A stretch of 64,000 nt of DNA from contig NW_027362772.1 of the NCBI RefSeq assembly GCF_046119375.1, positions 310,558,001 to 310,622,000 of the forward strand, written 5' to 3'. The translations under genes were made by a program, and so were the position numbers. Under the pieces are notes generated by a model. It was given only the letters and a program-made list of their open reading frames with translations, ran no database searches and had not been told where the DNA came from. Numbering within the stretch: position 1 is the stretch's first letter; each line of letters begins with the position of its first letter. This DNA is from Phyllobates terribilis (Eukaryota). Of the stretch, positions 1-64,000 are shown piece by piece.

Positions 1-3000
1 GAGCCAGGATGTGCCAAGAAAACCATCCTGCACCCCTACTCCACCTCCGCCAGCCTGACATAGGGGTCAACCATCTACACGTATCAGAGGAGCCAGGATG
101 TGCCAAGAAAACCTTCCCCACACATTACTCCATCAGCCAGACAGGAAGGGCTCACCCATCTACAATTATCAGAGGAGCCAGGGTGTGCCAAGAAAACCAT
201 CCTGCACCCCCACTCCACCTCCGCCAGCCTGACATAGGGGTCACCCATCTACAAGTATCAGAGGAGTCAGGGTGTGCCAAGAAAACCTTCCCCACACATT
301 ACTCCATCTCCATCAGCCAGACAGGAAGGGCTCACCCATCTACAATTATCAGAGGAGCCAGGGTGTGCCAAGAAAACCATCCTGCACCCCCACTCCACCT
401 CCGCCAGCCTGACATAGGGGTCACCCATCTACAATTATCAGAGGAGCCAGGGTGTGCCAAGAAAACCATCCTGCACCCCCACTCCACCTCCGCCAGCCTG
501 ACATAGGGGTCACCCATCTACAATTATCAGAGGAGCCAGGGTGTGCCAAGAAAACCATCCTGCACCCCCACTCCACCTCCGCCAGCCTGACATAGGGGTC
601 ACCCATCTACAAGTATCAGAGGAGTCAGGGTGTGCCAAGAAAACCATCCTGCACCCCTACTCCACCTCCGCCAGCCTGACATAGGGGTCACCCATCTACA
701 AGTATCAGAGGAGCCAGGGTGTGCCAAGAAAACCATCCTGCACCCCCTACTCCACCTCTGCCAGCCTGACATAGGGGTCACCCATCTACAAGTATCAGAG
801 GAGCCAGGGTGTGCCAAGAAAACCATCCTGCACCCCTACTCCACCTCTGCCAGCCTGACATAGGGGTCACCCATCTACAAGTATCAGAGGAGCCAGGGTG
901 TGCCAAGAAAACCATCCTGCACCCCTACTCCACCTCTGCCAGCCTGACATAGGGGTCACCCATCTACAAGTATCAGAGGAGTCAGGGTGTGCCAAGAAAA
1001 CCTTCCCCACACATTACTCCATCTCCATCAGCCAGACAGGAAGGGGTCACCCATCTAAAATTATCAGAGGAGCCAGGGTGTGCCAAGAAAACCTTCCTCA
1101 CACATTACTCCATCAGCCAGACAGGAGGGGGTCACCCATCTACACGTATCAGAGGAGCCAGGATGTGCCAAGAAAATCACCCTGCACCCCTACTCCACCT
1201 CCGCCAGCCTGACATAGGGGTCACCCATCTACAAGTATCAGAGGAGTCAGGGTGTGCCAAGAAAACCTTCCCCACACATTACTCCATCAGCCAGACAGGA
1301 GGGGGTCACCCATCTACACGTATCAGAGGAGCCAGGATGTGCCAAGAAAACCATCCTGCACCCCTACTCCACCTCCGCCAGCCTGACATAGGGGTCACGC
1401 ATCTACACGTATCAGAGGAGCCAGGATGTGCCAAGAAAACCTTCCCCACACATTACTCCATCAGCCAGACAGGAAGGGCTCACCCATCTACAATTATCAG
1501 AGGAGCCAGGGTGTGCCAAGAAAACCATCCTGCACCCCCACTCCACCTCCGCCAGCCTGACATAGGGGTCACCCATCTACAATTATCAGAGGAGCCAGGG
1601 TGTGCCAAGAAAACCATCCTGCACCCCCACTCCACCTCCGCCAGCCTGACATAGGGGTCACCCATCTACAAGTATCAGAGGAGTCAGGGTGTGCCAAGAA
1701 AACCATCCTGCACCCCTACTCCACCTCCGCCAGCCTGACATAGGGGTCATCCATCTACAAGTATCAGAGGAGCCAGGGTGTGCCAAGAAAACCATCCTGC
1801 ACCCCTACTGCACCTCTGCCAGCCTGACATAGGGGTCACCCATCTACAAGTATCACAGGAGCCAGGGTGTGCCAAGAAAACCATCCTGCACCCCCTACTC
1901 CACCTCTGCCAGCCTGACATAGGGGTCACCCATCTACAAGTATCAGAGGAGCCAGGGTGTGCCAAGAAAACCATCCTGCACCCCTACTCCACCTCCGCCA
2001 GCCTGACATAGGGGTCACCCATCTACAAGTATCAGAGGAGCCAGGGTGTGCCAAGAAAACCATCCTGCACCCCCTACTCCACCTCTGCCAGCCTGACATA
2101 GGGGTCACCCATCTACAAGTATCAGAGGAGCCAGGGTGTGCCAAGAAAACCTTCCCCACACATTACTCCATCTCCATCAGCCAGACAGGAAGGGGTCACC
2201 CATCTACAATTATCAGAGGAGCCAGGGTGTGCCAAGAAAACCTTCCCCACACATTACTCCATCAGCCAGACAGGAGGGGGTCACCCATCTACACGTATCA
2301 GAGGAGCCAGGATGTGCCAAGAAAACCATCCTGCACCCCTACTCCACCTCCGCCAGCCTGACATAGGGGTCACCCATCTACACGTATCAGAGGAGCCAGG
2401 ATGTGCCAAGAAAACCTTCCCCACACATTACTCCATCAGCCAGACAGGAAGGGCTCACCCATCTACAATTATCAGAGGAGCCAGGGTGTGCCAAGAAAAC
2501 CATCCTGCACCCCCACTCCACCTCCGCCAGCCTGACATAGGGGTCACCCATCTACAAGTATCAGAGGAGTCAGGGTGTGCCAAGAAAACCTTCCCCACAC
2601 ATTACTCCATCTCCATCAGCCAGACAGGAAGGGCTCACCCATCTACAATTATCAGAGGAGCCAGGGTGTGCCAAGAAAACCATCCTGCACCCCCACTCCA
2701 CCTCCGCCAGCCTGACATAGGGGTCACCCATCTACAATTATCAGAGGAGCCAGGGTGTGCCAAGAAAACCATCCTGCACCCCCACTCCACCTCCGCCAGC
2801 CTGACATAGGGGTCACCCATCTACAATTATCAGAGGAGCCAGGGTGTGCCAAGAAAACCATCCTGCACCCCCACTCCACCTCCGCCAGCCTGACATAGGG
2901 GTCACCCATCTACAAGTATCAGAGGAGTCAGGGTGTGCCAAGAAAACCATCCTGCACCCCTACTCCACCTCCGCCAGCCTGACATAGGGGTCATCCATCT

Positions 3001-5030
3001 ACAAGTATCAGAGGAGCCAGGGTGTGCCAAGAAAACCATCCTGCACCCCTACTGCACCTCTGCCAGCCTGACATAGGGGTCACCCATCTACAAGTATCAG
3101 AGGAGCCAGGGTGTGCCAAGAAAACCATCCTGCACCCCCTACTCCACCTCTGCCAGCCTGACATAGGGGTCACCCATCTACAAGTATCAGAGGAGCCAGG
3201 GTGTGCCAAGAAAACCATCCTGCACCCCTACTCCACCTCCGCCAGCCTGACATAGGGGTCACCCATCTACAAGTATCAGAGGAGCCAGGGTGTGCCAAGA
3301 AAACCATCCTGCACCCCTACTCCACCTCCGCCAGCCTGACATAGGGGTCACCCATCTACAAGTATCAGAGGAGCCAGGGTGTGCCAAGAAAACCTTCCCC
3401 ACACATTACTCCATCTCCATCAGCCAGACAGGAAGGGGTCACCCATCTACAATTATCAGAGGAGCCAGGGTGTGCCAAGAAAACCTTCCCCACACATTAC
3501 TCCATCAGCCAGACAGGAGGGGGTCACCCATCTACACGTATCAGAGGAGCCAGGATGTGCCAAGAAAACCATCCTGCACCCCTACTCCACCTCCGCCAGC
3601 CTGACATAGGGGTCACCCATCTACAATTATCAGAGGAGCCAGGGTGTGCCAAGAAAACCATCCTGCACCCCCACTCCACCTCCGCCAGCCTGACATAGGG
3701 GTCACCCATCTACAAGTATCAGAGGAGTCAGGGTGTGCCAAGAAAACCATCCTGCACCCCTACTCCACCTCCGCCAGCCTGACATAGGGGTCACCCATCT
3801 ACAAGTATCAGAGGAGTCAGGGTGTGCCAAGAAAACCTTCCCCACACATTACTCCATCTCCATCAGCCAGACAGGAAGGGGTCACCCATCTACAATTATC
3901 AGAGGAGCCAGGGTGTGCCAAGAAAACCTTCCCCACACATTACTCCATCAGCCAGACAGGAGGGGGTCACCCATCTACACGTATCAGAGGAGCCAGGATG
4001 TGCCAAGAAAACCATCCTGCACCCCTACTCCACCTCCGCCAGCCTGACATAGGGGTCACCCATCTACATGTATCAGAGGAGCCAGGATGTGCCAAGAAAA
4101 CCTTCCCCACACATTACTCCATCAGCCAGACAGGAAGGGCTCACCCATCTACAATTATCAGAGGAGCCAGGGTGTGCCAAGAAAACCATCCTGCACCCCC
4201 ACTCCACCTCCGCCAGCCTGACATAGGGGTCACCCATCTACAAGTATCAGAGGAGTCAGGGTGTGCCAAGAAAACCATCCTGCACCCCTACTCCACCTCT
4301 GCCAGCCTGACATAGGGGTCACCCATCTACAAGTATCAGAGGAGCCAGGGTGTGCCAAGAAAACCATCCTGCACCCCTACTTCACCTCCACCAGCCTGAC
4401 ATAGGGGTCATCCATCTACAAGTATCAGAGGAGCCAGGGTGTGCCAAGAAAACCATCCTGCACCCCTACTCCACCTCTGCCAGCCTGACATAGGGGTCAC
4501 CCATCTACAAGTATCAGAGGAGCCAGGGTGTGCCAAGAAAACCATCCTGCACCCCCTACTCCACCTCCGCCAGCCTGACATAGGGGTCATCTATCTACAA
4601 GTATCAGAGGAGCCATGGTGTGCCAAGAAAACCATCCTGCACCCCCTACTCCACCTCCGCCAGCCTGACATAGGGGTCATCTATCTACAAGTATCAGAGG
4701 AGCCATGGTGTGCCAATAAAACCATCCTGCACCCCTACTCCACCTCCGCCAGCCTGACATAGGGGTCACCCATCTACAAGTATCAGAGGAGCCAGGGTGT
4801 GCCAAGAAAACCATCCTGCACCCCTACTCCACCTCTGCCAGCCTGACATAGGGGTCACCCATCTACAAGTATCAGAGGAGCCAGGGTGTGCCAAGAAAAC
4901 CATCCTGCACCCCCTACTCCACCTCCGCCAGCCTGACATAGGGGTCACCCATCTACAAGTATCAGAGGAGCCAGGGTGTGCCAATAAAACCTTCTCCCAG
5001 TATTACTGCACCTACACCAGCCTGACAGGA
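1..5030. repeat. Tandem satellite of ~89-bp units (type A) interspersed with 85/91-bp variant units (type B); runs off the left edge of the window
   Basis: Type A: cagaggagccagggtgtgccaagaaaaccatcctgcacccctactccacctccgccagcctgacataggggtcacccatctacaagtat. Type B has an aaccttccccacacattactccat(ctccat)cagccagacagg middle. Identical ORFs recur at offsets of 89, 1148 and 1155 bp. Confidence 0.97.
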
Positions 5031-5039
5031 AGGATTCAT

Positions 5040-5245
5040 CCGTTCATGCCGATTGCACCAAATTTTGACCCCTTTCATCAAGGAGTTGTTTCCATCCACA
5101 GGATCCTCGCTTGCTGAATGTCTTTTCCTTGATCAAAACATTCCTGTTATACTTTCCACACCACCACGTTAGAAAACCTCGTGAAGGTTGTCATTTTCGT
5201 AACTCTAGCTCCGGCTTGTCTACCATAGATGACTAAGGCTTCCAG
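5040..5245 (-). mobile_element. Degenerate Tc1/mariner transposase N-terminal fragment
   Basis: Minus strand reads VIYGRQAGARVTKMTTFTRFSNVVVWKV*QECFDQGK, then after a frameshift TFSKRGSCGWKQLLDERGQ. This resembles the helix-turn-helix and GRPR-like linker region of vertebrate Tc1 transposases; it has a stop and a frameshift. Confidence 0.5.
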
Positions 5246-5609
5246 AATGCACTTTAATTTCTCTATTTTCCCATTCGAACGTGGTCTCACGTGAAAATTA
5301 GTCCACAGAAAACTAACTAACTAGTAAACTTTATGCCGAGTTCTGCACGGACTGTTTAGCTGCCATAGTAATCAATGGTGGCAGCTGTACCCGCAACAAC
5401 ACAGCTGTGTGTATGAAGTTTCCAGTCCATTGTCAGAGAATTAACTCTAAAGTTATCAGAATGAAACTGACTGGTCAAGAAAAGAAGCCGATTACTTGAT
5501 GGTAACTGTACAATTATTGACAATTACCAGACACTAGCAAAAGGTTTGGGGGTGATAGCTCCAGGCTGGATGGTGTCAAGTCAGGGTCAAATAATCTTTT
5601 TAACAAGAC

Positions 5610-7700
5610 TTCCATTGAAGGAGAACTCACCACCTCTCATGGCCGCCTGTTCCACTCATTGATCTTCTGTCAAAAAGTTTTTTCTAATATCTAATCTGTA
5701 TCTTCTCCCTTTCAGTTAAATTCCATTGCTTCTCTTGTTTCCATGTGCAAATGAGAATAAGATCACGATCCCTCTTCATTGTGACAGCCCTTCAGATATT
5801 TGTAGACAGCTATTTAGTCTCCTCTTAGCATTATTTTTTTGCAAGCTAAACATTCCCAGATCCTTTAACCGTTCCTCGTAGGACATACTTTCCAGTCTGC
5901 TCACCATCTTGGTAGCTCTTCTCTGAACTTGCTCCAGTTTTTTTACGTCTTTTTTAAGATGTGGTGCCCAGAACTGGACACAGTATCCAGATAAGGTCTG
6001 ACCAAGGAGGAATAGAGGGGGATAATGACTTCACGTGATCTAGACTCTATGCTTCTCTTAATACATCCCAGAACTGTTTGCCTTTTTGCTGCTGCATCAC
6101 ACTGTTGACTCATGTGCAGTCTGTGATCTATTAGTATACCCGAGTCTTTTTCACACCTGCTGTTGCTTATTTCCATTCCTCCCATTCTGTAGAAGTCATT
6201 TTAGTTTTTCTTACCCAGATATAGAATCTCACATTTCTCTGTTAAATACCATTTTATTAGTCGCTTCCCATTGTTCAAACCTATCTAGATCCTTTAGATG
6301 AGTTCAGAGAACAGCGACCAGAATGGTGACCAGTCTGCAAACAATGTCCTACGAGGAACGGTTAAAGAATATGGGAATGTATATCTTGCAAAAGAGAAGT
6401 CTGAGAGGGGAGTTAATAGCTGCCTACAAATATCTGAAGGGCTGTCACAATGAAGAGGGATCATCCTTATTCTCTTTGCACATGGAAACACGAGAAGCAA
6501 TGGGATGAAACTGAAAGGGAGAAGATACAGATTAGATATTAGTAAAAACTTTCTGACAGTGAGGTGATCAATGAGGGGAACAGGCGGCCACGAGAGGTGG
6601 TGAGTTCCCCTTCAATGGACGTCTTCAAACAGAGGCTGGACAGACATCTGCCTGAGATGGTTTAGTGAATCCTGCATTGAGCCGGGGGTTGGACATGGTG
6701 ACCCCAGAGGTCCCTTTCAACTCTAACACTCTAGGATTTCTGAATCCTTTCTTTCTTCTCTAGTATTAGCTATCCTTCGTAGCTTTGTATCGTCTGCAAA
6801 TTTGATTACGGAACTAAAAAGGTAAAACTAATCTAGATCATTTATAAAAATGTTGAACAACACTGGGGCCAGGACAGAGCATTGTGGTACTGCACTTGAA
6901 ACTCTTCCAATTAGATGTGCAACCATTTATTACCACTCTTTGAGTATGATCACTGAGCCAGTTATGAATCCACCAAACCGTAGCCTTGTCAATCCCATAG
7001 GTGGTCATTTTTTTCCATTAGGATAGTATGAGATACTTTATCAAATGCTTTGCTGAAGTTGAGATATACTATATATACGGCATTTCCCTGATCCACCCAG
7101 TCAGTGATTCCATCATAGAAGCAAATTAGATTGGTCTGGCATGACTTGTTTGTTACAAACCCATGCTGGCTCCGGGTAATTATTGTATTCTTATCAAGTA
7201 CTTACATACATGCTGTTTAATAATTTGTTCAAAGATCTTTCCTGGTATAGAAGTAAGGCTCATTGGCCTGTAATTTCCTGGCTCCATCTTCTTTCCTTTT
7301 TTGAAGATAGGGACAAAGGTTGCTCTTCTGGGACTTCTCCTGTTCTCCAGGAATTTTCAAATGATTCTGGCCAGTTGTTCTGCAATTTCCTCTGTATTTC
7401 TTTAAGTGCCCTTGGTTGTAATTCATCTGGACCAGGAGATTTAAATTCATTTAAATTAGCTAAGTGTTCCCTCACCATCTCGATTTAAAGATAGTGTGGA
7501 TTATTTTATTCCTTCGATAGCACAGTGAAGATCAGTTGATGTTGCATTTGCTTTCTTAGAGAACACAGATGCAAAATAGGAATTGAAAAGTTTGACCTTC
7601 TCAGCATTGTTTTTGATCACTTCATCCTGTAAAAAATCATTCTATAACATCTTTGCTTTTTCTTTCGTTTTTTTTTTTTACATACCCCCAAAATGCTTTT
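5610..7700 (-). mobile_element. CR1 LINE ORF2 3' portion (degenerate), interrupted by a second CR1 fragment
   Basis: Minus-strand ORFs give EKDSGILIDHRLHMSQQCDAAAKR...[10 protein letters not shown] (5943-6185) and VREHLANLNEFKSPGPDELQPRALKE (7260-7478), typical of CR1 RT and C-terminal regions; many stops and frameshifts. Confidence 0.85.
6295..6740 (+). mobile_element. 5'-truncated CR1 3'-end fragment inserted in opposite orientation into the older CR1
   Basis: ORF 6323-6508 (YEERLKNMGMYILQKRSLRGELIAAYKYLKG) is followed by a CR1-type 3' end (gaggtccctttcaactctaacactctaggatt). The minus-strand CR1 resumes right after (tctttcttctctagtattagctatcc). Confidence 0.8.
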
Positions 7701-7858
7701 GGTCTCCATTGCAAGCCTCGCTTCATTACTGGGTTTTAGCTCTTCTATCGCTTTCCCTGCAGACAGCATTATATTCTTCTTTAGATATGCCCCCTCGCTT
7801 CATTTGATATACAATTATTTTTTTCCATTTTGAGGTTTCAGGTTTGAGCGACCCAAGG

Positions 7859-8794
7859 ATGAAGAGGAACCAAACAATTGGCATTGAATTCTTCCTCCTT
7901 GGTTTCGGGGGTCTCCATGGTCTTCAGATCCCTCTGTTCTTGCTGTGTTTGCTGGTTTACATTCTGTGCTTGATTGGGAACCTCATCATTTTAGCTCTGG
8001 TGACCTCCAGTCACCTCCTAGACTCCCCCATGTACTTCTTCCTCTGCCACCTGTCTCTGTGTGACATGCTCCTCACCACTGACATTGTGCCAAGTCTTCT
8101 CCACATCATCTTGAGAAATGGCAGAGCCGTATCATTCCCTGAATGTGTCACGCAGTACCAGTTCTTTGGGGCTTCCACCGGCACTGAATGTCTTCTTTTG
8201 ACGGCCATGTCTTATGATCGATACTTGGCGATCTGTCGCCCTCTGTCTTATATACCAACCATGGGCACAAAGCTGAGGCACCTCCTGGCGTTTGGCTCCT
8301 GGGGTTTGAGCTTCGGCATCACGTTGATCATTGCAGTTATGATGTCTACGCTCAACTTTTGTGGCGAGAACGTCATTGACCATTTCTTCTGTGACTTTGT
8401 GCCCATCCTTCAGCTTTCCTGTTCTGATACTCGATTGTTACAAACCATTGACCTCTTCCTGACGGCTCCGGTGACCCTGTTGCCCTTTATGACCATCATT
8501 GTCAGCTATGTCTGTATAGCGGTTGCCATCATGAAGATCCCGACAATGACGGGACGGCAGAAGGCGTTCTCTACTTGCAGCTCTCATTTCACCGTTGTCT
8601 CTATATACTACGTGCCGCTTATTGCTATATATATGGTGCCGACCTCTGGACGCTCGATGATTGCCTTGAAGGCTCTCTCCTTAATATACACAGTCGTTAC
8701 CCCTTTCCTTAACCCCTTAATATACACGTTACGAAACCAAGAGATCAAAGCAACGCTCGTGAAAATGCTGTGTTTCAAATGGAAGAATCTGTAA
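7859..8794 (+). CDS. Olfactory receptor (class II / tetrapod-type), single coding exon, 311 aa
   Basis: Intact ORF from ATG 7859 (MKRNQT, an N-glycosylation sequon) with OR motifs GN in TM1, LDSPMYFFLCHLSLCD, MSYDRYLAICRPLSY, HFFCD, KAFSTCSSH and PFLNPLIYTLRN. A splice acceptor (tttcag) lies at 7836-7841, just upstream of the ATG. Confidence 0.97.
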   Translation: MKRNQTIGIEFFLLGFGGLHGLQIPLFLLCLLVYILCLIGNLIILALVTSSHLLDSPMYFFLCHLSLCDMLLTTDIVPSLLHIILRNGRAVSFPECVTQYQFFGASTGTECLLLTAMSYDRYLAICRPLSYIPTMGTKLRHLLAFGSWGLSFGITLIIAVMMSTLNFCGENVIDHFFCDFVPILQLSCSDTRLLQTIDLFLTAPVTLLPFMTIIVSYVCIAVAIMKIPTMTGRQKAFSTCSSHFTVVSIYYVPLIAIYMVPTSGRSMIALKALSLIYTVVTPFLNPLIYTLRNQEIKATLVKMLCFKWKNL

Positions 8795-9177
8795 ACTTAG
8801 GTTTATAAAAAAATTTAATTTTCAAAGAGGCAGAGTCCAGTCTCGAGTATCTTAAGTGTGAGAATCACATAGTGAAACGTTCCGAAACTTTACAGTAGAC
8901 TTTGTGTTTCAATTCCACAAAAGGTGGGAGACTGAAAACATAAGGGCTCGTATGTCTGAAAATAAGCAACCATGTCTTACCAGAGACATCTTCTTTCTCC
9001 ACTTATGAGCCACTTCTCTTTCACCTACCTCCGAATTCATAATTTATTTTGAAAAACTAATAAAATTCACCTTGGTCAAAAACAAGACACTGTCAGCTCA
9101 GTGTGAGAGCGGCCTATTGATGCTTATAGAGAGGGCAGGGGAAGAGGCAAAGACTCACAGGCACCTAGATGGCACTT

Positions 9178-9345
9178 TCTAGTAAGTGTGTAGCTCACAC
9201 TAGTGCTGCATTCACAGCTACACTGCTCAGTACTGCTGTATAGTCATCCATGCTGCTGTTTTCTAGTAAGCGTTCTCTCACTCCAGAGCTGAATTCACAG
9301 CTACACTGCTCAGTACTGCTGTATGAAGTCCTCCATGCTGTTGCT
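9178..9345. repeat. Two-copy direct repeat (~85 bp)
   Basis: tctagtaag...attcacagctacactgctcagtactgctgtat...ccatgctg occurs twice in tandem. Confidence 0.6.
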
Positions 9346-9422
9346 GATTCTGAACATGTGCAACACAGGCAGAGCAGGAATCCCTCATGTCTGTGCGAAA
9401 TGTGTAGGAGAGACATCATTGC

Positions 9423-9735
9423 TAGTGATGAGCGAGCATGCTCGTTACTCGAGATTTACGGAACACGCTCGGGTGTTTTCCGAGTATCTTCGGCATGCTC
9501 GAATGTTATGTTTGAGTCACTGTGTGTGCAATGATTTGCGACTGTTTGACAGATTTAATACATGTGAGGAATGCCTGTTTGTCAGGCATTCCTCACATGT
9601 ATTAAAGCTGTCAAACAGTCGCAAATCATGCACACACAGTGACTCAAACATAACATTCGAGCATGCCGAAGATACTCGGCAAGCACCGGAGCATGCTCGC
9701 CGAAAGGGTTAACAGAACACGCTCGCTCATCACTA
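9423..9735. mobile_element. hAT-type MITE (palindromic)
   Basis: Perfect 15-bp TIRs tagtgatgagcgagc / gctcgctcatcacta. An 8-bp TSD atcattgc lies at 9415-9422 and 9736-9743. An internal ~100-bp stem closes a 5-nt loop (gaggaatgcctg-tttgt-caggcattcctc). Confidence 0.9.
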
Positions 9736-11451
9736 ATCATTGCAGCTAGTCTGCACCCACTAATGCAGTGACAACTGAAAATTGGAGCTTGAGCCTGCAG
9801 AGGGAAAAACTGGTGAAAAATGGTGGAATAAAGTCATATAATTAAGAAGTGCTACTCCTCATACACGCACGCGCCAGCCTACACTGTACAGTCACCTGAA
9901 ACATTTACGCTTCAAGGCCAGGTATAGATATAGCTGCACCTCAGCGGCGCCTGCAGTCATCAGGTAATTACACTCAGCTGTGCTCTTATAGAACGTTCTC
10001 CTGTATACATAAGAGAAGTCAATAGCGCAGACACTTCTGTATCTATCAGCCTGATAATCCATATATCTGATGTCCAAACAACAGGCAGGAAATGGAATTC
10101 ACTGTGAACCTAGTGACGCCTAGTGGTGACTGGTGGCATCACATCTGCTTGTCTTCAGCGGGAAATTACTGTCTATCTTGGGGTTTAATACAAAAATGGT
10201 GAAATAATAAATCTCATACAGAGATGTAACCTTGTAGCATTTCAGTTCCGTCCTATAATCTACATTACTGTATTGTTCATGCAGTCAGTTTGAAGCCCCT
10301 GGGGGGTTTCAGTAGAGGATAATCGCGTTGTTATCTCACTGTTAGGACCGATCACCAGATCGTTGGCGCGTCTGGGTGCGGGGTTAAGGGGTTTTCTGGT
10401 TTTAGTGATCTGCTGAGGGCGAATCCCTAAGGTTGTGGTCGCCCATATAGTGGAGGAACCAAGAGGCAGAAGTGAAGGTGTAGCCATACAGAAAACTCAA
10501 TGAGCCCACGATACAGAGGCCGGCCAGCCGTGGAACAACAAGTACCAGAGCGAAAGGAAACGGCTAGTGAGACAGCTCTGGATCAAAAGCCATTAGTGTT
10601 GTGAACTACATAAAATGATAGTGACTGTCCAGGCCGCTACACCGCATTGTGATAAAAATAAAACTGTCCACATTTCTCCGTGTTTTTGTGGACCCCGCCG
10701 ACCCAGTCTGCTTTTCTACGTCCGATGTCTTCCTATATAAAAGATAATTGTACCTTAGAAGCTGCCGAACACAACAAGGTACAGCCAAGAGCGAGGATAT
10801 ACATCCTGCAGACACAGGGTTAATGGCCGAGCTGTTTGGCATCAGAAGACAGATGGACAATGGCAGTGACAGAAGCAATCAGCAAACAAATGGTTAACAG
10901 CAGGACAACAGTGATGAACAGGCAATGTGGATACTTGATGGGAGGAAAGTTCATAGACGGTCACAGCCAGCGCTGCAGTGTGAACAGCACCAGACTTTAT
11001 AATTCTTCCAAAAAACAAATGGTTATCAGCAGCAGAGAAACAGCCGGCGATGGTGAGGCAACCGTCAGACACGGAGGTGGTGAGCGACGCAGGGCGCGCC
11101 AAGCACTCGGGAGGGCGCGCCGCTGTCATAGCCAGCATTAAACCACTGCGGCGGTGCTGGTTCCATGCTCTGAAGAACCATTCACAGTCTCTGATGTTAC
11201 AGAATTACAACATATCTGTAAATATCGGATGTTACACAGCGGCTCCGTACGGCGTCTGATTTCGGGTTATTCCATTTCAGGTGATCCAAATCTGAGTATT
11301 TTTGTTACCTGATATCTTAGGATATTTATTTTCTTTGGTGATTCTTTAAAGCGCTACTTTAGTTATTTAAAAATAATAAGTTTTGAATTTTTAGCTTCAT
11401 TAATTTTTTTTATAGATTTCTAAAATTTTGAAAAAAAAAAAACAACAGAAT

Positions 11452-11736
11452 TGTAGTATAGTTTTTCTGATTCGCTATGTCTCTTTCCTCATGTGCAGGC
11501 ATCGCAGGACCTTAGGTATCCATGGTTACGGCCACTGATAAACTAATAGTTATCTAGCTGCTAGTGGTCGTAACCATGGATACCTAAGGTCCTGCAATGC
11601 CTGCACATGAAAAAGAGACATAGCGAATCAGAAAAACTACACTACATTTATAATTGGAGGTATTTGCTAATATTGTTATTATTTTTCACCTACTACATAT
11701 TGGGATAGGATCTTGGAGATGGGAATTCCCCTTTAA
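11452..11736. mobile_element. Partial palindromic MITE with a TTAA-type (T2/Kolobok-like) right end
   Basis: Inverted arms at ~11452-11537 and ~11563-11646 (tagtttttctgattcgctatgtctc...gagacatagcgaatcagaaaaacta). The right end reads gggaattcccctttaa; no matching left end was seen. Confidence 0.6.
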
Positions 11737-12164
11737 GAACAAAATCTCAAAGAATTAAAAATATAGAGGAAAAATTCATTGATTCACTTGGCATGGAACG
11801 ACCTCTTCTGTCCGGCACCCAGAGAATGGGCGAGTCTCACCCGACATACGGAGGAACCCAGTGCCGGCCGCCATGATCTCCACACAGATTCAGGGGTCCG
11901 GCCCCACTGACTGACATCGGACAGCGCTCCAGATATTTTTTCCCCAGGAATAACAAAGGAGCCGTCACCGGCCAGAACTTAGAGACCCCACAGGACCGAA
12001 CTCACAGAGGAAACCGAGACCACCGAGTCAGAGACCACCGGATGTGAGACAGACCTCCCCAGCGAGACCGTCAGGTATGAGAGCGACCGGCTATCCTGAG
12101 TGAGACCAACCACCAGGTACGAGAGCGAGTGCCAGGTCCAGGCATCCCTGTGCACCTGTGGCCC

Positions 12165-15100
12165 CAAACACTTCCCTGTGGCCCGCACTCCCCACCCGTG
12201 GCCCCGCTGTGTCCTCCCCCCTGTGGCCCCGCTGTCTCCTCCCCGTGGCCCTGCTGTCTCCTCCCCGTGGCCCAGCACTCCCCCCGTGGCGCTGCTGTCT
12301 CCTCCCTGTGGCCCCGCTGTCTTCTCCCTGTGGCCCCACACTCCCCCCCCCTGTGGCCCCGCTGTCTTCTCCCTGTGGCCCCACACTCCCCCCCCCTGTG
12401 GCCCCGCTGTCTTCTCCCCGTGGCCCCGCTGTCTCCTCCCCGTGGCCCCGCACTCTCCTCCCCATGGCCCCGCTGTCTCCTCCATGTCGCCCCGCACTCT
12501 CCTCCCCGTGGCTCCGCACTCTCCCCACCGTGGCCCTGCTCTCTCTCCCCCCGTGGCCCCACTCTCTCTCCCCCCGTGGCCCCACTCTCTCCCCCCTGTG
12601 GTCCTGCTGTCTCCCCAGTGTGGCCCCGCACTCTCCCCCACGTGGCCCCGCTATCTCCCCCCGTGGACCCGCACGCTCCCCCCGTGGACCCGCACGCTTT
12701 CCCCTGTGGCCCTGCTATCTCCCCCCGTGGCCCCGCACGCTCCCCCCTGTGGCCCCGAACGCTCCCCCCTGTGGCCCCGAACGCTCCCCCCTGTGGCCCC
12801 CGCACGCTCCTCCCTGTGGCCCCGCACTCTCCTCCCCGTGACCCTGCACTCCCCACGCTCTTCTCCCTGTGGCCCCGCTGTCACCCCTCTGTGGCCCCGC
12901 TCTCTCCCCCGTGTGGCCCCGCTGTCACCCCCCCTGTGGCCCTGCACTCTCCCCCCTGTGGCCCCGCTGTCACCCCCCCTGTGGCCCCGCTGTCACCCCC
13001 CCTGTGGCCCTGCACTCTCCCCCGTGTGGCCCCGCTGTCACCCCCCCTGTGGCCCCGCTGTCACCCCCCCTGTGGCCCTGCACTCTCCCCCCTGTGGCCC
13101 CGCTCTCTCCCCCGTGTGGCCCCGCTGTCACCCCCCCTGTGGCCCTGCACTCTCCCCCCTGTGGCCCCGCTGTCACCCCCCCTGTGGCCCTGCACTCTCC
13201 CCCCTGTGGCCCCGCTCTCTCCCCCGCGTGGCCCCGCTGTCACCCCCCCTGTGGCCCTGCTGTCACCCCCCCTGTGGCCCTGCACTCTCCCCCGTGTGGC
13301 CCCGCTGTCACCCCCCCTGTGGCCCCGCTGTCACCCCCCCTGTGGCCCTGCACTCTCCCCCCTGTGGCCCCGCTGTCACCCCCCTGTGGCCCCGCTCTCT
13401 CCCCCCTGTGGCCCCGCACTCTCCCCCCTGTGGCCCCGCTCTCTCCCCCCTGTGGCCCCGCTCTCTCCCCCTGTGGCCCTGCTCTCTCCCCCCTGTGGCC
13501 CCGCACTCTCCCCCCTGTGGCCCCGCACTCTCCTCCCCGTGACCCTGCACTTCCCACGCTCTTCTCCCTGTGGCCCCGCTCTCTCCCCCGTGTGGCCCCG
13601 CTGTCACCCCCCCTGTGGCCCTGCACTCTCCCCCCTGTCACCCCCCCTGTGGCCCCGCTGTCACCCCCCCTGTGGCCCTGCACTCTCCCCCCTGTGGCCC
13701 CGCTGTCACCCCCCCGTGGCCCCGCTCTCTCCCCCGTGTGGCCCCGCTGTCACCCCCCCTATGGCCCCGCTGTCACACCCCCTGTGGCCCTGCACTCTCC
13801 CCCCTGTGGCCCTGCTCTCTCCCCCGTGTGGCCCCGCTGTCACCCCCCCTGTGGCCCTGCACTCTCCCCCGTGTGGCCCCGCTGTCACCCCCCCTGTGGC
13901 CCCGCTGTCACCCCCCCTGTGGCCCTGCACTCAACCCCGTGTAGCCCCGCTGTCACCCCCCCTGTGGCCCCGCTGTCACCCCCCTGTGGCCCTGCACTCT
14001 CCCCCGTGTGGCCCCGCTGTCACCCCCACTGTGGCCCTGCACTCTCCCCCCTGTGGCCCCGCTGTCACCCCCCTGTGGCCCCGCTCTCTCCCCCCTGTGG
14101 CCCCGAACTCTCCCCCCTGTGGCCCCGCTCTCTCCCCCCTGTGGCCCCGCTCTCTCCCCCTGTGGCCCCGCACTCTCCCCCCTGTGGCCCCGCTCTCTCC
14201 CCCCTGTGGCCCCGCTCTCTCCCCCTGTGGCCCCGCACTCTCCCCCCTGTGGCCCTGCACTCTCCCCCGTGTGGCCCCGCTGTCACCCCCCCTGTGGCCC
14301 CGCTGTCACCCCCCCTGTGGCCCTGCACTCTCCCCCGCGTGGCCCCGCTCTCTCCCCCGCGTGGCCCCGCTGTCACCCCCCCTGTGGCCCTGCTGTCACC
14401 CCCCCTGTGGCCCTGCACTCTCCCCCGTGTGGCCCCGCTGTCACCCCCCCTGTGGCCCCGCTCTCTCCCCCCTGTGGCCCCGCTCTCTCCCCCTGTGGCC
14501 CCGCTCTCTCCCCCTGTGGCCCTGCACTCCCCCCCCTGTGGCCCTGCACTCCCCCCCCTGTGGCCCCGCTCTCTCCCCCCTGTGGCCCCGCTCTCTCCCC
14601 CCTGTGGCCCCGCTCTCTCCCCCTGTGGCCCCGCTCTCTCCCCCTGTGGCCCCGCACTCCCCCCCCTGTGGACCCGCACTCCCCCCCCTGTGGACCCGCT
14701 CTCTCCCCCCTGTGGCCCCGCTCTCTCCCCCTGTGGCCCCGCTCTCTCCCCCCTGTGGTCCCGCTCTCTCCCCCTGTGGCCCCGCACTCCCCCCCTGTGG
14801 CCCCGCTCTCTCCCCCCTGTGGCCCCGCACTCTCCCCCCTGTGGCCCCGCACTCTCCCCCCTGTGGCCCCGCTCTCTCCCCCTGTGGCCCCGCTCTCTCC
14901 CCCCTGTGGTCCCGCTCTCTCCCCCTGTGGCCCCGCACTCCCCCCCTGTGGCCCCGCTCTCTCCCCCCTGTGGCCCCGCACTCTCCCCCCTGTGGCCCCG
15001 CACTCTTCCCCCTGTGGCCCCGCTCTCTCCCCCTGTGGCCCCGCTCTCTCCCCCCTGTGGCCCCGCTCTCTCCCCCTGTGGCCCCGCTCTCCCCCCCCTG

Positions 15101-15355
15101 TGGCCCCGCTCTCTCCCCCCTGTGGCCCCGCTCTCTCCCCCCTGTGGCCCCGCTCTCTCCCCCCTGTGGCCCCGCACTCTCCCCCTGTGGCCCCGCTCTC
15201 TCCCCCCTGTGGCCCCGCTCTCTCCCCCCTGTGGCCCCGCACTCCCCCCCTGTGGCCCCGCTCTCCCCCCCCTGTGGCCCCGCTCTCTCCCCCCTGTGGC
15301 CCCGCTCTCTCCCCCCTGTGGCCCCGCACTCTCCCCCTGTGGCCCCGCTCTCTCC
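12165..15355. repeat. C-rich minisatellite, ~21-23-bp unit (ccccctgtggccccgctctct / gtcacc / cactct variants)
   Basis: Direct reading; it is the source of the P/L/W-rich and G-rich pseudo-ORFs at 11979-15490. Confidence 0.97.
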
Positions 15356-15359
15356 TCTC

Positions 15360-15780
15360 TGCCCTTACAGAGAACTTTCCCGCCTTCTACACATCACCTC
15401 CTCGAAGGAGCTGCTGCAGTGTGCGCCACTGACCTCAAGGTGTCGCTACATCACAAGCACCGCATAACCCCGCCCCTTACACATGGTTGACACTGCTAGC
15501 ACCGCCCTTGACGACTCATACCAACGCTCCTGAGACCACACCCACTGCCCGTCCCCCAGCTGCAGCAATATCCAGGGGGCGTGTCTCGGATCGACTGGAG
15601 ACAGGAGCTTCGCCAATCAGCGGCTGGTATCCTGGTCACATGACGAGCCTGTCGATGGTCTTACCAGTGAAGAAGAACGGGACGTCACATCAGTCCATCT
15701 AGTCACGCCCCCTACTCGCTGTCACAACAGAACGGCGTCCCGCCCCCTTATCAGTGACACCTGCGACAGCGCCGGAACAG
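15360..15780 (+). promoter_or_regulatory. Putative SC5D promoter (CpG-rich unique island between two arrays)
   Basis: CCAAT at 15613-15617, palindromic E-box gtcacatgac at 15635-15644, CRE-like gacgtcac at ~15681, and SRE/GC-box-like ataaccccgcccc, gtcacgcccc and cccgcccc. CCAAT + GC box + SRE is the established architecture of SREBP-regulated sterol genes. TSS not determined. Confidence 0.6.
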
Positions 15781-15804
15781 GGACAGCTGAGGCGGAGGAC
15801 ACAG
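15750..15804 (+). other. SC5D: Putative non-coding exon 1 of SC5D (start approximate)
   Basis: Ends at a strong donor acag|gtgagc (15804/15805) directly after the promoter motifs. The next exon begins only 8 nt before the ATG, which requires an upstream non-coding exon. Confidence 0.55.
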
Positions 15805-15805
15805 G

Positions 15806-18660
15806 TGAGCGGAGGGGGACCGAGGGGGGGAAAGAGAGAGAGAGCGGAGGGATACGGGGGGGAGAGAGAGCGGAGGGACAGCGGGAGGGGGAGAGAGAGA
15901 GAGCGGAGGGACAGCTGAGGCGGAGGACACAGGTGAGCGGAGGGACACCGGGAGGGGGAGAGAGAGCGAGCGGAGGGATACGGGGGGGGAGAGAGAGCGG
16001 AGGGACAGCGGGAGGGGGAGAGAGAGAGAGCGGAGGGATACGGGGGGGAAGAGAGAGCGGAGGGATACGGGGGGGGGAGAGAGAGAGAGCGGAGGGATAC
16101 GGGGGGAAGAGAGAGAGAGCGGAGGGATACGGGGGGGAAGAGAGAGCGGAGGGATACGGGGGGGGAGAGAGAGAGAGCGGAGGGATACGGGGGGAAGAGA
16201 GAGAGAGCGGAGGGATACGGGGGGGAAGAGAGAGAGCGGAGGGATACGGAGGGAGAGAAAGAGCATAGGGACAGCTGAGGCGGAGGACACAGGTGAGCGG
16301 AGGGGGACCGAGGGGGGGAGAGAGAGAGAGAGAGAGAGAGCGGAGGGATACGGGGGGGGGGGGAGAGAGAGAGGGGGGAAGAGAGAGAGAGCGGAGGGAT
16401 ACGGGGGGAAGAGAGAGAGAGCGGAGGGATACGGGGGGGAAGAGAGAGAGCGGAGGGATACGGAGGGAGAGAAAGAGCATAGGGACAGCTGAGGCGGAGG
16501 ACACAGGTGAGCGGAGGGGGACCGAGGGGGGAGAGAGAGAGAGAGAGCGGAGGGATACGGGGGGGGGAGAGAGAGAGCGGAGGGACAGCTGAGGCGGAGG
16601 ACACAGGTGAGCGGAGGGGGACCGAGGGGGGGAGAGAGAGAGAGAGCGGAGGGATACCGGGAGGGGGAGAGAGAGAGAGCGGGGGACCCCGGGGGAAAGA
16701 GAGAGCGAGCGGACGGATACCGGGAGGGGGAGAGAGAGAGAGAGCGGAGGGACACCGGGAGGGGGAGAGAGAGAGAGCGGAGGGACACCGGGAGGGGGAG
16801 AGAGAGACAGCGGAGGGACACCGGGAGGGGGAGAGAGAGCGTAGGGACAGCTGAGGCGGAGGACACAGGTGAGCGGGGAGAGAGAGAGCGGAGGGACAGA
16901 GGGGGGGAGGAGAGAGAGCGCAGGGACAGAGGGGGGTGGAGAGAGAGCGGAGGGACAGGGGGGGGGGAAGAGAGAGCGGAGGGACAGAGGAGGGAGGAGA
17001 GAGAGCGGTGGGAGAGAGAGAGCGGAGGGACAGAGGGGGGTGGAGAGAGAGCGCAGGGACAAAGGGGGGTGGAGAGAGAGCGGAGGGACAGAGGAGGGGG
17101 GAGAGAGAGCGGAGGGACAGAGGAGGGGGGAGAGAGAGCGGAGGGACAGAGGAGGGGGGAGAGAGAGCGGAGGGACAGAGGAGGGGGGAGAGAGAGCGGA
17201 GGGACAGAGGGGGGGGAGAGAGCGCAGGGACAGAGGGGGGGAGAGAGAGCGCAGGGACAGAGGGGGGGAGAGAGAGCGCAGGGACAGAGGTGGGGGAGAG
17301 AGCGCAGGGACAGAGGGGGGGAGAGAGAGCGCAGGGACAGAGGTGGGGGAGAGAGCGGAGGGACAGAGGAGGGGGGGGAGAGAGAGCACAGGGACAGAGG
17401 GGGGAGAGAGAGCGGAGGGACAGAGGAGGGGGGGGAGAGAGAGCGGAGGGACAGAGGGGGGAGAGAGAGCGGAGGGACAGAGGGGGGGAGAGAGAGCGGA
17501 GGGACAGAGGGGGGGAGAGAAAGCGGAGGGACAGAGGGGGGGGGGAGAGAGCGGAGGGACAGAGGGGGGGAGAGAGAGCGGAGGGACAGAGGAGGGGGGG
17601 GAGAGAGCACAGGGACAGAGGGGGGAGAGAGAGCGGAGGGACAGAGGGGGGGAGAGAGAGCGGAGGGACAGAGGGGGGGAGAGAGAGCGGAGGGACAGAG
17701 GGGGGGAGAGAGAGCGGAGGGACAGAGGGGGGGGAGAGAGAGCGGAGGGACAGAGGGGGGGGAGAGCGGAGGGACAGAGGGGGGTGGAGAGAGAGCAGAG
17801 GGGGGGGAGAGAGCGGAGGGACAGAGGGGGGAGAGAGAGCGGAGGGACAGAGGGGGGGGAGAGAGAGCGGAGGGACAGAGGGGGGGGGAGAGAGAGCGGA
17901 AGGACAGAGGAGGGGAGAGAGAGAGCGGAGGGACAGAGGGGGGGGAGAGAGCGGAGGGACAGAGGGGGGGGAGAGAGAGCGGAGGGACAGAGGGGGGGAG
18001 AGAGAGCGGAAGGACAGAGGAGGGGAGAGAGAGAGCGGAGGGACAGAGGGGGGGAGAGAGCACAGGGACAGAGGGGGGGAGAGAGAGAGCGGAGGGACAG
18101 AGGAGGGGGGAGAGCGCGGAGGGACAGAGGGGGGAGAGAGCGCGGAGGGACAGAGGGGGGGAGAGAGCGCGGAGGGACAGAGGGGGGGGAGAGAGCGCGG
18201 AGGGACAGAGGGGGGGAGAGAGCGCGGAGGGACAGAGGGGGGGGAGAGAGCGCGGAGGGACAGAGGGGGGGGAGAGAGCGCGGAGGGACAGAGGGGGGGG
18301 AGAGAGCGCGGAGGGACAGAGGGGGGGGAGAGAGCGCGGAGGGACAGAGGGGGGGGAGAGAGAGAGCGGAGGGGGAGAGAGCGCGGAGGGACAGAGGGAG
18401 GGGGAGAGAGCGCGGAGGGACAGAGGGAGGAGGAGAGAGCGCGGAGGGACAGAGGGGGGGGAGAGAGCGGAGGGACAGAGGGGGGGGGAGAGAGAGCGGA
18501 GGGACAGAGGAGGGGGGAGAGAGCGGAGCGACAGGGGGGGAGAGAGAGCGGAGGGACACGGGGGGGACGGACAGAGAGAGCGGAGGGACACGGGGGGGGT
18601 GTCAGAGAGAGAGCGGAGGGACACGGTGGGGGGGGGTCAGAGAGAGCGGAGGGGGGCGGG
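15806..18660. repeat. GA/G-rich minisatellite (~25-30-bp unit, gagagagcggagggacagagggggg) in SC5D intron 1
   Basis: Direct reading; it is the source of the E/R/G-rich and S/P/L-rich pseudo-ORFs. Confidence 0.97.
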
Positions 18661-18955
18661 AGAGAGAGAGTCTGTGGCCGGGCGGCGGGGGCCCCCGTGC
18701 AGTCTGTGGCCGGGCGGCGGGGCTCCATGGAGCTTTTACGACGCATCAATACCACATATGTCTCGGCTTTATCTGTTCCTACTGGAGGAGCATCATCATG
18801 GCAACACATGGCGATCACGGGGTGGGGGGTGAGTGTGACTGCTGGGCCAAAGGGTGTACTGCGGGTGTTAGTACGGGGTTCAGTCTTAGGGGGCCCCACC
18901 CCCACCCTGGGTAGGAGGTCTTGACTGCTGTTTGGTTCCGGTTTCAGGGGCCACC

Positions 18956-19165
18956 ATGGATCTCGTCCTGAACGTGGCTGACCATTACTTCTTCACCCCT
19001 CACGTGTACCCGGCGTCCTGGAGCGAGGACCACCCCCTGCGACAGTTCCTCAGCCTCTTAGTGGTCACCAATCTGGGGGCGGTGGTCATCTACTTCCTGT
19101 TTGGGGGCCTCAGTTACTTCTTCATTTTCGACCACTCTCTGATGAAGCACCCACAGTTCCTGGAG
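18956..19165 (+). CDS. SC5D: SC5D (lathosterol oxidase / sterol C5-desaturase) coding exon 1 of 4, 210 nt
   Basis: Acceptor tttcag|ggg at 18947/18948, Kozak gccaccATGg, peptide MDLVLNVADHYFFTPHVYPASWSEDHPLRQ...MKHPQFLE, donor gag|gtgaga. Confidence 0.95.
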
Positions 19166-19714
19166 GTGAGAAGCCGCGTGATCGGTGCCGCGTGTTCGGT
19201 GCCGGCGCCGTCTCTGCGGATCTCCCCTATAATTGGCGTTTTCCTATGTGAATGTGTATGATTCACAACGCTTTATATCTCCTACCGTCTGCTCCAGAGC
19301 TGCAATCACTGTTCTTGCTGGAACATCATGTCTTATTCTCTAGTCACCTCCAGAGCTGCATTCATATTTCTGCTATTATATATTCTACACCTGTCACATC
19401 CAAAGTAGTATTATAATTCACACGTCTTGTATTCCATTCACCTCCAGAGCTGCATTTATAATTCTCTCATTAGATCATGTCATCCACACCACTAACATCC
19501 ATTGTGACATTCATAACCGTGACTCCATTGTATGTTCTACTATACTCTCATCCAGAGCTGCATTCGTTATTCTGCTGTGGCATCATGATGTCTCCTCTAG
19601 TCACATCCAAAGCTGTGTTGATAATCCGTACCACGGCCCCCAACGATCACATGACATGAATAGCGCTGTGGCTACTGGCCCAGACAAGACTACGACCTCC
19701 GCTGCCCTGTAGGT

Positions 19715-19780
19715 CCGGCAAAGGAGAGCATCAGTAAGGAAAGGAGAGCATCAGTAAGGAAAGGAGAGCATCAGTAAGGA
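19715..19780. repeat. 21-bp unit x3 (aaggagagcatcagtaaggaa) in SC5D intron 2
   Basis: Direct reading. Confidence 0.85.
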
Positions 19781-19858
19781 GGGCTGTATTGGGCGCAGTC
19801 TTCCTTACGTCGTGTCCTCGGAGCTGCATTCACCGTTGTCTCCCTTTTTTTGGTATAG

Positions 19859-19991
19859 AATCAGGTGCGACGAGAGATCGTCTACTCGCTGAAGTCCATG
19901 CCGTGGATGAGTGTGCCGACCGTCGGCCTCTTCTTAGCTGAAGTCCGGGGGTACAGCCGGCTGTATGACAACATTGACAGCTCCCCCTACG
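19859..19991 (+). CDS. SC5D: SC5D coding exon 2 of 4, 133 nt
   Basis: Not in the ORF track. Acceptor tttttttggtatag|aat, peptide NQVRREIVYSLKSMPWMSVPTVGLFLAEVRGYSRLYDNIDSSPY(G), donor g|gtaaga. Phases join correctly to both neighbouring exons. Confidence 0.95.
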
Positions 19992-20689
19992 GTAAGAGAG
20001 CGGGGACACCGTATTAGCCTTAGTATGAGTATTAATGTGGAAGGTGCACTTACAGATTAGCAATATCAGAGAGTGGATGGTGGTGCTGGTCTTTACCCCG
20101 TCGACGCCGTTTCGCCTTGGGCTTCTTCCAAAAGGGGGCGCACCTAACTTCTGTTCATGTGACTATATATGTGCTATCTATCAGCTGTCTTTCATTAAAC
20201 TGCCCAGGCTAATGATCACGGCGCATGCCTTAATTACTCCATACCCCTGTATGCCAAAGGGACTTCCTGCGACGCCGCGCTTGACACGCATGCGATGCTC
20301 ACTGCGCAGGTCCGCAGTCATAAGGGTTTGCGGATCATCGCATGCGCACTCATTGCCTGGGTTCCCCATATAGCAATAGCGTTGTTTGAAGTGGGCGTGA
20401 CTAAGGTACGATAATTGAGAACAAGAAGCTCTCCAGGCAAATGGAAGGTTTTACATATAACAACCCATCTCTAAGGAATATTTTATGGGCGACTCCATGT
20501 ACACTCATTAATTTAGAGTCCCCATATTATGATAATGCACATATACCACTGGAACATACTATAGATAAATATATTTCACATGATCATTATTAAACTAATT
20601 TAATATCCTAACTATGAAATATGTATGTATATATATAATGTATATGTCAGTATATGAAACTTGTGCAAGTGCTTACTATATTGCAGGAT

Positions 20690-21735
20690 GTAACTCGGGA
20701 TCAGTAATGTAATGTATGTACACAGTGACTACACCAGCAGAATAGTGAGTGCAGCTCTGGAGTATAATACAGGAGGTAACTCAGGATCAGTAATGTATGT
20801 ACACAGTGACTACACCAGCAGAATAGTGAGTGCAGCTCTGGAGTATAATACAGGAAGTAACTCAGGATCAGTAATGTAATGTATGTACACAGTGACTGCA
20901 CCAGCAGAATAGTGAGTGCAGCTCTGGAGTATAATACAGGAGGTAACTCAGGATCAGTAATGTAATGTATGTACACAGTGACTGCACCAGCAGAATAGTG
21001 AGTGCAGCTCTGGAGTATAATACAGGATGTAACTCAGGATCAGTAATGTAATGTATGTACACAATGACTGCACCAGCAGAATAGTGAGTGCAGCTCTGGA
21101 GTATAATACAGGAGGTAACTCAGGATCAGTAATGTAATGTATGTACACAGTGACTGCACCAGCAGAATAGTGAGTGCAGCTCTGGAGTATAATACAGGAG
21201 GTAACTCAGGATCAGTAATGTAATGTATGTACACAGTGACCGCACCAGCAGAATAGTGAGTGCAGCTCTGGAGTATAATACAGGAGGTAACTCAGGATCA
21301 GTAATGTAATGTATGTACACAGTGACCGCACCAGCATAATAGTGAGTGCAGCTCTGGAGTATAATACAGGAGGTAACTCCGGATCAGTAATGTAATGTAT
21401 GTACACAATGACTGCACCAGCAGAATAGTGAGTGCAGCTCTGGAGTATAATACAGGAGGTAACTCAGGATCAGTAATGTAATGTATGCACACAGTGAATG
21501 CACCAGCAGAATAGTGAGTGCAGCTCTGGAGTATAATACAGGAGGTAACTCAGGATCACTAATGTATGTACACAGTGACTGCACCAGCAGAATAGTGAGT
21601 GCAGCTCTGGAGTATAATACAGGAGGTAACTCAGGATCAGTAATGTAATGTATGTACACAGTGAGTTCAGCTCTGGAGTATAATACAGGATGTAGCTCAG
21701 GATCAGTACAGGATCAGTAATGTAATGTATGTACA
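20690..21735. repeat. 86-bp tandem repeat (~12 copies) in SC5D intron 3
   Basis: Unit gatcagtaatgtaatgtatgtacacagtgactgcaccagcagaatagtgagtgcagctctggagtataatacaggaggtaactcag; the ORF track repeats every 86 bp. Confidence 0.95.
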
Positions 21736-21777
21736 CAGTCCATACATGACTGATGCGTGTTGTTTCCCCTCCCCCAG

Positions 21778-21878
21778 GTTGGTTTGGCGTCCTCCTCAGT
21801 ATGTTCTCTTTCCTCTTCTTCACGGATATGTGCATATACTGGATCCATCGCTTCCTGCATCATAAGCTCATTTACAAG
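21778..21878 (+). CDS. SC5D: SC5D coding exon 3 of 4, 101 nt
   Basis: Acceptor cccctcccccag|gt, peptide (G)WFGVLLSMFSFLFFTDMCIYWIHRFLHHKLIYK containing His box 1 (HRFLH), donor aag|gtacac. Confidence 0.95.
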
Positions 21879-21887
21879 GTACACTGG

Positions 21888-21978
21888 ACGCTCCCCCCGC
21901 GCACTGATGACGCCGCACGCTCCCCCCGCGCACTGATGACGCCGCACGCTCCCCCCGCGCACTGATGATGCCGCACGC
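21888..21978. repeat. 29-bp unit x3 (acgctccccccgcgcactgatgacgccgc) just after the exon donor
   Basis: Copies start at 21888, 21917 and 21946. Confidence 0.85.
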
Positions 21979-22194
21979 AGTCACTGAATAGATAAACATT
22001 ACCTCCAGAAGATGCCGGATTATCGGGCAGTCTGGACCCCCGATTATCGGGCAGTTGGGGCCCCCGATGGTCCTGACTGTCTGATGGTTGGGCACTGATC
22101 GTCCACACTATCTGGTAATCGGGCAGCTTGCAGGCCCCACCGGTTCCAGATTGGGGGAATGTTTATGAGGTCGCACCCTGCTTGTGTCTTTCAG

Positions 22195-22602
22195 AACGTG
22201 CACAAGCCGCACCACCTGTGGAAGGTGACCACGCCGTTCGCCAGCCATGCCTTCCACCCGCTGGACGGCTTCCTGCAGAGCCTCCCGTACCACGTCTACC
22301 CCTTCATCTTCCCGCTGCACAAGGTCACCTATCTGGGCCTCTACATCTTCGTCAACATTTGGACGGTGTCCATCCACGACGGGGATTACCGCGTCCCCAA
22401 GGCCTTCGAGAGCGTCATCAACGGCGCAGCTCACCACACCGACCACCACCTCTACTTCGACTACAACTTCGGCCAATACTTCACACTGTGGGATAAAATT
22501 GGGGGGTCCTACAAGAACCCGTCCGCCCTGGAAGGCAACGGCCCCCACGACCTGTGCCGGAAACTGGCGCACGAGAACAGCGAATCCAAGAAGAGCAACT
22601 AA
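22195..22602 (+). CDS. SC5D: SC5D coding exon 4 of 4, 408 nt including stop; spliced CDS 852 nt = 283 aa
   Basis: Acceptor gtgtctttcag|aac; His boxes HKPHH and HHTDHH; [13 protein letters not shown] and [17 protein letters not shown]. The C-terminal KKSN* fits the KKxx ER-retrieval signal. Confidence 0.96.
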
Positions 22603-23435
22603 GATGGCGGCCGGCGTCATCCCGCGCCACTTCTATAATTGGAGGAACTGCGACCTCAGCTGATTAACCTCTTCCTGCCCCGGGGCCAGTCAGGGGCCAC
22701 CCTGTAACTGTGTAATTACAGTGTTTAATGAATGACGACTAATCAGGGGCCACGCGGAGCGGAGTGATCAGATGGCAGCGCCGGTCACTGACCCCGGCAG
22801 ATACCGTATCACCCAGACTATGGCGGGGGCAGGGCAAAGTCCGAGGACGGCCGACTGCGTCACTCCTCCGCCCCAGACCCGACCTGACGACAGGTGGAAA
22901 ATGTCCCCGGCCGAGACGCCAAAGTCTGAGCAGTGACAAGTTCTCCGACCTTCTCCCGTCTTCGCTCCTCAGGATCTCTGCTTGCTGCCAGCGAACTGGA
23001 CATGTCACCTGCCCCAAACCATCCGGCCGTAACGCTCACAGGTTTCTGTACCCCGACCCCATACAGTTCACCTGCGCTGATACATTGTAACAAACAAGCC
23101 AGACAGGAGAGGACCATGCCATGTGGTCACCTCACAGAGGATCGTCAGGACACGATGCCACTGGAACAAACCCTCAGCTCTGTGACAAGGCTGCGTAAGG
23201 CCCAGACTTCAGTCTCTGGATAGATAGAAAAAATGATCCCGTTCACTGCCAGCAAGCGGAGATCTTGATGATGATGATGATGATGGTGAAGATCAGAAAG
23301 TGTCAGATCTCCGGGATCCGGTGATCGGCTTCTGTCCCGTGACTCTCCTCCGTCAGCGCTGTGATTCCTGGCGTCTTACTGTACGATCCGCGCGGAGACG
23401 TCTGGGATCGGCTGGTGCTCCTGAACCGACCACTG

Positions 23436-23600
23436 GGTCCACGCGTGCCTCCTGCGCGGGGAACATGGGGGTCCACGCGTGCCTCCTGCGCGGGGAACAT
23501 GGGGGTCCACGCGTGCCTCCTGCGCGGGGAACATGGGGGTCCACGCGTGCCTCCTGCGCGGGGAACATGGGGGTCCACGCGTGCCTCCTGCGCGGAGAAA
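23436..23600. repeat. 34-bp GC-rich minisatellite (~4.5 copies), probably in the SC5D 3' UTR
   Basis: Unit gggtccacgcgtgcctcctgcgcggggaacatgg; copies start at 23471 and 23505, etc. Confidence 0.9.
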
Positions 23601-23713
23601 GCGGGGGTCTACGCGTGGACGCGTGTCACTTCATGTACATATTATAATAATATCGGAGCCGAGAGCCAATCAGAAGACAGTATATATTTTATGTTCTTGA
23701 TGCAAGGACCAGA

Positions 23714-23719
23714 AATAAA
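23714..23719 (+). terminator. Candidate SC5D polyadenylation signal AATAAA
   Basis: Canonical hexamer noted downstream of the stop codon, in an AT-rich stretch just before the 44-bp array; no transcript evidence. Confidence 0.3.
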
Positions 23720-23775
23720 ATAATTTCATAATGAACAATGGTCTGTTTGTAAGAAGGGAAGATACAGAGGACACA

Positions 23776-24893
23776 CAAGTCCGCTCCACCGGCTGTACAC
23801 TGAACGTGCTGACATCACTACAGTCCGCTCCGCCGGCTGTACACTGAACGTGCTGACATCACTACAGTCCGCTCCGCCGGCTGTACACTGAACGTGCTGA
23901 CATCACTACAGTCCGCTCCGCCGGCTGTACACTGAACGTGCTGACATCACTACAGTCCGCTCCGCCGGCTGTACACTGAACGTGCTGACATCACTACAGT
24001 CCGCTCCGCCGGCTGTACACTGAACGTGCTGACATCACTACAGTCCGCTCCGCCGGCTGTACACTGAACGTGCTGACATCACTACAGTCCGCTCCGCCGG
24101 CTGTACACTGAACGTGCTGACATCACTACAGTCCGCTCCGCCGGCTGTACACTGAACGTGCTGACATCACTACAGTCCGCTCCGCCGGCTGTACACTGAA
24201 CGTGCTGACATCACTACAGTCCGCTCCGCCGGCTGTACACTGAACGTGCTGACATCACTACAGTCCGCTCCGCCGGCTGTACACTGAACGTGCTGACATC
24301 ACTACAGTCCGCTCCGCCGGCTGTACACTGAACGTGCTGACATCACTACAGTCCGCTCCGCCGGCTGTACACTGAACGTGCTGACTTCACTACAGTCCGC
24401 TCCGCCGGCTGTACACTGAACGTGCTGACATCACTACAGTCCGCTCCGCCGGCTGTACACTGAACGTGCTGACATCACTACAGTCCGCTCCGCCGGCTGT
24501 ACACTGAACGTGCTGACATCACTACAGTCCGCTCCGCCGGCTGTACACTGAACGTGCTGACATCACTACAGTCCGCTCCGCCGGCTGTACACTGAACGTG
24601 CTGACATCACTACAGTCCGCTCCGCCGGCTGTACACTGAACGTGCTGACTTCACTACAGTCCGCTCCGCCGGCTGTACACTGAACGTGCTGACTTCACTA
24701 CAGTCCGCTCCGCCGGCTGTACACTGAACGTGCTGACTTCACTACAGTCCGCTCCGCCGGCTCTACACTGAACGTGCTGACATCACTACAGTCCGCTCCG
24801 CCGGCTCTACACTGAACGTGCTGACATCACTACAGTCCGCTCCGCCGGCTCTACACTGAACGTGCTGACATCACTACAGTCCGCTCCACCAGT
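23776..24893. repeat. 44-bp tandem repeat, ~25 near-identical copies
   Basis: Unit cagtccgctccgccggctgtacactgaacgtgctgacatcacta; only rare single-base variants (acttc, ctcta). Confidence 0.97.
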
Positions 24894-25338
24894 TGAGAAT
24901 ACATCACTACAGTTAGACTCGGCCGTACAGCACAATGCTGATGACGCCGGCCGTTCCTGGAGGCGCTGCCTGCGTACAGACACATTGGGCCTTGGTCACA
25001 CAGAGACGTGAGGTGCAGCGTCCGGCTGACAGCCCATTAGTGCCGCCTGCACATCATCCCTGGGCATTTCTCACACCAGTCAGCCGTCCCTCCATGATTG
25101 GTTGGTGTTACTGGGGTTTCCTTCAGTATTTTGCACCGGTGCTGCCTCCGCCTTTTCCATGGGGCTGCTGCATCCTGACGTTCGTTACTATTGCGTCTTG
25201 TTACTATTGTGTCTTGTCGGCGCCTTTTTTGTGATGTTCTCTGAATTTCTTATCCTTTTCAATGGGTTACAGTTTAGTCTATGCAATGTGTGATCTAATG
25301 CCAAGCTGATTTATGCCAGTGAGCCGCAGTTCAGAGAA

Positions 25339-25732
25339 TGGCCACTAGATGGCGCCTGGTCCCAACAATTCAGCACAAGTCACAGTAGCCATCAGGTCCA
25401 GGTAGAGCGCGTCAGTCCTAGCACAGGGGGCGACTTCTGATATACGGCTCCTGTGTGCGACTACAAGCCGGTGATTAGGGATTATTCAGTTAGCGAGGCC
25501 TCGTTTATTGGCCTCCCTCACTATAAGGCCAGAAGTCACTATATATTACTATAGGGCAGTGTAGGAAACTATTACTGCCGTCCTTTACTTCCTCCCTGCC
25601 GAGAGACTGGGATGAAGGCACAGTTGCAGGTCGTGGTTGTGTCATAGTTCATCCTAATAGGACACATCCTTTATTGGAGGCTTTTGCATAATGGGACAGA
25701 TCTATATACATTGCTCTCCTGTAGGTGGCGCT
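25339..25732 (+). promoter_or_regulatory. Cluster of CTCF-like motifs
   Basis: tggccactagatggcgcct (25339-25357) and cctgtaggtggcgct (25718-25732) match the CTCF core CCRSYAGRKGGCR well; tagcacagggggcgac (25419-25434) is weaker. All three have the same orientation. Confidence 0.45.
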
Positions 25733-25882
25733 CCGCTACAATCCACGCCTGTCACTGACCTGCCCTTATGTGGGCCATCAGCCTTGCAGACGCAGTGACG
25801 AAGACCGTCCCTATAAAATTGACCTTCCTTTGAGCTAGTTGAGAATCGGGAGCATTACATTTGTTCTATGAAACTCTCCAAC

Positions 25883-26960
25883 ATGGCCAGAAAAAGAGAA
25901 CTTTCATGTGAAACTCGACAGTCTATTCTTGTTCTTAGAAATGAAGGCTATTCCATGAGAGAGATTGCCAAAAAACTGAAGATTTCCTCCAACGGTGTGT
26001 ACTACTCCCTTCAGAGGAGAGCACAAACAGGCTCTAACCAGAGTAGAGAGAGAAGTGGGAGGCCCCGCTGCACAACTGAGCAACAAGACAAGGACATTAT
26101 AGGAGAGCACAAACAGGCTCTAACCAGAGTAGAGAGAGAAGTGGGAGGCCCGCTGCACAACTGAGCAACAAGACAAGGACATTAGAGTCTCTAGTGTGAG
26201 AAATCGACGCCTCACAGCTCCTCAACTGGCAGCTTCATTAAATAGTACACGCAAAACGCCAGTGTCAACGTCTACAGTGAAGAGGCGACTCCGGGATGCT
26301 GGCCTTCAGGGCAAAGAAAAAGCCATATCTGAGACTGGCTAATAAAAGGAAAAAATTAATATGGTCAAAAGAACACAGACATTGGACAGAGGAAGATTGT
26401 AGAAAAGTTTTATGGACAGACGAATCAAAGTTTGAGGTGTTTGGATCACACAGAAGAACATTTGTAAGACGCAGAACAACTGAAAAGATGCTGGAAGAGT
26501 GCCTGACGCCATCTGTCAAGCATGGTGGAGGTAATGTGATGGTCTGAGGTTGCTTTGGTGCTGGTAAAGTGGGAGATTTGTACAAGGTAAATGGGATTTT
26601 GAATAAGGAAGGCTATCACTCCATTTTGCAACGCCATGCCATACTCTGTGGACAGCGCTTGATTGGAGCCAATTTCATCCTACAACAGGACAATGACCCA
26701 AAGCTCACCTCCAAATTATACATGAACTATAGGGAAGAAGCCGGCAGCTGGTATTCTATCTGTAATGGAGTGGCCAGCGCCGTCACCAGATCTCAACCCC
26801 ATTGAGCTGTTGTGGGAGCAGCTTGACCGTATTGTACGCAAAAAGTGCCCATCAAGCCAATCCAACCTGTGGAGGGTCTTCAGGAAGCATGGGGGGAAAT
26901 GTCTCAAGAAACCTCAGGAAATGAACAGCTAGAAACCAAAGGTCTGCAATGCTGGAATTG
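25883..26960 (+). pseudogene. Tc1 (DDE) transposase pseudogene
   Basis: MARKRELSCETRQSILVLRNEGYSMREIAKKLKIS...RSGRPRCTT, then KVLWTDESKFEVFG, VKHGGGNVMV*, FILQQDNDPK and DLNPIELLW. It has frameshifts, a stop and an 86-bp internal duplication; no TIRs were seen. Confidence 0.9.
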
Positions 26961-27759
26961 CTGCAAAGGAGCATGTATATTATACATTGTATCGAATGGG
27001 GATCCCAGGACCAGATTACATCCGGGAGAACTTTCCGACCCTAGGACCGTTCTTGTTTCCTTCCCCTGCCGTCTAATGGCTTCAACTGATACAATACACT
27101 CCTGAAATACTCTGTGCTGCAGGTGTTGTCCATCATCTGCACCCAGGTAGTCTCTGCCCTTATAGTCTGATTCCACTGACTGGCAGTGTCCGTATGGCAG
27201 CACGGTGATGGACGCCTGGAGTTGATGTTTTATAATGTCAGCACTAACAAGACTAATAAGTTACAGTGTCACATCTGGTCCGCAGAGCAGCGGCGGCCAT
27301 ATGTATCAGCGAGGGAGGGGTTAACACGGAGCAATGTGTTTCCTTTATTCTCGGGATCTCCTCGGCATCTGTTTTCGGATCATATCCTGACGCCCGGCGA
27401 TCCAATGTGGCAGATAAACCCCCCGAGCCGCGGTGAAGTGTTACCATCCGTCCGCTTATCATCGTGGTGGTCGCCCCCATCTGCTGGTGAGAAATACGAG
27501 CTGATGAAAGCGCTCGACCTGCACAGGAAGACGAAGCGGAGGGGAGACGTCTGTGTGTAACCCGGCTCCAACAACTCGCCCTCAAAAACCACAGTGCCGG
27601 GGGGCGAGGGCCAGGAAATGGGGCCAAGTCGGCAAAGTGTCAGCCGCAGCTCGTGGGAAGAGAGGATTTACAGCCGCTGTACGAGTGTCTGTAACAGGAA
27701 TCGCGCGGTTACTGCTCAGACGATAAAATCGGGAAATAATGTCCAGAAGTTATAAAAAA

Positions 27760-30700
27760 GACAAGGCGGTAAAGACGAGAGTATAAGACACGACGCGATA
27801 AAGACGAGAGTATAAGACACGACGCGGTATAGAGGAGAGTATAAGACACGACTCGGTATAGAGGAGAGTATAAGACACGAAGCGATAAAGACGAGAGTAT
27901 AAGACACGACGCGGCATAGAGGAGAGTATAAGACACGACGCGGTATAGAGGAGAGTATAAGACACGACGCGGCATAGAGGAGAGTATAAGACACGACGCG
28001 GTATAGAGGAGAGTATAAGACACGACTCGGTATAGAGGAGAGTATAAGACACGACGCGATAAAGACGAGAGTATAAGACACGACGCGGCATAGAGGAGAG
28101 TATAAGACACGACGCGGTATAGAGGAGAGTATAAGACACGACGCGGCATAGAGGAGAGTATAAGACACGACGCTGTATAGAGGAGAGTATAAGACACGAC
28201 GCGGTATAGAGGAGAGTATAAGACACGACGCTGTATAGAGGAGAGTATAAGACACGACGCTGTATAGAGGAGAGTATAAGACACGACGCGGTATAGAGGA
28301 GAGTATAAGACACGACGCGGTATAGAGGAGAGTATAAGACACGACGCGGTATAGAGGAGAGTATGAGACACGACGCGGTATAGAGGAGAGTATGAGACAC
28401 GACGCGGTATAGAGGAGCGTATAAGACACGACGCGGTATAGAGGAGAGTATAAGACACGACGCGGTATAGAGGAGAGTATAAGACACGACGCTGTATAGA
28501 GGAGAGTATAAGACACGACGCTGTATAGAGGAGAGTATAAGACACGACGCTGTATAGAGGAGAGTATGAGACACGACGCGGTATAGAGGAGAGTATGAGA
28601 CACGACGCGGTATAGAGGAGCGTATAAGACACGACGCGGTATAGAGGAGAGTATAAGACACGACGCGGTATAGAGGAGAGTATAAGACACGACGCGGTAT
28701 AGAGGAGAGTATAAGACACGACGCGGTATAGAGGAGAGTATAATACACGACGCGGTATAGAGGAGAGTATAAGACACGACGCGGTATAGAGGAGAGTATA
28801 ATACACGACGCGGTATAGAGGAGAGTATAAGACACGACGCGGTATAGAGGAGAGTATAAGACACGACGCGGTATAGAGGAGAGTATAAGACACGACGCGG
28901 TATAGAGGAGAGTATAAGACACGACGCTGTATAGAGGAGAGTATAAGACACGACGCGGTATAGAGGAGAGTATAAGACACGACGCGGTATAGAGGAGAGT
29001 ATAAGACACGACGCGGTATAGAGGAGAGTATAAGACACGACGCGGTATAGAGGAGAGTATAAGACACGACGCGGTATAGAGGAGAGTATAAGACACGACG
29101 CGGTATAGAGGAGAGTATAAGACACGACGCGGTATAGAGGAGAGTATAAGACACGACGCGGTATAGAGGAGCGTATAAGACACGACGCGGTATAGAGGAG
29201 CGTATAAGACACGACGCGGTATAGAGGAGCGTATAAGACACGACGCGGTATAGAGGAGAGTATAAGACACGACGCGGTATAGAGGAGAGTATAAGACACG
29301 ACGCGGTATAGAGGAGCGTATAAGACACGACGCGGTATAGAGGAGCGTATAAGACACGACGCGGTATAGAGGAGCGTATAAGACACGACGCGGTATAGAG
29401 GAGCGTATAAGACACGACGCGGTATAGAGGAGCGTATAAGACACGACGCGGTATAAACGAGAGTATAACACACGACGTGGTATAGACGAGAGTATAACAC
29501 GACACGGTATAGAGGAGAGTATAAGACACGATGCGGTATAAACGAGAGTATAACACACCACCCGGTATAGACGAGAGTATAACACGACACGGTATAGAGG
29601 AGAGTATAAGACATGACGCGGTATAGACGAGAGTATAACACACCACCCGGTATAGACGAGAGTTTAACACAAGACGCGGTATAAATGAGAGTATAAGACA
29701 CGACGCGGTATAGACCAGAGTATAATACACGACGCGGTATAGAGGAGAGTATAAGACACGACGCGGTATAGAGGAGAGTATAAGACACGACGCGGTATAG
29801 AGGAGAGTATAAGACACGACGCGGTATAGAGGAGAGTATAAGACACGACGCGGTATAGAGGAGAGTATAAGACACGACGCGGTATAGAGGAGAGTATAAG
29901 ACACGACGCTGTATAGAGGAGAGTATAAGACACGACGCGGTATAGAGGAGCGTATAAGACACGACGCGGTATAGAGGAGAGTATAAGACACGACGCTGTA
30001 TAGAGGAGAGTATAAGACACGACGCGGTATAGAGGAGCGTATAAGACACGACGCGGTATAGAGGAGAGTATAAGACACGACGCTGTATAGAGGAGAGTAT
30101 AAGACACGACGCGGTATAGACGAGAGTATAAGACACGACGCGGTATAGACGAGAGTATAAGACACGACGCTGTATAGAGGAGAGTATAAGACACGACGCT
30201 GTATAGAGGAGAGTATAAGACACGACGCTGTATAGAGGAGAGTATAAGACACGACGCGGTATAGAGGAGCGTATAAGACACGACGCGGTATAGAGGAGCG
30301 TATAAGACACGACGCGGTATAGAGGAGCGTATAAGACGACGCGGTATAGAGGAGCGTATAAGACACGACGCGGTATAGAGGAGCGTATAAGACACGACGC
30401 GGTATAGAGGAGCGTATAAGACACGACGCGGTATAGAGGAGCGTATAAGACACGACGCGGTATAGAGGAGAGTATAAGACACGACGCGGTATAGAGGAGC
30501 GTATAAGACACGACGCGGTATAAACGAGAGTATAATACACGACGCGGTATAGACGAGAGTATGACACGACACGGTATAGAGGAGAGTATAAGACACGATG
30601 CGGTATAAACGAGAGTATAATACACGACGCGGTATAGACGAGAGTATAACACGACACGGTATAGAGGAGAGTATAAGACACGACACGGTATAGAGGAGAG

Positions 30701-31725
30701 TATAAGACACGACACGGTATAGAGGAGAGTATAAGACACGACGCGGTATAGACGAGAGTATAAGACACGACGCGGTATAGACGAGAGTAAAACACGACAC
30801 GGTATAGAGGAGAGTATAAGACACGACGCTGTATAGAGGAGAGTATAAGACACGACGCGGTATAGAGGAGAGTATGAGACACGACGCGGTATAGAGGAGA
30901 GTATAAGACACGACGCGGTATAGAGGAGAGTATGAGACACGACGCAGTATAGAGGAGAGTATGAGACACGACGCGGTATAGAGGAGAGTATGAGACACGA
31001 CGCGGTATAGAGGAGAGTATAAGACACGACGCGGTATAGAGGAGAGTATAAGACACGACGCGGTATAGAGGAGAGTATAAGACACGACGCGGTATAGAGG
31101 AGAGTATAACACACGACGCGGTATAGACGAGAGTATAAGACACGACGCGGTATAGAGGAGAGTATGAGACACGACGCGGTATAGAGGAGCGTATAAGACA
31201 CGACGCGGTATAGAGGAGAGTATAAGACACGACGCGGTATAGAGGAGAGTATAAGACACGACGCGGTATAGAGGAGAGTATAAGACACGACGCGGTATAG
31301 ACCAGCGTATAAGACACGACGCGGTATAGAGGAGAGTATAAGACACGACGCGGTATAGAAGAGCATATAAGACACGACTCGGTATAGAGGAGAGTATAAT
31401 ACATGACGCAGTATAGACGAGAGTATAATACATGACGCGGTATAGACGAGAGTATAATACGTGACGCCGTATAGACGAGAGTATAATACATGACGCGGTA
31501 TAGACGAGAGTATAATACACGACGCGGTATAGAAGAGAGTATAACACAACACAACGCGGTATAGACGAGAGTATAAAACATGACGCGGTATAGACGAGAG
31601 TATAATACATGACGCGGTATAGACGAGAGTATAATACATGACGCGGTATAGAGGAGAGTATAATACATGACGCGGTATAGAGGAGAGTATAATACATGAC
31701 GCAGTATAGACGAGAGTATAAAACA
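27760..31725. repeat. 29-bp CpG-rich minisatellite, ~135 copies
   Basis: Unit gacacgacgcggtatagaggagagtataa; it is the source of the 600-1336 aa minus-strand pseudo-ORFs. Confidence 0.97.
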
Positions 31726-31729
31726 CAGC

Positions 31730-32649
31730 TGTGACGATACAGATTATAATCTTAATCAGCCAGACAATTAGATTTGCTAAGCCAAGAGAAATACACTACT
31801 GTGTTCATGGTGACTTGTAAATGTATGTGTATTTCTGTGGTTGTTGAAGAAGAACACACTATTATGTGTATAAAACTGAATGTTGACTTGTCCTCCTTTG
31901 GAATCAATGATGCTTGTTAATATGCTAATGACATGTGAATAAGCAACTAGCTGGCTTAGTATAATAAGAGCCCCTACTATACCCACTATGTAAATTGATT
32001 AGCTAATACAATGAGACCTGAACCCTGTGAGTAATGCCCTCCCTAACCCCTTGACCTGTGGATGTGCTTCTGTAGCTGTGAGACTTGAAACAGAAATTGG
32101 AAAGAGACTTTACACGGAGAGTCAAGGTTCAGACTGTCTGAGACCATCAGCTTGGTAGCATGGCTTTAACCTAAGAGATACAGATTTGGATTCTACATGA
32201 TTCCGGCCTAAGGGTACGGCCCTGACTGGAAAGATACAGATCTGCTCCATTGACCATCAGAGAGCCCATGGATACATTTGGGAAGATCAGGTTGGAACGA
32301 TGACGTCACCTGGCCCCATTGATGTGTTGTTTGGGGTTGCCTGGAGGGACCCATGGAGACATTCGGAGAAGCCAGATGGGGACCAGACGGTCATCTGGCC
32401 CCATGAAAACTCTCATAGGGGCCAGGGTGGGAACTTCGGATCTCCTGGCCTTGTACTTCGATGGACTGTCAGCTTCCTAAGCTTGCCGCTACCTTCTCTC
32501 TATGGGGGCTCGCCCGAAGTGGTGGGCCACTGGTTGAGGTAGTTGGCCCTGGAAGTCTTGTGGTTCAATAAAGTATTGCCACGCTGTTTTACCCTTACCC
32601 TGTGTTGTCTGAGTAGCGTTACACCCACGGAAGACCCCGGGTCTTCACA
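31730..32649 (+). mobile_element. Probable solo LTR, 920 bp
   Basis: Termini tgtga...tcaca; flanks acagc / acagg (5-bp TSD with one mismatch); aataaa ~80 bp before the 3' end; internal tgacgtca (CRE). Confidence 0.55.
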
Positions 32650-33394
32650 ACAGGTGAGTGGAGAAAAAGTTTTTTTGTTATCAATCATATTTTCTGAAAC
32701 AAGGCCAAGAAAGGAGGTATGTAAACTTTTGAGCACAACTGTATATATCATTCTCCTCCACTGGACAGAAGACGAGGACTCCCGGGCTCATATATCCTGG
32801 AGATTATCTGATTATTACGTTCCCCGGTGTCAGCTGACAGGCACCTTTGTAAGTATAGCGACTACCTCCTCCGCCCCGGTCTCCTTCATCTCACAGGTCC
32901 ACGAATCCTCAGCTCAGAGCCGACACTCGGGACAGACTGGTTATTCTGGATTCTTGTAAAAACATACACCAGTTACTCCAGGAAGTGTCTACAAACTATC
33001 ACTGCATATTAAATCCAGACACAAAAAAACAAAAATGCCCCCGAGAACTGAACTCTGAACAATGCGTTTTGGGATCACACTGATCTGCTCATCTCTGTGA
33101 CCTGAGCCCGAGACGCGTGGTCACAAGATGTAAAGAAGCATTCAAGCAAATCATTACGGAGTCCGAGAAGCAACCAGTATGGTCCAAGGATCTTCTAGAT
33201 CTCTCCAGTGTTTGACATCGTAGCCCACCATCTCCTCAGAATGTTTTGTTGTATTCACTTTAAAGGCATTGTCTGATTTATTTAAAAAAAACTTTTAACA
33301 TGCAGGTAATGTAATAAAGTAATAAAAGAAGCTGCAATCTCTGGCTCCAACCCCCAATGTTCCAGTGGTCTCCAGCTCTTTAGTCTCGTAATGA

Positions 33395-34310
33395 TCCACC
33401 ACCCTTCCAGTGTCCTCCTATCCGCCATTGATCCACCCACCCTACGTGTCCTCTCTGTTCTGCTAATGATCCACTACCCTATCTGTACTCCCAGATCAAC
33501 CGATGATCCACCACCCTACCTGTGTCCTCCAATCTGCCAATAATTCACCACCCTAACCGTGCCCTCTGATCCGCCAATGACCCACCACCCTACCAGTGCT
33601 CTATGTTCTGCTATCCACCACCCTACCTGTGCTCCCCAATCAACCGATGATCCACCACCCTACCCGTGCCCTCTGATCCGCCAATGATCCACCACCCTAC
33701 CTGTGTTTTCTGATCTACCAATGATCCGCCACCCTACCTGTGCTTTCTGATCTACCAATGATCCACCACCCTACCTGTACTTTCTGATCTACCAATGATC
33801 CACCACCCTACCTGTGCTTTCTGATCTACCAATGATCCACCACCCTACCCGTGCCCTCTGATCCGCCAAAGATCCACCACCCTACCTGTGCTTTCTGATC
33901 TACCAATGATCCACCACCCTACCTGTACTTTCTAATCTACCAATGATCCACCACCCTACCTGTGCTTTCTGATCTACCAATGATCCACCACCCTACCCGT
34001 GCCCTCTGATCCGCCAATGATCCACCACCCTACCTGTGCTTTCTGATCTACCAATGATCCACCACCCTACCTGTACTTTCTAATCTACCAATGATCCACC
34101 ACCCTACCTGTGCTTTCTGATCTACCAATGATCCACCACCCTACCCGTGCCCTCTGATCCGCCAAAGATCCACCACCCTACCTGTGCTTTCTGATCTACC
34201 AATGATCCACCACCCTACCTGTGCTTTTTGATCTACCAATGATCCACCACCCTACCTGTACTTTCTGATCTACCAATGATCCACCACCGTACGTGTGCTA
34301 TCCGATCTAC
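33395..34310. repeat. 37-bp tandem repeat, degenerate at the left end
   Basis: Unit atgatccaccaccctacctgtgctttctgatctacca. Confidence 0.92.
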
Positions 34311-37300
34311 TAACAGTCTAAAGGTGCCCGTACATCTTAGATGGCAGTCAGCTGAATGCTTCTTCTGATTAATGGATCCCTCCTGATCCCTCTATACATA
34401 TGAACCCTCAGATGTCTTCTCTATGGGGAGAGAAAGCCACTGATAACACTTATCAGGCAGGGTCTTTTCTGACTGGAGAGCAAAAAGATCAAGCCTTTGA
34501 ATTCAAAAGGCCCAATCTTTTCTCCACCAACATCATTTTGTCCTGGGATGGCCGGGAGGCCCGCATACATACCCGCATACATATTCGATGGCCAGTGACA
34601 GGAAGCGTGTGCATATGTGGCACCCTGCTGTTCACAGGTACAACAGGTCCCAAAAGGGTGCATGAATGGACTTCTCCACAAGAGGCCCTCATTACATGCA
34701 GACACCTCCACCCTTCCACCTCATACCACCAGAGGGAGCCCGTTAGGGATATATATATATATATGGAGGGTGGAGCCAGGCAGTCAGATAGTTTAGTGAG
34801 AGAGTTCAGAGAGTGTGCTGCCACTGAGAGCAGTGAAGACGCAGCACGTCTGCTGCTGAATTGAGGGCCCCGAGTGTGGCCAGAGGCAGTAAGGAGAGGA
34901 GAGAGGAGTTGAGGGGGCAAAGGAGCATCATAGGCTCACCCCAAGACACAAACCGGACACCGGGTCCGCGCCTACAGGGTCCTCTATACCCAGTAGGGAC
35001 TACCGGCTTACCAGGAGGCTTCCAGACCCCTGGTCATCCTGAAGCTACCAGCAATAACCGGACTAGGAACCACGAAGGCCCCGGCGTCCAGGGATAGTGG
35101 TTGACAAAGAAAGGTCCTACTACCAAGCGGTCAGGTGAGAGAGCAACACAACACAGAAGCTAGGCCAAGTTCCAGGCTGGCTAGAAGCTTAGAGAGAGGG
35201 AGACACAGATCAGGAGGCCTTATACCCGCTCACTGGGGAGAAGTCCTGAAGTGCACCTGACGCGCCCCCTGGGCCGTGGGGATACCCGGAGCCGGGCCTT
35301 GTAGATGCTGGGGGTTGTAGTCACCGTGGCGGTGACCCGGTCCGTGACCCAGGGCGGTCAAACCAAGGGGTAGTCTGGGTATGTGTTAATGTCAGACTAC
35401 GCCACCTGTGGATTGCGGTTATTGGTAACCGCCGCTGCGGAGCAGTCCACTGAAGCCGATGGTGTGTGCAGCAAGGTGATGTGACTCCCCACAGGAAGAG
35501 TGTAGCTTCAGGGCAGCGTGTATGGATGATGGTGGTTATGGCGCAGGTAGTCAGTAATGACACGGAGTCAGATAGTGCAGTCCCAGGTCTTTTACTCACA
35601 ATTGTAGCAGTTCCAGAGACAGGGCCAGTGTAGGAGCCCACGGCGTCCTGTGTTCACGCAGTGAGGGGCTCGGTCGACCCTCAGGTATCTCTGGAGCATT
35701 TAGGAGGACCCCCTTCTGTGTGTCCTCTCTGGCCTCTCTCCTTGTACCTCACACCTAGCGGCACCTCTGTCCAGTGTGCTCGGGCCTTGGCGGGTGACGT
35801 GTGTTCCATCGCCTGGCCCTATGTGGCTACCTTTCTAGTGGCTGGTGTGGACGGCTTGCTGTACTTGAAGTGCTGCAGCCTCCGGTTCCCAGTTGAGCCC
35901 TGTAGTCTCTGCTGGCTGGGCGACCCGGTTCCCCTCTTCTGGCCTGACCCCCCTACCTCCTGGCAGCGGCGGGCGTACGGGTGGCTTGCTGCATGGCTCA
36001 TACCCCTGTGGTCCCTTCCCTCCTAGTCCTGGAGCCGTCCTGCTCCCACTCCTCTCTTCTCCTTCCAGGCTCAGGCCTCCAGGCTAGGCCCGCCTCTGGA
36101 GTAGAGCTCATGCAGAGCCTCTGCTCCTGTCACTTTCACTCTCCACCACTGACTGGAACTGAACTCTGACCTAAGATGGTTCCTTCCTTTTATACCTTCT
36201 ACTCCAGTGCTCCCAGGATCTACGTCCTCCACCCACCCACTACATAGTTCCCCCTCTCTAGGTGGTTCCTCCCCACTCCAGCCAGGGATCAGGGACACTT
36301 GTGCTCTACTGTAGGAGCATTATCGTCCTGTCCCCCAGAAATGTGGTGTAGTGGATGTAGTGTTAGGGTCCTGAGCCATACTCCTTCCTTACCTGAGAGT
36401 GAGGTACCACATCTCTGGGTGAGATGCAATACCTCTGTGGCGACTGAACCCTCAGGGGCGTCACACGCCCCCCCCCCCGGTAAAACACAGCACGTCCGCG
36501 GGCTGGAACAGAGCAAAAGACAAATTTTAAAGACATGCAAAATTTTAGGACATGTCCGCATACAAGATCACAAACAACATCTCTTCCCTTTATTGGAGGC
36601 ATACTTCTTTAACGTTACTGGTTACATTTCATTTACCAAAACACTATAAACACTTTCTTCACATGTTATAAAACATTTCATCATATTTTGGCATTTGTCA
36701 TGTAGCACCCTGAGGATTCGGCTGCTACAGGGGTATTGCACCTCAACCAGAGGTGTGATATTCCACTCCCGGGTAAGGATGGAGTGTGAAACTGAGCTCA
36801 GAAAGCTGCATGCACTACACACATCCCATTTCCGAGGAACAGACCAACGGTACTCCCACTTAGAAATGTGCAGGTACGACCGAGTCTGTTCCTGGCTGGA
36901 GTGGGAGGGGGGTGGTACATCCCAGTAGTGTAGGGGCAGATAGGGGGAGCAGCCTGGGTAAAGTTAGGAGCTCATTGGGTGCTGGTCACCTGAGCTCACA
37001 CATAGAGGGAGTATATAAGGTGGGCACCATCTAAGATCAGGGTCAGTCTGCCACAGTCGGTCAGTCTGTGAGAAGTCAGAGGAGGAGAGCAGAGCAGCCC
37101 CAGAGCAAGAGTGAGAGAGAGGAGAAAGGAAGAAAGACCCAGAGGGGGTGAAAGAAAAGGACTCTGAGAACCCAAAGTCCATCACCGGGTGAAGAGTTGG
37201 CAACTGGGTACCGGATCCCAAACTGGTGGGGGCTAAAGCACACCCTAGCCAGAGACCGGAGGCCGTGGGCAGGGTCTGCCACGGCCACGCACCACATCCA

Positions 37301-37885
37301 CCCTGAAGGCAAACCACGTGTAGGGTCAGGGAACCCAAGGCCAAGGGTCTCCCAACAGAAGGCCCGAGGGAGCTGGACCTAGGTGGATCCCTGGTGGGGA
37401 CGGCCAGAAGACAGGACAGGAAGGAGGGCTCAGGGTCACGCTCCGGACTTGCTTGGGGGTTGGCTGAATCCAGGACCTGGTGGACGCAGCACGGCTCGGG
37501 TGGTCACTTGAAGCTGGAGTGACCGGAACATCAGCAGTAAGTAAATACCTTAAACTGCACAACCCGACTCTGTCTTTAATTACCATCTATGCTGCACCAC
37601 CACAACCCCCATCCTCTGCACCTGACCCCCTGAGGCTATACCCCACCCGTTGGGGGTTATACTATCAAAAGCTGCACCAACACCATCAGCCTCAGCGGAC
37701 CCTGCTGCAGCGGCGGCCGTAGTGACCGCAATACAACGGGTGGCGTAGTCGACATAAAGAACTTTTGTAACATCTGTAGGACTGCCACATACTCTGAGCT
37801 TGACACCCTGGGCACGGACCGGGTCACAGCCACTCGGAGACTACAACCCCCATCTGATCCGGCTCCGGGTATTCCCCTAAAGAAT

Positions 37886-39337
37886 ATGGCCCAGGGGGCG
37901 CGTCAACTTTGGCGTAGTCGGCAGGATTACGTGCCCGCAACACCCGGGTACTGCGTGCCTGAAGAAAAGAACAAGTTTACCTCAAAAAGAAGTCTCCTGC
38001 CGGTTCCGGAGGGTCCCCGCCATCGGACTCCATCACAGGTCGATTCCCGCCGGTTGTCCGCCATTAACAGCTTTTTCCCGCCATCTACAGAGTTTCCCGC
38101 CACTGGGAGACGATTCCCGCCATTTCCAAAGGTTTCCCGCCTTGTCAGAGCGGACGCCATTATGGGCGTGCCAGAGGATGGCAAGAGGCCGCCTCCCATC
38201 GTGGGCCAGGACCGAAAATGGCGCCAAAAGTGGAAACCGCCCCCACCAACAGAGACTGTGATGCTAGAGGTGTCTGTCAGCGTGAAAGAACTGCCCCTGG
38301 AGCTGACAATCACCAAGTGGCCCCGGGACCGCCCTCGAAGTGGGAGGACTGAGAAGGAGAGAGCAAAGATGGGTGTCGCCTGGAGCAGTCTGGAGAGAGC
38401 GCACCCGGAGACAAGACGTCTGGAGGAGAGTCCAGAAAGAGCTTACCCGGAGATGGAAGAAGAGCAGAGCAGCACCGGCCCGCTGGCCAGGAGCCTGCTG
38501 GAAACAACAGAAGGAGAGCAGAGCAGCACCGACCCGTTGGTCAGGAGCCTGCTAGAAGCAACGACCCCACTAGGCTTAGTGGAGGTCTTGGCACAGCTCC
38601 CCCGAGATCGGGAGTGTGCACAGACCGCTCTGGAGGGCCTCGCACGGAGGATGGCCCGGGTGCAGCGAGAGACGTTGGCGGAGTGGAGCCGTGAGATGGC
38701 CCAGCAGACCGAGACCCGTCAGCGGAGCACGCCACCCAAGACGAGGAGACAGACCGCCTCTGAGGATGGCGCAGGAGGACTGAAGGCCGGAGACGGCGCC
38801 GAGAAGGGAGCCGAACGAATGGAGGCAGGTAAAGGGGACGTCTCTACCCCAAACTGGGAAACCGCGCACCTGCCCCAGCTCCCCGTCGCAGAGCCCGAAG
38901 TACCCCCTGCCGTGCCCGTAACCGCAACGTCACCGCCACAGACTAGGCCTCAACCGGAAGCCGCAGCCGCGACCCCTGTGACGTCACACGCCTCGACCCC
39001 GAGCGTGACCAAGCAGGAAGTACCACCAGCCTGGTCGCAAGGCCTAGTACCCCCGGGCGCCGCAATACTAACAGCGCCCCCTACCTCCGCGGAGCCACCG
39101 GCCTGGTCGCAGGGCCAAGTAGCCCAGGGCGCCGCCGTCCTTACGGTGCCCTTCACTTTCCAGGTGCCCCAGGCCTGGCCGCAAGGCCTGGGCAACCCGG
39201 GTGCCGCCACCACCACCGCGCCCATAAAACCTAAAGTGCCGCATCTGGGAGAAGATCTGTTCGCCCAGCCTACGTGCCCGGACGGGTCTGAAGTTAAAGG
39301 TAACCACAAAGAAAGAGCAGGAGGACGCCGTCGTTAA
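37886..39337 (+). CDS. Uncharacterised ORF of the inner LTR element (up to 483 aa; true start uncertain)
   Basis: Uninterrupted ORF spanning most of the internal region, with a helical segment (TALEGLARRMARVQRETLAEWSREMAQQ) and in-frame 18-aa x2 and 24-aa x3 repeats. No recognisable capsid or zinc-knuckle motif. The first ATG lies inside the LTR. Confidence 0.5.
   Translation: MAQGARQLWRSRQDYVPATPGYCVPEEKNKFTSKRSLLPVPEGPRHRTPSQVDSRRLSAINSFFPPSTEFPATGRRFPPFPKVSRLVRADAIMGVPEDGKRPPPIVGQDRKWRQKWKPPPPTETVMLEVSVSVKELPLELTITKWPRDRPRSGRTEKERAKMGVAWSSLERAHPETRRLEESPERAYPEMEEEQSSTGPLARSLLETTEGEQSSTDPLVRSLLEATTPLGLVEVLAQLPRDRECAQTALEGLARRMARVQRETLAEWSREMAQQTETRQRSTPPKTRRQTASEDGAGGLKAGDGAEKGAERMEAGKGDVSTPNWETAHLPQLPVAEPEVPPAVPVTATSPPQTRPQPEAAAATPVTSHASTPSVTKQEVPPAWSQGLVPPGAAILTAPPTSAEPPAWSQGQVAQGAAVLTVPFTFQVPQAWPQGLGNPGAATTTAPIKPKVPHLGEDLFAQPTCPDGSEVKGNHKERAGGRRR
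37910..37928 (+). promoter_or_regulatory. Primer-binding site complementary to the 3' end of tRNA-Ser
   Basis: tggcgtagtcggcaggatt is the reverse complement of ...AATCCTGCCGACTACG-CCA, the 3' end of vertebrate tRNA-Ser(AGA/TGA) as recalled. An identical PBS lies on the minus strand at 42238-42256. Confidence 0.85.
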
Positions 39338-41457
39338 GTACAGCAGAGTACAAGCTGTATATAGTTGCCCGTCGGGGCACAGTGAACTGTTGATAATATA
39401 GTCCCCGTTGGGACCAGCAAGTGTGAACTGTTTACCCGTATTTCCCTCAATCCCACTGACCGAGGACTGAGAGCGGTCATCCCTATTCCCATTACCTGGC
39501 CGAGGACTGAGAGCGGCCCCACTACCCTTGTATATAGTTGCGCTTCCTAAAGCGCCCCCTACCGGTTTTATAGGAAAGCCATGAGTTCCAAAGACTGTCG
39601 CACTTTACCCGGTCACAGTGACCGGAGGAGGAGCCAGAGGCGACGAGAATGTTATTAATATGAAAAGTTTTATGATGATGCTGCTAATATATGTTTTATA
39701 TGTTTGTATTATGTTGTTTATGAAAAAAAATTGTATGTTTTGGTGTTTTTATCTCTTGCAGCCCGAGGACGTGCTGTGATTTACCAGGGGGGAATGTAGC
39801 ACCCTGAGGATTCGGCTGCTACAGGGGTATTGCACCTCAACCAGAGGTGTGATATTCCACTCCCGGGTAAGGATGGAGTGTGAAACTGAGCTCAGAAAGC
39901 TGCATGCACTACACACATCCCATTTCCGAGGAACAGACCAACGGTACTCCCACTTAGAAATGTGCAGGTACGACCGAGTCTGTTCCTGGCTGGAGTGGGA
40001 GGGGGGTGGTACATCCCAGTAGTGTAGGGGCAGATAGGGGGAGCAGCCTGGGTAAAGTTAGGAGCTCATTGGGTGCTGGTCACCTGAGCTCACACATAGA
40101 GGGAGTATATAAGGTGGGCACCATCTAAGATCAGGGTCAGTCTGCCACAGTCGGTCAGTCTGTGAGAAGTCAGAGGAGGAGAGCAGAGCAGCCCCAGAGC
40201 AAGAGTGAGAGAGAGGAGAAAGGAAGAAAGACCCAGAGGGGGTGAAAGAAAAGGACTCTGAGAACCCAAAGTCCATCACCGGGTGAAGAGTTGGCAACTG
40301 GGTACCGGATCCCAAACTGGTGGGGGCTAAAGCACACCCTAGCCAGAGACCGGAGGCCGTGGGCAGGATCTGCCACGGCCACCCACCACATCCACCCTGA
40401 AGGCAAACCACGTGTAGGGTCAGGGAACCCAAGGCCAAGGGTCTCCCAACAGAAGGCCCGAGGGAGCTGGACCTAGGTGGATCCCTGGTGGGGACGGCCA
40501 GAAGACAGGACAGGAAGGAGGGCTCAGGGTCACGCTCCGGACTTGCTTGGGGGTTGGCTGAATCCAGGACCTGGTGGACGCAGCACGGCTCGGGTGGTCA
40601 CTTGAAGCTGGAGTGACCGGAACATCAGCAGTAAGTAAATACCCTAAACTGCACAACCCGACTCTGTCTTTAATTACCATCTATGCTGCACCACCACAAC
40701 CCCCATCCTCTGCACCTGACCCCCTGAGGCTATACCCCACCCGTTGGGGGTTATACTATCAAAAGCTGCACCAACACCATCAGCCTCAGCGGACCCTGCT
40801 GCAGCGGCGGCCGTAGTGACCGCAATACAACGGGTGGCGTAGTCGACATAAAGAACTTTTGTAACATCTGTAGAACTGCCACATACTCTGAGCTTGACAC
40901 CCTGGGCACGGACCGGGTCACAGCCACTCGGAGACTACAACCCCCATCTGATCCGGCTCCGGGTATTCCCCTAAAGAATATGGCCCAGGGGGCGCGTCAG
41001 TCATATCAAAAACAATTTTCACATAAACTGTTCAAGTAAACTTTTTGATCAACTGGTCACAGTGATGTCTGCAACCAGGTGTCCATTTTTTAATAAGGTG
41101 CAACTTTGCAAACACAAACATGAGGGACCCGTCCCAAACCCTCAACGGAGGCCCTGGGGTGGCTGCAGGGCTTAGACGATCCAGATGCTGGACCTCGTCT
41201 TCGGCCACCTCCAGCGGGTTTTTATTCTGAGGTTACGCGTTGTAGTTCTTATAAAACCAGTAGGGGGCACATTAAGAAGTGCAACTATTTACAAGAAGTG
41301 GCTGCTCCCAGTCCTCAGCCGGTCAGTCTTTGGACCCATTACGAGTAACTAGGTAAACGGGTTAAATGTTCGCACAAACTTTAACTTGCAGTGTCCATTC
41401 TGCTGCACCCCGATGGGTAACTTATTTACATTTCAAGTTCAGTTCCTCTTACTATAC

Positions 41458-42075
41458 TCAGTAAGGGTGCTCCCTCCGGGGAGGCTCTGGTCCAACGCAG
41501 GCTGACCCAGCTGGGTCATCAGCGCTGTAGAACGTTGTCTCCACCCTGTAGACGTTCAGGGCATACCAGCCCCTCTCACCTCGGTGCCTGGTGTAGATGA
41601 CATGATCACTAGGGTACAGGTCTGGGGTGTGAGCGCCTGGGATAAGCGGTTCCGGCAGGGGGACCAGGGACTGTGCAGCGCCAGCTGCGTCCGGGACAGG
41701 GAAATCACTCCTACCTGCTCCCGCGACCGCTTCAGCTCGGCCCATCACCTCCCGATCCATGAGCAGCTCCGCCGGGGCTTGGGCGCCGCCGATCACTTGC
41801 AGCGCCGCCCCCGGTATGTATGGTATTGATAACGGCATTACCGTGGCAGCGGCCGCGCCTGGACTTTCCTCCATGCTGGGCGTCTTCTTCCCCCCTAGTG
41901 AACCGTGGCCTACCTTCCTTCTCCTTCCTTCCGTAGGCCGCAGTTCCGCAGGCGAGGGTCTCCGTCGAGGACCTGGCGTCGCACACGTCTGACGTGAGCG
42001 TTCGCTGTGGCTCCTTCCAGGACCTGGCGCTGCGTCAGTGAGTGGGGCGGGGCTTTGGACTTCGCGCGTTTTCAT
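41458..42075 (-). CDS. Uncharacterised ORF of the middle LTR element (205 aa) ending in a cold-shock-domain-like half motif
   Basis: ATG ~160 nt after the PBS; C-terminal DLYPSDHVIYTRHRGERGWYALNVYR. Confidence 0.45.
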   Translation of the reverse strand: MKTREVQSPAPLTDAAPGPGRSHSERSRQTCATPGPRRRPSPAELRPTEGRRRKVGHGSLGGKKTPSMEESPGAAAATVMPLSIPYIPGAALQVIGGAQAPAELLMDREVMGRAEAVAGAGRSDFPVPDAAGAAQSLVPLPEPLIPGAHTPDLYPSDHVIYTRHRGERGWYALNVYRVETTFYSADDPAGSACVGPEPPRREHPY

Positions 42076-43879
42076 CGATCACGCCCCTCTTCTTCCCGCG
42101 TGGCGATTTGAAAATGGCGGACAATGGCGGGAAAACGGCGGCAATGGCGGGAAAACAGCGGCAATGGCGGGATAACTTCACCACTGTATGCGACACAGTT
42201 CTTAAAGGCGCACAGTACCCAGTGGCAACGGGCACGAAATCCTGCCGACTACGCCAAAGTTGATGCGCCCCCTGGGCCGTGGGAATACCCGGAGCCGGGC
42301 CTTGTAGATGCTAGGGGTTGTAGTCACCGTGGCGGCGACCCGGTCCGTGACCCAGGGCGGTCAAACCAGGATAGTAGTCTATGTCTATAGATGTTAATGT
42401 CCGACTACGCCACCTGTGGAATGCGGTTATTGGGAACCGCCGCTGCGGAGCAGTCCACTGAAGCCGATGGTGTGTGCAGCAAGGTGATGTGACTCCCCAC
42501 AGGAAGAGTGTAGCCTCAGGGCAGCGTGTATGGATGATGGTGGTTATGGTACAGGTAGTCAGTAATGACACGGAGTCAGATAGTGCAGTCCCAGGTCTTT
42601 TACTCACGATTGTAGCAGTTCCAGAGACAGGGCCAGTGTAGGAGCCCACGGCGTCCTGTGTTCACGCAGTGAGGGGCTCGGTCGACCCTCAGGTATCTCT
42701 GGAGTATTTAGCAGGACCCCCTTCTGTGTGTCCTCTCTGGCCTCTCTCCTTGTACCTCACACCTAGCGGCACCTCTGTCCAGTGTCCTCGGGCCTTGGCG
42801 GGTGACGTGTGTTCCATCGCCTGGCCCTATGTGGCTACCTTTCTAGTGGCTGGTGTGGACGGCTTGCTGTACTTGAAGTGCTGCAGCCTCCGGTTCCCAG
42901 TTGAGCCCTGTAGTCTCTGCTGGCTGGGGGACCCGGTTCCCCTCTTCTGGCCTGGCCCCCCGTACCTCCTTGCAGCGGCGGGCGTACGGGTGGCTTGCTG
43001 CACGGCCCGTACCCCTGGGGTCCCTTCCCTCCTAGTCCTGGAGCCGTCCTGATCCCACTCCTCTCTTCTCTTCCAGGCTCAGGCCTCCTGGCTAGGCCCG
43101 CCTCTGGAGCAGAGCTCATGCAGAGCCTCTGCTCCTGTCACTTTCACTCTCCACCACTGACTGGAAGGAACTGAACTCTGACCTAAGATGGTTCCTTCCT
43201 TTTATACCTCCTACTCCAGTGCTCCCAGGATCTACATCCTCCACCCACCCACTACATAGTTCCCCCTCTCTAGGTGGTTCCTCCCCACTCCAGCCAGGGA
43301 TCAGGGACACTTGTGCTCTAGTGTAGGAGCATTATCGCCCTGTCCCCCGGAAATGTGGTGTAGTGGATGCAGTGTTAGGGTCCTGAGCCATACTCCTTCC
43401 TTACTTGAGAGCAAGGTACCACATCTCTTGATGAGATGCAATAACTCTGTGGCGACCGAACCCTCAGGGGCGCCACACACCCCTCCTAGCAAGTACCCCG
43501 GACCATACCTGCCGTTACACCAGTAAAGGTACTGAAGCAAATCCCCTGTGTGCGTGTCCGTCATTCTCCCTGACCTGGCCATCTCTCACCAGCATCCCTT
43601 CCATCTACACTGCCCCGGGGGCTCGCTCCGCCTGTGGGGAGCAGAAACATCCCAGCTGCCATCCCATCACCCCCGGAGGTCTGCAGCAGCGCCGGTAACC
43701 ATTACAGGAAACCACAGGTGGCGTCACGAGACAAACTGTACACTAAAAACCCCTTTTTCAAGAGAGACCCCAGAGGACGGGCCCGGTAGCCGACTGCCGT
43801 GACATCCTAAGCAAGGTAAAAGGCTCGGGTACCGAGTTCCCTATATCCCCCTGGGTGACACACATATAGGGGCTTAAAT

Positions 43880-43990
43880 CTAACCTTCTTCATAATCTAA
43901 TCCTTCCACTCCTGCCTCCAAGACTTTTCTTGTGCTGCGCTAATTCTCTGGAATGCGCTACCTCCGGCAATCAGGTCTACAGTTTTCATT
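43880..43990 (+). mobile_element. Short L2 LINE 3' fragment
   Basis: Translates to ...SCLQDFSCAALILWNALPPAIR, matching the typical L2 ORF2 C-terminal pattern RLQDFSRAAPxLWNxLP. Confidence 0.5.
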
Positions 43991-45224
43991 GTGCTCTATA
44001 GCCACATCTTTAGGCAGAGCTGTTACTTTTTATTCATCGACTCCTGTCCCAATATTGATTTACCTTCACACAACACTGTCCCCCCACTCCGTATCTGTAC
44101 ACGCAGGTACCGGCCGGTGACGGCTCCTTCTACCTCTGGTGTCCCCCGGTCTTTCTTTACGCTCTCTGCTCCGCCTTCCCCGATATTAATCAGGATGACG
44201 TTCCTGGCACGTGCTTTCTCCACCAGAAAATCCCTCGTTTCTAGGAATTGGAGGCGACTGTGTGAGATGGAATGATATCGTATGTCCCAAACATACAAAA
44301 CACGGCACAAACACAGAGGAAAGCGTCCAACAGCGTTCTGTGAAAGCGTCGTGTCTCATCAGAGCCAAGGAAGAGACGGCTTCACTCTGCAGCCATTATT
44401 ACAACCATCTGTCCCGGAGGAGCGCAGCTCTGGCACACAACATGCTGCTCAAATCCTGCGTCTAGTATCATTTTATAACAAGTCGTCGTCTGCAGAGATG
44501 ATAAACATTTATAGAGAAGAGAAAGAGTCTATTAATCCACTTGTCCCCAACTGGAGAGCAAGCCAAGCCATGGATGGCGGGGAACCGCAGCGTAAGTCCG
44601 GATTGTATCGAACCTGAAAAGCGGCGTTTCCTTGTATCACACTCGGCTGCAGCGTTTCACGATCTGAGTGAACTTAGTTTGTTACATAGTAGTTATCATC
44701 TCTAATTCTCCAGCCACCTCCAGAGCTGCACTCGCAGTTCTGCCTTTGGTCGGCACGCTCTATTTGAGCTCATTCACTGCAATCAGAGGCGTGCTATGTG
44801 GGAGATTTTCTACATCAGAGCAGTATAATTTGTGGGGTCCACAGTGTACGTCCATAATCCACCCTATGCCCTGTACATATACTGAGCCAGCAGGGGGCAG
44901 CAGCGACAGGCAGCTCCTCCTGTGTCCATCACTGATGATTGACGTTTCCTGTCCACATAGAAAGTAGCAGAGCCAAGGAGCGAATTATACGGTACTGCGC
45001 CTCAGTGCCCCAGTTATTTCACATGATGCCTCAGTACCCCATAACACTGCATTTACAGCCCCCCGTATAGCAGAGTCACCCAATTCCCTTAGCATTGATA
45101 GCCAGAGTCACCCCTCTATAACAGGGACAGCCCCTGTGCTTCATAACAGTACCATCCCGGGGACCCCAACAACAGATCTGGTCACAGTGCCCCCTTCCCA
45201 GTGCTAGCCACGAATCTCCACAGT

Positions 45225-45900
45225 CTCTCCACATCTGTACCATCCACAGTACCTCATAACGTCTCCACATCTGTACCATCCACAGTATCTCCACAACGTC
45301 TCTCCACATCTGTACCATCCACAGTATCTCCACAACGTCTCTCCACATCTGTACCATCCACAGTATCTCCACGTCTCTCCACATCTGTACCATCCACAGT
45401 ACCCTCCATAACGTCTCTCCACATCTGTACCATCCACAGTATCTCCACAACGTCTCTCCACATCTGTACCATCCACAGTACCCTCCATAACGTCTCTCCA
45501 CATCTGTACCATCCACAGTACCTCCATAACGTCTCTCCACATGTGTACCATCCACAGTACCTCCATAACGTCTCTCCACATCTGTGCCATCCATAGTACC
45601 TCCATAATATCTATCTGCAATGCCCTCACATCTGTACCATCCACAGTACCTCCATAACGGCTCTCCACAATGCCCTCACATCTGTACCATCCACAGTACC
45701 CTCCATAACGTCTCTCCACATCTGTACCATCCACAGTACCTCCATAACGTCTCTCCACATGTGTACCATCCACAGTACCTCCATAACGTCTCTCCACATC
45801 TGTGCCATCCATAGTACCTCCATAATATCTATCTGCAATGCCCTCACATCTGTACCATCCACAGTACCTCCATAACGGCTCTCCACAATGCCCTCCCATC
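45225..45900. repeat. 38-40-bp tandem repeat
   Basis: Unit ccacatctgtaccatccacagtacctccataacgtctct with variants. Confidence 0.92.
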
Positions 45901-46169
45901 TGCATCATACACAGACGTTGTTTTGTGAGTGTATTTGTATGATGGTAGTTTTCTTTCATTCCGGTCTGTCTGGTTAGTGTTTTCCCATACACTTGAGCCC
46001 CTCACCTCCCTGGGTGGGGGAGGGATCAGATAAGGGATAAGTTAGGAGCACAGATGAGTATGAGAACATGGCGTCTCCACATTCCGGAGTAACCCGAGGG
46101 ACAGGGATAGACTAGGGCGCCCCTAGTTCGAGTGATCAGGTAGGTGCCCACAGTCCCTTGACAGTACGT

Positions 46170-47496
46170 GATACCATATTTGTGCAGGTGTCTCTGAACA
46201 GTAGAACAATGTACCACAACTCCAGAGTCTGCTAAATCTTTCTGAAGCTCTTATGCAGTCAAGCGGGGGTTCTGATTTGCCTGTCTAGCAATCCTACAAG
46301 CAGCTCTCACTGAAATTTTGCTTGGTCTTCCAGTCCTTATCTTGACCTCCACTTTTCCTGGTAACTGCCATTTCTTAATTAAACTTTGAACTAAGGAAAG
46401 GACAACTTGAAAATGCTTTGTATCTTCTTCAGCATTCTCCTGCTTTGTGGCCTCCACCATTTTCATTTTCAGAGTGCTAGGCAGCTGCTTAGAAGAACAC
46501 ATGGCTGCTGCTTTTTGGCACAAAGTTAGCGGAGGCCGGGTTTTTATAAAGCTGGGAAATTTGCGTCCCTAGCTGATCCCCATCCTCCTCTCCCTCGGCA
46601 GGGAGGCTGACTTTCGCACTGCTCTGGCCCTTGCTTCCTCCTGCTGCTGTTGCCTCCCGGAGTCTGCGCACGTCTGGCAGATCCCCAGGCACTGTGCTTA
46701 GGGCATGCGCACGCTTCCGTTCTCTTAAAGAGATGGCGTGCACCATCCTAAAGTGTCCCCCAGCCAATGGATGTGAGACACTTATTATTTAAGGCACCTC
46801 CACCTGTTGGGAGGTGCCTGAACAACATGTTTACTCTGATTGTTTGCATGCTAGCTAGCTCTGAGGTCCCCTGTTCTAGTATACCAGCCATACTTGCCAG
46901 CACCTGCCATGCCTGTCTGTATACCAGCCATTCCTGTATACCTGCCTGTATACCACGCCATCTCATTCCTGGCCGTTCCAGCTTCCTGCCTCTTTAGGGG
47001 TCAGCTACAGTGTGTCCGAGGTCTGTCCTGGAGTAGCACCTGCCATCCATCTGGAGCCAAGTCTAACCCCACGATCAGGGGATCTAGCGAAGATTCAGGT
47101 GTTCGCCTAGTCTCGCCCCTCCAGGCTTTCCTTGGTCCACGACACAGTGGTTCCACTAGCACGTACGTTACAAATTTACATCACCGGCCATTTCTAACGA
47201 TGATAGTGAACAAGCCATTGCCCGGACAGGCTAATTGAGGTCTGAAACCTTGGTCAAAGTTATCTGAGCACACAAATCTCCAAGGGAGCTAAAAACTTTT
47301 GCATCAGCCCATTTTCCTTTTTGTATTGTTTAAAATGTAAAAAAATGACAATATATTTATATATATTTTTTGCTTAAAATACAAAGGAAATGTGTCATCT
47401 GTAACTTTAGGCCTTTTAGAGATCATTTCATCTTCAACTTGCTTCACAATAAACAGTAATTTTGACCAGGGGTGCACAAACTTTTAGATGCCACTG
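46170..47496 (-). mobile_element. 5' part of a Tc1 element (left TIR plus transposase N-terminus), 3'-truncated and interrupted
   Basis: Terminus TA|cagtggcatctaaaagtttgtgcacccctggtcaaaa at 47496-47498 (minus strand). Peptides SKQLPSTLKMKMVEA...KKWQLPGKVEVKIRTGRPSKISVRAACRIARQANQNPRLTA and VHCSTVQRHLHKYG. Confidence 0.85.
46563..47172 (+). mobile_element. Solo-LTR-like insertion (~610 bp) in the Tc1 5' UTR
   Basis: Flanked by aattt (46558-46562 and 47173-47177); ends ...ggttccactagcacgtacgttaca. The 5' end is not a canonical TG. Confidence 0.45.
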
Positions 47497-48184
47497 TATC
47501 TCGGTGCTCTGATGTCACTCGATTATGTCACGTCCGGCGATAGTCTAACAGCAGAGTCCCGGGAGCGGCTACTACGGAGCGGGCGACCCTGCGGGTCAGA
47601 ACCAGAGACAGTCCATCTGCCATCCACCAAGATACTGGCGGCACTACAGCTCCCAGCAGCGCCACTGCAGAAAATACATGCTGAGAGTTGTAGTTCCAGA
47701 ACAATTCTTGAGCCCCAGATTCACAAAAGCTGCATTAAAGCCGGAAGAAAAGAAATGCAGATTATTATGGGAAACACGGACCAAAAAATGTAAGAAAAAT
47801 TGGAAAAAAATTGAAAAATCATCAGTAAAGAATCTAATTGTCCCATTTAGGTTGCTCTCAGAAATCAATGAAAGTGCAGGCTGCATACATGGGGTATAAC
47901 TTGCCGGGGGTCTGTCAGAGACCCCTGTATTTTATATGGCAGGTAGTAGATGGGGTTCGGAGATGGATTTGTATATTGGGGCACTCCACCACCTTGACAA
48001 TTTGCACTGAATGTCCCATCCAGCGATCAGCGGTGCTGATCTATGGAGCGAATCCGACAGCAAGAGATCAATTCCTCTAGAGCGCCACCACAGGGGAAAG
48101 AAGGTATTACACAGTTCTCATAAAAATCAATGGAGTTTGTGAAATGCAAGAAAGTGCTGCTTCCTCCACGGACAGACTCCCTAT

Positions 48185-48347
48185 TAATCCACGTTCACAC
48201 GTTCAGTATTTGGTCAGTATTTTACATCAGTAATTGTAAGTCAAAACCAGGAGTCACCACTTCTGCATTTATCATCCACTCCTGGTTTTGACTTACAAAT
48301 ACTGATGTAAAATACTGACCAAATACTGAACGTGTGAACGGGGCCTA
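48185..48347. mobile_element. Short palindromic MITE
   Basis: Arms gttcacacgttcagtatttggtcagtattttacatcagta..gtaagtcaaaaccaggagt / actcctggttttgacttac..tactgatgtaaaatactgaccaaatactgaacgtgtgaac. Confidence 0.75.
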
Positions 48348-48569
48348 AATGGGGCACTCAGCACCCCGACATATTCTGAGTCCTCATTCACTGTGACTGA
48401 CGTACGAGTTCTGTGAATCTCACAGATACAACATGAACCCGTTATAGTCTCTGGCACTGTTCACATGTCCGAAAACATTGTCCGATTTTGATTGGAGTCA
48501 CAGATCTAAATCACACAAACAAATCTGTGGGTCGGTGAAAATCACAGACCGCACATGGATGGCACCAGC

Positions 48570-51500
48570 GCAATCAGAGTATAATCAGTGCGCGGCCCGG
48601 GTGCAGTCAGTGCATGGTCAATCAGTGCGCGGCCCGGGTGCAGTCAGTGCATGGTCAGTCAGTGCGCGGCCCAGGTGCAGTCAGTGCATGGTCAGTCAGT
48701 GCGCGGCCCGGGTGCAGTCAGTGCATGGTCAATCAGTGCATGGCCCAGGTACAATCAGTGCACGGCATGGGTGCAGTCAGTGCATGGTCAATCAGTGCGC
48801 GGCCCGGGTGCAGTCAGTGCATGGTCAGTCAGTGCGCGGCCCGGGTGCAGTCAGTGCAATCAGAGTATAATCAGTGCGCGGCCCAGGTGCAGTCAGCGCA
48901 CTCAGAGTATAATCAGTGCGCGGCCCGGGTGCAGTCAGCGCAATCAGAGTATAATCAGTGCGCGGCCCGGGTGCAGTCAGCGCAATCAGAGTATAATCAG
49001 TGCGCGGCCCGGGTGCAGTCAGTGCATGGTCAATCAGTGCGCGGCCCAGGTGCAGTCAGTGCATGGTCAATCAGTGCGCGGCCCAGGTGCAGTCAGTGCA
49101 TGGTCAATCAGTGCGCGGCCCAGGTGCAGTCAGTGCATGGTCAATCAGTGCATGGCCCAGGTGCAGTCAGTGCATGGTCAATCAGTGCGCGGCCCGGGTG
49201 CAGTCAGTGCATGGTCAATCAGTGCATGGCCCAGGTGCAGTCAGTGCATGGTCGATCAGTGCGCGGCCCAGGTGCAGTCAGTGCATGGTCAATCAGTGCA
49301 TGGCCCAGGTACAATCAGTGCATGGTCAGTCAGTGCGCGGCCCAGGTGCAGTCAGTGCATGGTCAATCAGTGCATGGCCCAGGTACAATCAGTGCATGGT
49401 CAATCAGTGCGCGGCCCGGGTGCAGTCAGTGCATGGTCAGTCAGTGCGCGGCCCAGGTGCAGTCAGTGCATGGTCAATCAGTGCATGGCCCAGGTACAAT
49501 CAGTGCATGGCATGGGTGCAGTCAGTGCATGGTCAATCAGTGCGCGGCCCAGGTGCAGTCAGTGCATGGTCAATCAGTGCGCGGCCCGGGTGCAGTCAGT
49601 GCATGGTCAATCAGTGCGCGGCCCAGGTGCAGTCAGTGCATGGTCAATCAGTGCGCGGCCCAGGTGCAGTCAGTGCATGGTCAATCAGTGCATGGCCCAG
49701 GTACAATCAGTGCACGGCATGGGTGCAGTCAGTGCATGGTCAATCAGTGCGCGGCCCAGGTGCAGTCAGTGCATGGTCAATCAGTGCGCGGCCCAGGTGC
49801 AGTCAGTGCATGGTCAGTCAGTGCGCGGCCCGGGTGCAGTCAGTGCAATCAGAGTATAATCAGTGCGCGGCCCAGGTGCAGTCAGCGCAATCAGAGTATA
49901 ATCAGTGCGCGGCCTGGGTGCAGTCAGCGCAATCAGAGTATAACCAGTGCGCGGCCCGGGTGCAGTCAGCGCAATCAGAATATAATCAGTGCGCGGCCCG
50001 GGTGCAGTCAGTGCATGGTCAATCAGTGCGCGGCCCAGGTGCAGTCAGTGCATGGTCAATCAGTGCGCGGCCCAGGTGCAGTCAGTGCATGGTCAATCAG
50101 TGCGCGGCCCAGGTGCAGTCAGTGCATGGTCAATCAGTGCATGGCCCAGGTGCAGTCAGTGCATGGTCAATCAGTGCGCGGCCCGGGTGCAGTCGGTGCA
50201 TGGTCAATCAGTGCATGGCCCAGGTGCAGTCAGTGCATGGTCAATCAGTGCATGGCCCAGGTGCAGTCAGTGCATGGTCAATCAGTGCGCAGCCCGGGTG
50301 CAGTCAGTGCATGGTCAATCAGTGCGCAGCCCAGGTGCAGTCAGTGCATGGTCAATCAGTGCGCGGCCCGGGTGCAGTCAGTGCATGGTCAATCAGTGCG
50401 CGGCCCAGGTGCAGTCAGTGCATGGTCAATCAGTGCATGGCCCAGGTGCAGTCAGTGCATGGTCAATCAGTGCACGGCCCAGGTGCAGTCAGTGCATGGT
50501 CAGTCAGTGCGCGGCCCAGGTGCAGTCAGTGCTTGGTCAATCAGTGCGCGGCCCAGGTGCAGTCAGTGCATGGTCAATCAGTGCATGGCCCAGGTACAAT
50601 CAGTGCACGGCATGGGTGCAGTCAGTGCATGGTCAATCAGTGCGCGGCCCGGGTGCACTCAGTGCATGGTCAATCAGTGCGCGGCCCAGGTGCAGTCAGT
50701 GCATGGTCAATCAGTGCGCGGCCCAGGTGCAGTCAGTGCATGGTCAATCAGTGCGCGGCCCAGGTGCAGTCAGTGCATGGTCAGTCAGTGCGCGGCTCGG
50801 GTGCAGTCAGTGCATGGTCAATCAGTGCGCGGCCCGGGTGCAGTCAGCGCAATCAGAGTATAATCAGTGCGCGGCCCAGGTGCAGTCAGCGCAATCAGAG
50901 TATAATCAGTGCGCGGCCCGGGTGCAGTCAGCGCAATCAGAGTATAATCAGTGCGCGGCCCGGGTGCAGTCAGCGCAATCAGAGTATAATCAGTGCGCGG
51001 CCCGGGTGCAGTCAGCGCAATCAGAGTATAATCAGTGCGCGGCCCGGGTGCAGTCAGCGCAATCAGAGTATAATCAGTGCGCGGCCCGGGTGCAGTCAGT
51101 GCATGGTCAATCAGTGCGCGGCCCGGGTGCAGTCAGTGCATGGTCAATCAGTGTGCGGCCCAGGTGCAGTCAGTGCACAGTCAATCAGTGCGCGGCCCGG
51201 GTGCAGTCATTGAACGGTCAATCAGTGCGCGGCCGGGTGCAGTCAGTGCACGGTCAATCAGTGCGCGGCCCGGGTGCAGTCAGCGCAATCAGAGTATAAT
51301 CAGTGCGCGGCCTGGGTGCAGTCAGTGCATGGTCAATCAGTGCGCGGCCCGGGTGCAGTCAGTGCATGGTCAATCAGTGCGCGGCCCGGGTGCAGTCAGT
51401 GCACAGTCAATCAGTGCGCGGCCCGGGTGCAGTCATTGAACGGTCAATCAGTGCGCGGCCGGGTGCAGTCAGTGCACGGTCAATCAGTGCGCGGCCCGGG

Positions 51501-54120
51501 TGCAGTCAGTGCACGGTCAATCAGTGCAGTCAGTGCATGGTCAATCAGTGCACGGCCCGGGTGCAATTAGTGCACGGTCCGGATGCATTCAGTGCATGGT
51601 CAATCAGTGCACGGCCCGGGTGCAATTAGTGCACGGTCAATCAGTGCAGTCAGTGCATGGTCAATCAGTGCGCGGCCCGGGAGCAATTAGTGCACGGCCC
51701 GGATGCATTCAGTGCATGGTCAATCAGTGCACGGCCCGGGTGCAATTAGTGCACGGCCCGGGTGCAATTAGTGCGCGGCCCGGATGCATTCAGTGCATGG
51801 TCAATCAGTGCGCGGCCCGGGAGCAATTAGTGCGCGGCCCGGGTGCAGTCAGTGCATGGTCAATCAGTGCACGGCCCGGGTGCAATTAGTGCGCGTCCCG
51901 GATGCATTCAGTGCATGGTCAATCAGTGAGTGCGCGGCCCGGGAGCAATTAGTGCACGGCCCGGATACATTCAGTGCATGGTCAATCAGTGCATGGCCCG
52001 GGTGCAATCAGTGCATGGTCAATCAGTGCATGGCCCGGGTACAATCAGTGCGAGGCCCGGGTACAATCAGTGCATGGTCAATCAGTGCATGGCCCGGGTG
52101 CAGTCAGTGCATGGTCAATCAGTGCATGGCCCGGGTACAATCAGTGCACGGCACGGGTGCAGTCAGTGCGAGGCCTGGGTGCAGTCAGTGCATGGTCAAT
52201 CAGTGCGCGGCCCGGGTGCAGTCAGTGCATGGTCAATCAGTGCGCGGCCGGGGAGCAATTAGTGCACGGCCCGGATGCATTCAGTGCATGGTCAATCAGG
52301 GCATGGCCCGGGTGCAATCAGTGCATGGTCAATCAGTGCATGGCCCGGGTACAATCAGTGCGAGGCCCGGGTACAATCAGTGCATGGTCAATCAGTGCAC
52401 GGCATGGGTGCAGTCCGTACGAGGCCCGGGTGCAGTCAGCGCATGGTCAATCAGTGAGCGGCCCGGGTAGAATCAGTGTGCGGCCCAGGTCTAGTCAGTG
52501 CTTGGTCAATCAGTCCGCGGCCCAGGTGCAGTCAGTGCATGGTCAATCAGTGCATGGCCCAGGTACAATCAGTGCACGGCATGGGTGCAGTCAGTGCATG
52601 GTCAACCCGGGTGCAGTCAGTGCATGGTCAATCAGTGCGCGGCCTGGGTGCACTCAGTGCATGGTCAATCAGTGCGCGGCCCAGGTGCAGTCAGTGCATG
52701 GTCAATCAGTGCGCGGCCCAGGTGCAGTCAGTGCATGGTCAATCAGTGCGCGGCCCAGGTGCAGTCAGTGCATGGTCAGTCAGTGCGCGGCTCGGGTGCA
52801 GTCAGTGCATGGTCAATCAGTGCGCGGCCCGGGTGCAGTCAGCGCAATCAGAGTATAATCAGTGCGCGGCCCAGGTGCAGTCAGTGCAATCAGAGTATAA
52901 TCAGTGCGCGGCCCGGGTGCAGTCAGCGCAATCAGAGTATAATCAGTGCGCGGCCCGGGTGCAGTCAGCGCAATCAGAGTATAATCAGTGCGCGGCCTGG
53001 GTGCAGTCAGTGCATGGTCAATCAGTGTGCGGCCCAGGTGCAGTCAGTGCACAGTCAATCAGTGCGCGGCCCGGGTGCAGTCATTGAACGGTCAATCAGT
53101 GCGCGGCCGGGTGCAGTCAGTGCACGGTCAATCAGTGCACGGCCCGGGTGCAGTCAGTGCACGGTCAATCAGTGCAGTCAGTGCATGGTCAATCAGTGCA
53201 CGGCCCGGGTGCAATTAGTGCACGGTCCGGATGCATTCAGTGCATGGTCAATCAGTGCACGGCCCGGGTGCAGTCAGTGCATGGTCAATCAGTGCGCGGC
53301 CCGGGAGCAATTAGTGCACGGCCCGGATGCATTCAGTGCATGGTCAATCAGTGCACGGCCCGGGTGCAATTAGTGCACGGCCCGGGTGCAATTAGTGCGC
53401 GGCCCGGATGCATTCAGTGCATGGTCAATCAGTGCGCGGCCCGGGAGCAATTAGTGCGCGGCCCGGGTGCAGTCAGTGCATGGTCAATCAGTGCACGGCC
53501 CGGGTGCAATTAGTGCGCGTCCCGGATGCATTCAGTGCATGGTCAATCAGTGAGTGCGCGGCCCGGGAGCAATTAGTGCACGGCCCGGATGCATTCAGTG
53601 CATGGTCAATCAGTGCATGGCCCGGGTACAATCAGTGCGAGGCCCGGGTACATTCAGTGCATGGCCCGGGTACATTCAGTGCACGGCCCGGGTGCAGTCA
53701 GTGCATGGTCAATCAGTGCATGGCCCGGGTACAATCAGTGCACGGCACAGGTGCAGTCAGTGCGAGGCCTGGGTGCAGTCAGTGCATGGTCAATCAGTGC
53801 GCGGCCCGGGTGCAGTCAGTGCATGGTCAATCAGTGCGCGGCCGGGGAGCAATTAGTGCACGGCCCGGATGCATTCAGTGCATGGTCAATCAGGGCATGG
53901 CCCGGGTGCAATCAGTGCATGGTCAATCAGTGCATGGCCCGGGTACAATCAGTGCGAGGCCCGGGTACAATCAGTGCATGGTCAATCAGTGCACGGCATG
54001 GGTGCAGTCCGTACGAGGCCCGGGTGCAGTCAGCGCATGGTCAATCAGTGAGCGGCCCGGGTAGAATCAGTGTGCGGCCCAGGTCTAGTCAGTGCGCGGC
54101 CCGGATGCAGTCAGTGAGCA
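48570..54120. repeat. Complex satellite with 37-bp main unit and 42-bp variant unit
   Basis: gtgcagtcagtgcatggtcaatcagtgcgcggcccag (37 bp) and tgcagtcagcgcaatcagagtataatcagtgcgcggcccggg (42 bp), built from cagtgc sub-repeats. Confidence 0.97.
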
Positions 54121-54664
54121 GTCTGTGATTAACTGTGTAATGTCTGGGAGAAGGTGCATAATTCACTGACACCAACCAAACTCTGATGATGCCGGTACGT
54201 GAATAAAAAACTCAGGCCTTAGGGTATGAGCACACGGCGCCTTCACGACACTCGCCAAGTTTTTCCTCGATGAAGCCACTCCAGGAAAAGCCGGCAGTCT
54301 TCTTCCTGTAGCTGCTTTGCCATCGTCTTTGCGGCTATTCAGCCGCCGCCGACCGTTTCTATTGCTTACACTATAACTAGCGAGCGGCCGGGGAATGATT
54401 GCGCGCCTTGTTCCATCGGCTTCATGACTTCTGAACCCCAAAGAGGTTAAAAGAAGCAGCAGCGATCGGCTCGTGCGCACTAATCATACTTACATTGTGG
54501 CCTTTTCTCTGGTGCTTTTTCAGACGAGATCCAGGCGGGATTCACATAAGAACGATGTTGTGGGCACAAAACCTTATACCGAGCTAAGCTTGTGAGAGGC
54601 CGAGGACCTCGGAAAGAAAGGAACACACTACACAAGACGGCCCCGAAATACAGATGTTCAGTGG

Positions 54665-57600
54665 AGAAAACGTGACCAACACCTGGAGACATCGGGGGGA
54701 CGTGACCGACACCTGGAGACATCGGGGGGACGTGACCGACACCTGGAGACATTGGGGGGAACGTGACCGACACCTGGAGACATCGGGGGGACGTGACCGA
54801 CACCTGGAGATATAAAGGGGGATGTGAACGACACCTGGAGACATCGGGGGGACGTGACCGACACCTGGAGACATCGGGGGGACGTGACCGACACCTGGAG
54901 ACATTGGGGGGATGTGACCGACACCTGGAGACATCGGGGGGACGTGACCGACACCTGGAGACATCGGGGGGACGTGACCGACACCTGGAGACATCGGGGG
55001 GGACGTGACCGACACCTGGAGACATCGGGGGGGACGTGACCGACACCTGGAGACATCGGGGGGGACGTGACCGACACCTGGAGACATCGGGGGGGACGTG
55101 ACCGACACCTGGAGACATGGGGGGGGGGGGACGTGACCGACACCTGGAGACATGGGGGGGGACATGACCGACACCTGGAGACATCGGGGGGACGTGACCG
55201 ACACCTGGAGATATCGGGGGGATGTGAATGACACCTGGAGACATCGGGGGGCGTGACCGACACCTGGAGACATCGGGGGGGATGTGACCGACACCTGGAG
55301 ACATTGGGGGGACGTGACCGACACTTGGAGACATGGGGGGGACGTGACTGACACCTGGAGACATCGGTGAGACGTGACTGACACCTGGAGACATCGGGGG
55401 GACGTGACCGACACCTGGAGACATCGGGGGGACGTGACCGACACCTGGAGACATCGGGGGGGACGTGACCGACACCTGGAGACATCGGGGGGACGTGACC
55501 GACACCTGGAGACATGGGGGGGGGACGTGACCACCACCTGGAGACATTGGGGGGGACATGACCGACACCTGGAGACATCGGGGGGACGTGACCGACACCT
55601 GGAGATATCGGGGGGATGTGAACGACACCTGGAGACATCGGGGGGACGTGACCGACACCTGGAGACATGGGGGGGGATGTGACCGACACCTGGAGACATT
55701 GGGGGGACGTGACCGACACCTGGAGACATGGGGGGGACGTGACTGACACCTGGAGACATCGGTGAGACGTGACTGACACCTGGAGACATGGGGGGGGGAC
55801 ATGACCGACACCTGGAGACATGGGGGGGGACATGACCGACACCTGGAGACATCGGGGGGACGTGACCGACACCTGGAGACATCGAGGGGACATGAGCGAC
55901 ACCTGGAGACATCGGGGGGACATGACCGTCACCTGGAGACATCGGGGGGACATGACCAACACCTGGAGATATTGCAGGGAAGCTGGACGTGACCGACATC
56001 TGGAAATATTGGAAGGGTAGTGACCGAAACTTGGGAGATATTGGAGGGGTTGGGAGGTGGACACCCGAAAATATTAGGAGGGAATGTAACCGACATCTGG
56101 AGACATGGGGTGGACGTCACCGACACCTGGAGACATTGGGGGGGACGTGATGGACACCTGGAGACATCGGGAAGGACGTGACCAACACCTGGAGATATTG
56201 AGAAGGATGTGACCAACACCTAGAGACATGGGGGGGGGTGGGGGACGTGACCGACACCTGGAGACATTGGGAAGGACGTGACTGACATCTGGAGACATTG
56301 GGGGGTGGGGGACTTGACCGACACCTGGAGACATTGGGAATGACGTGACCGACACCTGAGGGGTTGGGAGGTGGACGTGGACACCTAAAAATATTAGGGG
56401 GGAATGTAACCGACACCTGGAGACATCGGGGAGGGGGAACCTGACGGACACCTAGAGACATTGGCAGGGACGTGACGGACACCTGGAGACATCGGGAAGG
56501 ACGTGACCGACACTTGGAGACATCGGGAAGGACGTGACGGACACCTGGATATATCGAGGGGACGTGATCGACATGACTGAAACCTGGAGACAACGGGGTG
56601 AACATGACCGACACCTGGAGACATCGGGGGGGGGGGGACGTGAGCGACACCTGGAGACATGGGGGGGGACGTGACGGACACCTGGAGACATCGGGGGGAC
56701 GTGACCAACACCAAGAGACATCGGGAAGGACATATCCGACATCTGGAGACATTGAGGGGTGGGGAATGTGACCGACACCTGGAGACATCAGGAAGGACGT
56801 GACCGACATCTGGAGACATCGAGGGTTGGGGGACGTGACCGACACCTGGAGACATCGGGAAGGACGTGACTGACATCTAGAGACATCGAGGGGTGGGGGA
56901 CGTGATTGACACCTGGAGACATCGGGAAGGACGTGACCGACAACTAGAGACATCGAGGGGTGGGGGACGTGAGCGACACCTGAAGATATCGGAGGGGTTG
57001 GGAAGTGGACGTGGACACCTGAAAATATTAGGAGGGAATGTAACCGACATCTGGAGACATCGAGGGGTGGGGGATGTGACCGACACCTGGAGACATCGGG
57101 AAGGACGTGACCGACACTTGGAGACATCGGGAAGGACGTGACGGACACCTGGATATATTGAGGGGACGTGATCGACATGACTGAAACCTGGAGACAACGG
57201 GATGAACATGACCGACACCTGGAGACATCTGGGGGGGGACGTGAGCGACACCTGGAGACATGGGGGGGGGTGTGACGGACACCTGGAGACATCGGGGGGA
57301 CGTGACCAACACCAAGAGACATCGGGGGGACGTGACCAACACCAAGAGACATCGGGAAGGACATATCCGACATCTGGAGACATTGAGGGGTGGGGAATGT
57401 GACCGACACCTGGAGACATCGGGAAGGACGTGACCGACATCTAGAGACATCGAGGGGTGGGGGACGTGAGCGACACCTGAAGATATCGGAGGGGTTGGGA
57501 AGTGGACGTGGACACCTGAAAATATTAGGAGGGAATGTAACCGACATCTGGAGACATCGAGGGGTGGGGGATGTGACCGACACCTGGAGACATCGGGAAG

Positions 57601-60600
57601 GACGTGACCGACATCTAGAGACATTGAGGGGTGGGGGACGTGAGCGACACCTGGAGACATCGGGAAGGACGTGACTGACATCTAGAGACATCGAGGGGTG
57701 GGGGACGTGAGCGACACCTGAAGATATCGGAGGGGTTGGGACGTGGACACCTGAAAATATTAGGAGGGAATGTAACCGACATCTGGAAACATCGAGGGGT
57801 GGGGGACGTGACCGACACCTGGAGACATCAAGAGGGACGTGACCGACACCTGGAGACATCGGGGGGGACGTGACCGACACCTGGAGACATCGGGGGGACA
57901 TGACCGACACCTGGAGACATGGGGGGGGGGACGTGACCGACACCTGGAGACATTGGGGGGGACATGACCGACACCTGGAGACATCGGGGGGACGTGACCG
58001 ACACCTGGAGACATGGGGGGGGGACGTAACCGACACCTGGAGACATGGGGGGGGACATGACCGACACCTGGAGACATCGGGGGGACGTGACCGACACCTG
58101 GAGACATCGGGGGGACATGAGCGACACCTGGAGACATCGGCGGGACATGACCGTCACCTGGAGACATAGGAGGGACGTGACCAACACCTGGAGATATTGC
58201 AGGGAAGCTGGACGTGACCGACATCTGGAAATATTGGAAGGGTAGTGACCGAAACTTGGGAGATATTGGAGGGGTTGGGAGGTGGACACCCGAAAATATT
58301 AGGAGGGAATGTAACCGACATCTGGAGACATGGGGTGGACGTCACCGACACCTGGAGACATTGGGGGGGACGTGATGGACACCTGGAGACATCGTGAAGG
58401 ACGTGACCAACACCTGGAGATATTGAGAAGGATGTGACCAACACCTAGAGACATCAGGGGGACGTGACCGACACCTGGAGACATGGGGGGAGGGGGGGGG
58501 ACGTGACCGACACCTGGAGACATTGGGAAGGACGTGACTGACATCTGGAGACATTGGGGGGTGGGGGACTTGACCGACAACTGGAGACATTGGGAAGGAC
58601 GTGACCGACACCTGAGGGGTTGGGAGGTGGACGTGGACACCTAAAAATATTAGGGGGGAATGTAACCGACACCTGGAGACATCGGGGAGGGGGAACCTGA
58701 TGGACACCTAGAGACATTGGCAGGGACGTGACGGACACCTGGAGACATCGGGAAGGACGTGACCGACACTTGGAGACATCGGGAAGGACGTGACGGACAC
58801 CTGGATATATCGAGGGGACGTGATCGACATGACTGAAACCTGGAGACAACGGGGTGAACATGACCGACACCTGGAGACATCGGGGGGGGGACGTGACGGA
58901 CACCTGGAGACATGGGGGGGGGGACGTGACGGACACCTGGAGACATCGGGGGGACGTGACCAACACCAAGAGACATTGGGAAGGACATATCCGACATCTG
59001 GAGACATTGAGGGGTGGGGAATGTGACCGACACCTGGAGACATCAGGAAGGACGTGACCGACATCTGGAGACATCGAGGGTTGGGGGACGTGACCGACAC
59101 CTGGAGACATCGGGAAGGACGTGACTGACATCTAGAGACATCGAGGGGTGGGGGACGTGATTGACACCTGGAGACATCGGGAAGGACGTGACCGACAACT
59201 AGAGACATCGAGGGGTGGGGGACGTGAGCGACACCTGAAGATATCGGAGGGGTTGGGAAGTGGACGTGGACACCTGAAAATATTAGGAGGGAATGTAACC
59301 GACATCTGGAGACATCGAGGGGTGGGGGATGTGACCGACACCTGGAGACATCGGGAAGGACGTGACCGACACTTGGAGACATCGGGAAGGACGTGACGGA
59401 CACCTGGATATATTGAGGGGACGTGATCGACATGACTGAAACCTGGAGACAACGGGATGAACATGACCGACACCTGGAGACATCTGGGGGGGGACGTGAG
59501 CGACACCTGGAGACATGGGGGGGGGTGTGACGGACACCTGGAGACATCGGGGGGACGTGACCAACACCAAGAGACATCAGGGGGACGTGACCAACACCAA
59601 GAGACATCGGGAAGGACATATCCGACATCTGGAGACATTGAGGGGTGGGGAATGTGACCGACACCTGGAGACATCGGGAAGGACGTGACCGACATCTAGA
59701 GACATCGAGGGGTGGGGGACGTGAGCGACACCTGAAGATATCGGAGGGGTTGGGAAGTGGATGTGGACACCTGAAAATATTAGGAGGGAATGTAACCGAC
59801 ATCTGGAGACATCGAGGGGTGGGGGATGTGACCGACACCTGGAGACATCGGGAAGGACGTGACCGACATCTAGAGACATTGAGGGGTGGGGGACGTGAGC
59901 GACACCTGGAGACATCGGGAAGGACGTGACTGACATCTAGAGACATCGAGGGGTGGGGGACGTGAGCGACACCTGAAGATATCGGAGGGGTTGGGACGTG
60001 GACACCTGAAAATATTAGGAGGGAATGTAACCGACATCTGGAAACATCGAGGGGTGGGGGACGTGACCGACACCTGGAGACATCAAGAGGGACGTGACCG
60101 ACACCTGGAGACATCGGGGGGGACGTGACCGACACCTGGAGACATCGGGGGGACATGACCGACACCTGGAGACATGGGGGGGGGGACGTGACCGACACCT
60201 GGAGACATTGGGGGGGACATGACCGACACCTGGAGACATCGGGGGGACGTGACCGACACCTGGAGACATGGGGGGGGGACGTGACCGACACCTGGAGACA
60301 TGGGGGGGGACATGACCGACACCTGGAGACATCGGGGGGACGTGACCGACACCTGGAGACATCGGGGGGACATGAGCGACACCTGGAGACATCGGCGGGA
60401 CATGACCGTCACCTGGAGACATAGGAGGGACGTGACCAACACCTGGAGATATTGCAGGGAAGCTGGACGTGACCGACATCTGGAAATATTGGAAGGGTAG
60501 TGACCGAAACTTGGGAGATATTGGAGGGGTTGGGAGGTGGACACCCGAAAATATTAGGAGGGAATGTAACCGACATCTGGAGACATGGGGTGGACGTCAC

Positions 60601-62240
60601 CGACACCTGGAGACATTGGGGGGGACGTGATGGACACCTGGAGACATCGTGAAGGACGTGACCAACACCTGGAGATATTGAGAAGGATGTGACCAACACC
60701 TAGAGACATCAGGGGGACGTGACCGACACCTGGAGACATGGGGGGAGGGGGGGGGACGTGACCGACACCTGGAGACATTGGGAAGGACGTGACTGACATC
60801 TGGAGACATTGGGGGGTGGGGGACTTGACCGACAACTGGAGACATTGGGAAGGACGTGACCGACACCTGAGGGGTTGGGAGGTGGACGTGGACACCTAAA
60901 AATATTAGGGGGGAATGTAACCGACACCTGGAGACATCGGGGAGGGGGAACCTGATGGACACCTAGAGACATTGGCAGGGACGTGACGGACACCTGGAGA
61001 CATCGGGAAGGACGTGACCGACACTTGGAGACATCGGGAAGGACGTGACGGACACCTGGATATATCGAGGGGACGTGATCGACATGACTGAAACCTGGAG
61101 ACAACGGGGTGAACATGACCGACACCTGGAGACATCGGGGGGGGGACGTGACGGACACCTGGAGACATGGGGGGGGGGACGTGACGGACACCTGGAGACA
61201 TCGGGGGGACGTGACCAACACCAAGAGACATTGGGAAGGACATATCCGACATCTGGAGACATTGAGGGGTGGGGAATGTGACCGACACCTGGAGACATCA
61301 GGAAGGACGTGACCGACATCTGGAGACATCGAGGGTTGGGGGACGTGACCGACACCTGGAGACATCGGGAAGGACGTGACCGACATCTAGGGGTGGGGGA
61401 CGTGAGCGACACCTGAAGATATCGGAGGGGCTGGGAAGTGGACGTGGACAACTGAAAATATTAGGAGGGAATGTAACCGACATCTGGAGACATCGAGGGG
61501 TGGGGGATGTGACTGACACCTGGAGACATCGGGAAGGACGTGACCGACATCTAGAGACATTGAGGGGTGGGGGACGTGAGCGACACCTGAAGATATCGGA
61601 GGGGTTGGGATGTGGACACCTGAAAATATTAGGAGGGAATGTAACCGACATCTGGAAACATCGAGGGGTGGGGGACATGACCGACACCTGGAGACATCGG
61701 GGGGGACGTGAAAGACACCTGGATACATCGGGGGGACGTGACCGACACCTAGAGACACCGGGAAGGAGATGACCGACGCCCGGAGACAACGGGGGTGGGG
61801 TGGGGGGGACATGACTGACACCTGGAGACATCGGAAAGGACGTGTCTGACACCTGGATACATGTGTGGGGGGACGTGACGGACACCTGGAGACATCGGGA
61901 AGACCGTGACCGACACCTGGATCCTTTGGGAGGACATGACCGACGCCTGGAGACATCGGGGGGACGTGACCGACACCTGGATACATGTGTGGGGGGACGT
62001 GACCGACACCTGGAAACATCGGGGATACGTGACCGACGCCTGGAGACATCGGGGGGACGTGACCGACGCCTGGAGACATCGGGGGGACGTGACCGACGCC
62101 TGGAGACATCGGGGGGACGTGACCGACGCCTGGAGGCATCGGGGGGACGTGACTGACACCTGGAGACAATGGAGGGGGGGGCATGACCGACACCTGGAGA
62201 TATCGGGGGACGACGACGAAGTGACCGATACCTGGAGACA
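54665..62240. repeat. ~30-bp G-rich minisatellite with a 2255-bp higher-order repeat, directly upstream of SORL1
   Basis: Unit gacgtgaccgacacctggagacatcgggggg. Matching ORFs recur at a 2255-bp offset (56893/59148, 57390/59645, 58154/60409, 58790/61045). Confidence 0.97.
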
Positions 62241-62339
62241 TGAAGTGGGAGGGGGTTTGGGGGAAGGTGACTGATGTTTGGGAGATGCGTCCGATCCCTG
62301 CATGTTTCTAGGGGGATGAGGCGAGGGGGGCCCAGCGCC

Positions 62340-62437
62340 GGGTGCCGTGGCTCGCGGTGAGGTGACCGGTACCGGTAGGTCACGTGTCTCCGGTAGGCGG
62401 CGGTGTTGGGGGGGGGGGGGTCACGTGTTGTCAGAAG
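62340..62437 (+). promoter_or_regulatory. SORL1 proximal promoter / 5' UTR with two GTCACGTG E-boxes
   Basis: gtcacgtg at 62379-62386 and 62420-62427 in CpG-rich sequence just upstream of the ATG. Confidence 0.5.
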
Positions 62438-62638
62438 ATGGCGGAGTGTGAGGCGATGAGGAGGCGGCGGCGGCGGTGGTCGCTCTCGGTGGCCGGGATG
62501 TGGATGCTCTGTCTGGGGGTCGCCGTTGCTGGGGAGGGCACAGTGACCGCCCGGTACCAGGGACCCGGGAGGAGCGGAGAGCGGAGCAGGAGGAGCCCGC
62601 AGCCCAGCGCCGAGCACCCAGTGCGGCTGTACGGTCAG
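62438..62638 (+). CDS. SORL1: SORL1 (sortilin-related receptor, SorLA) coding exon 1, 201 nt / 67 aa; the gene continues beyond the window
   Basis: Kozak aagATGg; signal-peptide-like WSLSVAGMWMLCLGVAVAG; furin-type RSRR followed by SPQPSAEHPVRLYGQ|gtgagg, which corresponds to human RRKR-SAALQPEPIKVYGQ at a phase-0 intron. It lies downstream of SC5D on the same strand, as in mammals. Confidence 0.85.
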
Positions 62639-62679
62639 GTGAGGAGGAGCCGGGAGGGCTGACACCTGTGTATATACAT

Positions 62680-64000
62680 ATACCATGCCCCCCTATATCG
62701 CTGTGTGTATATACGTATGGATACAATGCCCCCCTATACCGCTGTGTGCATATACGTATGGATACAATGCCCCCCTATACCGCTGTGTGTATATACGTAT
62801 GTATACAATGCCCCCCTATACCGCTGTGTGTATATACGTATGTATACAATGCCCCCCTATACTGCTGTGTGTATATACGTATGTATACAATGCCCCCTAT
62901 ACCGCTGTGTGCATATACGTATGTATACAATGCCCCCCTATACCGCTGTGTGTATATACGTATGTATACAATGCCCCCCTATACCGCTGTGTGTATATAC
63001 GTATGTATACAATGCCCCCCTATACCGCTGTGTGTATATACGTATGTATACAATGCCCCCCTATACCGCTGTGTGTATATATACGTATACAATGCCCCCT
63101 ATACTGCTGTGTGTGTATATACACGTATGAATACAATGCCCCCCTATACTGCTGTGTATATATACGTATGTATACCATGCCCCCTATACTGCTGTGTGTA
63201 TATATACGTATACAATGCCCCCTATACTGCTGTGTGTGTATATACACGTATGAATACAATGCCCCCCTATACTGCTGTGTATATATACGTATGTATACCA
63301 TGCCCCCTATACTGCTGTGTATACCATGCCCCCCTATACCGCTGTGTGTATATACGTATGTATACAATGCCCCCCTATACTGCTGTGTGTATATACGTAT
63401 GTATACAATGCCCCCCTATACCGCTGTGTGTATATACGTATGTATACAATGCCCCCCTATACCGCTGTGTGTATATATGTATGTATACAATGCCCCCCTA
63501 TACCGCTGTGTGTATATACGTATGTATACAATGCCCCCCTATACTGCTGTGTATATATACGTATGTATGCAATGCCCCCCTATACCGCTGTGTGTATATA
63601 CGTATGTATACAATGCCCCCCTATACTGCTGTGTGTATATACGTATGTATACAATGCCCCCCTATACTGCTGTGTGTATATACGTATGTATACAATGCCC
63701 CCTATACTGCTGTGTGTATATACGTATGTATACAATGCCCCACTATACTGCTGTGTGTATATACGTATGTATACAATGCCCCCCTATACTGCTGTGTGTA
63801 TATACGTATGTATGCAATGCCCCCCTATACCGCTGTGTGTATATACGTATGTATGCAATGCCCCCCTATACTGCTGTGTGTATATACGTATGTATACAAT
63901 GCCCCCCTATACTGCTGTGTGTATATACGTATGTATACAATGCCCCCCTATACTGCTGTGTTTATATACGTATGTATACAATGCCCCCCTATACTGCTGT
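62680..64000. repeat. ~41-bp tandem repeat at the start of SORL1 intron 1; runs off the right edge
   Basis: Unit atacaatgcccccctataccgctgtgtgtatatacgtatgt. Confidence 0.97.

Follow-up and report, generated by a model that had tools for sequence, protein, structure and literature searches.

The 64,000-nucleotide stretch of Phyllobates terribilis DNA analysed here (the window) contains an LTR element, referred to as element A, whose 205-aa ORF (P0001; minus strand, 41458–42075) was originally predicted to end in the C-terminal half of a cold-shock domain (CSD), which raises the question of whether this half motif is real and how it came to lie in a retroelement. When the predicted motif was loosened, six-frame translation of the window gave a single match, at 41619, and 100,000 shuffled versions of the ORF gave none. 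Moreover, a profile built from 35 related whole CSDs matched residues 147–180 of the ORF at 40.5 bits. A chance motif was rejected. The motif, located in frame at 41551–41622 (minus strand) by profile and translation, covers profile positions 45–78 only, i.e., the last two strands (strands 4–5) of the domain. Strands 1–3 with both RNP motifs are gone, in line with the original remark that the N-terminal RNP1 half was not visible, and the ORF does not contain a whole CSD of ~66 residues with RNP1 and RNP2. The Pfam search proposed by the original prediction yielded no match for the window ORF on its own, PF00313 included, and neither did a comparison with the PDB or a word-index protein search. 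Two details also needed adjustment: the motif is present, but the ORF continues for ~28 residues downstream of it, and the serine replacing a glycine does occur in the window copy, but is private to that copy among 30 translated copies. The half motif is thus real but a remnant, likely the non-functional remnant of a whole CSD, and the copy at the window locus has itself decayed.

Element A is part of a nest of three LTR elements, in which a solo LTR (C) was split by A, and A in turn by B. On the minus strand, A has a 5′ LTR at 42261–43477, a primer-binding site (PBS) at 42239–42256, a polypurine tract (PPT) at 36466–36478, and a 3′ LTR at 35258–36465 that is 96.6% identical to the 5′ LTR. It is flanked by the target-site duplication (TSD) CACC (35254–35257 and 43478–43481), and its internal region measures ~1.49 kb when B is subtracted. 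Element B lies on the plus strand, with a 5′ LTR at 36701–37905, a PBS at 37910–37927, an ORF at 38162–39337 encoding a protein of the same family as that of A-type elements, and a 3′ LTR at 39795–40999 (99.67% identical to its 5′ LTR), within the TSD GTCA (36697–36700 and 41000–41003). Solo LTR C (plus strand), from an autonomous Gypsy family, is left as a left part at 34613–35253 (92% identical to L132) and a right part at 43482–43862, the U5 end of which is common to the loci L131–L132 and L133. A and B have an identical PBS and both carry a G-rich PPT, and the same PBS recurs in the D-type and helper elements described below. The primer tRNA for this shared site is, we assume, of the tRNA-Ser isotype; ARAGORN called one of six candidate primer tRNA loci, as Ala, and no tRNA in the window between 34000 and 44500, while one pattern match for the primer tRNA resembled element DNA with an extended PBS. 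An apparent element copy at L297:1500–1585 (minus strand) has a PBS that extends unusually far, by several bases, into tRNA-like sequence.

Elsewhere in the window, long tandem arrays (859–5117, 12000–18900, 27700–31800, and 48500–62400; e.g., a 29-bp unit in ~135 copies) generate spurious long ORFs, and an open 328-aa frame at 7808–8794 (plus strand) is presumably olfactory receptor-like.

The last 52 residues of the ORF were searched against the 10.6 Gb frog genome and returned 34,292 first-look candidates, of which the best 150 were scored, while PF00313 returned 33,380, with the best 150 scored and all above the cut-off; these candidates do not amount to copy numbers. The 30 loci returned for PF00313 comprised 21 of the element type, eight CSDE1-like loci, and one Y-box-like pseudogene. 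A tandem group of intronless CSDE1-like copies with retroelement sequence between them was observed at C1:734.44 Mb (L051–L056 and L130). From the 150 scored matches to the ORF tail, 20 were fetched, picked for long open frames, and 13 of these had an LTR pair of 0.9–1.2 kb that was 92.6–97.6% identical. When 12 ORFs were compared with Pfam, the CSD was matched over its whole length in all ten long ORFs (five of them above the cut-off) and in neither of the two half-type ORFs. Further subtypes matched the domain as well. Seventeen further regions added ten B-type copies with internal regions of 2.4–2.7 kb and open frames of 694–816 aa; their LTRs are 99.4–100% identical, which marks some subfamilies as very young. 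A further clade (D), distant from these, combines ~1-kb LTRs and 4-bp TSDs with the same PBS; its frames with a CSD reach 819 aa, and no pol was found in its copies. D-type elements were also seen in head-to-tail arrays with 3.6-kb spacing and apparently shared LTRs (C1:582.55 Mb, C3:355.46 Mb, and C4:51.30 Mb). Furthermore, three divergent CSD frames cluster at C4:791.48–791.52 Mb (L061, L135, and L136), two of which keep the RNP2 histidine; no primer site was found adjoining them, and these frames may therefore represent old copies or domesticated ones.

These elements, called passengers hereafter, have TG..CA LTRs, a PBS, a PPT, and 4-bp TSDs, i.e., the hallmarks of non-autonomous LTR retrotransposons, and a total length of ~4.5–5 kb. 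Their internal regions (1.5–2.7 kb) are mostly taken up by a single ORF, and Pfam searches of these regions identified the CSD as the only domain, with no pol. The A/B-type proteins measure 489–609 aa from a conserved ATG and consist of an N-terminus, a helix, a Pro-rich linker, a conserved acidic–aromatic motif outside the CSD (FxWD), a long predicted helix, the CSD, and an acidic tail.

Compared with this layout, element A is a three-part chimera, composed of the start of a helper gag, an in-frame deletion derivative without CSD strands 1–3, and the nested, CSD-less B. At about 41803–42238 (minus strand), its leader and first ~24 codons are those of an autonomous Gypsy gag (84–85% identical), with the crossover into the half-CSD subfamily at ~41803–41810; by alignment, the Met of the chimeric ORF that corresponds to the helper gag start lies at 41874 (minus strand). 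The in-frame internal deletion has its junction at 41597–41633 (minus strand) and, relative to the long copy L031, cost A ~650 bp encoding the end of the Pro-rich linker, the FxWD motif, the long helix, and strands 1–3. The existence of longer copies with a complete CSD and this in-frame loss bear out the prediction that the window copy derives by deletion from a CSD-bearing LTR family. In B, the position at about 39278–39286 marks an internal deletion of ~600 bp by which the helix and the whole CSD were lost.

Among 12 half-type loci that were fetched, nine have the gag start (partial in two), four have an internal region of 1.42–1.50 kb as in A, and four are half-CSD chimeras with clear TSDs of their own, indicating that the defective form transposed. 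As defective forms (the half-CSD chimeras as well as B without a CSD) have transposed, the CSD is not required in cis. It could be argued that the half domain of the window copy is functional in its own right, e.g., as a dominant-negative fusion with the Gag start, given that neither the deletion nor the gag crossover disrupts the reading frame and that the subfamily was amplified (1,384 first-look candidates, of which the best 40 were scored). In 30 copies chosen by the DNA upstream of the domain, the pooled dN/dS of 0.31 means that the half domain may be under some constraint; however, this value is driven by five shared synonymous sites, and changes private to one copy give a dN/dS of ~0.75 (11 synonymous and 24 non-synonymous). 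Moreover, the flanking codons score 0.78 and 0.87, some copies contain stops or frameshifts, and strands 1–3 with the two RNP motifs are missing, so that a functional half domain is very hard to credit.

The whole domain of the long copies was subsequently considered. An AlphaFold model from 35 diverse sequences reached a pLDDT of 92 and has five strands in a predicted OB barrel, while an earlier fold from 14 close copies reached a pLDDT of 51, with confidence limited to the long helix. Foldseek placed CspA, CspC, CspB, YB-1, and YBX2 on top for the CSD model (E ~1e-6), and did not separate Y-box from bacterial Csp proteins. By sequence profile against the PDB, Y-box proteins scored 58–60 bits, compared with 47.5 for the top-scoring bacterial protein; CSDE1 and LIN28 reached 26 and 23, respectively. 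Y-box proteins also ranked first for individual copies of the A, D, and E types. A tree (51 rows, 81 columns) that did not include any intact Y-box gene placed the element domains in one clade (98/94), suggesting a single origin of the element CSD. Its capture from a host Y-box gene is likely, a donor assignment that depends on the sequence scores because Foldseek did not discriminate and the tree was without an intact Y-box gene. A genome search for host YBX copies with the pseudogene as query returned the query itself as the sole match, and exons first taken for YBX were rejected as CSDE1-like.

With regard to the residues that typically contact nucleic acid, the RNP1 phenylalanine is retained in 32 of 35 rows and an RNP2 aromatic residue in all 35, compared with two of 35 each for the strand-1 tryptophan and the RNP2 histidine. 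Of the canonical base-stacking set of four (W, F, F, and H), two residues are therefore mostly lost, and RNA binding may be weakened or altered as a consequence; these losses count against plain Y-box-like binding.

The CSD is kept under purifying selection. Pairwise Nei-Gojobori comparison of 14 copies from four subfamilies, with values biased somewhat downward in all regions because open frames and protein similarity guided the choice of long copies, gave the CSD a dN/dS of 0.16 within subfamilies (95% interval 0.11–0.23) and 0.19 between them (0.10–0.30), in agreement with the predicted dN/dS below 1 in longer copies with a complete domain. The FxWD motif with its helix was likewise constrained (0.13–0.14), the first helix had values of 0.20–0.28, the linker had values of 0.46–0.55 (with non-overlapping bootstrap intervals), and the N-terminus was weakly constrained at ~0.7. 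The contrast from region to region stands despite the selection for open frames. The equal constraint on FxWD, an acidic–aromatic motif that resembles a docking motif, would fit a counter-defence factor that acts by small-RNA binding or by protecting element RNA against piRNA or surveillance pathways and thereby aids both passengers and helpers in trans, and the spread of CSD-defective copies regardless is what a good shared in trans would lead one to expect. A fully shared good is hard to hold at a dN/dS of 0.16 over many subfamilies, however, and Pfam searches matched no known suppressor family, which leaves counter-defence an unlikely role.

Pol is absent from the passengers but present in autonomous Gypsy elements, referred to as helpers. 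Among the other top DNA matches to the 5′ interior of A, 28 of 29 run on into a PNMA-like gag. Six such helper copies were fetched, four with pol motifs through integrase and two broken; three have LTR pairs that are 95–96% identical in elements of ~5.9–6.0 kb, i.e., the copies fetched are older and broken ones, and no young helper was identified for B or D. Their domain order by Pfam is gag (CCHC), PR, RT, RH, and IN, and no CSD was seen in the helper copies read. The PBS and the last ~340 bp of the 5′ LTR of A (the U5 side, 80–88% identical) are common to A-type passengers and gag-pol helpers, while the U3 side is not. In the C type, the gag-pol loci L131–L132 and the CSD-only L133 share ~265 bp of U5 plus the PBS at 95%. 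In a U5/PBS search for the D type, all 40 scored matches were identical, and no D-type helper was identified.

That the passengers have a U3 of their own, unlike that of the helpers, would suit a transactivator of this U3, with the CSD as its binding module for DNA or nascent RNA and the acidic–aromatic motif as its activation domain. CSDs bind both DNA and RNA strands (PMC7825780) and the extra TRP28 ORFs of Retand elements have been proposed as regulators (PMC11963269), but CSD binding is directed at single strands and of low specificity (PMC7825780), and we consider a transactivator improbable.

The original prediction had further suggested that the CSD might substitute for the zinc knuckle, as a nucleocapsid. 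Accordingly, the passenger protein would be a divergent Gag that builds or joins particles and packages RNA through a CSD in place of the knuckle. Its ORF does occupy the gag position after the PBS, with the CSD near the C-terminus, and pol-less, Gag-only LTR families are reported for Xenopus and zebrafish (PMC4585706 and PMC12067270). Nevertheless, profile–profile comparison of the passenger ORF with helper Gag gave a probability of 0.23%, i.e., no detectable homology; Pfam searches of the passenger ORFs found no capsid family, and the ORFs do not qualify as Ty3/Gypsy Gag; the ORF consists of two helices and a long Pro-rich linker; and the helper Gag retains its own CCHC knuckle. The window copy gives the impression of a CSD-terminated gag on account of recombination, its first ~24 codons being those of a helper gag. 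A Gag with a swapped knuckle was consequently rejected, and we would give it very little credence.

We have high confidence in the anatomy and history of the elements as reconstructed above. On balance, moreover, we think it probable that the passengers are a lineage devoid of pol and gag, in which a Y-box-derived CSD acts as a predicted RNA-binding accessory and which is copied in trans by Gypsy. We infer that mobilisation in trans is due to a Gypsy helper: passengers would be transcribed from their own U3, and helper Gag-Pol would prime and copy their RNA via the shared U5, PBS, and PPT. The passenger protein (~490–610 aa), a putative RNA-binding accessory, may coat and stabilise element RNA as Y-box proteins do, which would raise the fraction of passenger RNA entering helper particles. 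It would act at least partly in trans, so that CSD-defective copies could spread. In HIV, YB-1 depletion is reported to reduce the output of virions by way of viral RNA metabolism (PMC6040738). This specific function, in which coating or stabilisation of element RNA increases its share in helper particles, is put forward tentatively, with the odds slightly against it; a role as translational regulator, also raised by the original prediction, is possible.

The distribution of the family was examined in a protein scan of 1.84 billion representatives, in which related CSD proteins were found in Ranitomeya variabilis, R. imitator, Anomaloglossus baeobatrachus, and Bufo bufo, and in two Logan clusters. 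A Phyllobates terribilis protein also matched, and a word-index protein search with a long copy returned one Phyllobates protein, neither of which was counted as independent of the window. At the protein level, the family therefore appears to reach at least four frog genera. More speculatively, and with considerable doubt on our part, the passengers could belong to an old satellite class present throughout toads and poison frogs, the sole gene of which encodes a Y-box-derived RNA-binding protein that acts in trans, either by diverting both the packaging and the reverse transcription of Gypsy to passenger RNA or by shielding this RNA from silencing. If true, this would be a parasite of a parasite, with the half-CSD chimeras as its cheaters, and satellites would contribute measurably to the giant genomes of poison frogs.

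No sequencing run among those listed was annotated as RNA. Three GT..AG joints of a host gene located in the window identify four runs from two studies as spliced RNA. The contigs of these runs span a B-type element in all 30 bins, CSD included, a coverage that is weak as an indication of expression since the contigs are strandless and intronic repeats are covered as well. The host gene itself, with four exons at 18945–23000 (plus strand) and its three joints in RNA contigs of all four runs, encodes a product that we take to be sterol-desaturase-like.

If non-autonomous LTR elements retain a gene at all, it is usually gag. In the present case, an entire lineage, young subfamilies included, retains a host-type nucleic-acid-binding domain under purifying selection, and the family makes it possible to test the competition of passenger RNA for helper machinery and the repeated capture of CSDs by retroelements. 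It also sets an annotation trap, as a toad element protein bears the name 'Y-box-binding protein 2-A-like': this Bufo bufo protein (P0137) lies inside the element CSD clade, so its Y-box name is probably an annotation artefact. Families such as this one may account for some of the LTR elements classed as 'Unknown' in the genomes of poison frogs, which number 66,046 in D. tinctorius (10.1101/2023.11.06.565769). A description of CSD-only Gypsy passengers in frogs was not found in the full-text literature, a scope that lies apart from subscription journals, Repbase, and Dfam; PMC13583293 makes mention of a host gene alone.

Among known systems, YBX1 and YBX2 (PDB 1h95, 6ktc, and 7f3i) likewise have a five-strand CSD with a long loop between strands 3 and 4 and are the best sequence matches of the element CSD, yet identity is ~27%, the strand-1 tryptophan and RNP2 histidine are mostly replaced in the element, and the flanks are unrelated. 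The passengers share their plan of two LTRs, a PBS, a PPT, and a 4-bp TSD with TRIM/LARD elements such as the animal Helenus, for which the Gypsy helper was also assigned by a common PBS (PMC10886601). TRIMs are shorter than 1 kb and encode no mobilisation protein, in contrast to the ~4.5–5 kb frog passengers with their conserved ORF; since the latter exceed 1 kb and are coding, a TRIM identity was rejected. Xenopus 1a11 and xretpos (PMC4585706) and zebrafish Bik-2 (PMC12067270) are similarly non-autonomous vertebrate LTR elements with a single ORF. The ORFs of 1a11 and Bik-2 are described there as Gag-like or Gag, whereas the passenger ORF, in which no homology to Gag was detected, encodes a nucleic-acid-binding domain of host type. 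Gypsy elements of the Retand group with TRP28 likewise combine a conserved accessory nucleic-acid-binding ORF with some non-autonomous members, but that ORF belongs to a plant system, lies antisense downstream of pol, and has a domain other than the CSD (PMC11963269). Finally, sporadic CSD capture has been published for bird ERVs, which likewise are LTR retroelements with a host-derived PF00313 domain; 46 such ERVs are reported in different groups, with varied CSD positions and several captures (PMC12287698). In contrast, the frog passengers comprise one clade (98/94) with tens of thousands of first-look candidates, in which the CSD is the core of the only ORF, is under purifying selection, and belongs to an element that appears to depend on Gypsy.
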